A DNA stretch of 64,000 nucleotides from a virus (taxonomy: Duplodnaviria > Heunggongvirae > Uroviricota > Caudoviricetes). Position 1 is the stretch's first letter, and each line of letters starts with the position of its first letter. The notes beneath the pieces were generated by a model. That model was not told where the DNA came from, did no database searches, and saw nothing but the letters and a program-made list of their open reading frames with translations. The stretch is from IMG/VR virus record IMGVR_UViG_3300008107_000202; one strand, 5' to 3'. Of the stretch, positions 1-64,000 are shown piece after piece. The translations under genes were made by a program, and so were the position numbers.

Positions 1-6971: not shown

Positions 6972-7361
6972 CTATTCTATCATGACTTTCTTGTTTGTCA
7001 AGTAGTTCCAGACTACTATTTGTAACTTTTTGTTTCTAGCAGTTTCAATCATGTTGCGAGTGCCAGGACTTTTTTCATCCCACAATGCAATAAGACCTTG
7101 TGCTACATTTGCCATTTGCGAATTGCGAACATGACCAGCACCTTTGAAGAATTTACCGTTAGGATACCAGTCAGCAGGATACTTGTCAACTGGAATTTGT
7201 CGCATTTCTGCAAACAACTCACCGACACGATCTGCTCCGCGAGCACAACCAGAGACTACTTCCGTGATTTTACCATAACGCTGCTCGAAGTCAAGCACTG
7301 CTGCTTTGCACTGTCGAACTTGCTCTGGTACGTCACGACTACCTGCGATGATTACTTTCAT
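6972..7361 (-). CDS. SLOG-family Rossmann protein (DUF2493/YspA-like)
   Basis: MKVIIAGSRD ... VVSGCARGADRVGE, a close match to the DUF2493 consensus. Confidence 0.65.
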   Translation of the reverse strand: MKVIIAGSRDVPEQVRQCKAAVLDFEQRYGKITEVVSGCARGADRVGELFAEMRQIPVDKYPADWYPNGKFFKGAGHVRNSQMANVAQGLIALWDEKSPGTRNMIETARNKKLQIVVWNYLTNKKVMIE

Positions 7362-7687
7362 ACTTTTTCGTAAGTAAATTCGGACTCTTCCAAGTAGTAA
7401 TACGTTTTATCATGCCTGTTGTACTCACAGGTGAGTGTACCCCTGTACATGACACCATCTACGATAAATTCTTGCCTGTACTCGTCGCATCCGACATTGT
7501 ATGCACCTTGACAGTCTTGGTATGCTCTTTGCTCAAGCATTTCTTCCACTTCACGCAAAGCAACGTCAAGAGATTCAAACACATTGTTTTCAGCTTTTGA
7601 TTCAAAGTCAAACAGTTCAGCCTCTGCATCTTCTAGTTGTTTTTTTGCAAGTGCAATTTGAGTTTTCAGTTCGTTCAGTGTTTTCAT
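7358..7687 (-). CDS. hypothetical protein (coiled-coil N-terminus)
   Basis: ORF with a 4-nt overlap with its neighbours. Confidence 0.4.
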   Translation of the reverse strand: MKTLNELKTQIALAKKQLEDAEAELFDFESKAENNVFESLDVALREVEEMLEQRAYQDCQGAYNVGCDEYRQEFIVDGVMYRGTLTCEYNRHDKTYYYLEESEFTYEKV

Positions 7688-8193
7688 TTTATACCTTTCT
7701 TAAAGCTCATCTGTGTACGTTGGATATACTCAGGCACTTCACGACCAAGAAGAACTTCTAAGAATTCTTCAGGTAGCTTCACGTTTTCAGAACGACCAGC
7801 AAACATCGGTGCAATGTCTTCTGCCTTATGACCAGCAAGACCACAACCGATGGCAGTTACCATGAACTCTAGGTTCGGATTATCACGAGCAAATCGGATG
7901 AACAGATCAACGTAGAAGCTGATGACTCCAAGTTCAAGAGTATCACTAGGAATGGCTCGACCTTCGTACTTGGTAGGGATACCATACGACTGACCTTGCA
8001 GACCAAGACCTTGACCGTAGATCGCACCGTATTTGTCAAGCGCAACTTTAGCTGCACCACTACCGTGACGACCACGACGGTTTGATCCGAATACGAAGAT
8101 TTGATTAGGTTTCAACATGATGTACTTGAACTCCTGATTGTTTGAGAAGATTGATACCATCTTCGGACTTATATACTTCACCATAGAATACAC
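7684..8193 (-). CDS. Rossmann-like protein with Gly-rich FVFGSNRRGRHGSGAA motif (LOG/SLOG-like?), function unknown
   Basis: Motif reading only. Confidence 0.35.
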   Translation of the reverse strand: MYSMVKYISPKMVSIFSNNQEFKYIMLKPNQIFVFGSNRRGRHGSGAAKVALDKYGAIYGQGLGLQGQSYGIPTKYEGRAIPSDTLELGVISFYVDLFIRFARDNPNLEFMVTAIGCGLAGHKAEDIAPMFAGRSENVKLPEEFLEVLLGREVPEYIQRTQMSFKKGIK

Positions 8194-8566
8194 TGCTTAC
8201 TCCACAGCTAAGCAGCAGCGCAGCGCAGTGCTCACAAGGTGATAGCGTAACATAGACTGTCGATCCTTTGCAAGAGATTCCTTCTCTGGCAGCTTTGATG
8301 ATGCAGTTAAGCTCAGCATGAATGACTTCTGTCTTTGTGACAAGCTCACCTGTTTTCATGTCTACTCGCTCAAGATCGTTACTACGACCTGGGGCAGTTC
8401 CATTGTAGCCAGGAAGAAGAACACCGTTGGCTGTAACCAGCAGTGCTCCTACTTTAGCTCTGACACCTTTGGAGCGTCGAGCATACATCAAAGCCTGCTG
8501 CATATGCAAGCTGTGTTCTTCTGGTTTCATTATCCCATGATCCTTTCGGCTTGAGGTACAACACAC
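8105..8566 (-). CDS. dCMP deaminase (cytidine/deoxycytidylate deaminase zinc-binding fold)
   Basis: HAELNCI ... SPCEHCAALL (H-x-E and PCxxC). Confidence 0.8.
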   Translation of the reverse strand: MCCTSSRKDHGIMKPEEHSLHMQQALMYARRSKGVRAKVGALLVTANGVLLPGYNGTAPGRSNDLERVDMKTGELVTKTEVIHAELNCIIKAAREGISCKGSTVYVTLSPCEHCAALLLSCGVSSVFYGEVYKSEDGINLLKQSGVQVHHVET

Positions 8567-8847
8567 TTTGGTTTTGGTTTATCCCAACCATTAGTAACAG
8601 TCAAAATGTACTCGTCGTTATCGTCACCCGTCAAGTCCTGAAGCTGAAGAATAAGTTCTTCGATTCGGTGCTTGGCTACTGTCAGGTCTTTCTCGGGTGA
8701 GAGTCGAATGACTGCATAGCCGTTTGGACCCGACACTATCATCGTTCGTGAACTCATCGGATTTAAAGTACCCGTGGACTCTGTAGTTTCTGCTGTCGTC
8801 TCTGAAGTAGTCGTTGAAGTCATCGTCCTCCACCATTTTCTCTCCAT
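8530..8847 (-). CDS. hypothetical protein
   Basis: ORF only. Confidence 0.3.
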   Translation of the reverse strand: MERKWWRTMTSTTTSETTAETTESTGTLNPMSSRTMIVSGPNGYAVIRLSPEKDLTVAKHRIEELILQLQDLTGDDNDEYILTVTNGWDKPKPKCVVPQAERIMG

Positions 8848-9047
8848 AATTTTACTCTGTAGATGAACTCTTGGTAATCAGGTGAATCGGATGCAAAAAT
8901 GTGAGCAATAACAACCACTGCAATAATGACTGCGGGAATCATCATGTATGCACTGTTAAAAACTGCTCCAAGAAATAGTGCAGCAATCCAAACTGAAATA
9001 CCTGTTACTTTCAAAAGATACATCCAAGGAAGATCACGCAGTTGCAT
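8820..9047 (-). CDS. small membrane protein
   Basis: Two hydrophobic segments. Confidence 0.35.
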   Translation of the reverse strand: MQLRDLPWMYLLKVTGISVWIAALFLGAVFNSAYMMIPAVIIAVVVIAHIFASDSPDYQEFIYRVKLWRENGGGR

Positions 9048-9049
9048 GA

Positions 9050-9319
9050 TTACCCCTTGATCATCTTCTTCAGCGACTTCTGAATGCGTTCTTGGTTGGC
9101 GCGGAATTGCTTACCAGTGCGAATCGAGTCACGAACAATGTTCATGATATGGAAGTTCGCTTCGGTTTCAGGCTTCGTCTTGTCAACCTGATCGTACAGC
9201 GTGTTAGCGATACCCTTCAGTTGGAACAGACGTTCGTTGGTGGTGCGCAGAAGACGCCGGTTGAACGTGATAAGGCGAGCGATGTCACCTTCGGTCAGAT
9301 GGTTAGTACGATTTGTCAT
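9050..9319 (-). CDS. hypothetical protein
   Basis: ORF only. Confidence 0.35.
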   Translation of the reverse strand: MTNRTNHLTEGDIARLITFNRRLLRTTNERLFQLKGIANTLYDQVDKTKPETEANFHIMNIVRDSIRTGKQFRANQERIQKSLKKMIKG

Positions 9320-9462
9320 TTGTATCTCCTAGTTGAGTTGAGGAAGCATCAGTTTATAGCAGCATGAATAGAAAAGCAAGCATGAAAGTGTAACAGGATC
9401 ATATACTTAGATGAATCAATGAATAGATAGATGAATACTTAAATTTTGAGTATTCCAGCGTC

Positions 9463-10002
9463 TCAAGCAAATCTAGCAAACTCGCCATACACATTCATTG
9501 CGGCAGCACAATACGCAGAGTGAGCAGATTCCTTGTCAGCAAAGTAGCCGAGGTGATGAATAACACCATTGATTGATATACATGATTTCCATTTTGATTT
9601 ACGTTTATCAAAATATACACCTTTGTATCCGCTAGTATTGTTACTTCCTAATTTCTGATTACAGTTATTTTGCATACGTGTTGCAATCCTGAGATTTGAG
9701 ATTCGATTGTCCAGCTTGTTGCAGTTAATATGATCGGTATCGTATCCGTCAGGAGCATTTATGATCAATCTGTGCATCAATATTTTTTGCCAACTACCGT
9801 CAGATTTCCTTACATCCGTAGCAGCGTATCCACTATTGAAATACCAGTTGTACTTTTCAACCAATGGAATGCTAACAATACCAATAACTGTTTCATAACC
9901 TTTTGTTAAAGGAACAATTGCTATGTCTTCACATATTTTAACTTGTCTTAGTTTCATAAATACTCCTGTAATGCTAAATACTGTTATTACTATACTTAAC
10001 AC
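9463..10002 (-). CDS. HNH endonuclease with C-terminal AP2 DNA-binding domain
   Basis: DTDHINCNKLDNRISNLR (HNH) and YKGVYFDKRKSKWKSCISINGVIHHLGYF (AP2). Confidence 0.7.
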   Translation of the reverse strand: MLSIVITVFSITGVFMKLRQVKICEDIAIVPLTKGYETVIGIVSIPLVEKYNWYFNSGYAATDVRKSDGSWQKILMHRLIINAPDGYDTDHINCNKLDNRISNLRIATRMQNNCNQKLGSNNTSGYKGVYFDKRKSKWKSCISINGVIHHLGYFADKESAHSAYCAAAMNVYGEFARFA

Positions 10003-10306
10003 ACTGATATTATTCTATACTTTAAATGTTTCGTTGTAGGAAAAGACAAGCCTTCTACAACGGCGTGATACAAAATCACCCTGTAGCGGCTCGGTCTTGG
10101 ATACTCTCGTTGTGAGGGTTCTCTAATCCTGTTATCCATCGAGGTCAGTGACTTGTCGATGTCCTTCTAGTCCAGGATTAACTTGTGCTACTGCTCAAGT
10201 CAAGTGTAACTAGGGATTCTTGGTGAATTGCACACACCCGAGAGCCTTACGGACTTCCCATACCCTTGCTGGCATTGTAACCGATCACAAAGTTGAAGTC
10301 AACCCC

Positions 10307-10334
10307 TTGACAATCCCAGAAGTCATGATATGAT
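10307..10334 (+). promoter_or_regulatory. sigma70-like promoter TTGACA-N16-TATGAT for the rightward early block
   Basis: Read directly from the divergent intergenic region 10003-10360. Confidence 0.4.
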
Positions 10335-10360
10335 GCCAACCCTTACAACTTGGAGGAACC

Positions 10361-10774
10361 ATGCCATTGCCTGACAAAAACCTAATCGTAGTCAACTCCA
10401 TCGTTACACCTGATGGCACTCGACTGTACTCTCATCATCGTCACGACTACAAGTCACACATTGACAAGAACGGTCGATACTACGCTGTAGATGGTGGTCG
10501 AGATTATCTCAAGAGAAATTACGATGAGCTAGACTATATGGAAGCTAGTCTGTCCTACGGTGATCCTCATTCTGAAATTCGTAAACATTTCATGTGGTTT
10601 TCCAGTGATGGTCGAAAGACTCTTCTGAAGGACTTGACTGCTGAACACCTTCAGGCTATCATCGCTACTCAACATCATCTTCCCGCTTACATCCATGAGC
10701 AATTTCTAAACGAAGTAGCATGGAGAGCAGAAGAATCAATCGTCAAACATGTGGAGGTACGTAAACGTGGTTAA
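10361..10774 (+). CDS. hypothetical protein
   Basis: ORF; first gene of the plus-strand block. Confidence 0.4.
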   Translation: MPLPDKNLIVVNSIVTPDGTRLYSHHRHDYKSHIDKNGRYYAVDGGRDYLKRNYDELDYMEASLSYGDPHSEIRKHFMWFSSDGRKTLLKDLTAEHLQAIIATQHHLPAYIHEQFLNEVAWRAEESIVKHVEVRKRG

Positions 10775-10937
10775 ACTTCTTGTTGCATTTCTACTTGCAA
10801 TGCTCGTTGTCTTTGTGGTAGCATACTTCGGTGCGGTAAACAAAAGCCGCTCAACTTTCTGGAAATATGTCGGTATCGGTACTACACTAGCAATTGGTGC
10901 ATTTGCTTTGCTGACAGGTGTTGTTGTATTGTTCTAA
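10749..10937 (+). CDS. small membrane protein
   Basis: Hydrophobic 62-aa ORF. Confidence 0.35.
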   Translation: MWRYVNVVKLLVAFLLAMLVVFVVAYFGAVNKSRSTFWKYVGIGTTLAIGAFALLTGVVVLF

Positions 10938-10950
10938 CTAAAGGAGAAAC

Positions 10951-11760
10951 ATGAACATTCGTAATATTGGTCGTACTCTTGCAATCGCTCTGATTGCTAT
11001 TTCTGCTGCTGCTTGTACTCGTGTCGAAACGGGTGAAGTTGGTCTGCGTGTTGACATGTCGAAACAGGTACAGATGGGTGAACTGATGCCCGGTAGCTGG
11101 AACCAGACTCTTGTTGGTGATGTGCTGACGTTCCCTGTGCGAGACATTGGTGGTAGTCTTGAAGACAAACGTCCGCTTACCAAAGATGATGTTGCACTGA
11201 AGCAAGTTGACCTGTCGTATGTATACGGTGTTAGTCCTACCGCTGTTGCTGAACTTTGGACTAAGCAACCACGCTCGTTTCACTTTGTAGATACCAAGTC
11301 AGGTGACACGTTCCTGATGGCAGTTCGAATGCAAACTCTCGTTAACAACGCCCTCTATGAAGCTGTTCGCAAGTACGGCACCAAAGAAGTTAACGACAAG
11401 CGACAAGCAATTGAACAAGATGTAAACGACATCGTTGCTCGAACTCTGAAGAACGACAAGCTCGAAGGTGTGTTGACACTGACTAGTGTACAAGTTCGTG
11501 CAATTGATCTTCCTGACAACATTCGTGACAGTGCAGCAGAAGTTGTGCGTTCACAGAATATGCTTGCTGTGAAAGCCAACGAAGTTGCGATTGCTGAAAA
11601 AGAAGCCGAACGTATGCGTGCTCTGAGTGCTAACTCTGGTCAGTCGATTGCATACATGGACGCACAAGCTCGGTTGAATATCTCTGAGGCTGTGAAGCTC
11701 GGTAAGGTTTCGACTATCGTCGTGCCGCACGACTTCAAGGGTTTCGTGAACGTTAAGTAA
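10951..11760 (+). CDS. SPFH/band-7 (HflK/prohibitin-like) lipoprotein
   Basis: Signal peptide with lipobox AAAC, then an SPFH-like core (GEVGLRV...TKDDVAL..VDLSYVYGV). Confidence 0.45.
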   Translation: MNIRNIGRTLAIALIAISAAACTRVETGEVGLRVDMSKQVQMGELMPGSWNQTLVGDVLTFPVRDIGGSLEDKRPLTKDDVALKQVDLSYVYGVSPTAVAELWTKQPRSFHFVDTKSGDTFLMAVRMQTLVNNALYEAVRKYGTKEVNDKRQAIEQDVNDIVARTLKNDKLEGVLTLTSVQVRAIDLPDNIRDSAAEVVRSQNMLAVKANEVAIAEKEAERMRALSANSGQSIAYMDAQARLNISEAVKLGKVSTIVVPHDFKGFVNVK

Positions 11761-11764
11761 ACCA

Positions 11765-11787
11765 GGGAGCTTCGGCTCCCTTCTTTT
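11765..11787 (+). terminator. Rho-independent terminator GGGAGC-TTCG-GCTCCC + TTCTTTT
   Basis: Hairpin plus U-run. Confidence 0.55.
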
Positions 11788-11799
11788 GATTGGAAAAAC

Positions 11800-12036
11800 A
11801 TGTGGAACTATCGACTAGTACAAATTGAAGAACTTGGTGACATTACAGTAGAAGTCTGTGAGGTTTACTACGACCACGATCAAGTGCCTCACGGTTACTG
11901 TGCTGCTAAGCTATTCACAACTCCCGACACAGACGGTGATCCGAAGGCTTCTATCCGATGGACACTTGACCGCATGCAGGAAGCTGTGCAGAAACCCATT
12001 CTGCATTATCCCCAAGACTTTACAGGAAAAAGTTGA
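11800..12036 (+). CDS. hypothetical protein
   Basis: ORF only. Confidence 0.35.
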   Translation: MWNYRLVQIEELGDITVEVCEVYYDHDQVPHGYCAAKLFTTPDTDGDPKASIRWTLDRMQEAVQKPILHYPQDFTGKS

Positions 12037-12120
12037 CACCGAACCAGCAAGCTGCTATCATTCACAGCATCAACATCGTACTCGGTGTTTTGAACAACCA
12101 GATTCAATAAAGGAAACATA

Positions 12121-13182
12121 ATGACAGAACGTGCTCTAGCTACCATCCGTAAGATTGAAGAAATTGCCCCCATTGAAGGGGCAGACAAGATCGAAGTTGC
12201 CCGTGTTGGTGGCTGGCGTGTTGTCGTGAAGAAGGGTGAATTCCAAGTCGGTCAACTCGCTGTATACTTCGAAATCGACTCGTGGATTCCTCACGATCTT
12301 GCTCCGTTCCTGACTCGTCCTGGCAAGGAACCTGCTGAGTTCAATGGTGTCAAGGGTCAGCGTCTGCGCACGGTTCGTCTGCGTGGTCAAATCTCGCAAG
12401 GTCTACTGCTGCCCATTATTGACACATGTGGAATGGACTTTATTGGTTTTACTGTTAATGGTTTTTTTGTTACAGGTAACTATAACGAAGGTGATGATTT
12501 CACTGAAAAGTTGAATGTTCAGAAGTGGGAAAAGCCTATTCCTTCGAACATGCAAGGTATCATGCGTGGTAACTTCCCTTCGTGTGTACCGAAGACTGAT
12601 CAAGAGCGTGTGCAAAACATCAAGACTTCCGTTCTTGAGCAGTACGTTGGTCATCATTTCGAAGTAACTGAAAAGATGGACGGTTCAAGCTGTACCATGC
12701 TGCTTGACTCTGAAGGTCTGTTTCATGTATGCTCTCGTAACGTTGACCTCGAACGTGATGAGTCGAATGTCTACTGGCAAATGGCTATCAAGTATGATGT
12801 TAAAGCTAAGCTTCGTGAACTGATTGCTCTTGGTGGTTCAATGGCTATTCAAGGTGAAATCTGCGGTCCTGGTATTCAAGGCAATCAGTATGAATTTACT
12901 GAACCGGATTTCTTTGTGTACGACATGTATGACCCCGGTACTGCAACATATTGTCCTCCAGGTATTCGACAATCCATTGTGGAGGCACTAGGTCTAAAGC
13001 ATGTTCCTGTTATCGTGATGGGTACACTACAAAGTGCTAATCGTGATGTGCTACTGGAAGACGCCAAGGATTGTTCAGTGTTTAATAAAACACCACGAGA
13101 AGGTCTGGTGTTCAAGCTGAATTCTAAGGATCGTTTTAGCTTCAAGGTAATCAGCAACGACTGGCTGGAGAAGTACGAATAG
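12121..13182 (+). CDS. ATP-dependent RNA ligase, Rnl5 (Naegleria/Deinococcus)-like: N-terminal domain plus C-terminal nucleotidyltransferase
   Basis: Motif I EKMDGSS, motif IV EGLVFK, motif V FKVIS; no C-terminal OB domain. Confidence 0.5.
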   Translation: MTERALATIRKIEEIAPIEGADKIEVARVGGWRVVVKKGEFQVGQLAVYFEIDSWIPHDLAPFLTRPGKEPAEFNGVKGQRLRTVRLRGQISQGLLLPIIDTCGMDFIGFTVNGFFVTGNYNEGDDFTEKLNVQKWEKPIPSNMQGIMRGNFPSCVPKTDQERVQNIKTSVLEQYVGHHFEVTEKMDGSSCTMLLDSEGLFHVCSRNVDLERDESNVYWQMAIKYDVKAKLRELIALGGSMAIQGEICGPGIQGNQYEFTEPDFFVYDMYDPGTATYCPPGIRQSIVEALGLKHVPVIVMGTLQSANRDVLLEDAKDCSVFNKTPREGLVFKLNSKDRFSFKVISNDWLEKYE

Positions 13183-13192
13183 GAGGTACATC

Positions 13193-14908
13193 ATAGGAAT
13201 TTTCGTAAGACACACATCTTGTGACTCCTGTGGAAGCTCAGACGGGCGAGCCCTCTACCAAGACGGCTCGTTTTATTGTTGGGTTTGCCAAAAAGGTAAA
13301 GCATCACAGGAATACATAGAGTCACTAGGTGGTGACAAGTCTAAACCAAAACGACAGGAGAAGCCATTGCTTGACCTAACAATCAAACCTAGCGGTAAAG
13401 AACGAATCAGTGCAGAAGATTGGCAGAATATCAAAGATAATACCACAACGGATGTTTCTTATCGTGGTATTCGTCCAGAGACTAATCGTAAATTCGGAGT
13501 ACGATACGCTGTAGACGCAGAAGGTAACGTTCTCACGCAGTATTGCCCTATCACAAAAGGCGGTGAGCTATCCGGCCTGAAGCGTCGGGATCACCCGAAA
13601 GAATTCTCAGGTATTGCTGTGACAGGCGCAGAGTGCGATCTGTTTATGCAGCACAAGTTCAAGTCAGGAGGCAAGTACGTTGTCCTTACGGAAGGTGAAA
13701 TCGATGCGCTCTCAGCGTATCAAATGCTCAACGACTACAACCGTTCGCGTGGTTCCGATTTCGAGACTGCCGTGGTTTCTGCGACAACTGGCGCGAATAG
13801 CTATAAGCAAATTGCTGCGCAGTATAAGTTCTTTGACTCGTTCGACAACATCATCCTCTGTCTTGATACAGACGAAGCTGGTCAGGATGCCCAGGAGCAA
13901 ATCGTCAAGGTTCTCCCAAAGGGTAAGATCAAGGTAATGAAGCTGAAGTTCAAGGATGCTAACGAATACCTCAAGCGTGAGAATCCTAGAGACTTTATCA
14001 CAGCGTTCTATGACGCACAACCTTATGTCCCTCTTGGTGTAGTAGGCTCTGGTTCTCTGTATGATGCTGTGTTGAATCAAGCACTGATGAAACGTATTCC
14101 GTTTCCGAAGTTCATGGGTGAAGCGAACATCATGCTCTGTGGTGGTATTCCACTTGGACACATCATCAACCTTGCAGCACTGACTGGTGCAGGTAAGACG
14201 ACTGTAGTTAACGAAATCATCTACGAGTGGATTTTCACTTCACCACATATGCTCGGTATTGTGAGTCTGGAACTCGACAAGGGTCAGTATGGTGAAGCAC
14301 TGCTTAGCCGACACTTGAGCCGCAAGATTGCCCTGTTCTCTGACGACGAAGCACGCATGCGATTCCTTACCTCAGAAGAGGTCAAGACTAAAGCTACAGA
14401 ATTGTTTATGAAGGATGGTAGCAATCACCGCTTCTACGTCCTAGATAACCGAGACGGAAGTGTTGAAGAAATCCAAGCTGCCATCGAGGAACTGATCGTT
14501 GCGTGTGGTTGTCGTGTGATCGTTCTAGACCCATTGCAGGATATCATGGCTGGTGTTTCGGTTGAAAAGCAGGAAGAGTTCATGCAGTGGATGAAAGGTA
14601 TGATCAAGAGCCACAAGGTTTCTTTCATTCTGATTAACCACATCCGAAAGTCAGCGGCTGGTTCCAACAGTGGTGAATTCGGTGAAGAAGATATTCAAGG
14701 TAGTTCGACCATCATCAAGTCGGCTTCTGTGACTATTCTTCTGTATCGTGATAAGAACCACGAAGACCCTGTTATGCGAAACACAACAAGAATGGTCATG
14801 CCGAAGAATCGTATCACAGGTATTACTGGTCCTGCTGGTGAAATCTACTACGACAATGAAACCCATACTCTGTTTAACAAGGCAGAGTTCTTTGGTGGAA
14901 CGACATGA
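13193..14908 (+). CDS. T7 gp4-like primase-helicase (Zn ribbon, TOPRIM, DnaB-like helicase); translation must start upstream of the first canonical start (13367)
   Basis: In-frame CDSCGSSDGRALYQDGSFYCWVCQ matches the T7 gp4 N-terminus. Walker A LTGAGKTT. SD AGGAGG at 13181-13186 is followed by ATC/ATA only. Confidence 0.8.
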   Translation: MGIFVRHTSCDSCGSSDGRALYQDGSFYCWVCQKGKASQEYIESLGGDKSKPKRQEKPLLDLTIKPSGKERISAEDWQNIKDNTTTDVSYRGIRPETNRKFGVRYAVDAEGNVLTQYCPITKGGELSGLKRRDHPKEFSGIAVTGAECDLFMQHKFKSGGKYVVLTEGEIDALSAYQMLNDYNRSRGSDFETAVVSATTGANSYKQIAAQYKFFDSFDNIILCLDTDEAGQDAQEQIVKVLPKGKIKVMKLKFKDANEYLKRENPRDFITAFYDAQPYVPLGVVGSGSLYDAVLNQALMKRIPFPKFMGEANIMLCGGIPLGHIINLAALTGAGKTTVVNEIIYEWIFTSPHMLGIVSLELDKGQYGEALLSRHLSRKIALFSDDEARMRFLTSEEVKTKATELFMKDGSNHRFYVLDNRDGSVEEIQAAIEELIVACGCRVIVLDPLQDIMAGVSVEKQEEFMQWMKGMIKSHKVSFILINHIRKSAAGSNSGEFGEEDIQGSSTIIKSASVTILLYRDKNHEDPVMRNTTRMVMPKNRITGITGPAGEIYYDNETHTLFNKAEFFGGTT

Positions 14909-15135
14909 GACTAAGATGGAAAATCCAGAGTGATGTTCCAAACTCTAGACCTGTGCTACAGTTCTGGCAACGGGAATCCATCATGAGTGAATTGTCAGGA
15001 TTAGACTATTCAGAAAATGGTAGATGGGTGAATGTCCCTGTGGTGATTGAACCTAGTGGACCAGGGGAAACACCATCGTGTTGTGATGGTGGTAATTGGT
15101 GGGGACATCATGAATCTTGCCCAAACGTGCGCTAG
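14905..15135 (+). CDS. hypothetical Cys-rich small protein
   Basis: ORF only. Confidence 0.3.
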   Translation: MRLRWKIQSDVPNSRPVLQFWQRESIMSELSGLDYSENGRWVNVPVVIEPSGPGETPSCCDGGNWWGHHESCPNVR

Positions 15136-15142
15136 ACAAATA

Positions 15143-15173
15143 GCCTACCCGTGTGGTAGGCTTTCCTTTTTTA
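15143..15173 (+). terminator. Rho-independent terminator AGCCTACC-CGTGT-GGTAGGCT + TTCCTTTTTT
   Basis: Hairpin plus U-run. Confidence 0.6.
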
Positions 15174-15176
15174 CAC

Positions 15177-15205
15177 TTGACTTTTCTGTATTTATGATGT
15201 AGAAT
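15177..15205 (+). promoter_or_regulatory. sigma70-like promoter TTGACT-N17-TAGAAT
   Basis: Read directly; precedes the ORF at 15243. Confidence 0.5.
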
Positions 15206-15242
15206 AGTATTCTTTGTCTTTAACCACCTTACAGGAATATCA

Positions 15243-15794
15243 ATGAAACAATGTAAAGACTGCAAAGAATATCGAAGCCTCACAGACTACTATATCTGCA
15301 ATAAAAAACCTCTGCGTTACTACTCGTCGTGTAAAGAATGTACAAAATTAAAGTCTAGAAGTAAATACGCAAATCTATCAGAAGAGCAAAAAAACATAGA
15401 ACGAAAGAAAAGACTTGATAGTCTCGATAGAGAAAGAGCAAAAGCTAGAAGTACAAAACACTATTCCACAGTAGAAGGTAGGGCCAAGACTCTATTGAAA
15501 GGTGTCAAGGATAGAGATGTTTCTCACGATCTTGATCTACAATGGTTCATTGACAAGCTTCAGGTCGGTAAGTGTGAAGTTACAGGTATTCCGTTTGATT
15601 TCAACCCTCACCCTGTTTACAAGAAGAACCCAATGTCACCATCTATCGACAGAATCAACTCATCTCTTGGTTATCAAAAAGAAAACTGTAGAATGGTAGT
15701 GTGGCAATATAATATGGGCAAAGGTGAAACGTCCGACTCGGAATTCTTAGAGTTTTGTAGAAAACTCGTATCAAAATACAAGGAAGAACAATGA
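15243..15794 (+). CDS. Zn-finger / His-Me-finger (HNH-family) endonuclease-like protein
   Basis: N-terminal CxxC..CxxC; C-terminal SIDRINSSLGYQKENCRMVVWQYNMGKG. Confidence 0.45.
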   Translation: MKQCKDCKEYRSLTDYYICNKKPLRYYSSCKECTKLKSRSKYANLSEEQKNIERKKRLDSLDRERAKARSTKHYSTVEGRAKTLLKGVKDRDVSHDLDLQWFIDKLQVGKCEVTGIPFDFNPHPVYKKNPMSPSIDRINSSLGYQKENCRMVVWQYNMGKGETSDSEFLEFCRKLVSKYKEEQ

Positions 15795-17950
15795 CACTTA
15801 AATACTGGATTTGGGATATTGAAACGTACCCTAACTGTTTCACCATCAGCATCATTCGTCAAGACGGTAAGCACCTTCGTTCTTTCGAGTGCAGTCGTCG
15901 GAAGAATGATTTCGCCAAAATTCGCACCTGTGTGGAATATCTCGAAGAAAACGATGCAGTCATGGTCGGTTTCAACAACCTGGGATTCGACTATCCTGTC
16001 CTGCATGGTCTACTGCTGCATCCTGGCGTTGACCAAATGTCAGGTCTTGGTGTAGCAAAGCTGGCGTATAAGCTAGCTCAGGCACAGATTGATTCAACCA
16101 AGCAAGGTTTCCCTAAGACCGTTCCTGTGTACGACTGGATTGTTCCCCAGGTAGATTTGTATAAGATTTGGCACTTCGACAACAAGGCCAAGGCTACAGG
16201 TCTGAAGATGCTTGAGTTTAACATGCGCTCAGACAATATTGAAGACCTTCCGTATGCTGTCGGCACCGAACTGGAAGACCATGAGATTGATGTGTTGATT
16301 CATTACAACCAGCACGATATCAAGGAAACTCTGAAGTTCTTCGGTCATAGTCTTACTCAAATTCACTTCCGTGAAGAACTGACTGCTAAGTATGGTCGCA
16401 ATTTCATGAACCATAACGACACGAAGATCGGTAAAGACTACTTCATCATGGAGCTAGAGAAGCAAGGTGTGAAGTGCTATATCAAGCAAAACGGTAAGAC
16501 TGCGCCTGTACAAACTCGTCGTCCTTACATCAATATCGCAGACTGCTTGTTTGATTACTATGACTTCAAGCGTCCTGAGTTCATTGCAATTCTGGAATGG
16601 TTCAAGCACCAACGCATTCGTGAAACCAAAGGTGTGTTTGCTGATATTGCAGAGCATCGTCTTGGTGAAGTTGCGAAGTATGCGAAGATGCGTACCAAAC
16701 GTCAACGTTATCCAATGAAGCCTAGTGAGATTGTAGAAAACCTGTTCAAGAATGAGTATCCCTGCGGATGGATTGACGAAGTAGAACTGAAGCAGAAACT
16801 CAAGGGTGAGTTCAAGAAGAGTTACTGGAAGTGCTGGAACGTGGCAGACAACCTGAACGTGGTAGTTGATGGTTTTCAATTCGACTTTGGTACAGGTGGT
16901 ATTCACGGTAGCCTAGAGTTCACGCTGGTGGAAGCTGACAGTGAATACGAGATTGTAGATGCTGACGTTAGCTCAATGTATCCTAATCTGGCTATCTCCA
17001 ATGACGTTTACCCTGAACACCTTGGTATTGAATTCTGTACGATTTACAAAGCAGTGTATGAAATGCGTAAGTCCTACAAGAAAGGTACACCTGAGAACCT
17101 GATGCTCAAGCTGGCTCTGAACGGTGTTTACGGTGACTCGAATAACCAGTACAGTCCGTTCTATGATCCTAAGTACACGATGACGATTACGATTAACGGA
17201 CAGCTCACACTCTGTCTACTTGCTGAAAAGCTGATGACAATCGAAGGTCTGCAACTGATCCAAGTCAACACTGACGGTGTTACTGTGAAGATTCCTCGTG
17301 CCAAGCGTGCTGAGTACAACGCAGTATGTGAAGCATGGCAAAAGCAAGTTAAGCTTGAGCTTGAGTATGCGGAGTATTCGAAGATGTTCATTAGAGATTG
17401 CAATAACTATATCGCGGTGTACACTAACGGTAAGGTCAAGCGTAAAGGTGTGTATCAGTACGAAGACCTGGGTTGGCACCAAAACCAGGGCGGTCTGGTT
17501 ATCGCCAAGGCTGCTGAAGCTGCAATGGTTCATGGTACAGATATCGAAGAGTTCATCAAGGCGCATACTGACAAGTATGACTTCCTGATGCGTACAAAGG
17601 TGCCTCGTAGCTCAAGTCTATATCTTGAGAAAGATGAACTGGATGCTGAAGACAAACCTGTCAGAGTAAAGCAACAGAATATCTGTCGATACTACGTGTC
17701 AAAGTCTCCTGACAGTGGTAAGCTGATCAAGGTCATGCCTCCACTACCGAAGAAACCCGATGACGTTCGTGAAATCGGCATCGAGTCAGCTTGGAAGGTG
17801 AAGACTTGCAACAACATGCTTGACTTCGACGGACAGATCGACTATGCTTACTACGTTCATGAAGCAAGAAAGCTTCTGGTACCACCTGTGTTTACTCGTG
17901 AAGAACTTGCCAAGATGGCAGAAGGGAAAGACGATGAGTTTGAAGAATGA
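15791..17950 (+). CDS. DNA polymerase, family B (3'-5' exonuclease plus polymerase)
   Basis: Exo I WDIETYP; motif A DADVSSMYPNLAI; motif B KLALNGVYGDS; motif C QVNTDGVTV. Confidence 0.85.
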   Translation: MTLKYWIWDIETYPNCFTISIIRQDGKHLRSFECSRRKNDFAKIRTCVEYLEENDAVMVGFNNLGFDYPVLHGLLLHPGVDQMSGLGVAKLAYKLAQAQIDSTKQGFPKTVPVYDWIVPQVDLYKIWHFDNKAKATGLKMLEFNMRSDNIEDLPYAVGTELEDHEIDVLIHYNQHDIKETLKFFGHSLTQIHFREELTAKYGRNFMNHNDTKIGKDYFIMELEKQGVKCYIKQNGKTAPVQTRRPYINIADCLFDYYDFKRPEFIAILEWFKHQRIRETKGVFADIAEHRLGEVAKYAKMRTKRQRYPMKPSEIVENLFKNEYPCGWIDEVELKQKLKGEFKKSYWKCWNVADNLNVVVDGFQFDFGTGGIHGSLEFTLVEADSEYEIVDADVSSMYPNLAISNDVYPEHLGIEFCTIYKAVYEMRKSYKKGTPENLMLKLALNGVYGDSNNQYSPFYDPKYTMTITINGQLTLCLLAEKLMTIEGLQLIQVNTDGVTVKIPRAKRAEYNAVCEAWQKQVKLELEYAEYSKMFIRDCNNYIAVYTNGKVKRKGVYQYEDLGWHQNQGGLVIAKAAEAAMVHGTDIEEFIKAHTDKYDFLMRTKVPRSSSLYLEKDELDAEDKPVRVKQQNICRYYVSKSPDSGKLIKVMPPLPKKPDDVREIGIESAWKVKTCNNMLDFDGQIDYAYYVHEARKLLVPPVFTREELAKMAEGKDDEFEE

Positions 17951-18119
17951 AGGTCCAATCTGTAGTGCAGACGGTTGTTCTCGTCGTGAACCGTGTGGTT
18001 TTGCCTGTCGTGATGAAGGCAACTTTGATGTTCCAATTTGGAAACAGCGAGTAGACCAACTGATTGAAGAAGTGCTAGACTTTGAACCTGTTGTATTCAA
18101 AGAAAAAGGTAAAAAGTGA
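17934..18119 (+). CDS. small Cys-rich protein overlapping the polymerase 3' end
   Basis: ATG 17934 in-frame within the ORF 17820..18119. Confidence 0.3.
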   Translation: MSLKNEGPICSADGCSRREPCGFACRDEGNFDVPIWKQRVDQLIEEVLDFEPVVFKEKGKK

Positions 18120-18346
18120 ACATTCGATACAAATGGTTTTACAAAAATCATCGTGGTGAACTTGAAGAAGTTACAGGTCAACGAGTACCGTTTTCTGAAA
18201 TTGAAAACATTAATGTTTCGTATTCCATAGATGGTCTTGGGTTCAAGACAGTTGGAATGGCACTAGATGCCATGCAAAAGTTTATTGACAACGGTAACTG
18301 GAGTGGGAACACTCCTGCCATGTTAATTCTAGTTCACGGGAGGTAA
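18116..18346 (+). CDS. hypothetical protein
   Basis: ORF only. Confidence 0.35.
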   Translation: MNIRYKWFYKNHRGELEEVTGQRVPFSEIENINVSYSIDGLGFKTVGMALDAMQKFIDNGNWSGNTPAMLILVHGR

Positions 18347-18349
18347 CAA

Positions 18350-19174
18350 ATGACTATTACAACTAAACCTTATGGTTTCAAGCACTGGAAGTTCCCAGGT
18401 GGTGAAATCGGTGTAAAGCTTGATCCTGAGTGGTTGACGCATCCTCACGATGTTCCACTTGCAGCTACCATTGAACATCGTGGTCTGGTTGATCATGAAG
18501 AGCTTTTCATTATCATGAATCTGTGTGATGCAATCGCTCGTGCTACTGCAAATCGAAAGAATCGTGAACCTGTATATCTGGACATGCCTTACCTTCCTTA
18601 TTCTCGTCAAGACCGAATGTGTCATCCGGGTGAATCTTTTGCACTTGCTGTTTTCTTGCGTGCAATTCCATCCTACGTTCGGTTGATTACAACGGATGTT
18701 CATAGTGACGTTTATGCAAATATCAATAGCTCTGAAAAACCTTACATCCAAAACATTGGTCAAAACACTGTTGCATTTGAAACGGTGAAGAAGCACTTCA
18801 AGGCAGACTGGCTCGTCGGACCCGATGAAGGTTCTACCAGAAAGATCAACGTACTTTCGCGTGAAACCTTTGTACCGTATGTCACGCTGACTAAGACTCG
18901 TAAAGAGGGTAAGGTTCACCATGAAGACTTGACACCTGATACTCTTTCAGGTAAAGTCCTGATTGTGGACGATATTGGAGACGGTATGGCGACTTTTATT
19001 AGTGCAGCACAGATGCTGAAAGCTACACAGCCTCGTATCACTAAACTTGGAGTGATGGTCACACATGGTATCTTTTCAAAAGGATTGGACATTCTAAACG
19101 GTATGTTCGATGTTGTTTACACCTATAATCTGATGAATCCAGATGTTGCAGACCATCCTCTTCTGGCAAAATAG
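18350..19174 (+). CDS. ribose-phosphate pyrophosphokinase (Prs)-like
   Basis: YLPYSRQDR (Prs PYxxYARQDR motif) and PRPP-binding VLIVDDIGDGMAT. Confidence 0.6.
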   Translation: MTITTKPYGFKHWKFPGGEIGVKLDPEWLTHPHDVPLAATIEHRGLVDHEELFIIMNLCDAIARATANRKNREPVYLDMPYLPYSRQDRMCHPGESFALAVFLRAIPSYVRLITTDVHSDVYANINSSEKPYIQNIGQNTVAFETVKKHFKADWLVGPDEGSTRKINVLSRETFVPYVTLTKTRKEGKVHHEDLTPDTLSGKVLIVDDIGDGMATFISAAQMLKATQPRITKLGVMVTHGIFSKGLDILNGMFDVVYTYNLMNPDVADHPLLAK

Positions 19175-19724
19175 CACTGTCCCAGGATATGAAGTTTCTT
19201 CTTGCGGTAAGATTCGTTCTGTAAATAGACTAGTAAGCAAAACAAACGGTAATATTGCTCTTCTAACCGGAAAAGAGCTTAAAACGCAAATAGACAGAAA
19301 TGGTTATGTGCGAGCAAGATTGTCTCATTCTAACAAAAAAATCACGATCAGAATGCATCGTGAAGTAGCTATTGTGTTCATACCTAATCCAGAAAACAAA
19401 CCTCAAGTTAACCATAAAGACGGTAACAAACAAAACAACAGTGTCAGTAATCTTGAGTGGTGTGACAACTCTCAAAATCAAATTCATGCAATAGAATCAG
19501 GACTAAAAACAATTTCGTATGCAGAAAAAGCACCTAGAACCAAATTCAAAGTGCTTGTATTTGATAAGTCTGGAAACCACAAGCTCACATTGTGTGGCAA
19601 TAAAGAAATGAAACTGCATGGGTTCGACTTCAGACTTGTCAATGCTTGTCTGCAAGGTAAACGAAAATATCACAAGGAACATTACTTCAAGTCTCAACCA
19701 CTTGACAACACTCAACCTCAGTGA
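19143..19724 (+). CDS. HNH homing endonuclease (NUMOD4 plus HNH_3)
   Basis: GYEVSSCGKIRS; VNHKDGNKQNNSVSNLEWCDNSQN. Confidence 0.8.
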   Translation: MLQTILFWQNSTVPGYEVSSCGKIRSVNRLVSKTNGNIALLTGKELKTQIDRNGYVRARLSHSNKKITIRMHREVAIVFIPNPENKPQVNHKDGNKQNNSVSNLEWCDNSQNQIHAIESGLKTISYAEKAPRTKFKVLVFDKSGNHKLTLCGNKEMKLHGFDFRLVNACLQGKRKYHKEHYFKSQPLDNTQPQ

Positions 19725-19760
19725 TACAGTTCTGCATCGCAATAACGAAAGGAAAAGTAA

Positions 19761-21284
19761 ATGTTTCAACCTAACCCAATTCTCGCTGCTGACTTCTACA
19801 AAATCGGTCACGTTTTCCAGTATCCGCTTGGTACCAGCGAAATCTATTCCAACCTGACTGCTCGTTCGAACAAGCGTGCTCCGCTTGCAAACGGTCGATA
19901 CATTGACAAGGTTGTATTTGTTGGTTTGCAAGTATTCCTGATGCAATTCCTGCAAGAGCAATTCCAAAAGCTTTTCTTTGATAAGCCAAAGGCTGATGTT
20001 GTTGCTGAGTTCAATCGTCGTAATGATGGTGCTCTCGGTCCTGGCTCGGTTGATAGCTCGCACATTGCTGCGCTGCACGACCTGGGTTACCTGCCTCTGG
20101 AAATCAAGGCACTTCCTGAAGGCTCGCTCGTTCCGATGGGTGTCCCGATGTTGACTGTTCACAATACTCTGCCTGAGTTCTACTGGCTGACGAACTTCAT
20201 CGAAACTGCTCTCAGTGCTGAAATCTGGAAGATTATTACTTGCGCAACTGTCGCGTTCGAATACCGTAAACTGCTTGAGCGTTGGGCTAAGCGAACTGGT
20301 TCTCCGAAGGATTTCGTTCTGTGGCAAGGTCACGACTTCTCGATGCGTGGTATGTCGGGTATCTCCGATGCTGCTCAATCTGGCATGGGCCACCTATTCA
20401 GCTTCCTTGGTACTGACACGATCCCTGCAATCGAAGCTATCGAAAAGTTCTACAACGGTCTTGCAACCTTCGTCGGTGGTTCGGTTCCTGCAACTGAACA
20501 CAGTGTGATGTGTGCTGGTGGCATGGAAGATGAGAAGGAAACCATTCGTCACCTGATTCAAGATGTTTATCCGAGTGGTGTTGTGTCGGTTGTTTCTGAC
20601 ACCTGGGACTTCTTCAAGGTTGTTACTGAAACTGCTACTGAACTCAAGGATGTTATCCTGAATCGTCAACCGAATGCACTTGGTCTTGCCAAGGTTGTGT
20701 TCCGTCCTGACAGTGGTAATCCTGCTGACATTCTCTGTGGTGATCCGAAGGCTCCTGCTGGTAGTCCTGAGTCGAAGGGTGCTGTGGAATGTCTGTGGGA
20801 AATCTTCAGTGGTACTGAGACTGAAACTGGTCACAAGCTTCTGAATCAACGTGTGGGTCTGATCTACGGTGATAGCATCACGCTCGAACGTGCTGAAGAA
20901 ATCATGCAGCGTTTGCACCTGAAGGGATTCGCTTCCGCTAACGTGGTGTTCGGTATCGGTAGCTTCACGTATCAGTACCTGACTCGTGACACTTTCGGCA
21001 TGGCAATGAAGGCTACTTCTGCTGTGGTGAATGGTCAACGTCGCGCACTGTTCAAAGACCCCAAGACTGACGATGGTCTGAAGCGTAGTGCTCGCGGTCT
21101 GCTGAAGGTTCAAGAGCTTGACAACGGTAACTTTGTCCTGCACAATGACTGCACGGTTGAACAAGAACAGACTGGTGCTTTGCAGACGGTGTTCCTCAAC
21201 GGTCGAATCACCAAGATGTTTACCATCGATGAGATTCGAGCTAAGGTCAACACTGCTGTTGACAAGTATCTGCTGACGGTATAA
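19761..21284 (+). CDS. nadV: nicotinamide phosphoribosyltransferase (NAMPT/NadV)
   Basis: The N-terminus ILAADFYKIGHVFQYP and overall length are typical of NAMPT. Confidence 0.85.
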   Translation: MFQPNPILAADFYKIGHVFQYPLGTSEIYSNLTARSNKRAPLANGRYIDKVVFVGLQVFLMQFLQEQFQKLFFDKPKADVVAEFNRRNDGALGPGSVDSSHIAALHDLGYLPLEIKALPEGSLVPMGVPMLTVHNTLPEFYWLTNFIETALSAEIWKIITCATVAFEYRKLLERWAKRTGSPKDFVLWQGHDFSMRGMSGISDAAQSGMGHLFSFLGTDTIPAIEAIEKFYNGLATFVGGSVPATEHSVMCAGGMEDEKETIRHLIQDVYPSGVVSVVSDTWDFFKVVTETATELKDVILNRQPNALGLAKVVFRPDSGNPADILCGDPKAPAGSPESKGAVECLWEIFSGTETETGHKLLNQRVGLIYGDSITLERAEEIMQRLHLKGFASANVVFGIGSFTYQYLTRDTFGMAMKATSAVVNGQRRALFKDPKTDDGLKRSARGLLKVQELDNGNFVLHNDCTVEQEQTGALQTVFLNGRITKMFTIDEIRAKVNTAVDKYLLTV

Positions 21285-21408
21285 ACTAGTTTTGTGATGT
21301 GTGAGAGTGCAGGTGCAGTCAAGACTCCCGCTTAACCGGAGACATTGACAAGTAACGTGAGTTACGGAGCAGAGTCCACACATCACTTCTTAACATAAAG
21401 GAAATCAT

Positions 21409-21801
21409 ATGAGTAAGTTTGAGCAAAACTTTAAAGCTAAATATGGTGATACAGGTGAAGCATTTGTCCAAAAGTGGGTTAATGGGCTTGAAAGTGGCAA
21501 GATTAAGCGAATCGGTGGAGCACTAAATAACGGTAACGGTATGTGCTGCCTTGGTCTTGCATGTGATATCCTTGCTGAAGATGGATTGGTGTCAAAGAAA
21601 GTTTTGGCATCTGGTACCGTTCACTACAGCAATGAGCATGAAATGCCTACCGATACTGTGCAAAAAGTAATCGACAGTCTTCTTAATAGACACACTGATT
21701 GCACACACCTTGCGTCTAGAAATGATGAAGGTCGTACTTTCAAGAAAACCGCAGCAGTCATTCGTACTGCAATGAAAAAGCAAGGTATTATCCTCAAATG
21801 A
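21409..21801 (+). CDS. hypothetical protein
   Basis: ORF only. Confidence 0.4.
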   Translation: MSKFEQNFKAKYGDTGEAFVQKWVNGLESGKIKRIGGALNNGNGMCCLGLACDILAEDGLVSKKVLASGTVHYSNEHEMPTDTVQKVIDSLLNRHTDCTHLASRNDEGRTFKKTAAVIRTAMKKQGIILK

Positions 21802-22025
21802 GACGTATCTGCGAAGTCGCTGCTGAAATCATCAACGTATGGAAAAAGCCGTACTTTGGTGCAGTACCATACTTGCAAGCAATGTTGTGTCTAGTCGATA
21901 AAAACGACAAGTACGGACTTGACAGCGCAGAGTCAATCGTGCAATACTTTCTTGGTAATGCAAACACTTTCCGTGGCGAAGATGCTCGCCGTCTTAAACT
22001 CGAACTGAAGGAACTAATCAAATGA
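21798..22025 (+). CDS. hypothetical protein
   Basis: ORF only. Confidence 0.35.
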   Translation: MRRICEVAAEIINVWKKPYFGAVPYLQAMLCLVDKNDKYGLDSAESIVQYFLGNANTFRGEDARRLKLELKELIK

Positions 22026-22312
22026 AAAACCTGTCCGCTAACTTTACCGCTGGTCAACTCGTGGCACTCAGTGCCATGTTTGACACGTTTCCCGATAACG
22101 TTGAAGCTATTGCTCAGTTCTATCTGGCTAACATGGCAAAAGTGGTTGCATTAGCAATGAAGGATCGCATTGAATCCGGCGAACCTCTTTCTGATGAATG
22201 GATGGGTGTGTTGCTGTCCTCGATGCTTGCTGACTCCGCTAAGCAGAAGCCTGTTGCGATGAGTGAAGGTCAAGTCGAATTGCTGAAGACGATGGATATC
22301 GATAACCTGTAA
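22022..22312 (+). CDS. hypothetical protein
   Basis: ORF only. Confidence 0.35.
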   Translation: MKNLSANFTAGQLVALSAMFDTFPDNVEAIAQFYLANMAKVVALAMKDRIESGEPLSDEWMGVLLSSMLADSAKQKPVAMSEGQVELLKTMDIDNL

Positions 22313-22320
22313 GGGTAAAA

Positions 22321-22743
22321 ATGAACATCAAAGACATGATTGATAAACCGTTCATGCTTATCATCCGGGGTCTTCCCGGCTCCGGTAAGAGTACGTTTGC
22401 TGAACTGATTTCACACATGACAGTTGAACCCATTGTCATTGCCGAAGCTGATCAATACTTTGTCGAAAAGTTTGATGGTGTTTTTGAACCTCGACGTATT
22501 GCAGATGCTCATGCTTGGTGTCGTCAGAAAGTCCAACGTGCAATTGATGACAGGAATAATGTTATTGTGTCCAACACTTTCACCCGTGAGTGGGAATACG
22601 ATGAATACTTGACGATGGCATCAAGAGCAAACTACAATATCTTTGTCATTACGATGAACAACATCCACGGTAATAAGTCCACTCACGGTGTTCCTGAAGA
22701 AACTGTCACCAAGATGCGTGATAGGTTCGAACACAGTCTCTGA
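22321..22743 (+). CDS. small P-loop kinase (polynucleotide 5'-kinase-like; alternatively NR-kinase-like)
   Basis: Walker A IIRGLPGSGKSTFA; 140 aa. Confidence 0.5.
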   Translation: MNIKDMIDKPFMLIIRGLPGSGKSTFAELISHMTVEPIVIAEADQYFVEKFDGVFEPRRIADAHAWCRQKVQRAIDDRNNVIVSNTFTREWEYDEYLTMASRANYNIFVITMNNIHGNKSTHGVPEETVTKMRDRFEHSL

Positions 22744-22880
22744 TGAAAAAGTTCATCTTTACACTCCTGATCGGTGTCTTTGGGGCATTGACAGGAGTTC
22801 TTTTCACTGTATCATACCTCGATCCTGGCATTCGATTAATGATCGGTTTCTTCTTAGCTAACCTCGGAGTCTACTACTAA
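22743..22880 (+). CDS. small membrane protein (45 aa)
   Basis: ATGA overlaps on both sides; hydrophobic. Confidence 0.3.
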   Translation: MKKFIFTLLIGVFGALTGVLFTVSYLDPGIRLMIGFFLANLGVYY

Positions 22881-23731
22881 TGAACTACCCGTCCCTCAAG
22901 CAGATGCAGCAACTCGTCGCAGATAAGCTTGCTATTCAGAAGCTTTATGGTGACGATCTGGTAATGTTTAAGTATTCACGCAAGGCTATGTTCGACTACA
23001 TGTGGTTCAAGCGACCTGAACTCATGGAGTGTCGTGGTCATGTGTACCGTCTTTCGACTGGTGAGCGTGTGGTACATGCTCCCCGTAAGTCGTTCAATTA
23101 TCTTGAGAATGATTGGTGGAAAGATGTTCCATTGAACACCGAAGTCCGTATCGACAAAAAGTTTAATGGTTATATGGCATGTGTAACCTTGGTGGATGGT
23201 GACTGGTTGATTACGACTACTGGTAGTTTCGATAGTGAATACGTCAAGCATGCGCAGAATATGCTGACTGGTCATCCTGCTCTTGAAAACGAAGACAACA
23301 TTGATTGCACACTGGTATTTGAAATCTGCGACAGTAAGTTTGATCCACACATTGTTGAGGAACAAGATGGTGCTCACTATCTTGGTTCTCGCATTTCTAA
23401 CGGAAATTGGCTTGCTTATTCGACTTCCAATACTGTGATTGGAATTACCCTCGGTGAAGCAATTCAACTTGCTGAGCGTGATCACGGTGAAGGTTTCATG
23501 GTCTATCAGCTACAGGGTGATCCTCTGTACAATCGTCCATGTAAGCTGAAGAGTCCGTATTACATTGGTAAGAAAATGCTGATGCGTGCTACTCCGTATT
23601 TTAAGATTGATCGACTACCAAAAATGTGGAAAAATGCACCATATTTGATTCAAGATCATTATCTGTGGTCAGATTGGTGTGAACTACCCGAACAAGAACG
23701 TCGTCTATTTTTGGAGAATCACTATGGATAA
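22880..23731 (+). CDS. Rnl2-like RNA ligase (nucleotidyltransferase)
   Basis: Motif I DKKFNGYMA (KxNG), motif IV EGFMVYQ, motif V CKLKS; the N-terminus resembles T4 Rnl2. Confidence 0.5.
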   Translation: MNYPSLKQMQQLVADKLAIQKLYGDDLVMFKYSRKAMFDYMWFKRPELMECRGHVYRLSTGERVVHAPRKSFNYLENDWWKDVPLNTEVRIDKKFNGYMACVTLVDGDWLITTTGSFDSEYVKHAQNMLTGHPALENEDNIDCTLVFEICDSKFDPHIVEEQDGAHYLGSRISNGNWLAYSTSNTVIGITLGEAIQLAERDHGEGFMVYQLQGDPLYNRPCKLKSPYYIGKKMLMRATPYFKIDRLPKMWKNAPYLIQDHYLWSDWCELPEQERRLFLENHYG

Positions 23732-24308
23732 ATACACCGTGATCGTAAGCGTAATGCGTCAGCTAATTGTTAAGCATTTTCATAATGCTCCATGCCGACC
23801 TGTAGGTAGCAGCTACATCATGCAATGTGTAAACAATGATGTAGACATGATCGTTGCCTATCCTGACTTTGGACTGAAGGATGAATTCGAGGTTACTCAA
23901 GACCTTGGGTGGGAATTCAACGGTTCGAAGATGGATGACGGTACAGAGTTTGTGTCGTTCAAAACTGACATTGATGGTGTTGTGGGCAACTTCGTCTTCG
24001 TCATCAGTCGAACCGAGTATGATATGTTTGGTCACGCTGCTGACGTATGCCGACTTCTGCACGAGTCAGGTGTGACGCTTGACAAGCCTCTGCGTTGTGA
24101 TGTACACTCGATGCTGCGTCAGATGATGACATGGGAAGAATTTCAAACATACAAACATTTAAAAAGGAATGCACATGAAATGGTTCACAAGCGACCTGCA
24201 CTTCTCGCATCGAAATATTGTACGATTCACGAATCGGGGACGGGATACTTCGCAAGATTCTCACGATATGTGGTTGGTAAACTTACTCAACTCTTTCGTT
24301 CGACCTGA
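23724..24308 (+). CDS. hypothetical protein; 3' end overlaps the next gene by ~140 nt
   Basis: ORF; the overlap is read directly. Confidence 0.3.
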   Translation: MDKYTVIVSVMRQLIVKHFHNAPCRPVGSSYIMQCVNNDVDMIVAYPDFGLKDEFEVTQDLGWEFNGSKMDDGTEFVSFKTDIDGVVGNFVFVISRTEYDMFGHAADVCRLLHESGVTLDKPLRCDVHSMLRQMMTWEEFQTYKHLKRNAHEMVHKRPALLASKYCTIHESGTGYFARFSRYVVGKLTQLFRST

Positions 24309-24771
24309 AGACACTCTGTATCACCTGGGTGACTTCTCGTTTGCGCGAGACAAGCGAGACACCCGAGCTATTGTAGATGATCTGCACTGCAACGACATTC
24401 GATTGTTCAAGGGTAACCACGACCGATTCGAAGATCTGTTGTGGCTCAAGCAAGAATGCAGTAATGTAACTCGTGTCAAAGACTACGAAGAAATTCGGAT
24501 TGGTGATAAGAGCGTAGTTCTATTTCACTTTCCAATCGCATCATGGCATAAACAAGGTCATGGTAGCTGGCACCTTCATGGTCATTGTCACGGTAACCTC
24601 AAGCCTGAGTTCTCTCAAGGTAAAGTGCTAGACGTTGGTTTGGATAATGCTTTCAATCTGTACGGTGTACATCGACCGTTTGCAGAGGAAGACATTGTTC
24701 GATACATGGAAAACCGAGACGTTCGAATCAATGATCATCATAAGGATTACACTAATGCAAATCACAGCTAA
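24169..24771 (+). CDS. calcineurin-like metallophosphoesterase
   Basis: SDLHFSH, HLGDF, GNHD and HGHxH motifs. Confidence 0.75.
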   Translation: MHMKWFTSDLHFSHRNIVRFTNRGRDTSQDSHDMWLVNLLNSFVRPEDTLYHLGDFSFARDKRDTRAIVDDLHCNDIRLFKGNHDRFEDLLWLKQECSNVTRVKDYEEIRIGDKSVVLFHFPIASWHKQGHGSWHLHGHCHGNLKPEFSQGKVLDVGLDNAFNLYGVHRPFAEEDIVRYMENRDVRINDHHKDYTNANHS

Positions 24772-25666
24772 AGTTCTACTCAAAACCAAGAACGTTTTCA
24801 CAGGAGACGTTGCAACCACCTTCGAACTAGAGTATCCTCGGTTCATCCATAGCGAGTTCATGACTCACCGGATGTTCAGTCGCAATGCTGCTAGTTCGAG
24901 GGCTATTCCTGTTGCTAAGACAATCGAAATGGTTCGCTCTGATCCTGCGATGCCGGTGCATTGGGGTAAGAATCAACCTGGGATGCAGGCTAATGAAGAG
25001 CTACAAGGAAATGAACTTGCAATGGTTAAGGGTGATTGGATTAATTCAGCAGAACAGGCTTCTATTGTTGCTGAACGCATGTCGCATTACCAAGCACACA
25101 AACAAATCGTTAACAGAATCCTAGAGCCCTACGTGTGGATGAAGGTTGTCGTTACCGCTACCGAGTGGAATAACTTCTGGTGGTTGCGTGATCACAAGGA
25201 TGCTCAACCTGAAATCCGACAGCTTGCTAAGGTTATGCACAAAGCGTACAATCAAGCTAAAGCTATGAATCTGTACGATGGTGAATGGCACCTGCCTTAC
25301 CTCGATCTTGTTCGTGGTACAGGTATGAATCTGAAACTGCATTACTGCATCGGTAATGAAGAACTTAGCACTGAAGATGCTAAGAAAGTTTCTGCTAGTC
25401 TATGTGCCCAAGTATCTTACCGTAAGCTAGACTTCAGCGTAGAAAAAGCTAAAGTAATCTTTGATCGACTAATCGAGTCTGAGCCTGTACATGCTAGCCC
25501 TGTAGAGCACCAATTGCTTGTACGAAATCCTAAAGAATATCCAATCCCTTCTGCTAGGACGCAAGGATGGACGCACATGGACTTCGACGGTAACTACTGG
25601 TCAGGTAATATCAAAGGGTATATTCAGTATCGTCAACTGATTCCTAATCACGTAAAGCGAGGCTAA
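24755..25666 (+). CDS. thyX: flavin-dependent thymidylate synthase ThyX
   Basis: ThyX signature HRMFSRNAASSR; start ATG 24755 chosen, overlapping the previous stop. Confidence 0.8.
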   Translation: MQITAKVLLKTKNVFTGDVATTFELEYPRFIHSEFMTHRMFSRNAASSRAIPVAKTIEMVRSDPAMPVHWGKNQPGMQANEELQGNELAMVKGDWINSAEQASIVAERMSHYQAHKQIVNRILEPYVWMKVVVTATEWNNFWWLRDHKDAQPEIRQLAKVMHKAYNQAKAMNLYDGEWHLPYLDLVRGTGMNLKLHYCIGNEELSTEDAKKVSASLCAQVSYRKLDFSVEKAKVIFDRLIESEPVHASPVEHQLLVRNPKEYPIPSARTQGWTHMDFDGNYWSGNIKGYIQYRQLIPNHVKRG

Positions 25667-26014
25667 ATGGCTAGAGTAAAACGCAATCGACCTAAAGTGA
25701 CGGACCATCAGCTGATCAAGCTGATTTCCGCTCACAGTAAATACCATGAGTATGAAGTGCGTGATATTCTACGTGCAATGGTATACATTACTCAATCTGA
25801 ACTAGTGAAGGGTAATACTGTTCAGATTCGTGGACTAGGTACGTGGGCAACCTTTCTGATTCCAGAGAGGTCGTGGTACAATGCTCATCTGGATTTGCAC
25901 ATGACTAAACCTGAAGAGTATAGAGTCGGGTATCGTTGTGATGCAGACATTAAGGGTGCAGTGAAGAAAGATAGTATTCTCAGGCAGGATATTGAATCGA
26001 AAGGAAGTAAATGA
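25667..26014 (+). CDS. hypothetical protein
   Basis: ORF only. Confidence 0.35.
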   Translation: MARVKRNRPKVTDHQLIKLISAHSKYHEYEVRDILRAMVYITQSELVKGNTVQIRGLGTWATFLIPERSWYNAHLDLHMTKPEEYRVGYRCDADIKGAVKKDSILRQDIESKGSK

Positions 26015-26541
26015 ACGTAAAAGACCCACCGTATTGGATGACAGCAGAACCACCCAAGGATGATGATATCCTAATCAATGATCCTCATGATGTATTCAAA
26101 GCAAAAGAACTACCTTCGTTTGTCTATCGTGCAGCACACCATGTAATCAATACCGGTTATCTAAACACCGTAGAGTTCTTCAAGGATTTGACTGAGCTTG
26201 AGTCATCGTTCCTTTGTGAAATGTGTAAGCTTAACGCTTCCATTCTTATGGGTGAAGCTACTGCTGTAAACCAGTCTCAACTTCATACGTTTGCAATTGT
26301 ACTAGAGTCGAGCAGGCTTACCGTACAGATGCTACACGCAGGTATCGGTGAAACAACAATCGAAAAGTCAAAACTGATTGACAGATTCACCAACCTGTAT
26401 AGAATGGCAGTTGCTCATCATCAGGCTCTTGTCAATGATGCAGTCTGTCACTATGAAAAGTTCGACATTCTAGCAGAACCTTCTGAGGGTAGACTTTTCT
26501 CTGACAAAAAACCCTCTGAACCTGACGGGAAAGGGGGTTGA
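26011..26541 (+). CDS. hypothetical protein
   Basis: ORF only. Confidence 0.35.
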   Translation: MNVKDPPYWMTAEPPKDDDILINDPHDVFKAKELPSFVYRAAHHVINTGYLNTVEFFKDLTELESSFLCEMCKLNASILMGEATAVNQSQLHTFAIVLESSRLTVQMLHAGIGETTIEKSKLIDRFTNLYRMAVAHHQALVNDAVCHYEKFDILAEPSEGRLFSDKKPSEPDGKGG

Positions 26542-26544
26542 CAG

Positions 26545-26730
26545 ATGCCCAAAAAAAAGAAACAATCTGATCCATTCGCTGAAGACTTTGACCTGTACGA
26601 CGATACTTTCGAAAAAGACGCAGTACAGCAGTTGACAAATCGAACAAGACAGCGTACATTCTACGAAGACACTTTCGATCAATCTAACCAAGAGGTAAAT
26701 TCACTATGGAAAACAAGCGGTTCGTGGTAA
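26545..26730 (+). CDS. small acidic protein
   Basis: ORF only. Confidence 0.3.
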   Translation: MPKKKKQSDPFAEDFDLYDDTFEKDAVQQLTNRTRQRTFYEDTFDQSNQEVNSLWKTSGSW

Positions 26731-26857
26731 AGTTCAACAACGGTGTGTGGAAGGCTTTCGACACTCATACTTTCACCGACATGGAACTCTTTCGTTTAAA
26801 GCGTGAAGCTGATGAAAAGGTCAAGTCAGTCAATGATCGTATTGCTCGGGAAAAGCA

Positions 26858-27061
26858 ATGACTAAGTTCGTAATCGGTGGTCGCTATAACTGGATTGGTC
26901 AACCTGAGCGGTTGATCTATCTTGGTGATAACTTCAGTGGTAATGGCTTCTGGCATCAATTCGCTAAGGTTGATAAACCTGATGTTGTTTGGTGTGAAGT
27001 CAAGGGTAACCAACTTGATCAATTCGAAGAAACCAAAGACCCTACAGTTGACAAGGTTTAA
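26858..27061 (+). CDS. hypothetical protein
   Basis: ORF only. Confidence 0.3.
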   Translation: MTKFVIGGRYNWIGQPERLIYLGDNFSGNGFWHQFAKVDKPDVVWCEVKGNQLDQFEETKDPTVDKV

Positions 27062-27111
27062 GTTCTAAGCTATAGTTCATTTCTCTGTTCAACAACCTCT
27101 AGGAGATTCAA

Positions 27112-27279
27112 TTGAAAGAAATTCATATCGTTCGTAACGCTAGCATCCCGCGTCTGTTCAACGTTGTCGAGGCTGACTTCGAAAACGAATCGGTTCGCAC
27201 GCTGTTCGAACGTCTGGAATACGATGACGCTGTGATGAAGAAGGAAGCAGTGGAAGCTCTGATGACGGAGTGTGCGTAA
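27112..27279 (+). CDS. small protein (TTG start after SD AGGAGA); preferred over the antisense ORFs 27123..27398
   Basis: RBS plus start; the rest of the block is on the plus strand. Confidence 0.3.
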   Translation: MKEIHIVRNASIPRLFNVVEADFENESVRTLFERLEYDDAVMKKEAVEALMTECA

Positions 27280-27553
27280 TGCAAGGCACGTTCACTGAGC
27301 GAATCGTTCGACCGAAGAACGCCAAGATGCGTCGGGAGCAGCGTGACCCAAAGCGTGACAAGCGCAATGATCGTGACTTCTCTCGGCAGCGTGAACAAAA
27401 GCGAGGGTGGAATTCTGAATCAACCGAATGAAATACCTCAGAATTGGCCTTTCCCTACTTACAAAGGGGTCTTGTTGCAGCAGGTTAGAAAGCGTGATAC
27501 ACTAGATCATGTTCCTGAATTCGACAAACTCTCAGACAAAGTAGGAGATACCA

Positions 27554-28096
27554 ATGCTGAACAAGAAGCTCTTTTTTAAGCCTCTGACGGGCTTGCTTTT
27601 GCTGCTCTGCCTTGTCCCTGTTACACTCAACCCTGGTCCCGAAAGGTACTGGTTTCAGTCACAACAGGCACGAGCAGAGCAGTTTTTTTTGGACTATCAC
27701 TGCATGGTTGAAGCCTTGTGGTTTGAAGCTCGCAATGACAATGAAATCGGCAAGCGTGCTGTAGCTACAGTAATTATCAACCGTGTCCAGAGCCCCAGGT
27801 TTAGCAATACGATCTGCGGTGTCATCCAGCAACACATGCAGTTCTCTTATAGAAATCGTCTAAAGAATCGCAAAGCTATCCTGCAACCGAAGCCTCAACC
27901 CTCTGAAAAAACCAAGCTAGAAATGATTAAGAGTATTGCATATGAAGTTGCGAGTGGTAAATTCAAGCCTGTGTTGCCATCAAACGTACTGTGGTATCAT
28001 ACCTACAGTGTAAACCCTGTGTGGAATCGAAAGATGAAAGCTGTTATGCTTCCTGGCTCCAAACATGTATTCCTGAAAGGAAATGACCGTGGTTAA
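27554..28096 (+). CDS. secreted SleB/CwlJ-family cell-wall hydrolase (candidate endolysin)
   Basis: Signal peptide; ALWFEARNDNEIGKRAVATVIINRV typical of Hydrolase_2. Confidence 0.65.
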   Translation: MLNKKLFFKPLTGLLLLLCLVPVTLNPGPERYWFQSQQARAEQFFLDYHCMVEALWFEARNDNEIGKRAVATVIINRVQSPRFSNTICGVIQQHMQFSYRNRLKNRKAILQPKPQPSEKTKLEMIKSIAYEVASGKFKPVLPSNVLWYHTYSVNPVWNRKMKAVMLPGSKHVFLKGNDRG

Positions 28097-28394
28097 ACCA
28101 ATCGTTCGAATCAAAGATGCTTTTCTGCAACGAAGTGTCGTTTGGTCTGATGCAAACACAAAGCAATGCTACGTTCTAATTGGAACGGTGCTAGACTATC
28201 CTGAACAACACATGGCTTTTCCTGGCTGTGTTGAGAATCACCAACAAGTCCAGACAAGTGAAGTCCTTGAGGTCAAGGGTGACATTGTGATCACTGCACG
28301 CACTGAATATCATGTACAAAACTGGTTGACAGAGCCGACGTTTCAGACTACACTTGCTGCTCACTTCGGTAAAGAAGGTCTTACATCGTACTGA
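28083..28394 (+). CDS. hypothetical protein
   Basis: ORF only. Confidence 0.35.
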   Translation: MTVVKPIVRIKDAFLQRSVVWSDANTKQCYVLIGTVLDYPEQHMAFPGCVENHQQVQTSEVLEVKGDIVITARTEYHVQNWLTEPTFQTTLAAHFGKEGLTSY

Positions 28395-28404
28395 AAGGTA
28401 AATT

Positions 28405-28857
28405 ATGCGCAAAGGTGAAATGCTCGACAAAGCGATTCTGATTGCAACCAATGCTCACGCTGGTCAATTCGACAAGGGTGGTCGTCCGTACATCCTGCAT
28501 CCTCTTGCTGTGATGCACATTCTGAACACTGAAATCGAAGAGTTGAACAGTGCAGCAGTTCTTCATGATGTAATCGAAGACACCAAAGTTACATATGCCG
28601 ATCTTCGTGCTGCAGGTATTAACGAGTCAGTAATTGCAATTGTCCGAATTCTTACGAAAGTTCCCGGTGAAACCTACGATGAATACAAGGCTCGTGTTAT
28701 GGAAAGCCCCGATGCCATGAGGGTTAAGCTTGCGGACTTGACACACAACAGCGATATCCGTAGACTCAAGGGTGTGTCTGAAAAAGACATTGTACGGATG
28801 GCTAAGTATCATGCTTTCTATCTGGAAATCACCGCTAAGCTGGAAGGAAAATCGTGA
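28405..28857 (+). CDS. HD-domain (p)ppGpp hydrolase (Mesh1/SpoT small alarmone hydrolase-like)
   Basis: AHAGQFDKGGRPYILHPLAV ... AAVLHDVIEDT. Confidence 0.75.
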   Translation: MRKGEMLDKAILIATNAHAGQFDKGGRPYILHPLAVMHILNTEIEELNSAAVLHDVIEDTKVTYADLRAAGINESVIAIVRILTKVPGETYDEYKARVMESPDAMRVKLADLTHNSDIRRLKGVSEKDIVRMAKYHAFYLEITAKLEGKS

Positions 28858-29084
28858 TTCATCTTGCACACATTGTCAGCACTCCTTCTCTGAAGGGTTA
28901 TCTTTGGCAGAAGTCCATCGCAGGTTATCACTACGAAATGGAAGTGCTTGACAATCAAGGAACCAAAGTCTACACTGAAGAGCTTCACGACAAGTCTTTC
29001 GAACAAGCCGTGAGTGAAATCCAGAGTGTCATGCAGGTTCTTACCTTCAGCGACGAACTGCGAATCTACGAAGAATTCGCTTGA
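28854..29084 (+). CDS. hypothetical protein
   Basis: ORF only. Confidence 0.3.
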   Translation: MIHLAHIVSTPSLKGYLWQKSIAGYHYEMEVLDNQGTKVYTEELHDKSFEQAVSEIQSVMQVLTFSDELRIYEEFA

Positions 29085-29108
29085 CAAGCTGAGTAGTTCT
29101 GCTAAAGT
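29081..29108 (+). promoter_or_regulatory. A-type promoter TTGACA-N16-TAAAGT
   Basis: Member of a six-copy family (also at 30762, 32189, 33462, 34125, 34684), each followed by a conserved leader and AGGAGA RBS. Confidence 0.55.
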
Positions 29109-29143
29109 ACAACCCATCGTAATTAACCAACAGGAGATACCAA

Positions 29144-29902
29144 ATGCGTTTCAAGACTCTTACCGCTACCATCCTTCGCAACGCTGCAATGCGTGTTCAA
29201 GAAAGTTCACTTCCGATGTGTTGGGCAATTCGTAATGAACTGCGTGAGAACGGTTTCGGTTACAGTGAAGCAATCAGGATTGTCGCAGTAGAATTCGAAA
29301 GCCTGCTTGAAAAAATGAATGTTCCTACCAATGGTTGGTTGTGGCTGAGTGGTAAGACGTGGGAAGAACGCCAAGGTCGTCGTTGGGACACCGATCCTGA
29401 ACTTCGTGAAGCTCGCGTCATGTTCCTGCTAATGTTGGCTGATGCTGTTGCGTATAAGACCGAGCGTGTCAAATCCAATGATGGTTGGATCGATGGTAGC
29501 ATCAAGCCTGAAAAGCCGGGTGTGTATCAGCGTGAATTTGATACTCTGGATCATGTTCAGTTTGGTTACTTCGACGGGGTTTGGCACTACGGCAGTCGAA
29601 CTGTTGAAGATACACTGAGTCGATTTAAGAGTCAGTCGTTTGTAGCAATTAATCAAAACCGTCGCTGGAAGCACATTGAGCAGAAACCTGCGAACCTTGT
29701 TTCGTTCAGTGTCAATCCTGTTGAGCCGGGTGTGTATGCTGTGCAACACAAAAATAAAGTCATTCACTACTCTAAGTGGAATGGTAAGTTCTGGTGCCTG
29801 ACTGATGATATTGAAGGTGCAAAAAGTCAAAAACGAAAGTCGTTTGGTATTTATGACGACAATGCATACACCGGCTGGTACGCAACTCGACTTGACAACT
29901 GA
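29144..29902 (+). CDS. hypothetical protein; paralog of 32860..33465
   Basis: Shared MRFKxLTAT..RNxA.R and FLLMLADA(V/I)AYKT blocks. Confidence 0.45.
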   Translation: MRFKTLTATILRNAAMRVQESSLPMCWAIRNELRENGFGYSEAIRIVAVEFESLLEKMNVPTNGWLWLSGKTWEERQGRRWDTDPELREARVMFLLMLADAVAYKTERVKSNDGWIDGSIKPEKPGVYQREFDTLDHVQFGYFDGVWHYGSRTVEDTLSRFKSQSFVAINQNRRWKHIEQKPANLVSFSVNPVEPGVYAVQHKNKVIHYSKWNGKFWCLTDDIEGAKSQKRKSFGIYDDNAYTGWYATRLDN

Positions 29903-30251
29903 ACCAAAGGAAGCTAACATGCTGCACGTTCTAACAAATGTTCTGGCAATCATTGCAGCGGGTGTTCCTCTGATGATTGTGGATGCGCTACGTTCGATTC
30001 AATTCTTCAAGGCACGAAAGGTAAAGTAATGTACACTCTGTATTTCTTTCATGATGAAACGACTCAAGACTCCATGAGTTACGAGTTCGATAACCGCAAT
30101 GAAGCTCTTGAGGTTGCTATTGCTACCGTCAGGACTGAAGAAATCTTCCCGATTGCAGAGATTCGTGATGAAGATGGAGTGCTTGTCAACCGCATCACTC
30201 CTGCTGTATAATCTCTGATTTCCACACACAAACTACGAAAGGAAACCTACC

Positions 30252-30521
30252 ATGTCTACTCGTCTGCAAACTATCCGTAATCTTATCGCGTCCAGCCAAG
30301 GTCGATTCTTCACTGCTACCTTCGTGAAGAAGAACGGTGAAGTCCGAGTGATGAACGCTCGAATCGGTGTCAAGTCGCACTCTGCTGGTGGCACGCCTTC
30401 GACTGCTGCTCATGAGCAATACATGACTGTGTTCGATGCGAAGATCAATGCATATCGCACACTCAACCTTGAGACGATTTCGAAGCTCAAGATCAACGGT
30501 GTCACGTTCGAGGTACAATGA
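30252..30521 (+). CDS. hypothetical protein
   Basis: ORF only. Confidence 0.3.
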   Translation: MSTRLQTIRNLIASSQGRFFTATFVKKNGEVRVMNARIGVKSHSAGGTPSTAAHEQYMTVFDAKINAYRTLNLETISKLKINGVTFEVQ

Positions 30522-30724
30522 TGAAGTATCGATTGCAGGTTATTACTCCGCTTGGTACCTTCTACAGCAAGTGGTTTGAAAACCAAGCTGCCGTTCGAGT
30601 GTCTGAAATTGAATTCGAAAAGCTTGGTAATCTAAAGATGCCTGCTGAAGATGGCAGTATCATTCGAATCCCGGAAGGTACTTACCTAAATAGTATCGTC
30701 ATCGTCGAAAAGTCCGAACAGTGA
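30518..30724 (+). CDS. hypothetical protein
   Basis: ORF only. Confidence 0.3.
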   Translation: MMKYRLQVITPLGTFYSKWFENQAAVRVSEIEFEKLGNLKMPAEDGSIIRIPEGTYLNSIVIVEKSEQ

Positions 30725-30730
30725 AGAAGA

Positions 30731-30756
30731 CCCTGCCAAGTGCAGGGTTTTTTCTT
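30731..30756 (+). terminator. Rho-independent terminator CCCTGC-CAAGT-GCAGGG + TTTTTTC
   Basis: Immediately followed by promoter TTGACA-N16-TAAAGT (30762-30789). Confidence 0.6.
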
Positions 30757-30820
30757 TTTACTTGACACTTTCTGTGATTCTGTTAAAGTAACACCCATCG
30801 CAACACACAGGAGATATCCA

Positions 30821-31189
30821 GTGATCAACCAAATCCTCGGTCGTGCTACTCTCGGTCAACCTGATCCGGTGGTTGGTATGGGTGCAACTCTGCTGTACAT
30901 GACTGACCGCTACCCTGCGACGATATTCCGTGTGTTCACCTATCGTAAGTGCATGGCTGTGGAAGTGCGCGAGGATGAATACTCACACATTGGTGAAGGT
31001 TACCTGGGTGACTTCAAGACCTGCGTGCGAGCTACCCCTAAGTATTTCGTCTTCAAGAAAGGTGTGTGGGTCCGTCTGCAAGTCGAAGATAATGATGTAG
31101 AGTTTGCTAAGAAGAAGTTCAGCACTACTACTGAGCGTGGTGGTCTGCGGATTGGTCAACGTGACGGTTATCAAGACCCTCATTTCTGA
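30821..31189 (+). CDS. hypothetical protein (GTG start after AGGAGA)
   Basis: Leader conserved with the other A-type cassettes. Confidence 0.4.
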   Translation: MINQILGRATLGQPDPVVGMGATLLYMTDRYPATIFRVFTYRKCMAVEVREDEYSHIGEGYLGDFKTCVRATPKYFVFKKGVWVRLQVEDNDVEFAKKKFSTTTERGGLRIGQRDGYQDPHF

Positions 31190-31322
31190 AAGGAAATCAA
31201 GTGAACATTACCTGCTCTGACATGAAACAGTTCATCGAAGTGATTGCTGGTCTTGTCCGCGAAGGCTTGACGTTTAATGCAGATGCTGATAGACTCGTGA
31301 TCAATCTTACAGGAGGTCACTG

Positions 31323-31748
31323 ATGAAAGTCTTCGTCTACTTCAACCTGCATCGCAAGTGCTTCAGCGTCAAGGCTCTCGAAGGCGCACTCAAGGGTCGT
31401 GTAATCATCCATGCCTCCTACGTTAATCTTTACAATTGTGCTTTCAAAGTATCAGAAGCCGGTCGTCAACGTGTCCTGCGTGAGAAGCGTAAAAATGTCC
31501 ACGCGGGTGTTGTAGGCAATCTTCAGTCGTTTACGTTCGTTGATCAACAAAACAACATGGCAGAGTTTCGCAAAGATTGCACTTATGCTCTCGCTTTTGA
31601 AAAACCCCACAACCGAGTCAAGTATAATCCGTACAAACTTGACAAGTTCTACCGAGAGGAAGACAATGCATGCATTCCGGTTGAAAAGCACCAGCTTGTT
31701 TCCCTGGCAAAGCTCGAAGGTCAACCTCCTGTAATCTATTTGCACTAA
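31323..31748 (+). CDS. hypothetical protein
   Basis: ORF only. Confidence 0.4.
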   Translation: MKVFVYFNLHRKCFSVKALEGALKGRVIIHASYVNLYNCAFKVSEAGRQRVLREKRKNVHAGVVGNLQSFTFVDQQNNMAEFRKDCTYALAFEKPHNRVKYNPYKLDKFYREEDNACIPVEKHQLVSLAKLEGQPPVIYLH

Positions 31749-31757
31749 GGAATCAAT

Positions 31758-32180
31758 ATGCCGTTCATCGAAAATGTCAGTCTAGACGATGCCCGTAAAG
31801 CTTGGCATTTCGACCCTGGCCCGAACTCTCTGCTGATCCGAATCATTGATCCTGACATGGAGTTTGGTCAGGTCAAGTTGCCGTTCAAGGAAACTGCCAA
31901 GTTCAAGTTCCTCGATTCTGAGGACGGTGACGGTATCCCTGAGCACTTTAAGATCAATGAAAGTGAAGCTGATCATATTGTCGAACGGTTGATCCATGCT
32001 CGTAACAACCACATGAACGTCATCGTGCATTGTGTCGCGGGTGTCTGCCGCAGTGGTGCTGTGGTAGAATTCGCTGTTGCAGCCCTTGGTTTCCAAGACA
32101 CTGAAAAGTTCAGGCAACCGAACCTTCGGGTCAAGCGGATGCTGTTCGAAGCGTATGAAAGAATTGCTAGCGGAAATTAA
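31758..32180 (+). CDS. dual-specificity/tyrosine protein phosphatase (CX5R)
   Basis: VIVHCVAGVCRSGA P-loop. Confidence 0.75.
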   Translation: MPFIENVSLDDARKAWHFDPGPNSLLIRIIDPDMEFGQVKLPFKETAKFKFLDSEDGDGIPEHFKINESEADHIVERLIHARNNHMNVIVHCVAGVCRSGAVVEFAVAALGFQDTEKFRQPNLRVKRMLFEAYERIASGN

Positions 32181-32223
32181 CCATTCGCTTGACTCAACTA
32201 TTACCTTCTGCTAAAGTCCTGAC

Positions 32224-32367
32224 ATGACAACTCAACGCCAACGCAAAATGAAGATCAAGATCAAGCAGCAGAAGCCTCGTAATCCGACTGTAGAAGTCGT
32301 GATGCGTAAACCTGTGCAAAAGCACCGCAATCGCAAGCGTGATGCTAAGATGCAACCTGTGGAGTAA
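32224..32367 (+). CDS. small highly basic protein (47 aa) behind an A-type promoter
   Basis: ATG 9 nt after TAAAGT; preferred over the antisense ORF 32232..32414. Confidence 0.3.
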   Translation: MTTQRQRKMKIKIKQQKPRNPTVEVVMRKPVQKHRNRKRDAKMQPVE

Positions 32368-32369
32368 CC

Positions 32370-32816
32370 ATGAACTTTCTGCAAAACCGTGATCTGTACA
32401 TTGACCATACTCATCCTGATTACAAGTATCTAAAGAGCACTTTCAAGTTGCCGACATTTGGTCAATGGGAAACCGATACTTCAGTTAAAGAGGTATCAGA
32501 TACTGAATTGTGGCAACAGTTGACAATGTTCAGTTTCGCAGCCAGCACTGTTGTTTGCAGTGAAAACGTGGACAATGGAGTGTGGTGTAAGATCAAGGCA
32601 TTTTACGTCGCTGATGATCAATCGTGGATCATTGTTGCGTACCCATACTCTACCTTCGGTTCCAGCAAAGATTCAAAGTGGAAGCTTGACAAACCCCGCT
32701 ACTTCAAGTACCAAAAATGCAACCATGAATTTACCAGTCGTTCTGTCGGTCGTTGCATCACTGAATACACCTGCAAGCTGTGTGGTTTTGTGAATGTAGT
32801 TGACAGCAGCGACTGA
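32370..32816 (+). CDS. hypothetical protein with C-terminal Cys cluster (Zn ribbon)
   Basis: CNHEF..CITEYTCKLCGF. Confidence 0.4.
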   Translation: MNFLQNRDLYIDHTHPDYKYLKSTFKLPTFGQWETDTSVKEVSDTELWQQLTMFSFAASTVVCSENVDNGVWCKIKAFYVADDQSWIIVAYPYSTFGSSKDSKWKLDKPRYFKYQKCNHEFTSRSVGRCITEYTCKLCGFVNVVDSSD

Positions 32817-32859
32817 AGTCTGTACAGTTCACATCATCGTAATCAACAGGAGATATCAA

Positions 32860-33465
32860 ATGCGTTTCAAGTTCCTCACTGCTACCCTTGTGCGTAATAC
32901 TGCACTGCGTATGCGTAGTATCAAAATGAATACCGAAGGTGACGAATTCATGTGCAACGCATTGGTTCGTGAAGCTACGTCACAAGGCTTTGAAAATGGC
33001 TCACGTCAAATGAATGGTGTAAAACGGGAATTTCACAATGTTCTAAAAGAAATGCAAGTTAGCACTGCCGGTAGTCTTTCTCATCCTGAACGAACGGATC
33101 GTGAAGCACGTACGTATGAGTGGAGAAGTGAAGCTCGTATTCTGTTCCTCTTGATGTTGGCAGATGCTATCGCATACAAGACGAACGGTGGTAAGAAAGT
33201 CAAGCCGGTTCCGCCTCCTATCATTCTCCCTGATCCGGGCATGGTCTTCATCAAAGAAATTGGTGTTGATCGGTATACTGCAAAGAATGCATACGGTACG
33301 TTCGTGATGCAACGTGGTAACCCCAATGCTCGTGAACTGAAAGCAAAAACCGACCGTTGGTGTCTGATTGATCCAAATGGACAAGTGATCGTGGACGATG
33401 AAGTTTTCCGCAACCAGATTGCGTTCGATTACCATCTTGTACTTCAACGACAATACTGGGCTTGA
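32860..33465 (+). CDS. hypothetical protein; paralog of 29144..29902
   Basis: Shared sequence blocks. Confidence 0.45.
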   Translation: MRFKFLTATLVRNTALRMRSIKMNTEGDEFMCNALVREATSQGFENGSRQMNGVKREFHNVLKEMQVSTAGSLSHPERTDREARTYEWRSEARILFLLMLADAIAYKTNGGKKVKPVPPPIILPDPGMVFIKEIGVDRYTAKNAYGTFVMQRGNPNARELKAKTDRWCLIDPNGQVIVDDEVFRNQIAFDYHLVLQRQYWA

Positions 33466-33524
33466 CTCAACAATAGCTTTCAGTTAAAGTACAACCCGTC
33501 CAAACAACCCGTAGGAGAAACCTG

Positions 33525-33839
33525 ATGATCAAGAGTACCGTTAGCCGTGCGAAGCGGCGTGCATTTGTCAAGTTCTACAAACAGCGCCTGAAAAATATTG
33601 GTTGGCATTACATCTGTTGGGCTGCTGACTCGTACACGAACGACTTCGAAGTTCGCCATGATGTCATGAAATCTGTCGAACATACTCTCAGTCGTTCGAA
33701 CTGCAATACAATCCCGAGTGTCTTCGATACCCACGGTGAAAAAGAACGTCAACAAGTTCGCAACAAGTGGCTGCGAATCTATGCTGAACAAGGTGTAGCG
33801 TATCACTGGCAAGACACTGATCAACCTTACACCAAGTAA
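33525..33839 (+). CDS. hypothetical protein; paralog of 34184..34675
   Basis: KSTxSRxxRRxxVK and (W/F)LR(I/L)YAEQG(V/I)AY blocks shared. Confidence 0.4.
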   Translation: MIKSTVSRAKRRAFVKFYKQRLKNIGWHYICWAADSYTNDFEVRHDVMKSVEHTLSRSNCNTIPSVFDTHGEKERQQVRNKWLRIYAEQGVAYHWQDTDQPYTK

Positions 33840-33870
33840 TCACAACCCCTCAACTCATAAAGGAAATCAA

Positions 33871-34116
33871 ATGCAAATCGTTAACACTGTCAAGTCTTTA
33901 TTCGCTCCTACCACTCCGAAGGTCACGGTTGCTACCGTCCTGGCACAATTCAGTCAGACTGTCGCTCAACTTGAGCAGGTTCGTGCTGAGAGTGAAGCTG
34001 CTGCGGATGCCGCTGCTGCTACCATCGCTGAACTGGAAGTTCAACGTGCTGATTCGCTGAAGGAAGCCGGTCGTGCTGCCTCGGTTGCTGCGAAGATTTC
34101 TGCTCTGCTGGATTAA
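33871..34116 (+). CDS. Ala-rich small protein
   Basis: ORF only. Confidence 0.3.
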   Translation: MQIVNTVKSLFAPTTPKVTVATVLAQFSQTVAQLEQVRAESEAAADAAAATIAELEVQRADSLKEAGRAASVAAKISALLD

Positions 34117-34183
34117 CCTTGCGCTTGACTCAGGTATCTGAGTCTGTTAAAGTACATCCATCGCAACACACACAGGAGATTTC

Positions 34184-34675
34184 ATGTACAAGAGTACCCT
34201 CAGTCGTCAAGCCCGTCGCAACGCAGTTAAGGCAATCAAGTCTGCTGCGTTGAAGGATGGTAATCCGAATTTCGACGGTGGAATCTGCCAGTACATCAGT
34301 TCTGTGGCTGTACCGGAACAAAAGCATCGATTAGACATTCGTGGTGCAATCAATACAACGCTAGGTAGGGAAGCATTTCTTCCTGATGCTGTGATTCCTC
34401 ACCCTGTTTGTTATCAACCAAAGCTTCGTACCGCAATGCGAATGAAGTTTCTTCGACTCTACGCTGAACAAGGTATTGCATATACTCCGTTCGAATGGTT
34501 GAACAAGGTTGACTCTCGCTTTGCGAAGTGGAAATCTGAAGTCAACAAGATTGCTGCAAAACACAACCTTGTGCCCGCTGTCAATCCTTCTGTCTCTGAG
34601 CAAGAGACGTGGACGAAGCATTACATGAACAATTTGACTCCGAAGCAAGCTTGGGATGCAACTCCCTGGCGATAA
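34184..34675 (+). CDS. hypothetical protein; paralog of 33525..33839
   Basis: Shared sequence blocks. Confidence 0.4.
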   Translation: MYKSTLSRQARRNAVKAIKSAALKDGNPNFDGGICQYISSVAVPEQKHRLDIRGAINTTLGREAFLPDAVIPHPVCYQPKLRTAMRMKFLRLYAEQGIAYTPFEWLNKVDSRFAKWKSEVNKIAAKHNLVPAVNPSVSEQETWTKHYMNNLTPKQAWDATPWR

Positions 34676-34748
34676 CCACACGCTTGACTCGGGTACTCTT
34701 TCAAGCTAAACTCTAGTCTTCTGTTAAACAACCTCTAGGAGAAAACAC

Positions 34749-34976
34749 ATGGAAATCATCGGTAACGCAATCATCGGCACCGCCCGCGAATTCGAAGAGA
34801 ACAAGGTGGAACTCAATGGTGTGGCACTCACGCAAGTCACAATCAATGCCCTCGGTGCCCACAAGGTCATCGAATACTTCGGTGAAGGCCCCAAGCCTGC
34901 CCGTGGCAAGACCCCGAAGGTATACAAGGCTGAGAGCAAGGAAGGTATGGTGTTCAAGCTTCCTGAGTCGGAATGA
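34749..34976 (+). CDS. hypothetical protein
   Basis: ORF only. Confidence 0.3.
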   Translation: MEIIGNAIIGTAREFEENKVELNGVALTQVTINALGAHKVIEYFGEGPKPARGKTPKVYKAESKEGMVFKLPESE

Positions 34977-35111
34977 GCTACAACAGCAGTCAGTACGCTG
35001 CCCAATTGATTTATGATCGGGCTATTCGTGAAGCATGCGGCAAAGTTCCTGCGAGTGAACCGAGTCAATGTCACCAGCCGGTGACTAAAGTAAAGCAAAA
35101 GGAAAAAACCA

Positions 35112-35309
35112 ATGAAGGAACTGCTCGTAATCCTAATGGCAATCACGCTGGTTAGTGCCTTCGTGTTTGCGGGGTATGTTTTCGGTGCTGTCATCGGTAC
35201 ACTGCTGATTTTGTTCTGCGCTGTGGTCTTCAGTGGCTTCCTGATCTTCCTTGCAATCGAAAGCTTGTGGGGTGTACTGAAGTCTCTGTTCAAGCAAAAG
35301 ACCAAGTAA
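35112..35309 (+). CDS. small two-TM membrane protein (holin-like size)
   Basis: Hydrophobic 65-aa ORF. Confidence 0.3.
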   Translation: MKELLVILMAITLVSAFVFAGYVFGAVIGTLLILFCAVVFSGFLIFLAIESLWGVLKSLFKQKTK

Positions 35310-35321
35310 TTCTGTCAGGAT

Positions 35322-35351
35322 TTGACAGCATAGTCTGAATCGCTGTATACT
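35322..35351 (+). promoter_or_regulatory. B-type promoter cassette (TTGACA/TTGCAG-N18-TGTATACT plus conserved leader TCTATCGCAAC..AGGAGA)
   Basis: Four near-identical ~90-nt copies, at 35307-35385, 35888-35935, 36790-36866 and 37358-37436. Confidence 0.55.
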
Positions 35352-35382
35352 GCGTCTATCGCAACAGACAGGAGATAGACAG

Positions 35383-35889
35383 ATGGGATTCCTCTTCGAA
35401 ACTAAGTCGTGCAGCCGTTGTGGTGGTTCTGGTCGCTATAGCTTCAACCTGATGAACGGTGATCGATGCTTCGGTTGCGGCGGCACTGGTCTGCAGCACA
35501 CCAAGCGTGGTTCTGCTGCCCGTGCGTTCTTCCACAAAAGTCTGGAAAAGCCGCTGAGTGAAGTCAAGGTTGGTGATTACATCCTCTTCGACACTTCCAT
35601 GTTCGGTGGCCCTGAACGTTGGTGCAAGGTGGAAGCAATTGAAGCCGGTCAGTCTCCCTACATCATCAATGGTGTACGTGACGAGTCGATTCGCTACAGT
35701 CTGAAGCTGAGCCGCAAGGGCAAGGAAGTCTGCGGATGGAGTGGTCTTGCGTTGGATCACATGTTGAAGTCCGTCAAAAATGATGAAGAATTGAATGCTC
35801 GCAAGGCTGCTGCTATTGCCTACCAGGGCACGTTGAGTGAAAAGACTGGTAAGCCTGTGAAACAAAAAGTCCAGGCGATTTCCGAGTAA
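35383..35889 (+). CDS. Zn-ribbon protein
   Basis: CSRCGGSGRY..CFGCGGTG. Confidence 0.4.
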   Translation: MGFLFETKSCSRCGGSGRYSFNLMNGDRCFGCGGTGLQHTKRGSAARAFFHKSLEKPLSEVKVGDYILFDTSMFGGPERWCKVEAIEAGQSPYIINGVRDESIRYSLKLSRKGKEVCGWSGLALDHMLKSVKNDEELNARKAAAIAYQGTLSEKTGKPVKQKVQAISE

Positions 35890-35937
35890 TTTTGTCGGGA
35901 TTTGCAGAAGTCTTCAGAACTAGTGTATACTGCGTTT

Positions 35938-36139
35938 GTTGAGTCGTTCTTCTAGTGGCCCAGGAAATGTTCCCGTCTTGTGGACAGAACGCAGGTTCGA
36001 ATCCTGCACGACTCGACACCTTAACTTAGTTCCTAGTTTAACGGCCAAAAACGAAGCCTCTATCCCGTTCGATTCGGGTAATCTGCATGATGGTCGCAGG
36101 GGTTGTATCCAAGGTTCGATTCCTTGGGGAACTAAGTTA
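35938..36139 (+). ncRNA. Structured tRNA-like RNA driven by B-type promoter copy 2: element 1 (35938-36011) with acceptor GAGTCGT/ACGACTC and T-arm GCAGG-TTCGAAT-CCTGC; element 2 (36018-36139) closed by a perfect 15-bp stem and containing two T-arm mimics
   Basis: Stems and T-loops read directly. No plausible ORF, so the overlapping table ORFs were rejected. Confidence 0.35.
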
Positions 36140-36161
36140 AGGTAATCAACAGGAGAACACA

Positions 36162-36782
36162 TTGGAAAAAATCGTTGACATTCTCGGGCAAGAAATCAAA
36201 GTTGGTGATGTAGTTGTTGCCACAAACCAAAGCACGATCTACAATCAAGTTCACGTTGTGACTCGTCTTGGTTCTGCTGACAAAATTCAAGTCAACGGGT
36301 CAAGCTATGCTAAGGCTGTGTACCTGATGGTCATCAATGAACAATACAAGATTGCCAAGGGTGAAGAAAAATTCGACGCTCTGCGCATGCAACATGAAGA
36401 GTACATGAACGAAGAACGTGTGGTCAAAAAGCCGCATACCCCTCGCTTCCTTGTTCTGCGATATGCTGATTACCCTCGCAATGTGAACGGTAAATACACC
36501 GTTGATCAGTGTCCGGTCTTTTACGTGATAGGTACCTGCGCAACAATTCAGGATACAGTCAAGAAAATCAACGATATTACCAAGGATTGCAGTAAGGGTG
36601 AATACTTCGAACGTAAGAATCTGAAACCCAAGAACATGCAGTTTAGTTATTCGGACTTCAGCAAGGACTTCAGTCGAAAGGCTCTCGTTGAGATTGACAT
36701 GGACCTTGAATTGTGGGTTGATCAACGTGTGAGTGAAGACTCTGAAACATACAAAAAGCTTCTGACGCTGCAAAACCGATAA
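36162..36782 (+). CDS. hypothetical protein
   Basis: ORF only. Confidence 0.4.
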   Translation: MEKIVDILGQEIKVGDVVVATNQSTIYNQVHVVTRLGSADKIQVNGSSYAKAVYLMVINEQYKIAKGEEKFDALRMQHEEYMNEERVVKKPHTPRFLVLRYADYPRNVNGKYTVDQCPVFYVIGTCATIQDTVKKINDITKDCSKGEYFERKNLKPKNMQFSYSDFSKDFSRKALVEIDMDLELWVDQRVSEDSETYKKLLTLQNR

Positions 36783-36862
36783 CCCTACATTTTTGTCGGG
36801 ATTTGCAGAAGTCTCAGGAACTGGTGTACAATGCGTTTATCGCATCGCAAACAGGAGATTGA

Positions 36863-37357
36863 TTGATGGCTCGCACTCGTACTGTTGTTCGCCCCCTCTG
36901 TGCTGGTGAAGAGGCAATGCAAGGTCGTGAAAGCATGCAAGAAACGAAGGATTGCATCGTTCGTGCAATCACGAATGCTGCCTGCGGTGAGTACACCTAC
37001 GAAGAAGTTCACGCTGTTTGCCGCCAGCATGGTCGTGTGAACAACCAAGGTATGACTGCTGACATGTATTTCCCTCTGCTTGTCAAGCTTGGTTTCGAAC
37101 TGAAGTTCGTTTGTGGCACCACCAATGCTGCAATGTATGCAGATCGTGTTGCCAAGGAAATGCAACTGCAGTATCGTCGCGTCAAGGGTGTTACTCTTGA
37201 GCGTGCTCGCTGTGGTCTTGGTAAGGGTTCATTCTTCGTTGCTATCATCGGACATGCTACGTGTGTCGTGAACGGTAACATCTACGATAGGGGCGCGATG
37301 AAGGGTGGTTGCAGTGTCACTCATGTGTGGAAGTTCAAAGGTAAGCCGCAAACTTGA
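36863..37357 (+). CDS. hypothetical protein
   Basis: ORF only. Confidence 0.4.
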   Translation: MMARTRTVVRPLCAGEEAMQGRESMQETKDCIVRAITNAACGEYTYEEVHAVCRQHGRVNNQGMTADMYFPLLVKLGFELKFVCGTTNAAMYADRVAKEMQLQYRRVKGVTLERARCGLGKGSFFVAIIGHATCVVNGNIYDRGAMKGGCSVTHVWKFKGKPQT

Positions 37358-37434
37358 GTAATTCTGTCGGGATTTGCAGAAGTCTCAGGAACTGGTGTAT
37401 ACTGCGTCTATCGCAACGCACATAGGAGAAAACA

Positions 37435-37860
37435 ATGGCTTGGTTCAGCAAAGAAAACATGCAGTCGAAGCGCCCCCTGGTCAATGCTGTACTCAAGAAG
37501 TACGACATGAAAGGCACGCTCAGCGGTACGAACACTTCAGGTGTCACGCTCACGATTACCGAAGGTCCGCTGAATTTCATGGAAAATTGCGCGCATAAGA
37601 TGGAAAACGACGCGCATGGTCGTCCTGCGAACGCTGTGACGCCTGATGAAATTCGTGCTCGCAAGTACATGGATGTGAACCGGTACTGGTACCATGAGCA
37701 TTTCGACGGTCAGTGTCTGGAATTCCTCAAGAAAATCATGCAAGTGCTCGACGATGGTAACCACGACAACAGTGATCCAATGACGGATTACTTTGATGTG
37801 GGTTGGTATGTGTACGTCAAGATTGGCAAGTGGGAGAAACCCTATGTTCTTCGAAAGTAA
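37435..37860 (+). CDS. hypothetical protein
   Basis: ORF only. Confidence 0.4.
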   Translation: MAWFSKENMQSKRPLVNAVLKKYDMKGTLSGTNTSGVTLTITEGPLNFMENCAHKMENDAHGRPANAVTPDEIRARKYMDVNRYWYHEHFDGQCLEFLKKIMQVLDDGNHDNSDPMTDYFDVGWYVYVKIGKWEKPYVLRK

Positions 37861-38461
37861 AAAACCCTTGCGGGTGCTGGTAGCATGTGAGACTTCTGGC
37901 ACCGTTCGTAATGCCTTCGCTAGTCGAGGGCATTCTGTCATGTCAGTTGACCTACTGCCTGCATCCGATGGTGTACAATCCGGCATCCATGTCGTTTGTG
38001 ATGTGTTGGAATTCATCAAGTGGAATGGTTACAAGTTCGACCTGATGATTGCGCATCCTCCATGCACTCACCTAGCTGTGTCGGGTGCTCGGTGGTTCAA
38101 GGATAAGCAGGAAGAGCAAAAGAATGCTGTAGACTTTTTCCTGAAGCTTACACAGGTGCAGATACCCGCATGGTGCATTGAGAATCCTGTATCGGTCATG
38201 TCAACGCACTATCGCAAGCCTGATCAACGCATTCAACCCTGGCAACACGGGCATCAGATGCAGAAGACCACATGCCTTTGGTTAAAGAATCTCCCTCTGT
38301 TGCAGCCTACAAACGTTGTTGACAAGGGTGAGTTTCATGTGACAAAATCAGGCAGGCGAATTCCTGCTTGGTACAATCTACCTGAGCGAAAGTCCAGATG
38401 GCAAGAGCGCAGCAAGACGTTCGAAGGGGTGGCACAGGCTATGGCTGTACAGTGGGGGTGA
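37844..38461 (+). CDS. short C5-cytosine methyltransferase-like protein (motifs I-like ACETSGT, IV PPC, VI ENP); lacks a target-recognition domain
   Basis: AHPPCTHLAVSG; WCIENPVS. Confidence 0.4.
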   Translation: MFFESKKPLRVLVACETSGTVRNAFASRGHSVMSVDLLPASDGVQSGIHVVCDVLEFIKWNGYKFDLMIAHPPCTHLAVSGARWFKDKQEEQKNAVDFFLKLTQVQIPAWCIENPVSVMSTHYRKPDQRIQPWQHGHQMQKTTCLWLKNLPLLQPTNVVDKGEFHVTKSGRRIPAWYNLPERKSRWQERSKTFEGVAQAMAVQWG

Positions 38462-39480
38462 TCAAAAACCCATAGGGCTAAAGTTGACTAAAAAACCCTT
38501 GGGGGGTGCTTGACAAAATGCATCCCTGGTGGTGGTTAACCTGGGCCAGATTCGGCGGCCAGCGTTCCGCATGGTGAGAAGCCGTTTCATGATGCGAAAA
38601 GCACGCCGAAGCCCGGGATTCCACAATGTAGAACGTAACACCACGATATGAAACGCTGACTAGCATAAAATCAATCCCTTGTCAAACGTAGGGTCTTTTC
38701 ATATGGTGAAATCCATATAGCACGGAATGTAAACCCCTGTCAAGCGCAGGGGCTTTTCGCATTGTGAAACGTCCAGGCGGCAGCGTGACTAAGCAGTCAC
38801 AGACAAAACCGAAGAGTCACAAAGTATACTGGCACGGATTCTGCTAGTAGCAAACCGCATGCCAGCTTTTGCATACCCCCTACGGGTACCCCTATATACC
38901 CCCGTGGGGTACCCCCTCAATTTACCTAGGGCAGCGCATACCCTACCCCCTATTTTTTACAGATACCCTAGAGGGGGTCGATCTTTTTTTGCCAAGGGTA
39001 GGACAAGGGAAAGCAGGAAAACGGCGCCAAAGCCCGATTAGACCCATCCGTGGGCATTCTCACGATATGAAACGGTCTGACAATCGACTATCTACAGGTT
39101 ATCCACAGAATGCAGGCATGAGACTTGCTAAAGAATCTGCATTAACCCTGCAATTGCGTAGGGTATTGTTTACATGCTAGAATTCTATACGGTCAGAGCA
39201 AATGTCGTATTTATACAACAAACGCGCAGGCTCCACGTCCACCCCAGTCGCTTTCGAATAGAACGATTGTACTACAGAATCCAGGCGCACAAGCAATACC
39301 CGACAAAAACACAGGGACAAATAAAACGCTTGACAGTCCAGGCGGAAACGTAGTAATCGCATGCGCCAGCGTCTAGATGAACAGCACCAGGGAACCTAGG
39401 GTTTACACCTATTCCCTTACAGTTGACAAGGTTATTGTTCGGGTTCACAATAGACCCATCGAATCAAGAAACGGATACAG
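38462..39480. repeat. ~1-kb non-coding region rich in short direct repeats (CACGATATGAAACG x2, GTCCAGGCGG x2, TACCCCC x4) and hairpins (CCCCTG-N7-CAGGGG + CTTTTC)
   Basis: No ORF with an RBS. Repeats read directly. Confidence 0.5.
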
Positions 39481-39664
39481 AGATGCACCCCGACTATCTG
39501 CTTTTCCTAGTGCCCGTGGCTCTGATTTGTGGCATCATCGCCATCGATTTGATTAACAGGTAAGTTTTGCATATCCCCTAAACAGGGGGTTGCATCGATA
39601 AGGGTTCACTGACAGAATCCTAATCAATGCAGCAACAGTGCCGCAGAAACCGAAAGGGTTAATC

Positions 39665-39799
39665 ATGTTTGAAGTGACAATTGTTTGGGAGGGTGAATTC
39701 TTCGCCCATGAAGCCACCACGGAAACCGAAGCGCGGGAATGGCTCGCGCAGTATCCGAATGGCGCACAATGTCGCGGCAGAATCTGGCGCTTGTGGTAA
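39665..39799 (+). CDS. small protein (44 aa) in the GC-rich island
   Basis: RBS-like AAAGGG plus ATG. Confidence 0.3.
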   Translation: MFEVTIVWEGEFFAHEATTETEAREWLAQYPNGAQCRGRIWRLW

Positions 39800-39872
39800 T
39801 GTAGCGGATAGCCCCTAGCAGTGGGGGCTATACGATGCAAACCCGCATCAGTCAACCATAGGACAATGAACC

Positions 39873-40037
39873 ATGTTCAATAAGCCGGACCCTCTCGCAC
39901 TCCGTGACGTAATCGACCGGGAGAACACCCGCAAACGCGACGAAGCAGGGCAGCGCCGCAAGGCACAATCCGCATTCCGCAAGGCCCGCAAGGCGCACAG
40001 CCGCAACAGCGTTTGCGCTTTCGTCAACGCCGACTGA
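39873..40037 (+). CDS. small basic protein (54 aa); preferred over the antisense ORF 39848..40048
   Basis: ATG with upstream AGGACAA. Confidence 0.3.
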   Translation: MFNKPDPLALRDVIDRENTRKRDEAGQRRKAQSAFRKARKAHSRNSVCAFVNAD

Positions 40038-40062
40038 TCAACCAGCACAAGGAGTTAGAACC

Positions 40063-40317
40063 ATGTTTCAACGTTTCACCAGTACCCGTCTGATTTCCAC
40101 CGATGCCGAGTGCCAGGGCATGCGCCCGGGTCAGTGGGTGACCCTCACGAGCGGCGCCCGGGGTCAGTATCTGGGAACGACCCGCGCGGGTGTTACCGTC
40201 ATTCGTTGGCAGTCCGGCCGCTTCGCCAGCACCAGCAGCGGCGGAACGACCCCGCAGGATGACGCCCGCAACAATCGCCCGCTTCGTCAGTACGCCAAGC
40301 GATACGGGGCCAAGTGA
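40063..40317 (+). CDS. hypothetical protein (GC-rich island)
   Basis: ORF with GC-rich codon usage. Confidence 0.4.
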   Translation: MFQRFTSTRLISTDAECQGMRPGQWVTLTSGARGQYLGTTRAGVTVIRWQSGRFASTSSGGTTPQDDARNNRPLRQYAKRYGAK

Positions 40318-40464
40318 TGCGAGCAGCCCTTAACGTGGTTTGCATTCTCGCGGCCTATACGTGGGCCATCCTGACCGGTAACACCTGACCGGGTGAACCC
40401 GTCAAGCCTCCGCCATCATGGGGGCTTAGGGGTGCATCCTCGCACTACAACCGGAGCCGCTAGC

Positions 40465-40773
40465 ATGGCTGCAATTTCAACCCGCTACATACCCCCGACG
40501 AACACCAAACCCGCCCGCGTCAAAGCATGGCGAACGGGGCACAAGGAAGGCCCATCGGTGACCGTGGACTTTCACGGTGATGCAACTCTCCCGGGTGAAC
40601 CCGTGCAATGCCCGCATGCCCGCGCAGCATGGCGCCTCGTGCTGAAGCTTGACCCGTGGTTTCATGGTCGGCCGTGGTTTCTCGCAGCTTCCACCGACGA
40701 CCAGCGCGGGTATCTGTTCGCAGTCAACGCAGCAGGCAGCGCCACGGAATTCATTGTTCCCCCTCAAGCCTGA
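40465..40773 (+). CDS. hypothetical protein (GC-rich island)
   Basis: ORF with an internal ATG start. Confidence 0.4.
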   Translation: MAAISTRYIPPTNTKPARVKAWRTGHKEGPSVTVDFHGDATLPGEPVQCPHARAAWRLVLKLDPWFHGRPWFLAASTDDQRGYLFAVNAAGSATEFIVPPQA

Positions 40774-40788
40774 AGGAAACCCGACACC

Positions 40789-41583
40789 ATGCACAAGAAT
40801 CTGACCCCCGGTCAACTTCCCGCGAAACCTTACCGCTTCGTTAGGGTCAGTAGCAACCGCAAAACAGGGCCGATCCCGGTAACGTCAACCGCTGCACAGT
40901 CCTGTCCCATGGCATGCCCGATGCGAACCGATGCGGTCGGCGGATGCTATGCCGCCAGCGGGAACAGCGCGATCCATTGGCGGGCACTGTCCGAAGGCCG
41001 GGCCGCTACTGCCCTGGACTTGCAAGGGTTGACCGATGCAATCCGGGCTTTGCCCCGGGGTCAACTGTGGCGGATGAACGAGGCAGGCGACCTGCCCACC
41101 ACGGACGGCCGCAGCATCGATGCCGATTCACTGCGGGCCATCGTTGACGCCAACCGGGGCCGGCGCGGGTTCACCTACACGCACCATGACCCGATGGCCA
41201 GTAGCGGCCCGGGTTCACTCACCAATGCAGCATTCATCGATGCCGCGAACGTGCAAGGGTTCACCGTGAACCTATCCGCGAACAATCCAGCCCATGCCGA
41301 TGCCCTCGCATCCCTCGGGATTGGTGCGCCCGTGGTGACACTCATGGAGCCGGGTGCATGGAAGGGCAAGCACTTCGCCAGCACTCCCGCAGGCAGGCAC
41401 ATCGTGCAGTGTCCCGCAGAGTATGCCGAGGGCATGACTTGCGCACAGTGTGAACTCTGCGCCAATCGTGAACGCCGCTCGATTGTCGGGTTTACGGCAC
41501 ACGGCAGCAGTAAGCGCCGGGTTATCGGGATTGTGAATGCTGGCAGTGTGAAGCGCCAGGATGCACGCCAGGGGGTTGTTTGA
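40789..41583 (+). CDS. hypothetical Cys-rich protein (CPMACPM..GGC ; CPAEY..CAQCELC), GC-rich island
   Basis: ORF only. Confidence 0.45.
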   Translation: MHKNLTPGQLPAKPYRFVRVSSNRKTGPIPVTSTAAQSCPMACPMRTDAVGGCYAASGNSAIHWRALSEGRAATALDLQGLTDAIRALPRGQLWRMNEAGDLPTTDGRSIDADSLRAIVDANRGRRGFTYTHHDPMASSGPGSLTNAAFIDAANVQGFTVNLSANNPAHADALASLGIGAPVVTLMEPGAWKGKHFASTPAGRHIVQCPAEYAEGMTCAQCELCANRERRSIVGFTAHGSSKRRVIGIVNAGSVKRQDARQGVV

Positions 41584-41735
41584 TGTTTGACACCAAACAT
41601 GCCGCCGCCGTCACGCTGCTAGTAATCGGGGCCGCCCTACTCTGGATCATCCCCACAATCGCCGCTTGGTTCATCCGACGCTATCCACCCGGTAACCCGC
41701 AGCAACCGCCGCCAACTGACCCGCCCGCATCGTAG
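41583..41735 (+). CDS. small membrane protein (50 aa), ATGA-coupled
   Basis: One TM segment plus Pro-rich tail; followed by hairpin GCCCCAGG..CCCGGGGC. Confidence 0.35.
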   Translation: MFDTKHAAAVTLLVIGAALLWIIPTIAAWFIRRYPPGNPQQPPPTDPPAS

Positions 41736-42287
41736 CGAGCAGCATAAGCCCCAGGTATCACGCCCGGGGCTTAGTCGTTTGAATTGTCGTCGGATAATGC
41801 CTAGGGTGACAATTGCCGCTTCGCCTGGACTATAGCCCGAGCCTATCACCGCCTGGATACCGATAGAGTGTAACTATCGCGCGCCCTCGCTATCGCTCGG
41901 GTGTCGCTTCGCTCCTATCGTGTCAGTGGATGCTGTCGCTTTGCTGTCGGATGATGCTGTCGGTGTCACCACCCGGTGACTATCTAGATGGACGATGGGT
42001 TTTCTGTCCGTGGATATTTGCGAATTGCTGGAGGGTATGGTGGAGGGTGGTAGGCTGCGCATCAAGCACATTCTCCAAACTGCTGGTTAATCGACCCAAC
42101 GGTCGGGTAATACACCAGTGTTACTATGATATTTTCTGTGCGGTTTATCCGTTTATAGATACATGTACTTATTTCTATAGGATATTTTGGTAAGCAAAGT
42201 CACTCAGGTACTACCCCGTCTCTTCAAACGCTAGGAATAATTTATAAGAATTACTATCAGCTATCCTAGCAGAGTCATCAGACAAAG

Positions 42288-42316
42288 AAAAAACCCCCAG
42301 GAGTTAACCAGGGGGT
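42288..42316 (-). terminator. Terminator for the leftward ClpP/PhoH operon (CCCCCAGG-N6-CCAGGGGG preceded by A-run on plus, which is a T-run on minus)
   Basis: Hairpin plus T-run on the minus strand. Confidence 0.45.
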
Positions 42317-42368
42317 CTATGTGGTGTAGTGTTATAACTCAGGTTATAACGTTGCTTTTATACAACAC

Positions 42369-43007
42369 TTATTCTTTCTTACGTGCTGCTCTTTTTGCAG
42401 CAACTGACGCTTTCTTAGCAGCAGCTTGTTGGATTTCGTGTCGCTTCTCCAGTCGAGCTTTGACCTCTTCGGTATCGAACCAGTAGTCTTGACCGATCTT
42501 CAGTTTCTGAATTTCTTCTTCAGTCAGGAAGTTCTTGTAGGCTTCAAGCATGATCTTTTCAGTATGCTTTCGCATGAACTCTACGTTCGATACTACGTCA
42601 CCGACTTTACCTCCTGCACCGAAACTGGCATTGTGCAGCATCATGGTTGCACGCTCACCAACCACTAGCTTAGGAGCAGTCAAGGCAATAATCGAAGCTG
42701 CACTAGCTGCCATACCTGTGACGATTACAGTAATGTCACCTTGGGTATTCTGGATAGCATCAATGATATCGAGCATACTGTCTACTCTTCCACCTTCGCA
42801 GTTAACCCAGATTCGCATCTGATCGTGCTTTTCCATACTACGGATGAAATGCAGCATCTGTCTGTACTTAACAGGAGGACCAATTGGTTCATCCAGATAC
42901 ACATCAACGTCGTTAACCTTGAAGGGATCATTGAACATCGTAAGGTTATACGGCTCTGCCGTATCAGGGTCACTCTCATCGAGCTTTCGTTTGATTTCTG
43001 TTGTCAT
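42369..43007 (-). CDS. ClpP-like serine protease (S14 family)
   Basis: TGMAASAASIIA around the catalytic Ser; His/Asp downstream. Confidence 0.65.
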   Translation of the reverse strand: MTTEIKRKLDESDPDTAEPYNLTMFNDPFKVNDVDVYLDEPIGPPVKYRQMLHFIRSMEKHDQMRIWVNCEGGRVDSMLDIIDAIQNTQGDITVIVTGMAASAASIIALTAPKLVVGERATMMLHNASFGAGGKVGDVVSNVEFMRKHTEKIMLEAYKNFLTEEEIQKLKIGQDYWFDTEEVKARLEKRHEIQQAAAKKASVAAKRAARKKE

Positions 43008-43016
43008 ATAGCTCCT

Positions 43017-43748
43017 TTAAGAATAAGCTCTGATTACTCGTTTTACTAGATCGCTTCTCTGTACGTCTTCTACATCGAATCCTTGATACTCAATACCTTC
43101 GTACTTAGGTACAAACCCGGCATCGAAGAACCGAGGGATTGCATCCAGTAGAGCATTACGACCTCTAGCGTCAACGTATAGCTGAGTGTTGTCACCCATT
43201 ACTACCACCTTGGAATTAACACCTGTACGCTCAAGCAGAAGCTTTAGGATGAGTGGAGGAAGTTGTTGTGCTTCATCAATCAGGATAAGACTGTTGTCGA
43301 AGGTTGCTCCCAAGCAGAAGTTAGGAATCTTGAATTGAATACGATGATCTAGGTCTGTCTCGACTTTACCCTTAGTCAGCAGCATTTCAAGTAAACTCTT
43401 GGTGCTAGCGAAGTGCGGTTCAGTCTTCTCCATCAATCCATCAGGTAGTGCTCCAATCTTATCCATACCGGCTTCAACTGGTGTGCGAATCACGATGATA
43501 CGAAGGCTGTGATCCTGCAAGTACAGCTTGCTAAACGTGTGCAAAGCTGCTAGAGTCTTGCCTGTACCTGCTGGTCCGACACAGAACACAAGGTCGTTTA
43601 AGAGAATCTTATCAGCGAATCTCTTTTGTTCTGTTGTCAGAGTGATATTGTTCAACCCAAAGCTTTCTGTCCACTGAGGCTTGGAAGCCTTGACTACCCG
43701 ACCTTCGGTAGTCTTTACTCGTCTGGTCGCTTTAGGAAGCTGCTTCAT
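43017..43748 (-). CDS. phoH: PhoH-like ATPase
   Basis: Walker A VFCVGPAGTGKTLAA and PhoH architecture. Confidence 0.85.
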   Translation of the reverse strand: MKQLPKATRRVKTTEGRVVKASKPQWTESFGLNNITLTTEQKRFADKILLNDLVFCVGPAGTGKTLAALHTFSKLYLQDHSLRIIVIRTPVEAGMDKIGALPDGLMEKTEPHFASTKSLLEMLLTKGKVETDLDHRIQFKIPNFCLGATFDNSLILIDEAQQLPPLILKLLLERTGVNSKVVVMGDNTQLYVDARGRNALLDAIPRFFDAGFVPKYEGIEYQGFDVEDVQRSDLVKRVIRAYS

Positions 43749-44041
43749 TCAGCAGCACCTGACTTTCTGCTAACTTTAGGTACTTTTGGTTCAGAAGAAG
43801 GCTTGTCTTGTACTTTTTCTTCAACTTGTGGTTTTTCTACAACAAGTTCAGTAGGAAGAACTTCACTCTCAGGAGTAGCAATCATGTAAGCAACAAACAT
43901 TGTTCCATAGCTCATTGGTGCTCTAACGTTACTAGTCAGATCGATTTCATAACCCTGCTTGATGAGTTCTTGAATCTTAGAGCAGAAAGCAAAAAGACCA
44001 TACTCATTAACTTCAATTACTTCTTGTTTGTTGTTGAACAT
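43745..44041 (-). CDS. hypothetical protein
   Basis: ORF only. Confidence 0.4.
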   Translation of the reverse strand: MFNNKQEVIEVNEYGLFAFCSKIQELIKQGYEIDLTSNVRAPMSYGTMFVAYMIATPESEVLPTELVVEKPQVEEKVQDKPSSEPKVPKVSRKSGAAE

Positions 44042-44187
44042 AAGTTACTCCTATGAAAGTTAAGATTATTCCGAATCCACTGATTCGTTACATCTATTAT
44101 ACCACAAACTAGGGATAAGTCAACCTGTGATAATTTATAGGTAATAAGCGATATTGCATTATTATCGGTTTAGGATGATACAGACGT

Positions 44188-44210
44188 AAAAAAACCCGCG
44201 CGAGGCGGGC
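44188..44210 (-). terminator. Strong minus-strand Rho-independent terminator (GCCCGCCTCGCGCGGG + TTTTTTT)
   Basis: Read directly. Confidence 0.55.
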
Positions 44211-44728
44211 ATGGTAGCGTTCAGCAACGCTGTCGGTATAGCTGTCAGCACATAGGTCGGTATAACGGGCATAGTAGCTGTCAGCAGTGATAGGTATGGA
44301 TGAAGATCACTCGCTTGCTCACTGACCATTCGTATATAGGTCATAATACCATACGTAGTGTTGTATTTCAACAACATCATTGTAGGTAACGGACGGTACG
44401 ACTTTTAGGCAAACCAACCAAAAAAGATGGACTCTCGTCCTTCGGTCAGTTGCACTAAAAGTCGGTCGTTACTTTGGAGCAAAACAGCCGTAGCTGTCAT
44501 CATTGTGAGGTGCCCGCATTCTCATTCAACCATCAACCAGGGGAGTGATCCAACCGCTTGATGACCTTTTAGCCTAGAGAATATCTCTGCTACCGTCAAG
44601 TGCAGAGAAACGATTCGGCAGGGATTATCCGTCAATGTCCAGACGCTCGGTGCTTACGCTTGGTCAGGCAAGACTTGGTGAATGCCCACTCAGGTGCCGT
44701 CTCCACGACACACTAGACCCCGAGGTTA

Positions 44729-45211
44729 ATGTTGCAAGAAAACAACAATCAGCAAGTATTGAAGACTCTAGACGATGGACGAAAACTTGTCAAGGGTAGA
44801 TTGGCGAACATTACACCTGAAGGGTTCATCATTTATGTCTGTGTGTGCTCGGAAAAGACAATTAAGCTTAAGGCAATTAGAGTTGCCTATGAAATGTTCT
44901 ACAATTGTAAGAGGCCCAATGGGATGGTGATCTACCCAAAGGACTTGCAGAGTAGCAACTTCAAGATTGCAAACATTGGTACAGTCAATGCAGCAGTGTG
45001 GCAAAACATCAAAGATGCAGTCTATAACATTCAAGATGGTATCAAGATCAAGCCACATCCGACAAATGCTTACACTTTTGTAGTGAAATACAGGCAATAT
45101 GGTCGAGTTATGCAGAAAACTGTACATGATATCACGCAAGCACTGCAGTTTAAGCGCAATTTGATCATCAAATGCAGTAAAATTGTCACCAAATACACTG
45201 TTTCCAATTGA
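44729..45211 (+). CDS. hypothetical protein
   Basis: ORF only. Confidence 0.4.
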   Translation: MLQENNNQQVLKTLDDGRKLVKGRLANITPEGFIIYVCVCSEKTIKLKAIRVAYEMFYNCKRPNGMVIYPKDLQSSNFKIANIGTVNAAVWQNIKDAVYNIQDGIKIKPHPTNAYTFVVKYRQYGRVMQKTVHDITQALQFKRNLIIKCSKIVTKYTVSN

Positions 45212-45443
45212 CTTTTATTGTTTTATGTGATATAATTGCTTGTTTTTTCGTGTTTAAGGTGCTCTATTGAGTGAAAAACGAAGGTAAACGTGCATTCTAA
45301 GCGTGCAAAGGCTGCTTTCGACTCCAAGTAACTCAACTTCACACCTTGAAGAACCGCAAGTGAAAAGTGGGATTTCTCTCTCCTTTTTCCCGGCTCTCGG
45401 CTTGTCTGGAACCGTAACCAGAACTAATTTGATAAGAGGAACT

Positions 45444-45647
45444 ATGAATTGTAAGTATTGTGGTGCTAAATTCAGGCTATCTGCACTCCACCCTGATCCG
45501 TCAGCGTGTCTTGAGTGCAGCGGTGTAGCCGATGACTTAACTATCAGCGATGAAGAAATCGCAATCGATGTGTGGCAACTGTCTAACCCTGCGGGTAGGA
45601 CTAAGCCTAAGTTCGATGAACAAGACGCAGACACTACTTGCACTTAA
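45444..45647 (+). CDS. small Zn-ribbon protein
   Basis: CKYCG..CLEC; RBS AAGAGGA. Confidence 0.35.
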   Translation: MNCKYCGAKFRLSALHPDPSACLECSGVADDLTISDEEIAIDVWQLSNPAGRTKPKFDEQDADTTCT

Positions 45648-45659
45648 CCGGAGATAAAT

Positions 45660-46034
45660 ATGTTTAAAAAAGGTGATCCTAACATCAATCGTTCAGGACG
45701 ACCAACTGTAGCTGAGAAAATCATCAAAGATCGTGAAGCAGGTAAAGCTGTGAGTCGTCGTGCCTTGATGGATCGTGAGCTACTGCTGCTTCTACGTAAG
45801 CTTCGCCCTCACGTTGCTGACAGTGTATTGACTGCTGCTGGAATTATGCAGAATGAGGAAGCCAGTCACCAGAACAAGTTGAAGGCTTCAACGATCATTC
45901 TTGATGCTTATCGCAAGCTGGTCATTGATGTGTACGGTACAGAGGTTGATGAAGACCCTGAAGAAATTCAACAGAATAACGCTCCTGTGTTCAGCCTTAA
46001 GGTTGTAGGACAGGATGGAGAATCCAAGGAATGA
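45660..46034 (+). CDS. terminase small subunit-like protein
   Basis: KGDPNINRSGRP resembles the GNPNGRPKG motif of P27-type TerS; lies upstream of TerL. Confidence 0.4.
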   Translation: MFKKGDPNINRSGRPTVAEKIIKDREAGKAVSRRALMDRELLLLLRKLRPHVADSVLTAAGIMQNEEASHQNKLKASTIILDAYRKLVIDVYGTEVDEDPEEIQQNNAPVFSLKVVGQDGESKE

Positions 46035-46531
46035 CACTGAACAAGATTTGTAAAATTTGTAATATTGAAAAACCACTTTTTGATTTTTACAAGAGTGATG
46101 GGACGAAAGATAAACGTCACAGTTATTGCAAATCTTGTTGTAGCGAAAGAGCGAGATTGAACCATATCAAAAATCATGAAGTTAATCTTGCTAGAAATAA
46201 AAAATACTATATCGACAACCATGAAAAACAAAAAGAAGCAAGACGAGATTACTATAGACGAAACAAGAAAGTCTATCTTGTAAATTTTTATAAGAGAGAT
46301 GCCAGAATTAAGCAGGCTACTCCTTCTTGGTTGTCAGAAGAAATGTTGTCTGAAATAAAACAAATATACAAAAAGTGCGAAACAATCACTATTGAGTCAG
46401 GAACAGTTCATCATGTAGATCATATTGTACCGATAAACGGTAAGACGGTTTGTGGATTGCATGTGCCTTGGAATCTCAGAATTATTACAGCAAGTGAAAA
46501 CTTGAGAAAGAGCAACAAGCATGAAAGTTAG
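46031..46531 (+). CDS. HNH endonuclease (terminase-associated)
   Basis: HHVDHIVPI..NLRIITASENLRKSNK; N-terminal Cys cluster. Confidence 0.75.
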   Translation: MTLNKICKICNIEKPLFDFYKSDGTKDKRHSYCKSCCSERARLNHIKNHEVNLARNKKYYIDNHEKQKEARRDYYRRNKKVYLVNFYKRDARIKQATPSWLSEEMLSEIKQIYKKCETITIESGTVHHVDHIVPINGKTVCGLHVPWNLRIITASENLRKSNKHES

Positions 46532-48026
46532 ACCTGAACAAAAACAGCAAATCATAATTGGACCATCCAGTAAGAAGCAGGAAATGTTTCTTAATTCAGA
46601 TGCAACAATTACTGTTGCCGGCGGAGCAGCGGGCTCGGGTAAGAGTTACACATCCTTGTTGATTGCATTAAAATTCATGAGTGTGCCAAGATCGACGGGT
46701 GTTATCTTTCGTAGAACGTCTAAGATGATTACAGCTCCAGGGTCGATCTGGCATGAGGCAGTTCAGCTTTTTACAACTGTATACCCAAATCTCAAGATTC
46801 GTCATCGTGAAAACGAAATCGTATTTCCAAACGGTTCATTTTTGAAGTTTTCACATATGCAGCACTCATCAGATAAGTACAGTCATAAAGGAGCGCAGTA
46901 CAGTCTGGTTATCTTTGACGAAGCAACAGACTTCGAAGAAGAAATGGTTGTGTATCTGCTGTCTCGTATGCGTAACGTAAACGTACCGTACCAGCCTCAG
47001 ATGTTCCTAATGACAAACCCTGACTATAACAGTTTCCTTAGATTGTGGATTCAGGACTTCTATCTCGACAATACAGGTATTCCTATCCCTGAGAAGAGTG
47101 GTCACCAAAGATCGTTCTTCAGAGAGGGTAACACAATGGTGTGGTATAACAGCAGAGAAGAAGCAGAAGCTGTACACGGTGTTGGTACAGACAATGGTGT
47201 TTCTACGTTCACCTTCATTGGTGCTAACGTTTATGACAATCCCATTCTGATTAAGAATAACCCAAGCTATTTGACTCGTCTACAGAACCTTCCTCGTGTT
47301 GAGAAGGAACGACTACTTTATGGTTCATGGTTTGCAAGACAAGAGTCTGCTGGATTCTTCAAGCGTGAGTGGTGCAAGGAAGTTGATTTCCCTAACGCTT
47401 TAGCTCGTAAGAGAATTCGTGCATGGGACTTTGCTTTCACTAAGCCTTCTGACCAATACCCGAACCCTGACTGGACTCGTGGTACTCTGATTTCGAAAGA
47501 CAAGTCAGGAGTTTACACAGTTGAAGACTTGGTGTCAATCCGTGATCGTGTGCATGAAGTCGAAAGATTGATCTTCGATACCGCAAGACGAGACGGTCAA
47601 GGTGTCACGATTAGCATTCCATTGGACCCTGCTGCTGCTGCTGGTGCATACGCCAGAGATTTGCAACGTCAACTTGCTGAGATGGGATTCCATTGCAAGC
47701 TCTCTAAGCCTGTGAAGTCAAAGCTTACTCGATTCGCTCCGTTCTCAAGTCTAGCACAAGCTGGATTTGTCAATATTGTGAAAGCCCCTTGGAATGGTGA
47801 ATTCTATGATGAACTTGAGTTGTTTGACGGTGAGAACAAGAGACTGAAGGACGACATTGTAGACACATGCTCAGATGCTGTGTTGCACCTTAACAAAGAG
47901 CTTCAGATTCCTAACTTCACGATGCCTAACTTGGACAAGAGTGGTACTTTCGGATTCCAGAACAATCATATTCAGAAAGATGGTGGTGTGCTAAGTGTAG
48001 CAGTGCCTCAGAACATTACAGGATAA
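46521..48026 (+). CDS. terminase large subunit
   Basis: Walker A VAGGAAGSGKSY; C-terminal nuclease domain. Confidence 0.8.
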   Translation: MKVRPEQKQQIIIGPSSKKQEMFLNSDATITVAGGAAGSGKSYTSLLIALKFMSVPRSTGVIFRRTSKMITAPGSIWHEAVQLFTTVYPNLKIRHRENEIVFPNGSFLKFSHMQHSSDKYSHKGAQYSLVIFDEATDFEEEMVVYLLSRMRNVNVPYQPQMFLMTNPDYNSFLRLWIQDFYLDNTGIPIPEKSGHQRSFFREGNTMVWYNSREEAEAVHGVGTDNGVSTFTFIGANVYDNPILIKNNPSYLTRLQNLPRVEKERLLYGSWFARQESAGFFKREWCKEVDFPNALARKRIRAWDFAFTKPSDQYPNPDWTRGTLISKDKSGVYTVEDLVSIRDRVHEVERLIFDTARRDGQGVTISIPLDPAAAAGAYARDLQRQLAEMGFHCKLSKPVKSKLTRFAPFSSLAQAGFVNIVKAPWNGEFYDELELFDGENKRLKDDIVDTCSDAVLHLNKELQIPNFTMPNLDKSGTFGFQNNHIQKDGGVLSVAVPQNITG

Positions 48027-48029
48027 AAC

Positions 48030-49478
48030 ATGGCTACTAGAAAACCAGCAACAAAACCAAAGTCTTCACAGATGACAGAAGTCGGATACTCAGGTTTGAG
48101 AATGTTCGATGGTGTTACTGCAGAAGAGACAATGCGAGAGTTGAATTTCCCAAGATCGAATAAGGTCTTCAAGGAAATGTCATACCACCCTGCAATCAAC
48201 ACTGCTCTTTCTCTTTACAATAGCATGATTGGTAAAGCAACCTTCAGGTTTGTACCTCCGAAAGATGCAACAGCAAGAGAAGTAAAGCAAGCTGAAATGG
48301 TCGAGTCGATGTTTACTGACATGGACAGACCTATCGAAGAAGTAATGATCGACATCATGACGATGGCTACATACGGTTTCTGTGTGCTTGAGAAAGTCTA
48401 CAAGATTCGTAAGAAGAGTAAAGGTAGTCTGTACGACGACGGTATTGTTGGTATCAAAAAGCTAGCGTATCGTTCACAGGAAAGCATCGACAAGTTCGAA
48501 TTCGATGACGACGGTAACAACATTGTTGCAGTCAAACAGAATCTGAGTCTGATTGCTGACCCTTACCTTCGTTACTCTCGTCGCCCACACATGGAAATCA
48601 TTCTCCCTCGTGAGAAGTTCCTGTTGTTTAACATGGGTAGAAACACAAGTAATCCATACGGTCAGAGTCCACTGCGTGACGTTTACGTTCCCTGGAAATA
48701 CCTGACAAGTATCGAAGAGCTTGAAGCAATGGGTGTAGCTAAAGACCTACAAGGTCTTCCTGTGCTATATCTTCCCGCTCAATACATGAGTGAAGACGCA
48801 AGTCCTGAACAGAAAGCGATCTTTGATCAATTTAAGAATGTCATCAGAAACCTACAACAAAACAGTCAATCCGGTGTCATCCTTCCTAGCGCAGTTGACC
48901 CTGACACTCGTGCTCAATTGTTCAAACTTGAGCTACTATCAACCGAGGGTGGTAAGAAGTCTTACGACACAACAAAAGTCAAGGATTACTATCGTGCGAT
49001 GATCTTCATCGGTATGAATGCTGACATTCTACTGATGGGCAACACCGAAACTGGTTCATTTGCACTTGGTAGCCTTAAGAGTTCACTGACTGGTTCATTC
49101 GTAGAGTCAGTTCTTCAGCGTATTGTTCGTGTGTTTAATGACGATCTGATCAAACAAGTCTACGAACTCAACGGTTGGGATGTTTCTCGTCGTTGCAAGA
49201 TGGACTACGAAGGATTTGAAGACACTAACCTTGATGAATTCTCGAAAGCTGTTCAACGAATCGGTGCTGTCGGATACCTACCTAAGACAATTGAAGTTGT
49301 CAACAAGGTTCTGAGTGCAATGAGTATTGACACTCTTCCTGACGACACGGATGTTAAATCCATTCTACCTGAACAAGATACAAAAGCTGGTGAAGGAATG
49401 AAAGAGGGAATGGGATCAGGTACTGGCTCATCTAATGGTTCTTCAGGTGACCAAACATCATCTAACAACGATAACTGA
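48030..49478 (+). CDS. portal protein
   Basis: Size and position after TerL. Confidence 0.65.
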   Translation: MATRKPATKPKSSQMTEVGYSGLRMFDGVTAEETMRELNFPRSNKVFKEMSYHPAINTALSLYNSMIGKATFRFVPPKDATAREVKQAEMVESMFTDMDRPIEEVMIDIMTMATYGFCVLEKVYKIRKKSKGSLYDDGIVGIKKLAYRSQESIDKFEFDDDGNNIVAVKQNLSLIADPYLRYSRRPHMEIILPREKFLLFNMGRNTSNPYGQSPLRDVYVPWKYLTSIEELEAMGVAKDLQGLPVLYLPAQYMSEDASPEQKAIFDQFKNVIRNLQQNSQSGVILPSAVDPDTRAQLFKLELLSTEGGKKSYDTTKVKDYYRAMIFIGMNADILLMGNTETGSFALGSLKSSLTGSFVESVLQRIVRVFNDDLIKQVYELNGWDVSRRCKMDYEGFEDTNLDEFSKAVQRIGAVGYLPKTIEVVNKVLSAMSIDTLPDDTDVKSILPEQDTKAGEGMKEGMGSGTGSSNGSSGDQTSSNNDN

Positions 49479-49486
49479 GATTCATA

Positions 49487-51688
49487 ATGGAAAAGCTAGC
49501 CACAGAACTAACATTGAGATCACTTCTCGATGCAATTAGAAACAATAACAACTCAACGAGTGTTAACTCAACATCGGGTATACCAATGGGAAAAATTGCA
49601 ACAGAAGACACCCTTCTTGAGTTATTGGCTGTGGTTAGCAGCGACGGACTAGGCGACAGTGGTGAATCCAGCAAGAGTTATCTTAACTTCACAGGTGGAG
49701 AAGATGGCTCTGATGTTACTGCAGAACTACAGGCAATGTGTACTCTGGCTAACTCGCTAGGTATTCCTGTCAGACTCCCAGGTTGGGATTTGCATTTCAG
49801 TAGTACCCTCTTTGCTAATCAACTCATTGGTACAAGAGGTAAGACTAGACTTATTCCTTCTCAGACTTTTACTACAGCAGGATTTGCTAACGAATTCCTG
49901 ATTATCAACAGTAACTTCAGTCAAGGCTTCGATGAAGCCACAGCTAATTATGTTGTGTACAGAGACTTTGATGTTGAAATCACACCTAGTGATTCCACAA
50001 GAGGTAAATCACTGATCGGACTGGGTGGTGTTAAAGGTGGTGTAATCAGTGGTCTAAGATTGACCGCTAAACGAGTAATCGGTACAGACGGTGAACCAAT
50101 TAGATTCTTCCAGCTTATCGATGTATATTGCACTACTCGTAATCTGCACATCTACGGAAACGAATTCAGACAACTAACTGGTGCATGGGGTGCAGGTACA
50201 CCTATCCAGGCTGACGGTGGTGGCTGTCTAAACATTCGTAATCTGAGAGGCGGTCTAGCATCAGATGCTGAGAACTACGTTACACAAGACATTTTCATCC
50301 ACCACAATTACTTCGAACACCTTACGAGCGACGAATGTTTTGCCGTGTACGGAGTAAGAGGTATTACTCGTAGAATCAAAGTTCACCACAATGTATTCAG
50401 AGGTCTACCTACAACTGCAGACAAGGTTTACAACACTACGTTTATCGCTTTTTTCCCTCTCAATGATGGAAGCGGTGTGAACCTTGGTGCGACTGCTGCA
50501 GTATACGACTGTGAATTTTCTAACAATTACGTAGAGTCAGCTTGTACTCTTTACGATCTGTTCAGAATCGGTAATACACCTGACGCGAACAACAAATGTT
50601 ACAACAATAGAAGCAGTGATAACTACTTCCTGCACAAGATCAGTTTTGATCCAGTGACAGGTGCAGTTGCTGCAGCTACAGAGTTTGGTGCTCCAATCTC
50701 TCCAGTGATTGCTTCATCTGGCGCAAGATGTATTGATGGTAACTTCGGTGTTGCTTACCTGGGTGATGCGAGTGGTAACACTAGCACTAACGACATGGTT
50801 GTGCATTTGCAGGACGCTTTCGGTTCTGTAGTTGCTTCAGCTTTTACTGGTTTTCAGCTAATCAACAACCCGATCTGTTACGGTTCAATCGTGACTGCTA
50901 TCTCTTCTTGCCGAAATGTTAGCGGTGGACAGGTTGAATGTTTCGCTAGAGCTTTCTACAACTGCAGAAGCGTTGTAGGTACAAGCTGGCGTGTTAACGG
51001 TAGAAATGCAATCTACGTAGGATATGATGTTGACTCAAATGATGGTAGTCAGTATTCAATGACAAACACGAACGGTTTCAGTCAAGGTGGATTCGCAAGA
51101 ATCAGCAATAACATGAACGAAGCAAGTAGAGTTAACTTCTACAACAATACAGCTACGATCTACAGCAACACTCTTGAGCCTGTTATTTCAAGAGTAGCGG
51201 TGGATTACAGTTCTCTGAGCACAACCGCTACATTTAGACTGAACGAAATCAACGGTAGTCTTTCAACCATTAACTCAGGTCTACCACAACGTGTAAAACT
51301 GTGGATTCAATCTACAGCACCGACTGCAGAGAATCCTAAAGACTTGTGGATTGACACATCAGGTACTCCTGTTCTCAAGCGATGGGTTGATCCTACATGG
51401 ATTACTGCTACAGATAGAACTGGTGCAGCCATTGTGCTTTCACTTGGTGCAACTGAAGCTGGTGGTGACAATATCCTTAACGTTTTCGTTCAAGAAACAC
51501 CTTCCGGTGCAACACCGGCAGAAGGTGATGTACAAAGTAAACCATCCGAAGGTTATAAACTGTATAGGTTTACCTCTGGATCATGGGTGGATCACCCTAA
51601 CACTGCTTTCGCCACCGGACTGCTTACTGTTTCGGGTGTTGGAAGACTAAGAAGAAGTCTAAACAATTGGGGTGGAGTGGAGGATTAA
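49487..51688 (+). CDS. large structural protein with beta-helix-like repeats (fibre/spike candidate)
   Basis: 733 aa, Gly/Asn/Ser/Thr-rich repeats. Confidence 0.35.
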   Translation: MEKLATELTLRSLLDAIRNNNNSTSVNSTSGIPMGKIATEDTLLELLAVVSSDGLGDSGESSKSYLNFTGGEDGSDVTAELQAMCTLANSLGIPVRLPGWDLHFSSTLFANQLIGTRGKTRLIPSQTFTTAGFANEFLIINSNFSQGFDEATANYVVYRDFDVEITPSDSTRGKSLIGLGGVKGGVISGLRLTAKRVIGTDGEPIRFFQLIDVYCTTRNLHIYGNEFRQLTGAWGAGTPIQADGGGCLNIRNLRGGLASDAENYVTQDIFIHHNYFEHLTSDECFAVYGVRGITRRIKVHHNVFRGLPTTADKVYNTTFIAFFPLNDGSGVNLGATAAVYDCEFSNNYVESACTLYDLFRIGNTPDANNKCYNNRSSDNYFLHKISFDPVTGAVAAATEFGAPISPVIASSGARCIDGNFGVAYLGDASGNTSTNDMVVHLQDAFGSVVASAFTGFQLINNPICYGSIVTAISSCRNVSGGQVECFARAFYNCRSVVGTSWRVNGRNAIYVGYDVDSNDGSQYSMTNTNGFSQGGFARISNNMNEASRVNFYNNTATIYSNTLEPVISRVAVDYSSLSTTATFRLNEINGSLSTINSGLPQRVKLWIQSTAPTAENPKDLWIDTSGTPVLKRWVDPTWITATDRTGAAIVLSLGATEAGGDNILNVFVQETPSGATPAEGDVQSKPSEGYKLYRFTSGSWVDHPNTAFATGLLTVSGVGRLRRSLNNWGGVED

Positions 51689-52519
51689 ATGTGGACAACC
51701 AGCAACCTTAAACCTGAAATTCAATCTAAACCATTAGAGCACAGAGAAGCGTTTGTCACAGCAGCTAATGCTGCCCTTAAGAAAGGTCGAACGCTCTCTG
51801 AAGCTGAGTTTGCTGGTGAAGCGGCACTTGCTGCTTTATTGAAAGCAAAAGCTAGAAGTTCTCAGACTTTGCTGAACGAAGAAGTAAAGCTGAGACAACC
51901 TCCCCCTCATCTTGCTGCAATTCTTAAAGCTGCAGAGCTTAAGAAGAAAGCACTGGTTGAGAAAGTAGAAGAACCACAGCCTGTTGAAGTCAGACCTACC
52001 GTGGTAGAGCTTCGTTTCGACAGAGAAGGGTATTTGATTGTCAAATTTTCTGACGGCAAGATCGTAAGGTCTAAGAACGCAGTAAAGAAAGACGAACAAA
52101 TCACACAGAATCTGACCGTACAGACATCAGGTAGAGGCAATGGTACTTCTGAATTCTCAACTGAAAGTGAACTAAGTAGACAGTATTACTATGATGTATC
52201 TGAGAACCTAATCAGAATTGAATACGTATCTGGCAACTTCAAAACATTCGAATACAACTCAATCACTGGACTGCTTTCGATAGAAAACTATATCAAAGGT
52301 AGTACCAACTACCGTAAGACATATTTGTACGATTCAGCACAAAGACTGATTGAAATCATCTATGAGGTCGTAGTGTATACACCACCAGTCTTTACGGGAT
52401 TCTTTATTCCTCAGTATTCTGAGCCGCAATCTTTAGTGTTTAGTGGTAACTTCACAAGTCAATACTCTGAACCGGAAACCTTAGTATTTGATGGTCTTCT
52501 TGGACCTCAATACAGTTAA
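51689..52519 (+). CDS. structural protein (hypothetical)
   Basis: ORF only. Confidence 0.3.
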   Translation: MWTTSNLKPEIQSKPLEHREAFVTAANAALKKGRTLSEAEFAGEAALAALLKAKARSSQTLLNEEVKLRQPPPHLAAILKAAELKKKALVEKVEEPQPVEVRPTVVELRFDREGYLIVKFSDGKIVRSKNAVKKDEQITQNLTVQTSGRGNGTSEFSTESELSRQYYYDVSENLIRIEYVSGNFKTFEYNSITGLLSIENYIKGSTNYRKTYLYDSAQRLIEIIYEVVVYTPPVFTGFFIPQYSEPQSLVFSGNFTSQYSEPETLVFDGLLGPQYS

Positions 52520-52532
52520 TTGGAGAAAACAA

Positions 52533-55500
52533 GTGCCAGCAATTTTTTCGCAACAAAGAGTGTTTGCGTCAGCTACACCACCACCTTCGCCCCCTCCACC
52601 GCCGCCACCCCCACCGCCTCCTGCTGCTCCTGGCTTGACGGTCAGTGCTGGCGCTTCCAGTGGTACGGCTGGTGGTGGCACAGTCAGTGGTCCAACATTG
52701 ACTGCCCCAGGTGGAAACCTTTCGTCGGTGAACTGGTCTGCTTCAGCTTCTCCTTCAGGACTGACGATTAGTCCATCAAGTGGAACACTGACTCCGGGTC
52801 AAAGTGTAACTCCAACCCTTAGTTCCATTACTGCTGCTATTTATGCAATTACGGTTGCCAATAACAGTGGTGGTACGATTACAGGTTCAGCGGGTAATGT
52901 TCAGTTCTACGCACCAGTTCCACCGCCACCACCTGCGCCCGCCCCATCGGGTGGAGTTATGCAACTCACCTTGACCAGCGCCACCAGTGGTACGCTACCA
53001 TTTGCGGCTGGTTATACCTTCCGCCAAGGCGACATCCCAGCCGGTCAGGGTGTTGTCGTGTCAGGCGCCACCGCTCAAGCCACGATCAAGAGCACCTGGC
53101 CCGATGGCTCGGCGCGCATCGCCGTCATCGCGGGCACGTACACCAGCGCGGGCAGCCCGGTGACGCTGACGATGAGCGCGGGCACTGCCAGCACGGGAAC
53201 GGTGCTCACCACGTCCGACCTCGATGCAGCCCTGGCGGGCAACAACGTGATCGTGGACGCAGGCGGCCTGGGGCTGGCCTCGTGGAGTGCTGGCGCCGAC
53301 TGGGCGAGCCCCTTCGCCACCTGGGTGAGCGGGCATCGGATGTCGTCGTGGATTTACCGCAAGCCGGTGGGCAGCGACACGCACCTTGTCGCGTGGCTCG
53401 AAGTGCGGCTCTACGCGGGCGGCGCCGTCGAAATCCTGCCTTGGATCGAGAACGGCTATCTGAACGTAGCCTCGCCGACGAACAAGAGCGCCACCTACAC
53501 CTTCAGCATGGGCGGCACGACGCGATTCAGCGGCGTGATCGACCTCAAGCACCACCAGCGCACACCCCTCATCAGCGGCACGGGCCTGTCGCACTGGCTC
53601 GGCACCGACCCGGGCGTGACGATGCGGCACGACGTGGCGTACCTCATGAGCACGGAGATGGTGCCCACGTACCGCGCGCTTACGCCGGCCGGCGCTTCGG
53701 TTGTCAGCTCAGTCTGCCCGACCACCTTTGCGCCGCTGCAGCAGGGCGGGTACACCTACCAATCCGACAGCATGAGCAGCGGCGGCGCAGCCGGGCCCAT
53801 TGGCCTGCTGCCAACGCATGACGTGCTGTATCTGACCTGTGCCGCTGCTGACGCTGCGCGGGTTTACAAGGCGGTTGTCTTCAACGGCTACTCTGCTGGC
53901 CGCTATCGCCACCACTACCGTGACGAGACGACCAACCGGCCGCCGTTGACGAGCGCTTACCCAACCCTCTGGATTGACAACAACACGCCCACGCCCAGCG
54001 GCGGCGAAGGCCCGGAGCGCGACATCGCGCACCATCCCTCTGTCGGCTTCATGGCGTATCTTGTCACCGGGCGCTGGTACTTCATGGAAGAAGCTGCTCT
54101 GTCGGCGAGCTTCAATCACTTCGTCAAGAGCTTCAACTCGGTCATGCGCGACGGGTCGAAGGGCCTGTTCCAGTCCTGCTTCGGCGCGTGGCAGACCCGC
54201 TCAGCCGCTTGGACGATGCGGACCTGGGCGCAGGCCCTGGCGATCATTCCCGACGCCGACACAACACTGAAGGCTGATTACCTTCAGGTCTGGCACGAGA
54301 ACGTGGACAAGTTCCACGCGCAGTACGTCGTCCAGCCCGGCAACCCCTGGGGCTGGGTCGAGCCGGGTGAGGAGTACGACGCCACCTTCCGACTCGGCCA
54401 CGGCGCACCCTGGCAGCAAGATTTTGTTAGTGCAGCGGTGGGCTACTCGCGGGCGCTCGACCTCACGACCGACGCCACGCGCAAAGCCCGCTGGCAGGCG
54501 TTTCACGAGTGGAAGGCACAGTCAACCATCAAGCGCCTGGGCCCGTCCGACGCCTTCTGGTACATCAACGGCGGCGTGTATGGCCAGCGCATCAGCCCGT
54601 CAGCACTGACCGCGGACGACTACCGCAACGGCACCGGCACGTTCTACACCCCGGCGCAGAGCTACGCTCAGATCGTCGCGGGACTGACTGCTGCCTCGGC
54701 CCCGACAGGCTGGATCGGCACGACCGAGGGTGTGCTGAACGGCGAAATCATGCCGGGCGAGTCGGCCATGTGGGGCAACCTGACGCCATCGCTGGCCTAT
54801 GCGGTGCGGTTCGGTATCAGCGGTGCTCTGGCTGCGTATCAGCGGCTTGTTGGCGCGGGCAACTGGATCCCGCTTGCTGCTGCTTTTAATGCGCAGCCGG
54901 TGTGGTCTGTGCTCCCGGCCAGTGGTGCGCTGCCGACGTGGCTTGCTTCGCAGCCGCTGAACACCTGGATTGAGATTCCAAACACGAATGGTCGCGTTAC
55001 CACTGCAGTGGTTAACGGCGTATCTGAGCCTGTGCTGACAACCGGAGATGGGGCATTTGAAGCTTGGGGCGCATTCACGGTAAAAGGTGACACCAGTGAG
55101 CTTTTCATTGCAGCTTCTGGTGGGCACGGTGATAGCTCCGATAATCGCGTGGTCAGTATTTCTCTGTCAAGTGATACCCCGACTTGGGTTCTACGCAGCC
55201 AACCTTCGACAGTAGTGCAACTTGACCGCACAAGTGGTTACTACCTCGACGGTAAGCCCACTTCTCGTCACCTATATGACGATATTTTCTATTTACCGCA
55301 ACTACAAAGGGTGATGATGGTAGGTGGTCGCGCTATTTATGGTGGAGGTGGGCCTGAAACGCCTGCTGTCACTGGATTTGATGTGAACAGCAATACCTGG
55401 GACACTGAAGGAAAGTTTACAAGTGTCGTGCAGAGTGGCGGCACACCTTTTGGTATGGTGATGAATAAGCGGACAGGTGCAGTTTTCACCACAATCTTGG

Positions 55501-56048
55501 GTGCGGTCAGTGGTCGCTGGTCCCCTCCAGTATCAACTACAGGAACCGGGTTAGGTACATTCACAAGCAACGCTGTTACGGGCTTCTCAGCCGTCAACAA
55601 CCGTTGGCCGGGAGCTTGGGATGGAAGTCGCAGTCAGTGCTTTGTTCTAAATCTTGGCAACGGGGAGGGTGGCAACGTCGATTTTGGCCTGCGTGCCTAT
55701 CGCTGGAGTGACACAGGTGGTGTGGCTAATACTATCACGTTTAACACCAGTGCGACATACACCGCTTGGGTGGCTTCAGTACCCGAATATGCAGCGATGG
55801 ATTACGACCCAGACAATGACTGTTATCTGTTTATGCACAAAAAGCAGGCACCTGCTATTCAACGTATTAAACCTAACAGTGGTACAGTGTGGGATATGGA
55901 CACGTTGACTGTGGCAGGCGGCCCACCAACGGCTCGACCATCAGGTAATTATGGGCCTCAAGGCTCATTCAAATACGTGCCAGCGCTTCGCGGTTTCGCG
56001 TATCTGCCACGCGCAAATAGTAACATTTGGTTCATAAGGACGGCCTGA
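52533..56048 (+). CDS. large tail fibre/adhesin-like protein with poly-Pro linker and a central GC-rich (foreign-looking) domain
   Basis: GTG start after GGAGAA. PPPPSPPPPPPPPPPAAP; Ig-like Ser/Thr repeats. The central ~1.9 kb is visibly GC-rich. Confidence 0.5.
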   Translation: MPAIFSQQRVFASATPPPSPPPPPPPPPPPAAPGLTVSAGASSGTAGGGTVSGPTLTAPGGNLSSVNWSASASPSGLTISPSSGTLTPGQSVTPTLSSITAAIYAITVANNSGGTITGSAGNVQFYAPVPPPPPAPAPSGGVMQLTLTSATSGTLPFAAGYTFRQGDIPAGQGVVVSGATAQATIKSTWPDGSARIAVIAGTYTSAGSPVTLTMSAGTASTGTVLTTSDLDAALAGNNVIVDAGGLGLASWSAGADWASPFATWVSGHRMSSWIYRKPVGSDTHLVAWLEVRLYAGGAVEILPWIENGYLNVASPTNKSATYTFSMGGTTRFSGVIDLKHHQRTPLISGTGLSHWLGTDPGVTMRHDVAYLMSTEMVPTYRALTPAGASVVSSVCPTTFAPLQQGGYTYQSDSMSSGGAAGPIGLLPTHDVLYLTCAAADAARVYKAVVFNGYSAGRYRHHYRDETTNRPPLTSAYPTLWIDNNTPTPSGGEGPERDIAHHPSVGFMAYLVTGRWYFMEEAALSASFNHFVKSFNSVMRDGSKGLFQSCFGAWQTRSAAWTMRTWAQALAIIPDADTTLKADYLQVWHENVDKFHAQYVVQPGNPWGWVEPGEEYDATFRLGHGAPWQQDFVSAAVGYSRALDLTTDATRKARWQAFHEWKAQSTIKRLGPSDAFWYINGGVYGQRISPSALTADDYRNGTGTFYTPAQSYAQIVAGLTAASAPTGWIGTTEGVLNGEIMPGESAMWGNLTPSLAYAVRFGISGALAAYQRLVGAGNWIPLAAAFNAQPVWSVLPASGALPTWLASQPLNTWIEIPNTNGRVTTAVVNGVSEPVLTTGDGAFEAWGAFTVKGDTSELFIAASGGHGDSSDNRVVSISLSSDTPTWVLRSQPSTVVQLDRTSGYYLDGKPTSRHLYDDIFYLPQLQRVMMVGGRAIYGGGGPETPAVTGFDVNSNTWDTEGKFTSVVQSGGTPFGMVMNKRTGAVFTTILGAVSGRWSPPVSTTGTGLGTFTSNAVTGFSAVNNRWPGAWDGSRSQCFVLNLGNGEGGNVDFGLRAYRWSDTGGVANTITFNTSATYTAWVASVPEYAAMDYDPDNDCYLFMHKKQAPAIQRIKPNSGTVWDMDTLTVAGGPPTARPSGNYGPQGSFKYVPALRGFAYLPRANSNIWFIRTA

Positions 56049-56049
56049 C

Positions 56050-58158
56050 ATGGCAATCACACTAAACGGTATAAATCAATACCTCGACATCGCTCAGAGG
56101 GTTGTCGGCTCATCGTTTCCATTCACCATCGTCGCATATGTGGCGAACGTAGGGTCTGAAACTAACGGTGGCTCGGAACGCACAGTCGTTTCAATGAGCC
56201 AACTATCAGCGGACAAGTGGGTCCGCATGTCTATCGGCGGCGGCAATAGTAGTAAGTTCGCCGGTCTTCGTTACAACACAGACGCAAATGCCACTAAGAC
56301 CACACCTCCCGACTTCTCAGATTCCAACTGGAATCTTCAGATGGGTGTTTACAATACGACTTCACAAGCTGTCTGGTTTGGCGACACCAGCGAAGAAGTT
56401 AACCCTGCTACAGTAACCGATCAAACCGGCGACCTGAACACAACCAGTATCGGCGTAATTCAGCGCAACACGAGTGAGAAAATTCTCTACTACAAGGGTT
56501 CGATTGCGGAGGTGCATTTCTACAACCGAGCATTGACCGACACTGATTACATAGCGCTGACGACTGGTACGCTCCCAGAGAACGTCGCAGATTGGATTGA
56601 CGGTTGGACGCTGCTGAATAACTCAGATTTGACCAGCATCAGCGGTACGCGCACGTTGTCAGCGTACAACTCGCCGACGACTTCGGCTCTACCACACCCA
56701 ATCAGTCGTGGCGTTCCAACTCTTTCCGCTCCAACAGTCGTAAGCACTGGCAATACCATTTCTACAGTTAGAGTAACAACCGACGTTGCACCTTCTGGTT
56801 CTTCAACATTGGCAATTCAAGTTCTACCTGCTGCTACAGCTACACCTACTGCTGCTGCTATTCTTGCAGCACCTACTTTGACAATCACTAGTGGTGCAAC
56901 TGGTGCTCGTGATTTCAACCTGACTGGTCTTACTAACGGTACAGCTTATCGAGCGCACTTTGCTCAAACTGGCCCAAGTAACGTTGTAAGTACAGCAAGT
57001 TTTACTCCGAGTACAGTCCCTGGTGCTCCAACAATTGGTACTGCTACAGTAGGTAATGCTCAAGCAACGGTAAACGGTACTGCTCCTGCAAGTAATGGTG
57101 GTTCAGCAATTACTGGATATCGTTCAACAGCGACACCCGGTGGTAGTACGGTAACTGGTGTTTCATTGCCAATTACTCACACTGGACTTACTAACGGTAC
57201 AGCTTATACCTTCACGCTTGCTGCACAAAACGCTAACGGTTTTGGAGCAGAGAGTGCGTCGTCCAATAGTGTAACACCGACTAGTGGTGGTGATACGACT
57301 AACCCGACAATGACAGGTGTAGTCTCATCGTCAGGTATTACATCTGCTGGTGCGACAATTAGCTGGTCAGCAGGTAGCGACAACGTTGCAGTTACAGGAT
57401 ACGAGTATAGACTGAACGGTGGTTCTTATGTTTCAGTAGGAAACGTTCTGACTACTGCATTGTCTGGACTTACACCTTCGACTGCTTACACGGTGGATGT
57501 TCGTGCATTCGACGCTGCTGGCAATAGAAGTACAGCTATCACAGGTAACTTCACAACGAGTGCTGCTTCGGACACCACGCCTCCTACGCTAACTGGTTCA
57601 ATTACGGTTGGAACAGTTACAGCTAGTTCTGTTCAGATTAGCTGGCCTGCGGGTAGCGACAACGTTGCGGTTACAGCGTATGAAGTAAGTTCGAACGGTG
57701 GAACCTCGTACTCAAACGTAGGTAATGTTCTGACATTTACATTTACAGGTCTTTCACCTAGCACTTCTTACTCATTCAGAGTAAGAGCTAGAGACGCTGC
57801 TGGTAACGTAAGTTCTGCACTTTCTGTAACTCAGTCAACAAACGCTGGCTCATCAATAATTCTTAAACGAATTGTTGTGGTTCTTACTACAAACGGAACT
57901 GCACCAGCTGCTTCACTTGTTAACCTCAAGTGGGCTTTCTTTGATGAGAATCGTCCTGACCTGTTCAACGGTCCAAGTTGTCAAGGTGCTACAGAGATTA
58001 CTGACCTGAGTGGTGTTCTTGAAATCGACGTTACAGACTCAAGCTTGGCAATTGGACAGACTGGATGGCTGATCATTACCGACAGTGATGGTACGGTATT
58101 CCAGAATCCTCCTGCTAAAGCTTTTAGTGCTCCAGTACAAGTAATTGCCGCTTCATGA
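56050..58158 (+). CDS. tail fibre/adhesin with N-terminal ConA/LamG-like lectin domain and fibronectin type III repeats
   Basis: Repeated SWSAGSDNVAVTGYEY..GLTPSTAYTVDVRAFDAAGN FN3 units. Confidence 0.5.
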   Translation: MAITLNGINQYLDIAQRVVGSSFPFTIVAYVANVGSETNGGSERTVVSMSQLSADKWVRMSIGGGNSSKFAGLRYNTDANATKTTPPDFSDSNWNLQMGVYNTTSQAVWFGDTSEEVNPATVTDQTGDLNTTSIGVIQRNTSEKILYYKGSIAEVHFYNRALTDTDYIALTTGTLPENVADWIDGWTLLNNSDLTSISGTRTLSAYNSPTTSALPHPISRGVPTLSAPTVVSTGNTISTVRVTTDVAPSGSSTLAIQVLPAATATPTAAAILAAPTLTITSGATGARDFNLTGLTNGTAYRAHFAQTGPSNVVSTASFTPSTVPGAPTIGTATVGNAQATVNGTAPASNGGSAITGYRSTATPGGSTVTGVSLPITHTGLTNGTAYTFTLAAQNANGFGAESASSNSVTPTSGGDTTNPTMTGVVSSSGITSAGATISWSAGSDNVAVTGYEYRLNGGSYVSVGNVLTTALSGLTPSTAYTVDVRAFDAAGNRSTAITGNFTTSAASDTTPPTLTGSITVGTVTASSVQISWPAGSDNVAVTAYEVSSNGGTSYSNVGNVLTFTFTGLSPSTSYSFRVRARDAAGNVSSALSVTQSTNAGSSIILKRIVVVLTTNGTAPAASLVNLKWAFFDENRPDLFNGPSCQGATEITDLSGVLEIDVTDSSLAIGQTGWLIITDSDGTVFQNPPAKAFSAPVQVIAAS

Positions 58159-58188
58159 AAAAAATGGGGGTGAAATTCCCCCATTTAC

Positions 58189-58217
58189 TTGACATTTTGT
58201 TGTTTTTATGATACAAT
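58189..58217 (+). promoter_or_regulatory. sigma70-like promoter TTGACA-N17-TACAAT, preceded by hairpin AATGGGGG..CCCCCATT
   Basis: Read directly. Confidence 0.5.
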
Positions 58218-58249
58218 AGCGTCTCACAGTTATGTAATGGAGGAAATGT

Positions 58250-58990
58250 ATGCAAGAGACAAGAAAGTACACTCCACCGGATGCTGTGCTAAAGAACATG
58301 CGTCGAGGTCGAAGCATTGCAGTCATGAAAAACCGCAAGCCTACCATCGACAAATTGAGCACTGAGTTTAGTCTAAATGATATTAAAGAACTCTACACGA
58401 AGCAAACGAAGTTTATCGGTAAGTCGATTAACCCACTTGCTCGACTAGCAGATGGTGGACCGTCTGATGGTTTTCTTGAGTTTCTTACGACTGGCGGAAA
58501 AGCAGGTTTAGCTTGGACTCGAAAAGTGCTTAAAGAAAATGGAGTTCTGAAAAGCTACGGTGACACCATCACTGAAGCTGAACTCAACACAGAAGAAAAA
58601 GTTGTAGGTTTCGATCTTCCAATTGAGAAACAACACAATGATGAACTGATGCAGGTAACTTATGTTGCAATGCTCCCCGACTCTACCGATCTGACTGGTG
58701 ACTATACATCAGCAGAAGACGTTCGTAAAGCGATGGAATCATTTAACAAAAGTGCAATGCGAGCTAATCTTTTCCACAGAGTCATGACTGATAAGTTTCA
58801 TGTTGTGGAATCATATCTCGCACCTACCGATTTTGTGCTCAATGAAATTCCGGTAACAAAAGGCACTTGGCTCATGACTTTCCAGATTAATGATGAGAAT
58901 ATCTGGAAGATGATTAAGTCTGGTGATATCACAGGTATCAGCATTGGTGCCCGCGCAACAGTCGAAACCTTAGAGGATGATGATGACTAA
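58250..58990 (+). CDS. head morphogenesis protein (possible prohead protease)
   Basis: Position immediately before the scaffold gene; no motif confirmed. Confidence 0.3.
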   Translation: MQETRKYTPPDAVLKNMRRGRSIAVMKNRKPTIDKLSTEFSLNDIKELYTKQTKFIGKSINPLARLADGGPSDGFLEFLTTGGKAGLAWTRKVLKENGVLKSYGDTITEAELNTEEKVVGFDLPIEKQHNDELMQVTYVAMLPDSTDLTGDYTSAEDVRKAMESFNKSAMRANLFHRVMTDKFHVVESYLAPTDFVLNEIPVTKGTWLMTFQINDENIWKMIKSGDITGISIGARATVETLEDDDD

Positions 58991-59972
58991 ACCGAAACGA
59001 ACTCTAAAGAACATCGACTTCAGTAAAGAAGACAGCCACATCGCACTGGTTGGTCCCGCTGTAGGTGGACCAGCAAATGGTGCTGATTATGCACTAGTGA
59101 TGAAAGCAGTAAGTTTTAGTGAAGAAGCTATTGAGAAGATGCAGTCGATCAAGGTCACAATGAGTGTGCCTGATTTCCTACGCAAATTCTTTGGTCTTTA
59201 CTACGAAGACGCTGAAGTTCTAGCTCGTGTCATGGGTTATGTTCCGCCTGAGTCTGACGAATCAGATTCTGAGACATCTTACGAAGACTGGATTCAATCC
59301 AAGGTTGAATCGTTCGAGATTCTGAAGTCACTTCAAGAGTCAACGGATGTTGAAACGCGATTGTCTGAACTAGATGAAGAACAATACATGTCTTTCATGC
59401 TTGATCAAGAAACCATTGAGAAGGCACTGAAGAAGTATGAAAAAGATTCCAAGGCTACTGCCAAACCAAAGGCTAGAGTCAAGGATGCCTCACCCGCTAG
59501 CGAGGAAAGAAAAGAAGAGGCGTCTGCCTCTGGTTCAAAACCAAATGTGGAGAAATCTATGACAAAAACTATCGAAACCGAAGTTACGGTTGAAATGGTT
59601 GAAAAGTCAGCCCTGGAAAACATTCAAAAGTCTCTGACTGAGACGATGGAAGAACTTCAGAAGGCTAAGGACGAAGTAAATCAATTCCGCAAAGAACGTG
59701 CAGAAGCTATTCGCAAGTCTCGCTTTGACGCACTGAAGACTGCAGTCAAGGATGAAGCAAAAGCTGAAGTTCTTTTCAAAGCTGTAAGTCTAGTAGAGAA
59801 ACAAGAAGACTTTGACGCTGTTGTCAAGGTTCTTGCTGAGATGAATAGTGCTGTTGAAAAGTCAGCATTGTTTGAAGAAAAAGGTGCAAGTGCAGAAACG
59901 ACTACGACTCTCGTGAAAGAGAATCCTATCGTCAAGGCTCTTCGCGCACAAAAAATCATTAATGAAAAGTAA
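58977..59972 (+). CDS. scaffold protein
   Basis: Acidic, coiled-coil, Glu/Lys-rich. Confidence 0.5.
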   Translation: MMMTKPKRTLKNIDFSKEDSHIALVGPAVGGPANGADYALVMKAVSFSEEAIEKMQSIKVTMSVPDFLRKFFGLYYEDAEVLARVMGYVPPESDESDSETSYEDWIQSKVESFEILKSLQESTDVETRLSELDEEQYMSFMLDQETIEKALKKYEKDSKATAKPKARVKDASPASEERKEEASASGSKPNVEKSMTKTIETEVTVEMVEKSALENIQKSLTETMEELQKAKDEVNQFRKERAEAIRKSRFDALKTAVKDEAKAEVLFKAVSLVEKQEDFDAVVKVLAEMNSAVEKSALFEEKGASAETTTTLVKENPIVKALRAQKIINEK

Positions 59973-59986
59973 ACGAGGAATAAATC

Positions 59987-60388
59987 ATGCCTGCTCCATT
60001 TGCTACTGATACCTTCCGTTTTAGCCACCTTGTGAAGCACGAATATGAGCCGAACTTCGCTTACTGCCGCGATGTTCTTGTTGCTAACGAAGCCGGTGCT
60101 CGTACCTATGTTGTAGGTACTGTACTTGGTCGCGTTACTGCAAACGGTAAAGTTCGTATTGCTGTACAAACTGCCTCAGACGGTTCACAAAACGCTTTCG
60201 CCATCTGCCTTGAAGACAGAGCTATTCCTGCTACCACAGACACTCGTGTACTGTGCCTAGTTCGTGGTCCAGCTATTGTTTCCAAGTTCGCTCTGGTACT
60301 CGACGCAACGTTCGACCTTCTGGCTGAACAGAATGCGCTGTACGCACAGCTTGAAGCTCTCGGCATTCGTGTAAACGACGCTGTTTAA
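59987..60388 (+). CDS. head decoration protein (lambda gpD-like)
   Basis: Size and position before the major capsid gene. Confidence 0.4.
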   Translation: MPAPFATDTFRFSHLVKHEYEPNFAYCRDVLVANEAGARTYVVGTVLGRVTANGKVRIAVQTASDGSQNAFAICLEDRAIPATTDTRVLCLVRGPAIVSKFALVLDATFDLLAEQNALYAQLEALGIRVNDAV

Positions 60389-60415
60389 TTCTAACTACAA
60401 CTAAGGACTATTACA

Positions 60416-61432
60416 ATGCCTACAGTTCGTTCATTTGAAAAGCCGTTTGAGCTTGTAGACTATACCGAAGAACTGAATCTGATTCCCAATACCTGGGGTC
60501 TGATCAATGAGCTTGGTATTTTCCGTAGTGAGCCTGTTGCTCAGCACAGCATCACTATCGAATCTAAAGCTGGTACTCTCGGTGTAATCACTGACCAAGT
60601 TCGCGGTGCTCGTAACCTTGTCAACAGAGACGAAGTTGCTGCCCTGCGTTCATTCGCAATCCCTCACTTCCCGCTTGACGATGCTGTCAGCCCGCAAGAC
60701 CTTCAAGGTAAGCGTGCTTATGGTACCGCTGACCAAGCTGAAACGGAAGCTGCTGTAATCGCTCGTAAGCTGGCTCGTATTCGTATGAACCACGCAGTTA
60801 CGATGGAAACTGCTCGCGCATTTGCCATCACGAACGGTGCAGTTTACGCTCCCAACGGTACGGTTGTTGGTAACTACTACAGTGACTTCGGTGTTACTCG
60901 TCGTGAAGTTGACTTCGTGCTTGGTACCGCAGGTACTGACGTTATCGCTAAGGCTGAAGAAGTTATCGCGCACATTCAGGACAACATTCTGAGTGGTGAA
61001 AGCGTAACGAGTGTCGTGGCTCTTTGCAGCCCTGCATTCTTCGGCAAGCTGATTGCTCAAGCTGGTATCAAGGAAGCTTACAAGTTCTACACTTCGACAC
61101 AAGAACCTCTGCGCCAGCGCCTTGGTTCAGGTCTGTTCCGCCGCTTCGAACACGGTGGTGTGGAGTTTATCGAGTACCGTGGTTCATACAACGGTGTTCC
61201 TCTGATTCCTGCAAACGATGCTTACTTCGTTCCGCGTGGTACTGCTGACATGTTCATCAGCTACTTCTCGCCTGCGAACAAGTTCTCGCACGTTAACACG
61301 CTTGGTGAGGAAGCTTACGCCTTCTCATACCGTGATAGTAAGGATGAAAAGATTGAACTTCAGACTGAGCACAACGCTCTTCACCTGATCCGTCGTCCTG
61401 CTGCGGTTGTCCGTGGCTTCACAAGCAACTAA
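60416..61432 (+). CDS. major capsid protein (lambda gpE-like family)
   Basis: 338 aa; followed by a strong terminator. Confidence 0.6.
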   Translation: MPTVRSFEKPFELVDYTEELNLIPNTWGLINELGIFRSEPVAQHSITIESKAGTLGVITDQVRGARNLVNRDEVAALRSFAIPHFPLDDAVSPQDLQGKRAYGTADQAETEAAVIARKLARIRMNHAVTMETARAFAITNGAVYAPNGTVVGNYYSDFGVTRREVDFVLGTAGTDVIAKAEEVIAHIQDNILSGESVTSVVALCSPAFFGKLIAQAGIKEAYKFYTSTQEPLRQRLGSGLFRRFEHGGVEFIEYRGSYNGVPLIPANDAYFVPRGTADMFISYFSPANKFSHVNTLGEEAYAFSYRDSKDEKIELQTEHNALHLIRRPAAVVRGFTSN

Positions 61433-61449
61433 TCACTGCTTGTACGACA

Positions 61450-61473
61450 GAGCCCCTTCGGGGGCTCTTATTA
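61450..61473 (+). terminator. Rho-independent terminator AGAGCCCC-TTCG-GGGGCTCT + TATT
   Basis: Read directly. Confidence 0.55.
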
Positions 61474-61512
61474 AAGTATTCATGTGAGTGCTTTACTAAG
61501 AGAGGAAACACA

Positions 61513-61932
61513 ATGGCTACACCAGAACAAATTCAACAAGTAAGATATGAACTGGCAGACACGGACGTTGGTTTCCCGATGTTGTCAGATCAAGAGTACA
61601 CATACTTCATTGACAAAAACAACTCAAGCATTCGTCGTGCAATGATCGATGCAGCTAAGAGTATCCTGTTTAAGCTATCGATGCGTGGTGATGAAACCGT
61701 TGACATCTTCAGTGTAAAAGGATCGAAAGCTGCTGAACAGTATCGAATGGCTCTACAGTTGTTCATTAAGAATCCTGACTTCAATCCTGCACTGACACTC
61801 GCTGGCGCTTATGCTGGTGGTATCTCCAAACAGGATATGCGTGAGAACATCCTTAACGAAGACAACAACGCTGTGCTTGTACCAACTGACCCAAAGACTT
61901 ATCCTGATAACTATTTTGAGGTACCGGAATGA
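61513..61932 (+). CDS. head-tail connector/completion protein (hypothetical)
   Basis: Gene order only. Confidence 0.3.
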   Translation: MATPEQIQQVRYELADTDVGFPMLSDQEYTYFIDKNNSSIRRAMIDAAKSILFKLSMRGDETVDIFSVKGSKAAEQYRMALQLFIKNPDFNPALTLAGAYAGGISKQDMRENILNEDNNAVLVPTDPKTYPDNYFEVPE

Positions 61933-62285
61933 ATCTCTTTGTAATCTCTACAAACAGAATGATTGACCGCTTTGGTGCAAACGTTACGTTCAGGAGAATT
62001 GTAAACGGAGCATACGACTTCGATACAGGCGCTGTTAGTTCGACACAAGTTGATACTACAGCCAAAGCTTACAAGAGACAGATTGAGGCTAGTCAATACA
62101 ACTACCCGAATCTGATCGGTAAAGAGGTTGCTGAGTTCTATGCTAAAGCTGCACTATTCACAGAGAAACCAACCGTCAACGACAAGGTTGTCTCTGGAAC
62201 TGACACGTACACTGTGCAACGAGTTTCCGAGCATGGTGCGATGGGTGAAGTTATTCTATATCGACTTCTCTGTGTGAAAACATGA
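61929..62285 (+). CDS. head-tail joining protein (hypothetical)
   Basis: Gene order only. Confidence 0.3.
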   Translation: MNLFVISTNRMIDRFGANVTFRRIVNGAYDFDTGAVSSTQVDTTAKAYKRQIEASQYNYPNLIGKEVAEFYAKAALFTEKPTVNDKVVSGTDTYTVQRVSEHGAMGEVILYRLLCVKT

Positions 62286-62890
62286 TTGATATGAATCTGG
62301 ATGAAGTGCTAAAGAGTCTTGTGAAAGTTGAAGAGACTTTCGTGCGTAAGCTCGATTTCATGTTCACCGGATTCTTCTATGAGCTTACCGAAAAAGCTGT
62401 AATGAATACACCTTTCGGTAATTCTGACACTAATGCAGACAAGTATGAAGCCAGAAGCTATACGTTCTTCGGTCGAATGCTACCAACTACAGAAGGTACT
62501 GCACGTAACTCGTGGCGTTTCTCTGCTCCTGTTGGTGCTGGTGATGTTCGTAACGCTAACTTCTTGTTTACCTCACCAAGCTCTACTTATCTAGGTGGAT
62601 GGCTTGCTGGTGATGAACAAGGAAGTGTGTCTCTAGGTAGAGTAAAGACTCAAATCTCAGACTTCGATGTAATGAAGAATGGATTCGTTGTCATCTACAA
62701 CAACGCACCTTACATCACGAAGAACAAAGGTTATTTCCCTAGTGGACGAGATTGGTCGGGTGCGACAATGGGTCTAGAACAAGGTCATTCTACTCAAGCT
62801 CCTTCTGGTATTACAAAGCCTACAATTGCTGATATTCAAGCAATCTACAAAGCGTCAGGCAAGTTCAAATCACTATTCGATCAGGGGTAA
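62282..62890 (+). CDS. tail completion protein (hypothetical)
   Basis: Gene order only. Confidence 0.3.
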   Translation: MIDMNLDEVLKSLVKVEETFVRKLDFMFTGFFYELTEKAVMNTPFGNSDTNADKYEARSYTFFGRMLPTTEGTARNSWRFSAPVGAGDVRNANFLFTSPSSTYLGGWLAGDEQGSVSLGRVKTQISDFDVMKNGFVVIYNNAPYITKNKGYFPSGRDWSGATMGLEQGHSTQAPSGITKPTIADIQAIYKASGKFKSLFDQG

Positions 62891-62891
62891 C

Positions 62892-63305
62892 ATGCCAGAT
62901 ACTGTACTAAAAACAATTCTTACTCTACAGAAAGCGATTAGAGACGTAGTGTCTCCGATTCCTCTTGCTGTGGAAAGTGTAGAGTTTGATCCTCCAGATG
63001 ATGCACTTTATGTTCGTTGTCAGATCATTCCTACAGCAGTAGAAGACCCTGTATTCGGATCGAAGTACAGACGAGAACTTTACCAAGTTCAACTCTTTAT
63101 TGTTGGTCCAATCAATCAGGGTGTGGCTGCAACAATGCAAACTGCCGGTAATCTTAGATCGACATTTGCTCGTGGATACGAAATCATTAAAGACAATCTT
63201 CGCATTAGAGTTTTCACTACACCTAACATGGGTGGAAATCTAATTCTAGACAATGCGGTGGTAACACCCTTGGTTGTGCCTGTGACTGTCGAAGTATACG
63301 ACTAG
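62892..63305 (+). CDS. tail terminator-like protein (hypothetical)
   Basis: ATG immediately after the upstream stop. Confidence 0.3.
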   Translation: MPDTVLKTILTLQKAIRDVVSPIPLAVESVEFDPPDDALYVRCQIIPTAVEDPVFGSKYRRELYQVQLFIVGPINQGVAATMQTAGNLRSTFARGYEIIKDNLRIRVFTTPNMGGNLILDNAVVTPLVVPVTVEVYD

Positions 63306-63385
63306 GGTTTCAGGTTTTGTCGAGTGTACCTAAAACATTCGAACTCTTTGCAAAGTGAAACAAACTAATACATAAGGAATCTGAC

Positions 63386-64000
63386 ATGCCAATTGCAACA
63401 GGTGTAAACAAGCAGGTTGGTTACAAGCAAGAAACGACATGGGGTACACTTGCGGGTGCTGCTTCTGGCAAACTGCTACGTCGTGTTACAGCTAACTTTA
63501 ACCTGACAAAAGAAACGTATGAATCTGGTGAGATTCGTACTGACTATCAAATCGCAGACATGCGTCACGGTGTTCGCAGCGTTGACGGTAGTCTAAGTGG
63601 TGAACTTTCTCCCGGTAGCTACGCTGATTTCTTCGGTGCTGCTCTATCCCGTGACTTCGCTACTGTAGCTCCTATCACTACTCTGAGCATCACAATCGCA
63701 ACAGGTGTAGCAATCGGTAGCGTTTCAACATGGAACGTAACTCGTGCTGCTGGTTCATGGTTGACGGATGGCATTAAGATCGGTGACGTAATTCGATTTA
63801 CTGCTGGTACTTTCCAAGCCGCTAACACTGCCAAGAACATGGTTGTGCTTTCTGTAACTGGTACTGTGCTGAACGTTATCCCGTTGAACGGTGTAGCGAT
63901 GGCAGTAGAAGGTTCTGCAGTTACTGGTGCTACAGTTGCCGTAATTGGTAAGAAGACTTTTGCTCCTACCAGTGGTCACGTTGACCGTTCATACACGTTC
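63386..64000 (+). CDS. major tail (tube) protein, 3'-truncated by the window end
   Basis: RBS TAAGGAA plus ATG; open to the window end; Ser/Thr/Gly/Val-rich. Confidence 0.45.
   Translation, partial: MPIATGVNKQVGYKQETTWGTLAGAASGKLLRRVTANFNLTKETYESGEIRTDYQIADMRHGVRSVDGSLSGELSPGSYADFFGAALSRDFATVAPITTLSITIATGVAIGSVSTWNVTRAAGSWLTDGIKIGDVIRFTAGTFQAANTAKNMVVLSVTGTVLNVIPLNGVAMAVEGSAVTGATVAVIGKKTFAPTSGHVDRSYTF

Follow-up and report, generated by a model that had tools for sequence, protein, structure and literature searches.

A conserved ATA codon as the predicted start of the zinc-finger-bearing form of a T7 gp4-type phage primase-helicase

In T7 gp4 the primase activity depends on a zinc finger, and primase-helicases of this type need their zinc-binding domain (ZBD) for template recognition. 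The ordinary initiator tRNA reads AUA at low efficiency, and to our knowledge naturally conserved AUA starts are very rare in bacteria and phages. The smaller T7 product, gp4B, starts at Met64 (PMC1616965). In E. coli the codons AUA, AUU and AUC initiate at 1-2% of the AUG level (bioRxiv 10.1101/063800); in other systems the figure is around 7.5%, and within an optimised initiation region in vitro AUA equals AUG (PMC5499595). Initiation factor IF3 treats these same three codons as non-canonical starts and discriminates against AUH starts such as the AUU of infC (PMC5499595). A phage case, as cited in that paper, is an AUG-to-AUA mutant of T4 rIIB, in which translation fell by about 85% at 25 degrees C (PMC5499595). 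Our literature searches found no description of ATA starts in phage primase genes.

The locus considered here lies in a stretch of 64,000 nt of DNA from a Caudoviricetes virus (IMG/VR record IMGVR_UViG_3300008107_000202), the whole of which is referred to as the window. Judged from its sequence, the gene at 13193-14908 is a bifunctional primase-helicase of the T7 gp4 type with a Cys4 ribbon, a TOPRIM domain and a DnaB-like helicase domain (Table 1). PHROG 239 (DNA primase/helicase) matches the full-length frame at 1.6e-164, and the TOPRIM domain is also matched by PF01751 (6.8e-5). A 719-aa ORF downstream has no Pfam match, and inteins are present in several homologues of the primase-helicase. 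Upstream of the called ORF, 13367..14908, its frame stays open as far as 13151, the preceding stop being the TAA at 13148-13150, and its first in-frame canonical start is the TTG at 13367, with no ATG, GTG or TTG among the 72 in-frame codons of the whole stretch from 13151 to 13366. The preliminary description of this DNA had seen a T7 gp4-type zinc finger in frame with the helicase ORF and upstream of its first canonical start, and this is borne out. The stretch translates to ...RYIIGIFVRHTSCDSCGSSDGRALYQDGSFYCWVCQK... and has Cys codons at 13220, 13229, 13277 and 13286, in the order CDSC, fifteen residues, CWVC. A phmmer search against the PDB aligns residues 3-560 with residues 10-542 of T7 gp4 (6n7i, E=1.4e-52), pairing IFVRHTSCDSCGSSDGRALYQDGSFYCWVC with VFLYHIPCDNCGSSDGNSLFSDGHTFCYVC, and the 58-aa N-terminus taken alone still matches PHROG 239 (E=4e-6); its sole Pfam match, PF08273 Zn_Ribbon_Prim, scores 18 bits and so falls under the 23-bit cut-off. 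Given that start-type codons make up 5.1% of the rest of the gene, 72 codons free of a canonical start would occur by chance about 2% of the time, which is only mildly unlikely, and so the significance of the stretch comes from homology.

Table 1. Features of the primase-helicase locus, in window coordinates
Feature	Coordinates	Strand	Support
Upstream RNA-ligase gene, 353 aa	12121..13182	+	Pfam PF21189 1.3e-30, PF09414 8.1e-27
SD AGGAGG of the predicted long isoform, 6 nt 5' of ATA 13193	13181..13186	+	
ATC, alternative near-cognate codon 3 nt from the SD, unlikely start	13190..13192	+	
ATA (AUA), proposed non-canonical start of the full-length primase-helicase	13193..13195	+	Homologue start column, relatives, assemblies
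Full-length T7-gp4-type primase-helicase CDS, 571 aa plus stop, predicted long isoform	13193..14908	+	
Cys4 zinc ribbon (CDSC...CWVC) of the ZBD	13220..13288	+	T7 gp4 ZBD alignment
Internal SD AGGAG within linker codons, 6 nt 5' of TTG 13367	13356..13360	+	
Predicted short isoform, 513 aa, TTG start, without zinc ribbon	13367..14908	+	ORF called by gene finders
TOPRIM (primase catalytic) domain	13682..13972	+	Pfam PF13155 Toprim_2 1.9e-13
DnaB-like / RecA-type helicase domain	14138..14827	+	Pfam PF03796 DnaB_C 9.2e-15

The best reading of the locus, to which we give a probability of roughly 0.7, is that a long 571-aa isoform would be made from the AUA and a short 513-aa isoform from the UUG. 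The case for the AUA begins with its position. The ligase stop codon, TAG at 13180-13182, overlaps the primase Shine-Dalgarno (SD) sequence, the frames of the two genes being different, and after AGGAGG the primase frame runs TAC, ATC (13190), ATA (13193), GGA, ATT (13199). It had been remarked earlier that a perfect SD is followed here by ATC/ATA; the AGGAGG is indeed present, beginning at 13181, but the start we propose is the ATA at 13193 and not the ATC. The closest isolates by amino-acid identity are Limnohabitans phage DC31 (57%) and Curvibacter phage P26059A (44.5%), whose start regions read AAGGAG-tagaa-TTG GCA AAT TTC GTT AAG CAC and AAGGAG-aaca-GTG GCA AAT TTT ATT AAA CAT, to be set beside AGGAGG-tacatc-ATA GGA ATT TTC GTA AGA CAC in the window. 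ATA 13193 matches the DC31 TTG and the P26059A GTG codon for codon, (M)ANFVKHT.C against (I)GIFVRHTSC; the window therefore has a near-cognate codon, at a functional SD spacing, in the column where homologues carry ATG, GTG or TTG.

Further out, four diverged relatives at 54-75% amino-acid identity also have ATA behind a GGAG-type SD, in differing upstream contexts. The start regions read gaaTAGGAGGtaatcATA GGA GTA TTC ATC AAA CAT in locus L016, GGAGGtaatcATA GGA GTA TTC GTC AAA CAC in L017, AGGAGactaaaATA GCA GCG TTC ATT AAA CAC in L018 and GGAGaagatcATA GGT ATT TTT ATT AGA CAC in L019/L020. An unbiased scan of JGI/ENA metagenome contigs gave a further ATA at the start column in L051 (AGGAGataatcATA GCA AAT TTT) and an ATT in the homologous position in L048 (AGGAGattaattATT GCT ACA AGA TTT), and a GGAG-type motif (GGAGG, AGGAG or GGAG) stands 5-7 nt 5' of the ATA or ATT in every such locus (the relatives L016, L017, L018, L019, L051 and L048). 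A protein-pattern scan of IMG/VR returned only relatives of at most 30% identity, uninformative on the start position. Across 43 distinct family loci the start column holds ATG 21 times, TTG 11, GTG 4, ATA 6 and ATT once. In the window, L016, L017, L018, L051 and L048 the stretch from the upstream stop to the first ribbon cysteine is free of in-frame canonical starts; L019/L020 has an in-frame TTG four codons 5' of the ATA, which overlaps the SD and has no separate one, and so the start at that locus is ambiguous. In a neighbour-joining tree the window groups with L016 and L017, and these with L019, as an all-ATA clade, (L019,(window,(L016,L017))), sister to a pair made of L018 with ATA and L075 with GTG. 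L051 and L048 lie far from this clade, which implies at least three independent origins of an ATA or ATT start.

These comparisons also bear on which of the near-cognate codons would be used. All three are in frame after the SD, and the ATC-ATA pair is common to five of the six ATA loci, so that initiation at the ATC 13190 or the ATT 13199 could be entertained. Against this, the ATC sits too close to the SD (3 nt in the window, 2 nt in L016 and L017) and its position is AAA in L018, while L016 and L017 have GTA, and L051 AAT, in place of the ATT. Only the ATA is common to all and stands in the homologous start column, and a start at either neighbour appears unlikely.

A different way of translating the ZBD would be from the gene upstream, through a +1 frameshift or read-through giving a ligase-primase fusion, or through strict termination-reinitiation. 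The overlap of ligase TAG and SD in the window is suggestive of such coupling, as are the 14 codons by which the primase frame is open before the ATA and, in L016, the in-frame position of the ligase TAG; reinitiating ribosomes may also tolerate weak starts. What surrounds the SD differs from locus to locus, however: the ligase stop is out of frame (+1) in the window, whereas L016 has it in frame, as a TAG three codons ahead of the ATA; in L017 the preceding ORF is an unrelated one of 66 aa, and in L019 about 68 nt of intergenic DNA, containing a terminator-like hairpin, take the place of a gene. The common upstream feature across the ATA loci is the SD and the ATA only, and so frameshifting, read-through or obligatory reinitiation is not a shared mechanism. 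A slippery motif is absent as well, and homologues with canonical starts begin at exactly the ATA column. A fusion or strict coupling thus seems very improbable as the source of the ZBD, although in the window coupling to ligase translation may add to SD-driven initiation without being the general mechanism.

ATA is one transition from ATG, and the preliminary description had allowed for a sequencing error. This does not hold up. At least ten metagenome contigs, independently assembled from different samples, show 100% identity with the window from 13120 to 13380; they come from different runs and projects in Logan (SRR9659500, SRR31534951, SRR9659496, SRR31514716), ENA (ERZ27247978, ERZ27247957) and JGI (3300042691, 3300057178, 3300061645, 3300005527). 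For three of the JGI contigs the identity extends over the whole of 12121-14908, and for the fourth, which is shorter, it runs from 13046 onwards; the 513-aa product called from the TTG is present verbatim in a large protein collection. Identity across independent assemblies rules out an assembly error, and with diverged relatives bearing the same ATA, the likelihood that the A is an artefact hiding an ATG or other canonical start is negligible.

Whether the zinc ribbon is translated at all is a separate matter. It might be an untranslated relic, the TTG-13367 product with helicase and TOPRIM but no ZBD alone being made; gene finders call only the 513-aa ORF, and AUA is a poor start codon (10.1101/063800). 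The sequence has not behaved as a relic would. The frame is still open, and all four cysteines and the GSSD motif are kept in relatives of the ATA clade whose synonymous sites are saturated, the ATA itself being kept nonetheless. Over ZBD codons 2-34, pairwise comparisons within that clade give pN of 0.08-0.23 against pS of 0.52-0.95, with a pN/pS in the ZBD of about 0.1-0.25; the remainder of the gene behaves much alike. Such purifying selection on the zinc-ribbon codons indicates that the ribbon is translated. The strong SD is likewise kept 5-7 nt upstream in every lineage, and a primase-helicase of the T7 gp4 type requires its ZBD for template recognition. A silent ribbon is hence most unlikely. 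Non-canonical initiation, which had been offered as one explanation of the missing start, is the explanation that the comparisons favour, the ATA lying in the homologue start column, behind the strongest local SD, and being kept in diverged relatives.

The strength of that SD is apparent when the translation initiation regions of the neighbourhood are compared. The AGGAGG 6 nt from the ATA is the strongest among eight neighbouring regions, and the neighbouring genes have ATG starts with weaker SDs. Genome-wide tolerance of ATA starts was considered and rejected for the window, the primase ORF being the sole case with a long pre-start stretch in which an SD is followed by a near-cognate codon. 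RNA folding of 13140-13260 found no structure beyond that of shuffled controls (z = -0.17), and so no structural element is invoked. A search of positions 1-16000 with Rfam returned tRNAs only; the window holds 13 tRNA genes. One of them, a 90-nt tRNA(CAU) on the minus strand at 4465-4554, raises the idea of a phage initiator-like tRNA specialised for the AUA start, for instance by C34 modification. It has three G-C pairs in the anticodon stem, as an initiator would, together with an odd long variable arm, and over the first 40 kb of DC31, which has a TTG start, no tRNA-Met is seen. Against the idea, Rfam scores this tRNA weakly (36.5 bits), the 10 kb preceding the primase gene in the ATA relative L093 are free of tRNAs, and the ordinary initiator tRNA already reads AUA at low efficiency. 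A dedicated tRNA seems even less probable than a ligase-coupled or an untranslated ribbon.

Turning to the second start, the linker between ZBD and primase is poorly conserved except just before an anchor, [E/T][V/I]KPS. Of 41 loci, 39 have a canonical start behind a purine-rich SD no more than five codons 5' of the anchor, and a Met lies within six residues of it in 95 of 110 full-length family proteins; elsewhere in the linker these 110 proteins have two Met among 2549 residues. A conserved KE (AAGGAA), 5-6 codon positions upstream, provides an SD embedded in coding sequence, and the site in the window reads AGGAG-aagcca-TTG 13367. The conserved Met could in principle be structural instead of a start. 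A short 513-aa isoform lacking the zinc finger is nevertheless probably also made from the conserved internal start. The two-isoform layout would be the known T7 arrangement, found here family-wide by conservation; the suggestion, made earlier, of isoforms like gp4A and gp4B thereby gains indirect support, in that an internal start with its SD is conserved in the ZBD-primase linker throughout the family. The internal start is TTG or GTG, never ATG, in all six ATA loci, with better SDs there, and it is ATG in nearly all loci with canonical long-form starts. This pattern, which reflects two or three independent events only, is suggestive of the long-form and internal starts being co-tuned.

In the proposed mechanism a 30S complex, driven by the unusually strong AGGAGG 6 nt upstream, would put initiator tRNA on the AUA at 13193 and give the 571-aa ZBD-bearing product. 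The tRNA would presumably be the ordinary initiator, mismatched at the third codon position. From a further initiation region (AGGAG, 6 nt, UUG 13367) the 513-aa, ZBD-less, helicase-only form is most likely made. The weak AUA codon would hold the long form at a low level, and that level, which may depend on IF3, would determine how many subunits are primase-competent and how many helicase-only. Since AUH starts are weak and discriminated against by IF3, the long form is probably scarce and possibly IF3-sensitive; with AUA normally a very weak start it could be extremely scarce. Use of the AUA, its initiation efficiency, the isoform ratio and any regulation are what we infer from these comparisons. 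The long-isoform start is non-ATG in 22 of 43 loci, seven of the 22 being AUH, and one may ask if the AUA, instead of being a defect that is tolerated, is an adaptive setting that has evolved repeatedly, with the shift in internal start and its stronger SD co-tuning the isoforms. This is a tentative proposal, which we regard as possible but on balance doubtful. Were it so, the stoichiometry of zinc-finger-bearing and zinc-finger-less subunits in the replicative hexamer would be tuned, and sensitive to IF3 and to physiological state.

A practical consequence is seen in annotation. The apparent start at the rare ATA leads gene finders to cut the zinc finger off, and every examined public call of the window gene and its ATA/ATT relatives is short, at 505-541 aa and not about 563-571, the intein-bearing P0033 being called at 844 aa and not 864. 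The closest clusters in a protein search (P0001 at 94%, P0002 at 75%, P0003 at 70% and P0097 at 62%) are all called N-terminally short, as is the more distant P0033 (54%); for P0001 the distance from the ligase gene to the called primase start is 184 nt, equal to the window gap. The zinc finger is missing from each shortened call, wholly or in part, and some of the calls are labelled 'hypothetical' or 'FlaH ATPase'. The same annotation trap probably affects other phage genes. The locus offers an AUA case that spans a clade and has recurred independently, in a gene that is essential for replication and would already be using dual initiation. How isoform ratios depend on the strength of a start codon could be studied cleanly in such a natural system. 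With an SD embedded in coding sequence, the internal start would also extend the gp4A/gp4B layout of T7 to a large group of freshwater myovirus-like phages.

Compared with T7 gene 4, the domain order is the same, from a Cys4 ZBD through TOPRIM to a RecA-type hexameric helicase, and in both the linker between ZBD and primase holds another in-frame start behind a dedicated SD, from which T7 makes its ZBD-less form. The sizes are also similar, T7 gp4A and gp4B being 63 kDa and 56 kDa and the products predicted here 571 and 513 aa. T7 uses AUG at both starts, whereas here there would be AUA for the long form and UUG for the short, each with a strong SD; the internal start of the window precedes the column that aligns with T7 Met64 by about 12 residues, and the isoforms, known in T7, are here predicted from sequence. 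DC31 and P26059A share with the window the synteny of an RNA ligase or HNH gene, the primase-helicase and a DNA-polymerase-like gene, as well as the SD and a similar N-terminal sequence, and have an internal ATG start. They differ in that their long forms start with TTG (DC31) and GTG (P26059A), and thanks to these canonical starts their annotations are full-length. E. coli infC, the gene for IF3, likewise has a phylogenetically conserved AUH start behind a functional SD, but its codon is AUU and not AUA, the window gene comes from a phage, and dependence on IF3, which here is presumed, serves in infC an autoregulation that works because the product is IF3 itself. T4 rIIB resembles the present case in that an AUA was able to start a phage gene, though as a laboratory mutant as opposed to the conserved natural state here. 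As a protein it simply adds an ordinary member to the gp4 family, and the unusual feature is the naturally conserved and recurrent AUA (once AUU) as the predicted start of the long isoform.

A more distant member of the primase-helicase family, carried on an ERZ1034363 contig (L048), has ATT at the homologous start position (1489-1491) with AGGAG 7 nt before it, and ahead of its zinc ribbon the frame holds no canonical start codon. In the Pseudomonas syringae phages phiPsa374, PN09, PE09 and others (tblastn matches H11-H34) the window protein is matched only from residue ~82, and therefore their zinc ribbon is absent, diverged or missed again; several of these genes are annotated merely as 'hypothetical protein'.

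Among the primase-helicase homologues, inteins or homing-endonuclease domains (PF05203, PF05204, PF14528) occur in the protein clusters P0006, P0033 (loci L019/L020), P0106 and P0107 and at loci L072 and L075, inserted directly after the TOPRIM 'TEGE' motif. The gene of the window is without an intein.

One phage genotype (12121-14908 of the window, and contigs L083-L092) recurs with 100% nucleotide identity in at least 10 metagenome assemblies of different projects, and the phage appears clonal and widely sampled. A close isolate was not found in the INPHARED phage collection, where the top DNA match has 68% identity across 26% of the query.

Features of the window outside the primase-helicase gene
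Feature	Position	Strand	Size
tRNA cluster	40-6959	minus	13 genes
tRNA-Met(CAT)	4465-4554	minus	90 nt
tRNA-Thr(TGT)	6870-6959	minus	90 nt
ORF, ATG overlapping the primase TGA stop (ATGA)	14905-15135	plus	76 aa
ORF	15791-17950	plus	719 aa

Long variable arms are rare in Met and Thr tRNAs. The tRNA-Met(CAT) of the window has one, together with a U1-A72 pair and, at the base of the anticodon stem, the three G-C pairs that are a hallmark of initiator tRNA; Rfam scores it weakly, at 36.5 bits. In L081, a relative with ATA at the primase-helicase start, the tRNA-Thr(TGT) is conserved (810-899).

Downstream of the primase-helicase, the 76-aa ORF is called as a gene in every identical contig, and no family match was found for it. 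For the 719-aa ORF a Pfam search gave zero matches at E<=0.01. This second ORF probably encodes a DNA polymerase that has diverged strongly: a DIETYPN (DxE-like) motif lies at its start, and its syntenic counterpart in Curvibacter phage P26059A, one of the closest isolates, is a gene annotated 'DNA polymerase B'.

Follow-up and report, generated by a model that had tools for sequence, protein, structure and literature searches.

Bacteria commonly defend themselves against phages with effectors that cleave RNA, in particular tRNA anticodon nucleases. To our knowledge, T4 Pnkp together with Rnl1 is the only phage repair answer that has been studied biochemically. The tRNA-Lys cut by PrrC is repaired by T4 Pnk and Rnl1 (as cited in PMC12409363), and the phosphatase of T4 Pnkp is a DxDxT acylphosphatase domain (PMC3592404). 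Bacterial Pnkp unites a kinase, a ligase and, for 2',3'-cyclic ends, a Mn2+-dependent binuclear metallophosphoesterase (PMC3675462). For rV5-like phages, a predicted RNA-repair neighbourhood was described in which a T4-like ligase is accompanied by a nucleotide kinase and, in some cases, by a calcineurin-like phosphoesterase (PMC9503650). RlaP (PF10127) is an RNA-ligase-associated Pol-beta nucleotidyltransferase that extends the damaged 3' ends of RNA by one or two nucleotides prior to ligation (PMC12776372).

The window described here is a stretch of 64,000 nucleotides from an uncultured freshwater phage. It contains genes for an RNA 5' kinase, a T4 Rnl1-type RNA ligase and a metal-dependent phosphoesterase. 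Judged from the predicted proteins, a split, Pnkp-like set is the most fitting description of the cassette. The three enzymes probably constitute an RNA heal-and-seal pathway encoded as separate genes. The gain is modest, the window being one more member of a cassette already noted computationally.

Genes and predicted enzymes of the cassette

The kinase, ligase and phosphoesterase ORFs are located on the plus strand and fill positions 22321-24771 exactly, as the sequence-only reading had stated. Its description of a three-gene cassette was incomplete, since two further ORFs, of 45 and 194 codons, are located inside (Table 1). The cassette ORFs are real genes: proteins identical to theirs are present on at least 23 metagenomic contigs, and the catalytic residues are invariant in homologues of 30-50% identity. 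Overlaps at the gene junctions within the window are 1-17 nt. The trio genes are separate and tightly packed and are probably co-translated. The 45-aa ORF overlaps each neighbouring gene by 1 nt (TGATG at its start, TAATG at its stop) and was predicted on every near-identical contig. Only close relatives of the window phage have it; two diverged syntenic loci lack it, with kinase and ligase genes directly adjoining. The hydrophobic product is probably a membrane protein and gave no family match in Pfam or PHROGs.

Table 1. Coordinates of the cassette genes and of other features of the window.
Feature	Position	Strand	Description
Kinase ORF	22321-22743	+	140 aa, P-loop
Hydrophobic ORF	22743-22880	+	45 aa, no family match
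Ligase ORF	22880-23731	+	283 aa, predicted Rnl1-type
Nucleotidyltransferase-fold ORF	23724-24308	+	194 aa, Pol-beta superfamily, phrog_15166
Phosphoesterase ORF	24175-24771 (alternative start 24169)	+	198-200 aa, calcineurin-like
Second ligase ORF	12121-13182	+	353 aa, Rnl5-type
tRNA island	40-6959	-	13 tRNA genes, ARAGORN and Rfam

The kinase is predicted to be a standalone, minimal 5'-kinase of the polynucleotide-kinase type. Its P-loop (GLPGSGKST, residues 17-25) and the predicted general base D44 are invariant in an alignment of 43 kinase sequences, and R135, the lid residue in the C-terminal helix, is nearly so; a further motif is S84-N85-T86. D44 is aligned with the Asp in the 'NRDD' stretch of Pnkp1. 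In a sequence-level comparison to R38 and R126 of T4, there is no Arg three residues past D44 (EADQYF). The earlier label of P-loop kinase holds, both P-loop and Asp general base being present and the closest folds being polynucleotide/RNA kinases rather than nucleoside or small-molecule kinases.

The ligase had been labelled Rnl2-like, with profile searches (PF09414 for the ligase, Metallophos for the phosphoesterase) named among the checks. PF09414 gave no match to the ligase at E ≤ 0.1 (8e-27 for the second ligase in the same search), and the protein is predicted to be an Rnl1-type ATP-dependent RNA ligase instead. It matches PF09511 (RNA_lig_T4_1) with 36.8 bits against a cut-off of 28.3 (E 5.1e-9) and phrog_562 at 1.1e-30, and the family profile aligns with T4 Rnl1 (2c5u) motif by motif over T4 residues 47-251 (E 1.3e-14). 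The Rnl2-type identity was therefore dropped, while the ligase motifs as such were confirmed by the PF09511 match and the T4 Rnl1 alignment. The predicted adenylylation site is K94 (motif I, K94-F-N96-G97). The other motifs are E148 (III), E204-G205 (IV), and K222 and K224 (V), and the upstream residues R52 and K70, specific to Rnl1, are found as well. R52, K70, K94/N96/G97, E148, E204/G205 and K222/K224 are invariant among eight diverged homologues and align with ECRG, EKFFN, TKEDG, FEFV, IEGYV and FKIKS of T4 Rnl1, where the corresponding residues are essential according to published mutagenesis. The architecture is a nucleotidyltransferase domain with a short C-terminal tail. The C-terminal domain of T4 Rnl1, which helps target tRNA, is absent from the 283-aa protein (the match stops at T4 residue 251 of 375; 22 bits against a cut-off of 242 for the full-length equivalog TIGR02308), so tRNA specificity is not to be assumed.

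The phosphoesterase is, by its sequence matches, a calcineurin-like binuclear metallophosphoesterase of the aq_1665 (PDB 1xm7) type, and is predicted to be a 2',3'-phosphate end-healing enzyme. It matches phrog_547 ('phosphoesterase') at 2.8e-48 and 1xm7 at 5e-10, improving to 8e-17 when the family profile is used. The six metallophosphoesterase motifs are all present in order (D9-x-H11, G54-D55, G82-N83-H84, H120 and G138-H139-x-H141, numbered from the start at 24169) and are invariant in eight homologues of 38-67% identity. The class assigned by the sequence-only reading is thus supported by phrog_547, 1xm7 and the motifs, although the Metallophos search did not contribute: neither PF00149 nor Metallophos_2 (PF12850) matched the protein even at E ≤ 10. 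Homologues elsewhere carry only 'weak' precomputed Pfam matches. The family profile recovered only 1xm7 from the PDB at E ≤ 0.01, and no sequence relation to the Pnkp phosphatase module was detected in that search. The start at 24175 is preceded by AGGA, 8 nt upstream. Automatic callers place the start at 24268, giving a 167-aa product that has lost the D-x-H motif.

Nucleotidyltransferase, second ligase and tRNA island

Between ligase and phosphoesterase lies the gene of the 194-aa protein, which overlaps the phosphoesterase gene by 134-140 nt. The core of the protein comprises approximately residues 1-148, and the last ~45 residues are out-of-frame read-through into the phosphoesterase gene. 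By its sequence it has the nucleotidyltransferase fold of the Pol-beta superfamily: the hG[GS]-x9-13-Dh[DE]h motif is found on the canonical alpha-beta-alpha-beta fold, and the best fold match is GrpB. Invariant residues are G28-S29, D39-x-D41, N89 and H128. The family has no third invariant Asp or Glu; N89 is located on a predicted strand (residues 86-93) and D84 is mostly conserved. The window protein is without any Pfam match. PF10127 (RlaP) matched neither this protein nor 29 relatives, and marginal matches to PF01909 were obtained for three of the 30 family members (best E 0.021). Relatives are found in phages lacking an RNA ligase and beside a DNA ligase; the family is missing from all 80 ligase-seeded loci described below. 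Its part in the repair pathway is uncertain and the link weak. The protein may replace nucleotides lost from the 3' end in the manner of RlaP. A distinctly unlikely extension is that the family is a new, RlaP-independent RNA-repair accessory rebuilding broken 3' ends, e.g. after wobble-base excision by nucleases of the RloC type, before sealing by the Rnl1-type ligase. If true, the cassette of this clade would be a four-enzyme system reversing otherwise 'repair-proof' tRNA damage.

The second ligase had been read as Rnl5-like, and by its profile matches is a bona fide Rnl5 (NgrRnl/DraRnl) ligase. It scores 197.9 bits against TIGR02306 (cut-off 151; 2e-58), contains PF21189 (residues 6-99, 1.3e-30) and PF09414 (residues 179-344), matches phrog_968 at 2e-89, and aligns end to end with NgrRnl of Naegleria (5cot; residues 3-352, E 2.8e-69). 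Its gene is located 9 kb upstream of the cassette beside a primase-helicase gene. It is a second, separate enzyme, and its probable role would be to seal nicks in duplex RNA.

The large tRNA island, also mentioned in the earlier description, was recovered by both ARAGORN and Rfam. HNH endonuclease ORFs lie among its tRNA genes, as does the ORF of a DUF2828/DUF7788 'RNA-binding protein' (phrog_850). ARAGORN gave 13-14 tRNA genes for the phage in total, with unusual lengths for Met and Thr (90 nt), Cys (86 nt) and Leu(caa) (75 nt), and reported no introns. The island is ~15 kb from the cassette on the opposite strand. It is treated as context, its membership in the cassette not being demonstrated, and may be linked to the cassette through a common role.

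Gene neighbourhood and proposed pathway

Among 50,697 phage records, the kinase was found in 616 and the ligase in 615, with almost identical genus counts. The trio recurs in over 600 sequenced phages, including Pseudomonas Pakpunaviruses and Vequintaviruses of E. coli. For the neighbourhood, 80 IMG/VR viral loci were seeded solely on the ligase and a radius of 6 kb was used. Within this radius the kinase is present in 67 loci, at a median gap of 20 nt from the ligase. The phosphoesterase is present in 71 loci (median gap 351 nt), and 59 loci have both. Since many of the 80 loci belong to few phage lineages and the linkage is partly due to shared ancestry, the loci were grouped at 60% ligase identity into 25 clusters. 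All three genes are present in 19 of these, in at least five orders plus one mixed-strand arrangement. When neighbouring ORFs were clustered without bias, kinase (20 of 25 clusters) and phosphoesterase (18 of 25) were the top two families, the next reaching 10. In Vibrio phage PS17B-2, phosphoesterase, ligase and kinase are contiguous. The linked set proposed by the sequence-only reading is thus conserved across diverged phages in several gene orders, which supports a functional module serving one pathway.

What is observed is the set of enzyme classes, with active-site residues intact, and the linkage of the genes; the order of steps and the substrate that we infer are as follows. The metallophosphoesterase would open the cyclic phosphate and then remove the phosphate, leaving 2',3'-OH. 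The Pnk-type kinase would move the gamma-phosphate of an NTP onto the 5'-OH. The Rnl1-type ligase, adenylylated on K94, would transfer AMP to the 5'-phosphate and seal the break. The most likely substrate would be a tRNA whose anticodon loop has been cleaved by a defence nuclease of the host, in which case the cassette would be a counter-defence against anticodon nucleases like T4 Pnkp and Rnl1. In the literature searched, no measured activity was found for any member of the three enzyme families.

The phosphoesterase could instead be independent, with kinase and ligase alone as the repair pair. It would then act on immune signals derived from cyclic nucleotides or ADP-ribose, on dinucleoside polyphosphates, or on proteins like lambda phosphatase, and would lie close by because early and auxiliary genes cluster. 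The family is present in 1296 phage records, about twice as many as the kinase-ligase pair, and occurs in phages of Staphylococcus, Enterococcus and Streptomyces, which are absent among the genus counts listed for kinase and ligase. By distribution alone it is therefore not dedicated to the repair pathway. Its larger gap to the ligase and the missing sequence tie to the Pnkp phosphatase module point the same way, and calcineurin-like phosphodiesterases of other phages have been suggested to target signalling nucleotides (PMC7824862). However, no more than 1.5 kb separates the phosphoesterase from the ligase in 68 of the 80 loci, through at least five gene orders, and it is the second commonest neighbour family. 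Twelve ligase loci keep the phosphoesterase without a kinase within 6 kb, so its link to the ligase is independent of the kinase. Ends of the 2',3'>P kind are no substrate for an ATP-dependent ligase unless such an enzyme acts first. The Pfam annotations between ~12.3 and 32.7 kb of the window include no other enzyme for 3' healing (HAD, 2H, HD-Pnk). An independent phosphoesterase is considered unlikely, although it survives best among the alternatives.

The heal-and-seal set might also serve the phage's own RNA metabolism, either in maturation or quality control of the tRNA-island transcripts or in repair after the phage's own nucleases. This would agree with the number and unusual lengths of the tRNA genes, with the predicted RNA-binding protein embedded in the island, and with Vequintavirus 'nomine', where a tRNA cluster is located within 5 kb of the cassette. 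Against it stand the lack of introns reported by ARAGORN, the distance and opposite strand of the island, and the many trio carriers without tRNA genes in the flanks examined (e.g. Vibrio phage PS17B-2). The sole characterised phage precedent, T4, is one of counter-defence, and the reading is quite improbable.

T4 Pnkp also works on DNA, and the enzymes might repair DNA ends (3'-phosphate/5'-OH nicks) or take part in NAD+ reconstitution, in which the kinase would act on a small molecule (nicotinamide riboside, for example, or a derivative of ADP-ribose) and the phosphoesterase on phosphorylated ADP-ribose. A NARP1-like pair, PRPP-synthetase-like (phrog_619) and NAMPT-like, is indeed located 1 kb upstream of the cassette, as it also adjoins the cassette in Pseudomonas phage EM and Vibrio phage PG07; a phage phosphatase extends NARP1 (bioRxiv 10.64898/2026.01.28.702374), and the phosphoesterase weakly matches PdeM, a ligase-associated DNA-damage enzyme (E 0.005). 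This reading is very improbable, as genes like NAMPT or PRPP synthetase are within 6 kb in only seven of 25 clusters (20 for the kinase, 18 for the phosphoesterase), the NARP1-associated phosphatase is a Macro-domain protein and not a metallophosphoesterase (bioRxiv 10.64898/2026.01.28.702374), an Rnl1-type ligase plays no part in NAD+ synthesis, and the PdeM score of 16 bits is far under the cut-off of 150.

Should the trio function as a heal-and-seal pathway, it would represent a counter-defence of wide distribution and could shape host range on strains with RNA-cutting defences. The small, separable enzymes (140, 283 and 198 aa for kinase, ligase and phosphoesterase) would be possible reagents, and the ligase a test case for substrate specificity without the C-terminal domain of T4 Rnl1. 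The Pakpunavirus carriers of the trio are therapeutic Pseudomonas phages.

Relation to described repair systems

The cassette resembles T4 Pnkp (PseT) and RNA ligase 1 (RnlA, gp63) in combining a 5' kinase, an enzyme removing the 3' phosphate and an Rnl1-type ligase, all phage-encoded. The genes are adjacent in the window, whereas pseT and rnlA lie apart in the T4 genome. The window kinase is a free 140-aa protein and that of T4 is fused to the phosphatase, and the window ligase lacks the C-terminal domain of the 375-residue T4 Rnl1. In the window, 3' healing would be performed by a binuclear metallophosphoesterase, in T4 Pnkp by the DxDxT acylphosphatase domain (PMC3592404). The 'different phosphoesterase fold' claimed for the cassette therefore holds against T4 Pnkp; it does not hold against bacterial Pnkp, which likewise has a binuclear metallophosphoesterase, so the fold is not new. 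The bacterial Pnkp of Pnkp-Hen1 systems (Clostridium thermocellum Pnkp, Capnocytophaga Pnkp1-Rnl-Hen1) has the same three chemistries, including a phosphoesterase of the calcineurin-like superfamily (PMC3675462). It differs in being one kinase-phosphatase-ligase polypeptide instead of three genes. The window ligase is of the Rnl1 type, unlike the ligase module of Pnkp. The window phosphoesterase is a member of the aq_1665 (1xm7) family without detectable similarity in sequence to the Pnkp phosphatase, and a Hen1 methyltransferase is not among the annotated neighbours of the cassette.

As with RlaP, a small nucleotidyltransferase of the Pol-beta superfamily is located beside an RNA ligase, but the window protein is without PF10127, no third invariant carboxylate is seen in its family and an invariant Asn is located on a candidate strand. 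The second ligase shares with Rnl5 of Naegleria gruberi and Deinococcus radiodurans the N-terminal OB domain and the K-x-D-G motif (EKMDGSS in the window, VKLDGSS in NgrRnl); it differs in being phage-encoded, near replication genes and physically apart from the healing enzymes. A gene set comparable to that of the window is the predicted sirtuin-linked neighbourhood that Iyer et al. 2022 (PMC9503650) described for Escherichia phage V5 and Proteus phage Mydo. The locus of Vequintavirus 'nomine' encodes homologues of all three window proteins beside two Sir2-like genes. Sirtuin, cREC and MazG genes are absent from the annotated flanks of the window cassette, where the trio is instead linked to the NARP1-like pair and ThyX, with the inserted Pol-beta-fold nucleotidyltransferase.

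Gene content of the cassette

The window derives from the genome (G+C content 46%) of an uncultured, myovirus-like phage that is known from metagenomes only. Among cultured phages, Limnohabitans phage DC31, filed by GenBank under Pakpunavirus, comes closest (~42-52% protein identity). A megablast search with positions 21400-25700 against 50,697 phage records gave zero matches and no near-identical record. The same gene order with identical proteins is found on at least 23 metagenomic contigs (ENA, JGI, NCBI and Logan assemblies); the cassette genes are therefore real and not assembly artefacts. They lie in a plus-strand gene string (21409-26730) in which neighbours are at most 8 nt apart or overlap by up to 17 nt, except for one larger overlap between the nucleotidyltransferase (NTase) and phosphoesterase genes. 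The cassette sits at 22321-24771, where the sequence-only reading had placed it, but five ORFs are delimited there rather than three. A promoter and terminator scan of 17900-27500 was uninformative, with counts near those of shuffled sequence.

Features of the cassette, its flanks and the tRNA island
Feature	Position	Strand
P-loop protein (kinase), 140 aa	22321-22743	+
Hydrophobic ORF, 45 aa	22743-22880	+
Ligase, 283 aa	22880-23731	+
NTase ORF, 194 aa, first listed as unknown protein	23724-24308	+
Phosphoesterase	24169 or 24175 to 24771	+
Dual-coding stretch, 134-140 nt	24175-24308	
NAD+-type pair and interrupting ORF	18350-19174, 19143-19724, 19761-21284	+
HD_4 phosphohydrolase	28405-28857	+
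Second ligase (Rnl5-type)	12121-13182	
SPFH/Band 7 protein	10951-11760	+
YspA/SLOG-family protein	6972-7361	-
DUF2828 protein, 463 aa	4659-6050	-
HNH endonuclease ORFs	665-1165, 3061-3507, 6393-6854, 9463-10002	-
tRNA-Asn (ARAGORN)	580-658	-
tRNA genes of odd length	480-565, 3521-3595, 4465-4554, 6870-6959	-
tRNA-like element (Rfam)	35941-36015	+

The kinase matches AAA_33 in Pfam (8e-13) and phrog_2071 'ATPase' in PHROGs (8.5e-37), with a weaker match to phrog_505 'polynucleotide kinase'. Across 43 aligned homologues (42-87% identity) the P-loop (R16-G-x-P-G-S-G-K-S-T25), D44, N85-T86 and H122 are invariant and R135 is nearly so, and the AlphaFold2 model built from this alignment is confident (pLDDT 87). 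The sequence profile ranks Pnkp1 first (1.9e-6), followed by PSTK (2.1e-6), T4 Pnk (1.5e-5) and NRK1 (0.045-0.059); D44 pairs with the Asp of the Pnkp1 'NRDD' stretch in the profile alignment. Fold ranks agree with these profile ranks, and on both the NR-kinase identity, which would have refuted the earlier kinase claim, is rejected.

The ligase had been labelled Rnl2-like. Its PF09511 (RNA_lig_T4_1) score clears the curated cut-off, and phrog_562 matches at 1e-30; PF09414, which the ligase at 12121 matched in the same search, gave no match. The Rnl2 label is thus dropped. The family profile, made from eight homologues of 30-51% identity, finds T4 Rnl1 (2c5u) with an E value of 1.3e-14 over T4 residues 47-251, and every motif position tabulated below is invariant across the family. 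The protein stops ~45 residues past motif V, so that the C-terminal domain seen in T4 Rnl1 (~120 residues) is missing, and it fails the full-length equivalog model TIGR02308 (22 bits versus a cut-off of 242). Because of the PF09511 and T4 Rnl1 motif matches, the missing C-terminal domain and the TIGR02308 failure, it is classed as an Rnl1-type ligase domain, neither Rnl2-like nor a strict T4 RnlA orthologue.

Motifs of the ligase family profile and of T4 Rnl1
Profile consensus	Residues in the window	T4 Rnl1
ECRG		ECRG
kKvfN		EKFFN
eKvNG (motif I)	K94-F-N96-G97	TKEDG
fEic	E148	FEFV
gEGfm	E204-G205	IEGYV
cKlKsp	K222, K224	FKIKSD

The phosphoesterase has no Pfam match even at E<=10 and no usable NCBIfam match, and is assigned to phrog_547 'phosphoesterase' at 2.8e-48. 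In the PDB only Aquifex aq_1665 (1xm7) is related to it by sequence, at 5e-10, or 8e-17 using the family profile. Eight homologues (38-67% identity) share invariant D9, H11, G54-D55, G82-N83-H84, H120, G138-H139 and H141, which make up the full motif set, in order, of the binuclear calcineurin-like metallophosphoesterases. Automatic gene callers place the start at 24268, which avoids overlap and thereby deletes the D-x-H motif. The true start is 24169 or, with greater probability, 24175; the latter has AGGA 8 nt upstream and fits the homologue N-termini MK(W/L/I)FTSDLHF.

Linkage of the trio and the inserted nucleotidyltransferase

Kinase and ligase matched 616 and 615 cultured phage records, respectively, with nearly equal counts per genus (kinase/ligase: Escherichia 198/199, Pseudomonas 173/175, Vibrio 88/83, Klebsiella 36/36, Acinetobacter 24/24, Campylobacter 23/23). 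The phosphoesterase family is broader (1296 records). Cultured carriers include Pseudomonas phages PAK_P1 and EM and Vibrio phage PS17B-2. The homologues are labelled in GenBank as RNA ligase, ATPase or putative polynucleotide kinase, and phosphoesterase. Eighty IMG/VR loci were collected with the ligase as the only seed, and +/-6 kb around it was searched with HMMs for the remaining families. The kinase turned up in 67 loci, at a median of 20 nt from the ligase, and the phosphoesterase in 71, at a median of 351 nt and in 68 cases no more than 1.5 kb away; 59 loci had both. After collapse at 60% ligase identity, 19 of 25 clusters hold all three genes. The orders kin-lig-mpe, mpe-lig-kin, lig-mpe-kin and lig-kin-mpe occur, as does a divergent layout in which kinase and phosphoesterase are on the strand opposite the ligase. 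Proximity that survives such rearrangement is good evidence of a shared pathway.

Annotation-free clustering of all ORFs around the ligase ranked the kinase (20/25 clusters) and the phosphoesterase (18/25) first, followed by dCMP-deaminase-like (10/25), cell-wall hydrolase (9/25), Macro-domain (9/25), NAMPT-like (7/25) and PRPP-synthetase-like (7/25) families. An HD-domain family also recurs beside the ligase (6/25); its identity with the HD_4 family of the window is not implied. The Macro-domain protein recurs near the ligase in these loci (e.g. L059:10357-10836). Its substrate might be ADP-ribose-1''-phosphate released by RNA repair, or it might be part of NARP1-AP; around the cassette of the window no Macro-domain gene was seen.

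The NTase ORF lies between ligase and phosphoesterase. A search of 5.8 billion proteins gave only five close relatives, and 1.8 billion representatives searched exhaustively with a profile gave 45 relatives. In PHROGs the family is phrog_15166, with no function assigned there, and it has no Pfam model; Pfam and NCBIfam gave no usable match. Among 30 aligned members five residues never vary (G28, D39, D41, N89, H128), and S29 is kept in at least 90%. The pattern V-G-S, nine residues, D-V-D corresponds to the Pol-beta nucleotidyltransferase signature and points to membership of that superfamily. AlphaFold2 models the protein with moderate confidence (pLDDT 63 overall, 65-88 in the core), and the third invariant carboxylate is absent, so catalytic competence is uncertain. 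RlaP membership was rejected, as neither the protein nor the family members gave a supporting Pfam match.

The last ~45 residues overlap the phosphoesterase gene in a different frame, are predicted to be disordered and are missing from distant homologues; their apparent conservation (VHKRPALL) mirrors the phosphoesterase motif W-F-T-S-D-L-H-F-S-H. Homologous ORFs overlap the phosphoesterase gene by just 4-35 nt. The ORF of the window has lost the ancestral stop and reads out of frame into the phosphoesterase gene, giving the disordered tail. The dual-coding overlap leads gene callers to truncate the phosphoesterase.

Among diverged syntenic relatives, kinase-ligase-NTase-phosphoesterase is kept in two (L013, L015) and NTase-phosphoesterase in two (L012, L016). 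A further locus (L017) has the NTase with only a ~220-nt phosphoesterase fragment, kinase and ligase being absent, and in another (L014) a DNA ligase lies close to it. T7-like phages, e.g. LKA1 and JG068, encode structural relatives. The NTase is rejected as a constant cassette member, being absent from DC31 and from all 80 ligase-seeded loci and found elsewhere without kinase and ligase, and is regarded as a clade-specific insertion. A role in RNA repair is possible, the link being weak; it is the one element of the cassette that is potentially new.

Flanking genes and the tRNA island

Two genes upstream of the cassette, one PRPP-synthetase-like (phrog_619 'ribose-phosphate pyrophosphokinase') and one NAMPT-like (PF04095, PF18127), have an HNH/NUMOD4 homing-endonuclease-like ORF between them. 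The two look like the NARP1 Adps/Namat pair for NAD+ reconstitution (bioRxiv 10.1101/2024.02.11.579819). Pseudomonas phage EM has a Macro-domain Adpp gene beside its pair; none lies beside that of the window. The reading of the cassette as an extension of NARP1 is judged unlikely, since such neighbours occur in only 7/25 ligase clusters and the phosphatase known to go with NARP1 is a Macro-domain protein (bioRxiv 10.64898/2026.01.28.702374). Kinase and phosphoesterase outrank them, which makes the NAD+ link secondary.

The second ligase is a full-length homologue of Naegleria NgrRnl (E 2.8e-69), and is also found in Pakpunaviruses (219 Pseudomonas phage records). It is probably non-redundant; several ligases of different classes per phage are common (PMC7824862). 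Just upstream is an SPFH/Band 7 protein (PF01145, 8.6e-19), an unusual phage gene.

Two families with links to nucleotide-signal metabolism are present: a YspA/SLOG-family protein (PF10686, 7.7e-10) adjoins the tRNA island, and downstream of the cassette there is an HD_4 phosphohydrolase (phrog_990, 4.9e-62). Among the tRNA genes is a protein that matches phrog_850 'RNA-binding protein' (1.9e-141) and Pfam DUF2828 and DUF7788. Kinship to TROVE/Ro60 RNA quality control was rejected, since neither a TROVE match at E<=10 nor a related PDB sequence was found. HNH endonuclease ORFs, four in number and one of them with an AP2 domain, are scattered among the tRNA genes and suggest homing-endonuclease traffic in the island. 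Four tRNA genes are of odd length (Cys 86 nt, Met(cat) 90 nt, Thr(tgt) 90 nt, Leu(caa) 75 nt), some with low Rfam scores (31.7-36.5 bits); they could hold insertions, or be decoy or nuclease-resistant variants. The tRNA-Asn of ARAGORN was not reported by Rfam at gathering score, and an Rfam tRNA-like element (38.9 bits) far from the island is absent from the ARAGORN output.

Proposed mechanism and comparison with known systems

For the trio, the enzyme classes, the intact catalytic residues and the gene linkage are demonstrated. In the proposed pathway the metallophosphoesterase would act as phosphodiesterase and monoesterase on the RNA end, as bacterial Pnkp does with its Mn2+-dependent phosphatase module (PMC3675462). 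The 5' phosphate would come from the kinase, and the ligase would seal via a K94-AMP intermediate. These substrates and this order of steps, as well as a tRNA target and a role in counter-defence, are suggested by analogy with T4 Pnk plus Rnl1, which reverse PrrC damage (as cited in PMC12409363). The heal-and-seal reading is plausible and has more support than the rival ones.

The phosphoesterase fold differs from the DxDxT domain of the T4 Pnkp phosphatase (PMC3592404), as first noticed, but the Mn2+-dependent phosphatase module of bacterial Pnkp belongs to the same metallophosphoesterase superfamily (PMC3675462), so the contrast drawn with bacterial Pnkp is mistaken. The sequence-only reading was largely correct in its observation, apart from the ligase class, which was mislabelled, and the novelty of this fold, which was overstated. 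No Hen1 gene was seen near the cassette, in which it differs from the Pnkp-Hen1 system. No biochemical study of the split trio was found in the searchable literature. Comparative-genomic surveys described phage ATP-dependent RNA ligases as travelling with polynucleotide kinases and phosphoesterases, occasionally calcineurin-like (PMC7824862), and a neighbourhood of T4-like ligase, nucleotide kinase and calcineurin-like protein was already described in rV5-like phages (PMC9503650). The cassette would work like a Pnkp split over separate genes and made of different parts, with an Rnl1-type ligase in place of the Pnkp ligase module and an aq_1665-type phosphoesterase in place of the phosphatase module. 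It is a variation on the known heal-and-seal theme that is widespread and had been noticed before.

Follow-up and report, generated by a model that had tools for sequence, protein, structure and literature searches.

Repeated sigma-70-like promoter cassettes with a common translation leader coincide with gene-exchange breakpoints in an uncultivated freshwater phage

Analysis of the window (the whole stretch of DNA examined, 64 kb) revealed about a dozen near-standard bacterial promoters in two families, A and B, all copies of which lie at gene junctions on the + strand, co-oriented with the genes. The clearest outcome of a comparison with two related phages was that, at the level of aligned sequence, it shows these cassettes to be points of gene exchange between them. 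We consider it likely that the cassettes serve as early promoters of the host sigma-70 type, carry a standard translation leader and double as recombination linkers. The window comes from an uncultivated freshwater phage whose gene content is that of a lytic-type tailed phage (primase/helicase, DNA polymerase, terminase, portal and major head protein); its DNA polymerase is nearest to those of Curvibacter P26059A, Limnohabitans DC31 and uncultured freshwater phages, and the phage is not T4-like. The cassette block consists of small genes of mostly unassigned function, and the promoter-led genes are mostly ORFans.

Seven copies of Family A (TTGAC[A/T]-N16/17-TA[A/C]A[G/C]T) were found in the 29081–37436 span, and related copies at 19702 and 27048 (Table 1). 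Across the 64 kb, six matches to the exact pattern TTGAC-N15-19-TAAAGT were counted, each of them on the + strand, compared with 0.31 expected, and 0 of 100 shuffles reached six. Where the original prediction gave six A copies, five exact copies lie in the span (29081, 30762, 32189, 33462 and 34125), where two variants at 32800 (−10 TACAGT) and 34684 (−10 TAAACT) complete the series; the sixth match, at 18929 within the ribose-phosphate pyrophosphokinase gene, is probably a chance occurrence. Among the A copies, the −35, TG, −10, +1 and ribosome-binding site were conserved and the spacers had diverged; TGn preceded the −10 in A1, A2, A3 and A6, and the sequence 5′ of the −35 was (TAACC)nnnCGC. 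The −35 of A4 lies inside the 3′ end of the preceding gene. The 19702 copy precedes the NAMPT gene (19761), and both of its hexamers fall within the 3′-terminal part of an HNH endonuclease gene. In A3, a conserved basic ORF of 47 aa (32224–32367) has its ATG 6 nt past the −10, and from this distance the mRNA is predicted to be, and probably is, leaderless; L173 keeps this ORF, and the promoter is absent there.

Table 1 Promoter cassettes and RNA features of the window (all on the + strand).
Feature	Position	Core (−35, spacer in nt, −10) or evidence	Leader and downstream elements
A-like, outside span	19702..19760	TTGACA-17-TACAGT	ATCGCAAT 5 nt past −10
Related promoter	27048..27111	TTGACA-17-TATAGT	A7-type leader CAACAACCTCTAGGAGA; before 55-aa ORF
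A1	29081..29143	TTGACA-16-(TGc)TAAAGT	ATCGTAAT at 29116; AGGAG 29132; ATG 29144
Intrinsic terminator	30725..30757	12-bp stem + T run	just 5′ of A2
A2	30762..30820	TTGACA-16-(TGt)TAAAGT	ATCGCAAC at 30797; AGGAG 30809; GTG 30821
A3	32189..32223	TTGACT-17-(TGc)TAAAGT	without leader
A4	32800..32859	TTGACA-17-TACAGT	ATCGTAAT at 32836; AGGAG 32848; ATG 32860
A5	33462..33524	TTGACT-17-TAAAGT	leader ACAACCCGTCCAAACAACCCGTAGGAGAA; ATG 33525
A6	34125..34183	TTGACT-17-(TGt)TAAAGT	ATCGCAAC at 34160; ATG 34184
A7	34684..34748	TTGACT-17-TAAACT	leader ...AAACAACCTCTAGGAGAAAAC; ATG 34749
B1	35308..35382	TAATTCTGTCAGGAT-TTGACA-18-TATACT	GCGTCT-ATCGCAAC; AGGAG 35370; ATG 35383
B2	35888..35940	TAATTTTGTCGGGAT-TTGCAG-18-TATACT	GCGTTTGTT, directly into tRNA gene
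tRNA-like gene of B2 unit	35941..36015	Rfam tRNA, 38.9 bits	
Second structured RNA of B2 unit	36019..36142	fold z-score −4.3; 6 covarying pairs	
B3	36789..36865	TTTTTGTCGGGAT-TTGCAG-18-TACAAT	GCGTTT-ATCGCATCGCAAAC; AGGAG 36853; ATG 36866
B4	37358..37434	GTAATTCTGTCGGGAT-TTGCAG-18-TATACT	GCGTCT-ATCGCAAC; AGGAG 37424; ATG 37435

Family B (TTCTGTCNGGAT-TTG[ACA/CAG]-N18-TATACT/TACAAT; motif at 35310, 35890, 36791 and 37362) was grouped at the distal end of the small-gene block, and its core occurred three times versus 0.00 expected. It had been described as four near-identical copies of ~90 nt; the number four is correct, but the shared sequence extends over ~50–70 nt, and near-identity through the spacer is confined to B2–B4 (81–90% mutual identity over 58 nt), with B1 only 64–74% identical to these. 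B2 departs from the family immediately past its −10, as it leads into the tRNA gene. The sequence 5′ of the −35 was TTCTGTCGGGAT. The conservation in Family B beyond the hexamers (upstream element, spacer and discriminator) exceeds what RNA polymerase contacts by themselves would require.

In both families, ATCGCAAC stands 5–7 nt past the −10 and is followed by a CA-rich stretch and an AGGAGA ribosome-binding site of the form (C/T)AGGAGA(T/A). Since the +1 region and the ribosome-binding site are common to A and B, the two families are both present as predicted but are not independent of each other, and their series also extends to 19702 and 27048. The conserved ATCG(C/T)AA leader that had been ascribed to Family A was recovered in four of seven copies (A1, A2, A4 and A6); A3, A5 and A7 are without the ATCGCAAC element, A5 and A7 having another CA-rich leader. 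The combination ATCGYA-N4-16-AGGAG occurred eight times compared with 0.58 expected, seven of them behind these promoters, and AGGAGA preceded 10 of 11 promoter-proximal genes versus 3 of 28 internal genes (Fisher p = 4.5e-6). Cassette genes showed no reduction in structure of the translation-initiation region relative to internal genes (p = 0.58). The transcript of the T7 A1 promoter starts with ATCGAGAGG, to which the ATCG start predicted here is similar.

Sigma-70-like sites were enriched in the 26–42 kb region (33 versus 15.2 expected) and nearly all lay on the + strand. Each copy had been thought to precede one small gene; instead, the units carry one to five genes and, behind B2, RNA genes. 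The A1 unit comprises five genes (29144–30724) and ends at the span's single strong intrinsic terminator, the A2 unit four (30821–32180), the A3 and A5 units two each, the A7 unit three small genes and the B4 unit at least two, and the 19702 copy leads the NAMPT gene of 507 aa. The B2 unit contains two RNA genes and one protein gene. The first RNA gene resembles a Lys(CUU) tRNA and has an anticodon loop of 9 nt, CCGUCUUGU, that is conserved in three phages, and its L170 ortholog was called as tRNA-Lys(ctt) by ARAGORN. The second combines a terminal stem of 15 bp with a D-like hairpin and two T-loop hairpins bearing UUCGAUU, matched no Rfam family, and is followed on its 3′ side by the leader AATCAACAGGAGAACACA belonging to gene 36162.

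The promoter-leader reading itself was supported by canonical hexamers, 16–18 nt spacing, a single orientation, positions at gene junctions, enrichment and retention in two diverged relatives; co-regulation as a regulon would be hypothetical. Every A copy and B1 had TTGACA or TTGACT as the −35, and B2–B4 had TTGCAG (4/6 matches to TTGACA); a −10 of the form TAnnnT was located 16–18 nt from the −35 in the A and B copies (TAAAGT, TACAGT, TAAACT, TATACT and TACAAT). These hexamers were judged by the sigma-70 consensus, from which that of the host may differ. TAAAGT differs from the classic TATAAT, the 18-nt spacer of Family B is suboptimal, and TTGCAG, in three B copies, is a weak −35. In the favored explanation, the cassettes would be read by the host housekeeping (sigma-70-type) RNA polymerase, giving expression of the block of early accessory genes in a lytic tailed phage. 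Judging from the spacing, transcription would start at the A of ATCGCAAC, 5–7 nt past the −10, and a CA-rich leader of ~25 nt would place the full AGGAGA 5–8 nt ahead of the start codon; with such a promoter and leader, the first gene of each unit is predicted to have strong transcription as well as strong translation. Family A, with its 16/17-nt spacer, TAAAGT-type −10 and frequent TGn extended −10, and Family B, with its 18-nt spacer, TATACT/TACAAT, G+C-rich GCG discriminator and conserved upstream TTCTGTCNGGA element, are variants that would probably differ in strength or timing.

The comparison covered two syntenic relatives, L170 and L173, which share 73–78% aa identity with the window in one marker protein. 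Both retain both families and the ATCGCAAC leader; orthologous cassettes were 90.4% identical versus 86.8% for flanking coding DNA, and A1 was 100% identical to its L170 ortholog. Junction alignments revealed that insertions, deletions and replacements of genes between the window and these relatives break within cassettes: homology ends at the −35 of A5 and A6, the 5′ edge of A7, the ribosome-binding sites of B1 and B4, the −10 of B2, the +1 of B3 and the leader of gene 36162. Cassette-bearing junctions, 11 of the 23, contained seven of the eight breakpoints (p = 0.027). L170 and L173 have six and seven genes without a window homolog, respectively, and cassettes lie on both sides of lineage-specific genes. 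In the relatives, one and the same cassette stands before unrelated genes, and orthologs differ in their cassettes; a B promoter leads the tRNA in the window and in L173, an A promoter in L170, and the MAWFSK gene has three different promoters and one leader. Because 50–70 nt of shared sequence recur at gene junctions, the cassettes probably also act as homologous-recombination linkers, through which genes between two cassettes would be gained, lost or replaced as units and promoters swapped before the same gene. Breakpoints of gene replacement are expected at gene junctions in any case.

The extra conservation might alternatively represent operators for a phage repressor or activator, with A and B as separately switched temporal classes, an explanation that we regard as possible though unlikely. 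The candidate operators would be the TTCTGTCNGGA(T/A)TTG element plus dyad of Family B and the A6-type dyad. Consistent with this, three phages share the B upstream element, some of the B spacer and the GCG discriminator, B cassettes cluster at the distal block end, and dyads overlap the −35 in B1 (6 bp, CTGTCA-N5-TGACAG), in A6 (7 bp, GACTCAG-N4-CTGAGTC, spanning the −35 and spacer) and in copies of L170 and L173 (CTGTCAA-N3-TTGACAG), the A6 dyad recurring in four L173 copies and dyad-bearing copies being commoner in the relatives than in the window. However, most copies within a family have the dyad in degenerate form or not at all, near-identity within one genome can stem from recent copying, and no clear DNA-binding regulator was found near the cassettes, where candidates were limited to an HU-like protein and a weak WYL_2 match. 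A broader combination, which we consider improbable as a whole, would make the cassettes working parts of a gene-cassette exchange system outside T4-like phages: the AUCGCAAC...AGGAGA leader would be both the preferred crossover site and the handle of a phage-encoded post-transcriptional switch (for example one that represses at GGAG or cleaves there in the manner of RegB), the two families would form classes with separate timing, and the B class would express the unusual tRNA-Lys-like RNA with its 9-nt anticodon loop and a novel tRNA-like RNA.

Two further explanations appear improbable to a similar degree. T4 RegB cleaves GGAG in early ribosome-binding sites, and by analogy the AUCGCAAC...AGGAGA leader could be a post-transcriptional target, cut or bound by a phage factor that shuts off promoter-proximal early genes together; the leader is retained even behind differing promoters (L170 8893, L173 4591) and GGAG-type sites are almost confined to promoter-proximal genes, but A3, A5 and A7 are without the element, no RegB/RegA-like or other candidate protein was found, and simple copying of cassettes that include the ribosome-binding site would give this pattern as well. 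The repeats could also be leftovers of tandem gene-plus-promoter duplication, with neither an exchange role nor a selected leader. Two paralog pairs each carry their own cassettes, namely the A1 and A4 genes (29144/32860; 37% aa identity, leader and first codons 79% identical over 71 nt) and the A5 and A6 genes (33525/34184; 34% aa identity), and the near-identity of B2–B4 through the spacer is as recent copies would show; the genes behind the cassettes are nevertheless mostly unrelated to each other, the A copies keep functional blocks while their spacers diverge, and the reassorted cassette–gene pairings in the relatives argue against this origin. Reading by a phage-encoded RNA polymerase or sigma factor is highly improbable, since, even though phage-specific polymerases typically go with long conserved promoter blocks and contigs of this phage reach ~85 kb compared with the 64 kb inspected, the promoters are sigma-70-canonical (TTGACA/T, 16–18 nt, TAnnnT, often TGn) and no polymerase or sigma gene was present among the ~60 proteins scanned.

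The cassettes resemble PeSL (promoter-early stem-loop), the "mobile regulatory cassettes" of T4-type phages (Arbiol et al. 2010, PMC2839356; Comeau et al. 2014, PMC4122927), which yield circular excision products (mini-circles; PMC2839356) and bear a stable stem-loop, often GGGG...CCCC, in or beside the promoter as terminator or attenuator (PMC2839356, PMC4122927). Common to both are repeated strong sigma-70-like promoters at junctions of a small-ORFan-rich region, single ORFs flanked by two cassettes, and indels or replacements between close relatives that cross over inside cassettes, including between the −10 and the ribosome-binding site/ATG. In contrast to PeSL, folding of each cassette gave no common hairpin, with 6–7 bp dyads just in A6 and B1; there was one true terminator only, before A2, and no A+T-rich tract upstream of the −35, and two promoter families share one leader in a phage that belongs to another group.

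Near-consensus phage early promoters, which capture host polymerase right after infection, are similar in their many copies and in conserved positions beyond −35/−10, including TGn, but the −10 here is TAAAGT or TATACT instead of TATAAT, no UP-like A+T tract is present, and the conserved block reaches into the transcript and ribosome-binding site. SPO1's host-takeover module, as outlined in PMC6873191 (citing Stewart et al. 1998), likewise groups small genes of the early class into short operons, and each of these has a strong promoter of host type and a strong ribosome-binding site; the host group and sequences differ, a linker aspect does not figure in that outline, and a host-attacking role of the gene products here would be conjecture. 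Start-associated sequences (SAS/ESAS) of Cluster K mycobacteriophages, 13-bp GGGATAGGAGCCC located 3–7 bp before start codons (PMC3203893), share an asymmetric AGGAG motif in one orientation, a few bases before non-structural start codons, that is retained before unrelated genes across related phages. SAS, however, have no attached promoter, whereas the unit here is promoter, +1 region and ribosome-binding site; the sequence is unrelated, and the AGGAG core alone is common.

The cassettes are thus a clear but ordinary instance of a design known from T4-like and SPO1 phages, and they leave the current understanding of phage gene regulation unchanged. They provide a sequence-level map of early transcription units in an uncultivated freshwater phage, mark small unassigned genes that are likely made first in infection, and could supply ready-made strong promoter and ribosome-binding-site parts for the host. 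The comparison shows accessory-gene exchange at promoter cassettes, documented for T4-like phages, in an unrelated lineage as well, and without the stem-loop. The phage recurs nearly unchanged across many metagenomes.

Pattern searches of the window revealed six copies of TTGAC-N15-19-TAAAGT, all on the + strand, against 0.31 expected, together with four copies of family B, confirming that the repeats are real and beyond chance. Five of the six copies lie within the span 29081-37436, where two variants with altered -10 hexamers complete a family A series of seven (A1-A7), and two related copies lie outside it. The sixth copy, at 18929, was dismissed as a chance occurrence, since it falls, in frame, on the part of the Prs gene that encodes the conserved GKVLIVDD segment. 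Pairwise identity among the family B copies was 81–90% over 58 nt for B2-B4 and 64–74% between B1 and B2-B4; the four copies of the original prediction were recovered, but with a repeat length of about 50–70 nt rather than ~90 nt. The conserved ATCG(C/T)AA leader ascribed to family A was present in four of the seven copies and absent from the other three, and the claim that each copy precedes one small gene had to be abandoned, since five family A copies head two to five genes each. Sigma-70–like sites in 26–42 kb numbered 33 against 15.2 expected, nearly all on the + strand. The genes behind the cassettes were mostly ORFans, with one CX5R phosphatase-like and one L5-gp82–like protein among them.

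Positions of the cassettes and other features in the window (A and B, family A and B cassettes; blank, no entry)
Feature	Position	Strand	Remarks
tRNA block	40-6959	-	13 genes
HNH-type endonuclease gene	665-1165	-	
DUF2828/DUF7788 protein gene	4659-6050		463 aa
dCMP deaminase gene	8105-8530		
HNH-type endonuclease gene	9463-9957	-	
RNA ligase genes	12121-13182; 22880-23731		22880-23731: T4 Rnl1 type
HNH-type endonuclease gene	19143-19724		NUMOD4 + HNH_3
Related copy	19702		TTGACA-17-TACAGT + ATCGCAAT; ahead of NAMPT
AAA_33 kinase gene	22321-22743		
Related copy	27048		-10 TATAGT
A1	29081	+	five genes; ends at the only strong terminator (30725-30757)
A2	30762	+	four genes
L5-gp82–like gene	31323-31748		
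A3	32189	+	two genes
47-aa ORF	32224-32367		behind A3; very basic (MTTQRQRKMKIKIK...)
A4	32800		-10 TACAGT
A5	33462	+	two genes
A6	34125	+	
A7	34684		-10 TAAACT; three genes
B1	35310		
B2	35890		tRNA gene, second structured RNA, then protein gene
tRNA-like gene	35941-36015		L170 7527-7599; L173 6114-6188
RNA2	36019-36142		L170 7603-7726; L173 6192-6315
B3	36791		
B4	37362		
Non-coding stretch	38462-38988		527 nt
Twin terminator-like hairpins	near 38677-38770		
ATACCCCC...GGGGTACCCC repeats	38873-38915		
Replaced segment	39436-39665		
DUF7227 gene	40789-41583		

Family A copies share the layout (TAACC)nnnCGC-TTGAC(A/T)-N16/17-TA(A/C)A(G/C)T, with TGn ahead of the -10 in A1, A2, A3 and A6, and family B copies the layout (AGTAA)TTCTGTC(A/G)GGAT-TTG(ACA/CAG)-N18-TA(T/C)A(C/A)T-GCGT(C/T)T. 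In both families ATCG(C/T)A begins 5–7 nt past the -10, the expected initiation position, suggesting that the first transcript bases are common to both; it is followed by a CA-rich stretch, AGGAGA and, 5–8 nt further, the start codon. The combination ATCGYA-N4-16-AGGAG occurred eight times against 0.58 expected, seven of them behind A or B promoters. Comparison of + strand gene starts between 10000 and 38500 revealed AGGAGA in 10 of 11 promoter-proximal genes but in 3 of 28 internal genes (Fisher p = 4.5e-6); 25 of the 28 internal genes have AAGGAA or AAAGG as ribosome-binding site. The AGGAGA ribosome-binding site belongs to the cassette. A3 has no leader, and the ATG of the 47-aa basic ORF lies 6 nt after its -10; since this ORF is conserved in two relatives (100% and 83%), a leaderless mRNA is predicted. 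The relative L173 keeps the ORF, overlapping an upstream phosphatase-like gene, and the promoter is absent there.

Cassette leaders were not less structured than internal translation-initiation regions (mean -2.6 vs -3.1 kcal/mol, p = 0.58), and a test for the stem-loop of the promoter-early stem-loop (PeSL) cassettes of T4-type phages revealed no hairpin common to the cassettes. The short dyads that overlap the -35 of B1 and A6, and of additional copies in the relatives, leave room for a regulator, though not all copies have them. Family B's ATTTGCAGAA was also weighed as a T4 MotA box, and this reading was rejected: 18 nt separate the element from the -10, while a MotA box has its centre at about -30, and in B1 and its orthologs this position is occupied by plain TTGACA.

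With the L5-gp82–like gene as query, a protein search returned relatives at 72–83% identity as well as many contigs that carry the identical protein. The relatives' contigs L170 (13.3 kb), L171 and L173 (9.5 kb) are syntenic with 28–42 kb of the window, and the relatives carry both promoter families and the ATCGCAAC leader. Orthologous cassettes of the window and L170 were 90.4% identical, compared with 86.8% for flanking coding DNA. The whole window lacks homologs of six L170 genes and seven L173 genes, and five of its own genes are not present in L170. Junction alignments between the window and its relatives revealed that the ends of homology fall inside cassettes. The L170 promoter at 5984 combines the upstream flank of A5 with the core of A6 and has a different gene behind it; homology picks up again at the 5' edge of A7, ends at the B1 ribosome-binding site, picks up again within the B2 -10, ends at the start codon of gene 36162, picks up again at the B3 +1 and ends at the B4 ribosome-binding site, where L170 has an extra gene and a further promoter with the same leader. 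Seven of the eight breakpoints in the span lie at cassette-bearing junctions, which make up 11 of the 23 junctions (p = 0.027). Promoters were also swapped before orthologous genes among the three phages: L170 has an A-type promoter ahead of the tRNA, where the other two have a B promoter; an A7-type cassette precedes the 75-aa gene at 34749 except in L173, which has one of A6 type; and the promoter of gene 37435 differs in each phage, always with the ATCGCAAC leader.

Both the sequence and the comparative evidence support the promoter-leader reading well; initiation itself is a prediction. The cassettes are most likely early promoters with a standard short leader and a strong ribosome-binding site, which the host housekeeping RNA polymerase would read; start position and temporal control are likewise predictions. 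Among about 60 proteins scanned, none was a phage RNA polymerase or sigma factor. The two families differ in spacer length, -10 type, G+C-rich discriminator and upstream element, and the difference is probably one of strength or timing. Because they place 50–70 nt of shared sequence at gene junctions, the cassettes probably double as linkers for homologous recombination, reshuffling both promoters and accessory genes.

Elements of this kind have been described before. Closest among them is PeSL, in which repeated sigma-70–like promoters occupy ORFan-rich hyperplastic regions and relatives have their crossover points within the cassette, in some cases in the stretch from the -10 to the ribosome-binding site (PMC2839356, PMC4122927). 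The window cassettes share the repeated sigma-70–like promoters, the ORFan-rich region and the crossovers, but have neither the defining stem-loop/terminator nor the A+T-rich upstream tract, and the phage is not T4-like; they thus appear to work in a PeSL-like manner without being members of that family. As in T4 early promoters, positions outside the core hexamers are conserved (PMC2988021). The SPO1 host-takeover module is laid out in the same way, strong promoters and ribosome-binding sites serving early genes of small size (PMC6873191), and the conserved AGGAG-containing leader motif recalls the start-associated sequences of Cluster K mycobacteriophages (PMC3203893).

Exact-pattern scans of viral_contigs and metagenome_contigs gave no match to the B core. 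The surroundings of distant homologs of the DNA polymerase and of gene 37435, 159 loci in all, showed neither the A/B motifs nor the leader above background, so the cassettes are lineage-specific. The unrelated phage contig L088 (4295-10007) has its own cassette in at least seven copies (TTGACAATAAATC...TATAAT, a conserved leader and AAGGA), a further sign of how common the design is. L088 shares only the gene 37435 homolog with the window, and one copy of its cassette lies directly ahead of that homolog.

The tRNA-like gene behind B2 scores 38.9 bits (Rfam), and its anticodon arm combines a stem of 5 bp with a loop of 9 nt (CCGUCUUGU) that all three phages conserve; ARAGORN called the L170 ortholog tRNA-Lys(ctt) and missed the window copy. 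The two RNA ligases and the AAA_33 kinase, also encoded by the phage, together resemble a possible tRNA-repair or anticodon-nuclease countermeasure set. Directly 3' of it lies RNA2, a 124-nt RNA with a 15-bp terminal stem, a D-like hairpin, two hairpins with UUCGAUU T-loops and six covarying base pairs among the three phages. RNA2 matched no Rfam family, and screening 84 related loci with its covariance model added no homologs. The 13-tRNA cluster is broken by the DUF2828/DUF7788 gene, labelled 'RNA-binding protein' in PHROGs. This gene prompted a Y-RNA (YrlA) reading of RNA2, which was not adopted: RNA2 lacks an Rfam match, and the YrlA fold has its ends in the Ro-binding stem, not in an acceptor-like one, a topology that does not suit RNA2. 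The less ordinary items here are the 9-nt-loop tRNA-Lys(CUU)-like gene, the covarying tRNA-like RNA2 and the predicted leaderless 47-aa ORF. In L173, a long inverted repeat (TGTTAGCTTTGCAGCCAGA...TCTGGCTGCAAAGCTAA; 6330-6460), absent from the window, separates the tRNA-like RNA from an extra 85-aa gene.

The source of the window is a lytic-type tailed phage. Its + strand carries primase/helicase, DNA polymerase, two RNA ligase, Prs, NAMPT, ThyX and HD phosphohydrolase genes at ~10.3–41.6 kb; beyond these, from 46.5 kb onward, come genes for terminase, portal and major head protein. When 50,697 phage records were searched for DNA nearly identical to the span, no close annotated relative emerged; the sole match, 90 nt long and to mycobacteriophages, lay within one gene. 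The DNA polymerase is 55–60% identical to those of a Manatee Spring uncultured Caudoviricetes contig, Limnohabitans phage DC31 and Curvibacter phage P26059A. One of the HNH-type endonuclease genes, three in total, sits between Prs and NAMPT; it overlaps the 3' end of Prs and contains the 19702 promoter in its own 3' end. G+C content was 57–62% at 40001-42000, which contains the DUF7227 gene, and at 52001-56000, which contains a 1171-aa ORF without family match, compared with ~45% for the genome. The repeat-rich non-coding stretch after the cassette block, with its twin hairpins and ATACCCCC...GGGGTACCCC repeats, may be an origin or packaging region. JGI, ENA, NCBI and Logan assemblies yielded ten contigs with copies of the phage at least 99.97% identical, and the metagenome copies L160 and L161, otherwise identical to the window, have the segment 39436-39665 replaced.

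What the first reader, a model, noticed from the sequence alone, without database searches (positions are those of the whole stretch)
35888..36145. A promoter-cassette copy drives a structured tRNA-like RNA instead of an ORF
B-type copy 2 is followed by an acceptor/T-arm mini-helix (35938-36011), not by the usual leader-RBS-ORF. Then comes an element closed by a perfect 15-bp stem (CCTTAACTTAGTTCC/GGAACTAAGTTAAGG) enclosing two canonical T-arm mimics (CCCG-TTCGATT-CGGG; CCAAGG-TTCGATT-CCTTGG). It could be a Y-RNA-like or tRNA-like ncRNA, or an RNase P/RNase E processing module in the 5' leader of gene 36162.
Basis: seen in the sequence. Interest (0 to 1): 0.6.

Follow-up and report, generated by a model that had tools for sequence, protein, structure and literature searches.

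The report
Conserved tRNA-like RNA pair in phage leader
A freshwater phage carries, between an early promoter and the next gene, two conserved tRNA-shaped RNAs that no standard tool calls as ordinary tRNAs: one has an oversized anticodon loop and the other is a 124-nt composite with two T-arms and a 15-bp closing helix, so they look like tRNA mimics rather than decoders.

Summary
One copy of a four-copy promoter cassette (35890-35931) runs straight into two structured RNAs. The normal RBS and ORF (36151-36156; 36162) follow them.

Element 1 (35941-36015) is a full cloverleaf, not a mini-helix. It scores 38.9 bits on Rfam tRNA, but its anticodon loop has 9 nt (CCGUCUUGU), unchanged in two diverged relatives, and no CCA is encoded.

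Element 2 (36019-36142) has a tRNA-like shell: 15-bp terminal helix, D-arm and T-arm. In place of the anticodon loop sits a module made of a T-loop hairpin and a UGG-loop hairpin.

In three diverged sequences 98% of proposed pairs form. Nine pairs carry compensatory changes (3.1 expected; 0 of 500 shuffles reach 9). It matches no Rfam family and no GenBank phage.

Two relatives lack the pair, one of them with the same promoter cassette, so it is an accessory insert. Unannotated elements with two T-loops 30-50 nt apart occur in at least 55 IMG/VR contigs.

The same phage encodes a Ro60 (Y-RNA-binding) ortholog and two RNA ligases.

Best reading: tRNA mimics processed from the leader that act in trans without decoding. 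Element 2 may be a Y-RNA-like Ro60 partner or a decoy. Function is inferred, not shown.

The parts
35890..35931 (+). Copy 2 of the repeated promoter cassette. Putative -35 TTGCAG at 35902-35907 and -10 TATACT at 35926-35931. The inferred start near G35938 leaves a leader of about 3 nt before element 1.
   Evidence: Four-copy direct repeat family D1. Copy 1 is a near-consensus sigma-70 site. The same cassette is conserved in L122, L131 and L139. Promoter activity itself is inferred.
35941..36015 (+). Element 1, a tRNA-like cloverleaf. Acceptor 35941-47 with 36008-14; D-arm 35950-66; anticodon-type stem 35968-72 with 35982-86; T-arm 35991-36007; discriminator G36015. No CCA is encoded.
   Evidence: Rfam RF00005 38.9 bits. 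ARAGORN calls it only with relaxed thresholds or as Lys(CUU) with a 2-nt 'intron'. The cloverleaf is 96.8% paired in three sequences, but with only one compensatory pair, which is not significant.
35973..35981 (+). The 9-nt loop CCGUCUUGU in place of a 7-nt anticodon loop.
   Evidence: Invariant in the window, L122 and L131, while the flanking stem changes in ways that mostly keep pairing.
36019..36142 (+). Element 2, a 124-nt composite tRNA-like RNA.
   Evidence: MFE -42.4 kcal/mol, z = -3.45. The proposed structure is 98.3% paired, with 9 compensatory pairs against 3.1 in shuffles (0/500) and 1-2 in slid controls. No Rfam family matches and no blastn match exists in GenBank phages.
36019..36033 (+). 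5' strand of the 15-bp terminal helix, pairing with 36128-36142. The inner 7 bp occupy the acceptor-stem position; the outer 8 bp extend it.
   Evidence: Four fully compensatory changes (columns 6, 13, 14, 15) and no mismatch in any of three sequences.
36036..36052 (+). D-arm-like hairpin D1 (GUUU, 9-nt loop, AAAC), preceded by UA in the U8/A9 position.
   Evidence: ARAGORN -i cloverleaf. The stem is kept through U-A to U.G. The loop varies and its GG is lost in L122 and L131.
36052..36055 (+). CGAA core at the junction of D1 and the central stem, invariant in the three sequences.
   Evidence: Alignments A2/A3. This core was used to pick phage Y-RNA-like RNAs in PMC12135203. The strict YrlA motif GNCGAAN0-1G is not met.
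36055..36104 (+). Central stem (36055-59 with 36100-04) enclosing the inner module. T1 is the T-loop hairpin at 36063-79 (loop UUCGAUU 36068-74). D2 is the hairpin CUGC-AUGAUGGUC-GCAG at 36083-99.
   Evidence: The central stem has one compensatory pair (G.U/G-C to U-A). T1 has one (C-G to U-A). D2 is 100% conserved, so it is untested by covariation. The T-arm then D-arm order inside a stem matches the YrlA consensus apart from the missing acceptor-like hairpin.
36109..36127 (+). T-arm T2 (6-bp stem, loop UUCGAUU at 36115-21), abutting the terminal helix with no linker, as in tRNA.
   Evidence: Three compensatory pairs in the stem.
36143..36164 (+). Resumed cassette leader TAATCAAC, RBS AGGAGA (36151-56) and TTG start of ORF 36162-36782 (206 aa, no known family).
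   Evidence: Sequence. Compared with cassette copies 1, 3 and 4 and with the RNA-free cassette of L139. ORF list; no Pfam or PHROG hit.
4659..6050 (-). Context, not shown to be linked: a Ro60/TROVE+vWA ortholog inside the tRNA cluster. It is a possible protein partner for a Y-RNA-like RNA.
   Evidence: DUF2828+DUF7788. PHROG 850 'RNA-binding protein'. 35-37% identity over the full length to mycobacteriophage 'Ro-like RNA binding protein'. AF2 model pLDDT 82.6, whose six best Foldseek PDB hits are all Ro60/TROVE structures, E 6e-10 to 7e-7.

Best explanation
The stretch is an accessory, non-coding insert of about 205 nt in the 5' leader of one early-gene cassette. It encodes two tRNA-shaped RNAs.

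Shown:
- Both folds are present.
- Element 2's fold is maintained by compensatory substitutions.
- Element 1's odd 9-nt loop is invariant.
- The pair is present or absent as a unit among close relatives, and sits in front of different ORFs.

Inferred:
- The cassette promoter transcribes the RNAs together with the downstream mRNA.
- Host tRNA and dsRNA processing nucleases then release them. RNase P or RNase E would act at the tRNA-like ends, and RNase III or another endonuclease at the 15-bp helix.
- The released RNAs act in trans as tRNA mimics that do not decode. Neither has a usable anticodon loop or an encoded CCA, whereas the three neighbouring tRNAs of this phage whose 3' ends were read encode CCA.
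- Element 2 presents T-loop and D-loop surfaces on a long terminal helix. Its most likely role is as a protein-binding scaffold. It could be a Y-RNA-like partner of the phage's own Ro60 ortholog, or a decoy for host tRNA-directed nucleases. The phage's two RNA ligases suggest it meets such nucleases.

My split within this explanation is roughly 0.25 Ro60 partner and 0.2 decoy or other binder.
For: Structure and conservation:
- Rfam tRNA hit for element 1.
- Both elements and the cassette recur in L122 and L131, at 92% mean column identity.
- Element 2 has 9 compensatory pairs against 3.1 in shuffles (0/500) and 1-2 in slid controls.
- The 9-nt loop is invariant.

Not protein-coding:
- The + strand ORF over the RNAs acquires a stop in both relatives.

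Accessory unit:
- L139 has the same cassette without the RNAs, and L135 has no room for them.
- The downstream gene differs between the window and L122/L131.

Not decoders:
- Element 1 has a 9-nt loop. In element 2 the anticodon loop is replaced by a 40-nt two-hairpin module.
- Neither element encodes CCA, but the neighbouring tRNA-Arg, tRNA-Lys and tRNA-Gln do.
- The T1 loop is UUCGAUU in 44 of 55 related elements. Among ordinary T-loops carrying either TTCGAAT or TTCGATT, TTCGATT makes up 43%. A pyrimidine at the position that would be nucleotide 37 argues against reading T1 as a Ser(CGA) anticodon loop.

RNA-conflict context:
- Ro60 ortholog and two RNA ligases.
- Phage Ro60 proteins bind phage-encoded Y-RNA-like RNAs (PMC4201824 and PMC12135203).
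- No Rfam YrlA hit near the Ro60 gene, so its partner RNA is unassigned.

Broader class:
- Similar unannotated elements with two T-loops occur in at least 55 IMG/VR contigs, some with terminal helices of 14 or more bp.
Against: - No expression, processing or binding data exist.
- Element 2 is 30 kb from the Ro60 gene and on the other strand, whereas YrlA genes lie within 4 kb on the same strand.
- Element 2 fails the YrlA covariance model and the strict GNCGAAN0-1G motif.
- Limnohabitans phage DC31 has a related two-T-arm element ending in a 7-bp acceptor plus ACCA, but has no Ro60 gene. At least that form may be a charged tRNA-like molecule.
- An extended terminal helix also surrounds a called tRNA-Cys in this phage. 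The long helix may therefore be a general processing feature rather than a protein-binding site.
- The covariation rests on only three sequences, two of them close to each other.
- Element 1's cloverleaf has no significant covariation.
Confidence: 0.45

Rival explanations
1. They are working but non-canonical tRNAs. Element 1 would decode with an expanded anticodon loop, for example a Lys(CUU)-type reading, frameshift decoding, or escape from anticodon nucleases. Element 2 would be a giant-insert tRNA, read either through T1 as a Ser(CGA) anticodon arm with D2 as a long variable arm, or after removal of a 33-nt insert.
For: - Element 1 passes the Rfam tRNA threshold and keeps U8, A14, G18-G19, the G15-C48 pair and a canonical T-loop.
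- ARAGORN calls the L131 copy Lys(CUU) at default settings.
- Other tRNAs of this phage are also missed by default tools yet are clearly conserved: a Trp(CCA)-like and a Tyr(GUA)-like gene, each with a compensatory or normalising change in L141.
- The DC31 version of element 2 ends in ACCA.
- ARAGORN reads the L021 relative as tRNA-Ser(CGA).
- Phage tRNAs with altered anticodon loops that evade host nucleases are documented (titles and abstracts of PMC10264068 and PMC11555353).
Against: - The loop has 9 nt, with no U33/purine-37 register that also keeps a 5-bp stem.
- No CCA is encoded, unlike the neighbouring tRNA-Arg, tRNA-Lys and tRNA-Gln.
- In L122 the first acceptor pair of element 1 becomes G.A, and the Rfam score drops to 28.8 bits, below threshold.
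- In element 2 the would-be anticodon arm sits on an extra 5-bp stem and three-way junction, which changes the tRNA geometry.
- The T1 loop has U, not a purine, at the position equivalent to nucleotide 37 in 80% of related elements.
- The 15-bp helix covaries in its outer half too, which is not expected of a leader and trailer that are simply discarded.
Confidence: 0.2
2. It is a cis-acting leader module. The tRNA-like folds and the long helix would serve only as processing and stability signals, defining the 5' end and protecting the downstream mRNA. The excised RNAs would have no function of their own.
For: - The pair sits between the inferred transcription start and the RBS, with the RBS 9 nt after the helix and no terminator in between.
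- Other modules closed by long helices lie in leaders or between tRNAs in this lineage: window 3701-3911, and L122 4548-4685 in the same leader.
- An extended helix flanks tRNA-Cys.
Against: - A hairpin would be enough for a processing or stability role. The T-loops, the D2 loop and the 9-nt loop are conserved at the sequence level while the stems covary, which points to recognition of the tRNA-like surfaces.
- The other three cassette copies, and L139, drive genes without any such module.
- The module precedes different ORFs in different relatives.
Confidence: 0.2
3. It is a decaying or selfish remnant: tRNA pseudogenes, or a MITE-like inverted-repeat insertion, carried along without function.
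For: - Presence/absence polymorphism among relatives.
- Perfect terminal inverted repeat.
- In L122 a neighbouring module closed by a 16-17-bp helix is flanked by a TAATCAA direct repeat, like a target-site duplication.
- In other phages the two halves of such elements are recent internal duplications: L074, 0 of 2000 shuffles; L021, 2 of 2000.
Against: - There are nine compensatory pairs and essentially no broken pairs across three lineages, though the flanking proteins have diverged to 75-86% identity. That is not expected of a neutral remnant.
- The loops are invariant.
- Element 2 has no target-site duplication and only one copy in the window.
Confidence: 0.1
4. The antisense ORF 35920-36162 (80 aa) is the real gene and the RNA folds are incidental.
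For: That frame stays free of stops in L122 and L131.
Against: - Its ATG is lost in both relatives.
- It has no Shine-Dalgarno sequence.
- All neighbouring genes are on the + strand.
- The substitutions are paired across helices, which protein selection does not explain.
Confidence: 0.02

Closest known systems
Bacterial and phage Y RNAs of the YrlA type (Rfam RF02553; Chen et al. 2014, PMC4201824) and the Yrl1/Yrl2 RNAs of Thermus phage phiLo (PMC12135203)
   Same: - The 5' and 3' ends pair in a terminal helix.
- An internal junction carries a CGAA core.
- A stem encloses a T-arm followed by a D-arm-like hairpin.
- The genome encodes a Ro60 ortholog.
- The RNA sits in a phage, in a tRNA-rich setting.
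   Different: - No hit to the YrlA covariance model.
- The strict GNCGAAN0-1G motif is absent.
- There is no acceptor-like hairpin between the T and D arms.
- An additional outer tRNA shell (D1 and T2 on the terminal helix) is present.
- The terminal helix is perfect, with no bulge.
- It is 30 kb from the Ro60 gene on the opposite strand, instead of within 4 kb on the same strand.
Phage T4 stable RNAs species 1 and 2 (rnaC, rnaD)
   Same: Small phage-encoded RNAs annotated as stable, next to tRNA genes. rnaC ends in a T-arm and rnaD ends in CCA. As far as I know their function is unknown.
   Different: They have at most one T-arm and no long terminal helix. The element-2 model finds nothing in the T4 locus. 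They sit inside the tRNA cluster rather than in an mRNA leader.
Phage tRNAs with altered anticodon loops that escape host tRNA-targeting defences (PMC10264068, PMC11555353)
   Same: A phage-encoded tRNA body with a non-standard anticodon loop, in a phage that also carries tRNA-repair-type RNA ligases.
   Different: Going by their titles and abstracts, those appear to be decoding tRNAs carrying point changes in the anticodon loop. The full texts were not read for loop length. Element 1 has a 9-nt loop and no CCA, and element 2 has no anticodon loop at all.
tmRNA tRNA-like domain and other tRNA mimics cleaved by RNase P
   Same: An acceptor-type helix stacked on a canonical T-arm. Likely recognition by tRNA processing and modification enzymes.
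   Different: There is no mRNA-like region or pseudoknots. ARAGORN's tmRNA search is negative. No CCA is encoded.

Membership tests
Canonical decoding tRNA (Rfam RF00005), element 1 | Cloverleaf with 7-bp acceptor, D, anticodon and T arms, scoring above the family threshold | tested here: met
   38.9 bits against a gathering score of 29 in the window. The L122 copy scores 28.8 bits, just below threshold. 96.8% of cells are paired in three sequences.
Canonical decoding tRNA (Rfam RF00005), element 1 | 7-nt anticodon loop with U33 and a purine at position 37 | tested here: not met
   The loop is CCGUCUUGU (9 nt) and invariant. ARAGORN needs a 2-nt 'intron' or a C.U mismatch with G33/U37 to call it.
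Canonical decoding tRNA (Rfam RF00005), element 1 | 3' CCA and aminoacylation | not testable with these tools
   No CCA is encoded (G36015 is followed by ACAC), while the neighbouring tRNA-Arg, tRNA-Lys and tRNA-Gln encode CCA. Post-transcriptional addition cannot be tested here.
Canonical or intron-containing tRNA, element 2 | Detected by tRNA models; anticodon loop present | tested here: not met
   No Rfam tRNA hit even at E<=10. ARAGORN calls it only with introns allowed ('Ala(CGC)' with a 33-nt insert), only in the window and not in L122 or L131. The insert holds a covarying T-loop hairpin.
YrlA / Y RNA | Match to the Rfam YrlA covariance model (gathering score 69) | tested here: not met
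   No hit at E<=10 in 35850-36200. The 18.4-bit hit in L122 spans the T-arm of element 1 and the D-arm of element 2. This is the 'dimeric tRNA' artefact the family's authors warn about.
YrlA / Y RNA | Terminal helix formed by the 5' and 3' ends | tested here: met
   15 bp, with four compensatory pairs.
YrlA / Y RNA | GNCGAAN0-1G motif near the 5' end (Ro60 contact) | tested here: not met
   Only the CGAA core is present (36052-55). Its context is AAACGAAG in the window, GAACGAAG in L122 and GAACGAAU in L131. It is internal, not near the 5' end.
YrlA / Y RNA | tRNA-like module in the order T-arm, acceptor-like hairpin, D-arm, enclosed by a stem | tested here: inconclusive
   T1 followed by D2 inside the central stem matches the order seen in the YrlA consensus, but the acceptor-like hairpin is absent.
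YrlA / Y RNA | Encoded within about 4 kb of a Ro60 gene on the same strand | tested here: not met
   A Ro60 ortholog exists, but at 4659-6050 on the minus strand, about 30 kb away.
YrlA / Y RNA | Bound by Ro60 | not testable with these tools
   Needs EMSA or co-immunoprecipitation.
tmRNA | tRNA-like domain plus a tag-peptide reading frame | tested here: not met
   ARAGORN -m with lowered threshold finds nothing. No Rfam tmRNA hit.
MITE-like inverted-repeat insertion | Terminal inverted repeats, target-site duplication and multiple copies | tested here: not met
   The inverted repeat is present. Element 2 has no flanking direct repeat and only a single copy in the window. The two arms covary, which points to selection on pairing.

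The most novel reading that the evidence does not exclude
Element 2 represents a widespread, unannotated class of phage 'twin T-arm' tRNA mimics. In these, a tRNA shell carries a T-loop hairpin plus a D-like hairpin where the anticodon loop would be. In Ro60-encoding phages this form would have been adapted, with a long terminal helix and no CCA, as a new type of Y-RNA-like adaptor or as a decoy against tRNA-directed immunity. Element 1 would be a companion non-decoding tRNA.
Probability: 0.3. Interest if true: 0.8.

Novelty: new variant of a known kind. Interest (0 to 1): 0.6.

Why it matters
Phages are known to carry tRNAs, a few poorly understood tRNA-like stable RNAs, and in some cases Ro60 with Y-like RNAs. 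What these RNAs do during infection is largely open.

This locus offers a compact, testable case:
- two conserved tRNA mimics expressed from an early promoter;
- a phage that also encodes Ro60 and two RNA ligases;
- natural relatives both with and without the insert.

If element 2 binds the phage Ro60, or blocks a host tRNA nuclease, it would define a new architecture of Y-like or decoy RNA. It would also give a search model for dozens of similar unannotated elements in viral metagenomes.

There is a practical point as well. Standard tRNA callers miss several structured RNA genes in this phage and in its relatives.

Tried and rejected
Searches that found nothing or little:
- Megablast, blastn and tblastn of the region and both flanking ORFs against GenBank phages gave no match.
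- An exact 24-mer and both flanking proteins against IMG/VR gave nothing.
- Seven JGI contigs carrying the downstream ORF are 100% identical and uninformative.
- The single metagenome scan yielded one new variant, L131.

More distant relatives:
- More distant homologs of the upstream ORF lack the RNA pair (L135) or lie in unrelated phage contexts with no room for it (L137, L138).

Rejected structures and links:
- RNAalifold's own inner fold for element 2 differs from the T1/D2 model. I preferred T1/D2 because T1 covaries and recurs in other phages. D2 is invariant, so it is untested.
- The idea that the two halves of element 2 are a sequence-level tandem duplication is not supported in the window (81 of 2000 shuffles; not significant once the T-arms are removed). 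It is supported in L074 and L021.
- T4 rnaC and rnaD do not share the architecture.
- A search for a YrlA-like RNA next to the Ro60 gene found only divergent tRNAs and a small conserved hairpin.
- Ro60 homologs lie near two-T-loop elements in 5 of 119 IMG/VR loci. Both features sit in tRNA arrays, so the association is confounded. DC31 has the element without Ro60.
- RSP15, the phage with the closest Ro60, has no element-2-like RNA within 9 kb of the gene.
- I looked by eye for complementarity between the 9-nt loop and loops of element 2. It is not conserved.
Full report
**What the window is.** The window comes from an uncultured freshwater phage. Its large terminase is 74% identical to that of Limnohabitans phage DC31, filed under Pakpunavirus. 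The DNA of the region and both flanking ORFs match nothing in GenBank phages. Positions 1-7000 hold a minus-strand tRNA cluster. Around 27-39 kb is a run of small + strand genes, several of them preceded by a repeated cassette.

**Check of the observation.** The cassette has four copies, at 35310, 35890, 36791 and 37362. In copies 1, 3 and 4 the -10 element is followed by GCGTYTATCGCA...AGGAGA and a start codon. In copy 2 the sequence after GCGTTT leaves the consensus for about 205 nt. It rejoins at TAATCAACAGGAGAA, just before the TTG start of ORF 36162. So the RNAs are inserted into a normal leader; the RBS and ORF are displaced, not replaced.

A perfect helix of that length within 200 nt is expected about 0.01 times by chance in 64 kb (my estimate). 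No other + strand T-loop hairpin exists in the window.

Only copy 1 of the cassette passes the sigma-70 consensus scan. Promoter activity of copy 2 is therefore inferred from the repeat.

**Element 1 (35941-36015).** Rfam scores it as tRNA at 38.9 bits, against a gathering score of 29. It has:
- a perfect 7-bp acceptor stem;
- U8, A14, G18-G19 and a G15-C48 pair;
- a 4-nt variable loop and a canonical T-arm.

Its anticodon-type stem closes a 9-nt loop, CCGUCUUGU, and no CCA follows. Default ARAGORN does not call it. Relaxed settings give Arg(UCU) with a mismatch. Intron mode gives Lys(CUU) with a 2-nt 'intron'.

The D-arm and the missing nucleotide 47 resemble tRNA-Glu, judging from my own knowledge of E. 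coli tRNA-Glu. Among 847 ARAGORN-called phage tRNAs the nearest bodies are enriched for Glu, but the similarity is low.

**Element 2 (36019-36142).** The 15-bp terminal helix abuts a 6-bp T-arm (T2) on its 3' side. On its 5' side come UA and a D-arm (D1), as in a tRNA. Where the anticodon arm should be, a 5-bp central stem opens into two hairpins:
- T1: CCCG-UUCGAUU-CGGG;
- D2: CUGC-AUGAUGGUC-GCAG.

ARAGORN in intron mode draws the outer shell as a cloverleaf with a 33-nt insert. The MFE is -42.4 kcal/mol with z = -3.45. No Rfam family matches at E<=10.

**Relatives and covariation.** The downstream ORF led to L122, where that protein is 75% identical. A conserved 25-base pattern led to L131. 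Both carry the same cassette and both RNAs.

For element 2, my structure gives 98.3% paired cells. Nine pairs carry compensatory changes: four in the terminal helix (one of them in its outer half), three in T2, one in T1 and one in the central stem. Column shuffles give 3.1 (0 of 500 reach 9), and slid partners give 1-2. Three sequences, two of them close to each other, make a small sample. Even so, the near absence of broken pairs is hard to explain without selection on the fold. The T1 loop, the whole of D2 and the CGAA at the D1/stem junction are invariant. The D1 loop varies.

For element 1 the cloverleaf is kept (96.8%) but with only one compensatory pair, which is not significant. The 9-nt loop is invariant.

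The + strand ORF across the RNAs gains a stop in both relatives. The antisense ORF stays open but loses its ATG and has no RBS.

**The pair is accessory.**
- L139 is a relative whose upstream ORF is 86% identical. It has the same cassette running directly into an RBS and a different ORF, with no RNAs.
- L135 (58% identical) has no room for the pair.
- In L122 and L131 the pair precedes an 85-aa ORF that is absent from the window.
- L122 also carries, in the same leader, an extra module of about 135 nt. It is closed by a 16-17-bp helix, flanked by a TAATCAA direct repeat, and folds with z = -7.2.

The RNAs are therefore not tied to gene 36162.

**A wider class.** DC31 has a tRNA-Met followed directly by an element with two TTCGATT hairpins 48 nt apart. 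The spacing in the window is 47 nt. That element has a 4-bp central stem, a UGG hairpin and a 7-bp acceptor ending in ACCA.

The hits are heterogeneous. Of 87 non-redundant hits:
- in 30, the first T-loop belongs to an ordinary tRNA;
- in 55, neither T-loop lies in an ARAGORN-called tRNA, and 46 of these have a UGG between the T-loops.

Rfam annotates almost none of them.

A covariance model of element 2 recovers L061/L074, where the fold shows an uninterrupted terminal helix of about 20 bp, as well as L051 and L021. In L074 and L021 the two 'D-loop plus T-arm' halves are clear internal duplicates. In the window they are not similar beyond the T-arms.

The first T-loop is UUCGAUU in 44 of 55 elements. 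Among ordinary T-loops carrying either TTCGAAT or TTCGATT, TTCGATT accounts for 43%. A pyrimidine at the position that would be nucleotide 37 argues against reading this hairpin as a Ser(CGA) anticodon arm, which is how ARAGORN reads L021.

**Context in the phage.**
- ORF 4659-6050 (minus strand), inside the tRNA cluster, is a Ro60 ortholog. It matches DUF2828+DUF7788 and PHROG 850 'RNA-binding protein'. It is 35-37% identical over its full length to mycobacteriophage 'Ro-like RNA binding protein'. Its AF2 model (pLDDT 82.6) has six best PDB matches that are all Ro60/TROVE structures, including the Thermus phage phiLo Ro60.
- Ro60 proteins work with Y RNAs. YrlA-type Y RNAs mimic tRNA and lie within 4 kb of the gene (PMC4201824). 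Phage phiLo Ro60 binds two phage RNAs that were picked out by a terminal helix and a CGAA motif (PMC12135203).
- In mycobacteriophage MiniMac a YrlA-like RNA sits just downstream of the Ro-like gene. Its consensus, a stem enclosing T-arm, hairpin, UA and D-arm, is the same order as the inner module of element 2 apart from the hairpin.
- Here, no YrlA hit occurs within 7 kb of the Ro60 gene. Comparison with relative L141 shows only divergent tRNAs and a small hairpin there.
- The phage also encodes two RNA ligases, one of the T4 Rnl1 type. This fits a conflict centred on tRNA cleavage and repair.
- Extended terminal helices are not unique to element 2. One surrounds tRNA-Cys (480-565), and a 21-bp helix closes a 211-nt module at 3701-3911.

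**Interpretation.** Element 2's fold and conservation are shown. Element 1's fold is kept but without significant covariation.

Neither RNA looks able to decode:
- element 1 has a 9-nt loop;
- element 2 has no anticodon loop;
- neither encodes CCA, whereas the neighbouring tRNA-Arg, tRNA-Lys and tRNA-Gln do.

I therefore favour trans-acting tRNA mimics released from the leader by host nucleases (confidence 0.45). The main sub-options for element 2 are a Y-RNA-like partner of the phage Ro60 and a decoy for tRNA-directed nucleases.

The Y-RNA membership test fails on three defining features: the covariance model, the strict motif, and adjacency to the Ro60 gene. I do not file element 2 as a YrlA. 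It may still work like one.

The rivals are:
- non-canonical but functional tRNAs (0.2);
- a purely cis processing or stability module (0.2);
- a neutral or selfish remnant (0.1);
- an antisense protein gene (0.02).

**Verdict.** This is a real, conserved and unannotated pair of tRNA-like RNA genes with an unusual composite architecture. It is best described as a new variant of known phage tRNA-mimic or Y-like RNAs. Function is unproven. Interest 0.6.

Noticed in passing
window 4659-6050 (-): A Ro60/TROVE+vWA ortholog sits inside the tRNA cluster (AF2 plus Foldseek; the six best hits are all Ro60). No Rfam YrlA hit lies within 7 kb, so its partner RNA is unidentified.
   Followed up: yes
window 12121-13182 (+) and 22880-23731 (+): Two RNA ligase genes: PF09414 with the PHA02142 OB domain, and a T4 Rnl1-type ligase. 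Also present are a Band7/SPFH gene (10951-11760) and a NAPRTase (19761-21284). Together they look like an RNA-repair and counter-defence toolkit.
   Followed up: partly
window ~4215-4290 (-), ~3610-3700 (-), 6285-6361 (-), ~4300-4345 (-): T-arm/acceptor elements missed by default ARAGORN and by Rfam at gathering score. The first is a Trp(CCA)-like tRNA ending in CCA, and the second a Tyr(GUA)-like tRNA with an A.C closing mismatch. Both are conserved in relative L141, with a compensatory acceptor change and a normalised anticodon stem respectively. The element at 6285-6361 is a partial tRNA-like piece just after an HNH endonuclease ORF (6393-6854).
   Followed up: partly
window 3701-3721 / 3891-3911: A perfect 21-bp inverted repeat closes a structured module of about 211 nt (z = -4.4) between tRNA-Gln and the Tyr-like tRNA on the minus strand. 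No Rfam match. It is only partly conserved in L141.
   Followed up: partly
window 472-487 / 561-576 around tRNA-Cys(GCA) 480-565 (-): This called tRNA also has an extended terminal helix (12 or more bp beyond and including the acceptor) and no encoded CCA. It has the same design as element 2, which suggests a shared processing route.
   Followed up: partly
window 38583-38602 / 38752-38771: A 20-nt inverted repeat, 90% complementary, with 149 nt between the arms, in the + strand early region. Not examined.
   Followed up: no
L122 4548-4685: An extra module of about 135 nt in the same leader. It is closed by a 16-17-bp helix with five inner hairpins (z = -7.2), is flanked by a TAATCAA direct repeat, and is absent from the window and L131. 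It resembles a MITE-like insertion or a mobile RNA module.
   Followed up: partly
L139 550-625; L135 2995-3012: L139 has the same promoter cassette running straight into an RBS and ORF, without the RNA pair. In L135 the next ORF follows 17 nt after the homologous upstream ORF, leaving no room for the pair. The pair is therefore a presence/absence polymorphism.
   Followed up: yes
L134 (Ralstonia phage RSP15) 2513, 4397, 11312, 12468: Four unannotated T-arm/acceptor elements, two of which (11312, 12468) end in CCA, lie in the tRNA array around this phage's Ro60-like gene. Non-canonical tRNA-like genes appear common in Ro60-encoding phages.
   Followed up: no
window 4465-4554 (-): A tRNA-Met(CAT) with an unusually long variable region of about 15 nt lies downstream of the Ro60 gene, beyond a short terminator-like hairpin. 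The L141 relative has a normal 76-nt tRNA-Met at the same place.
   Followed up: no
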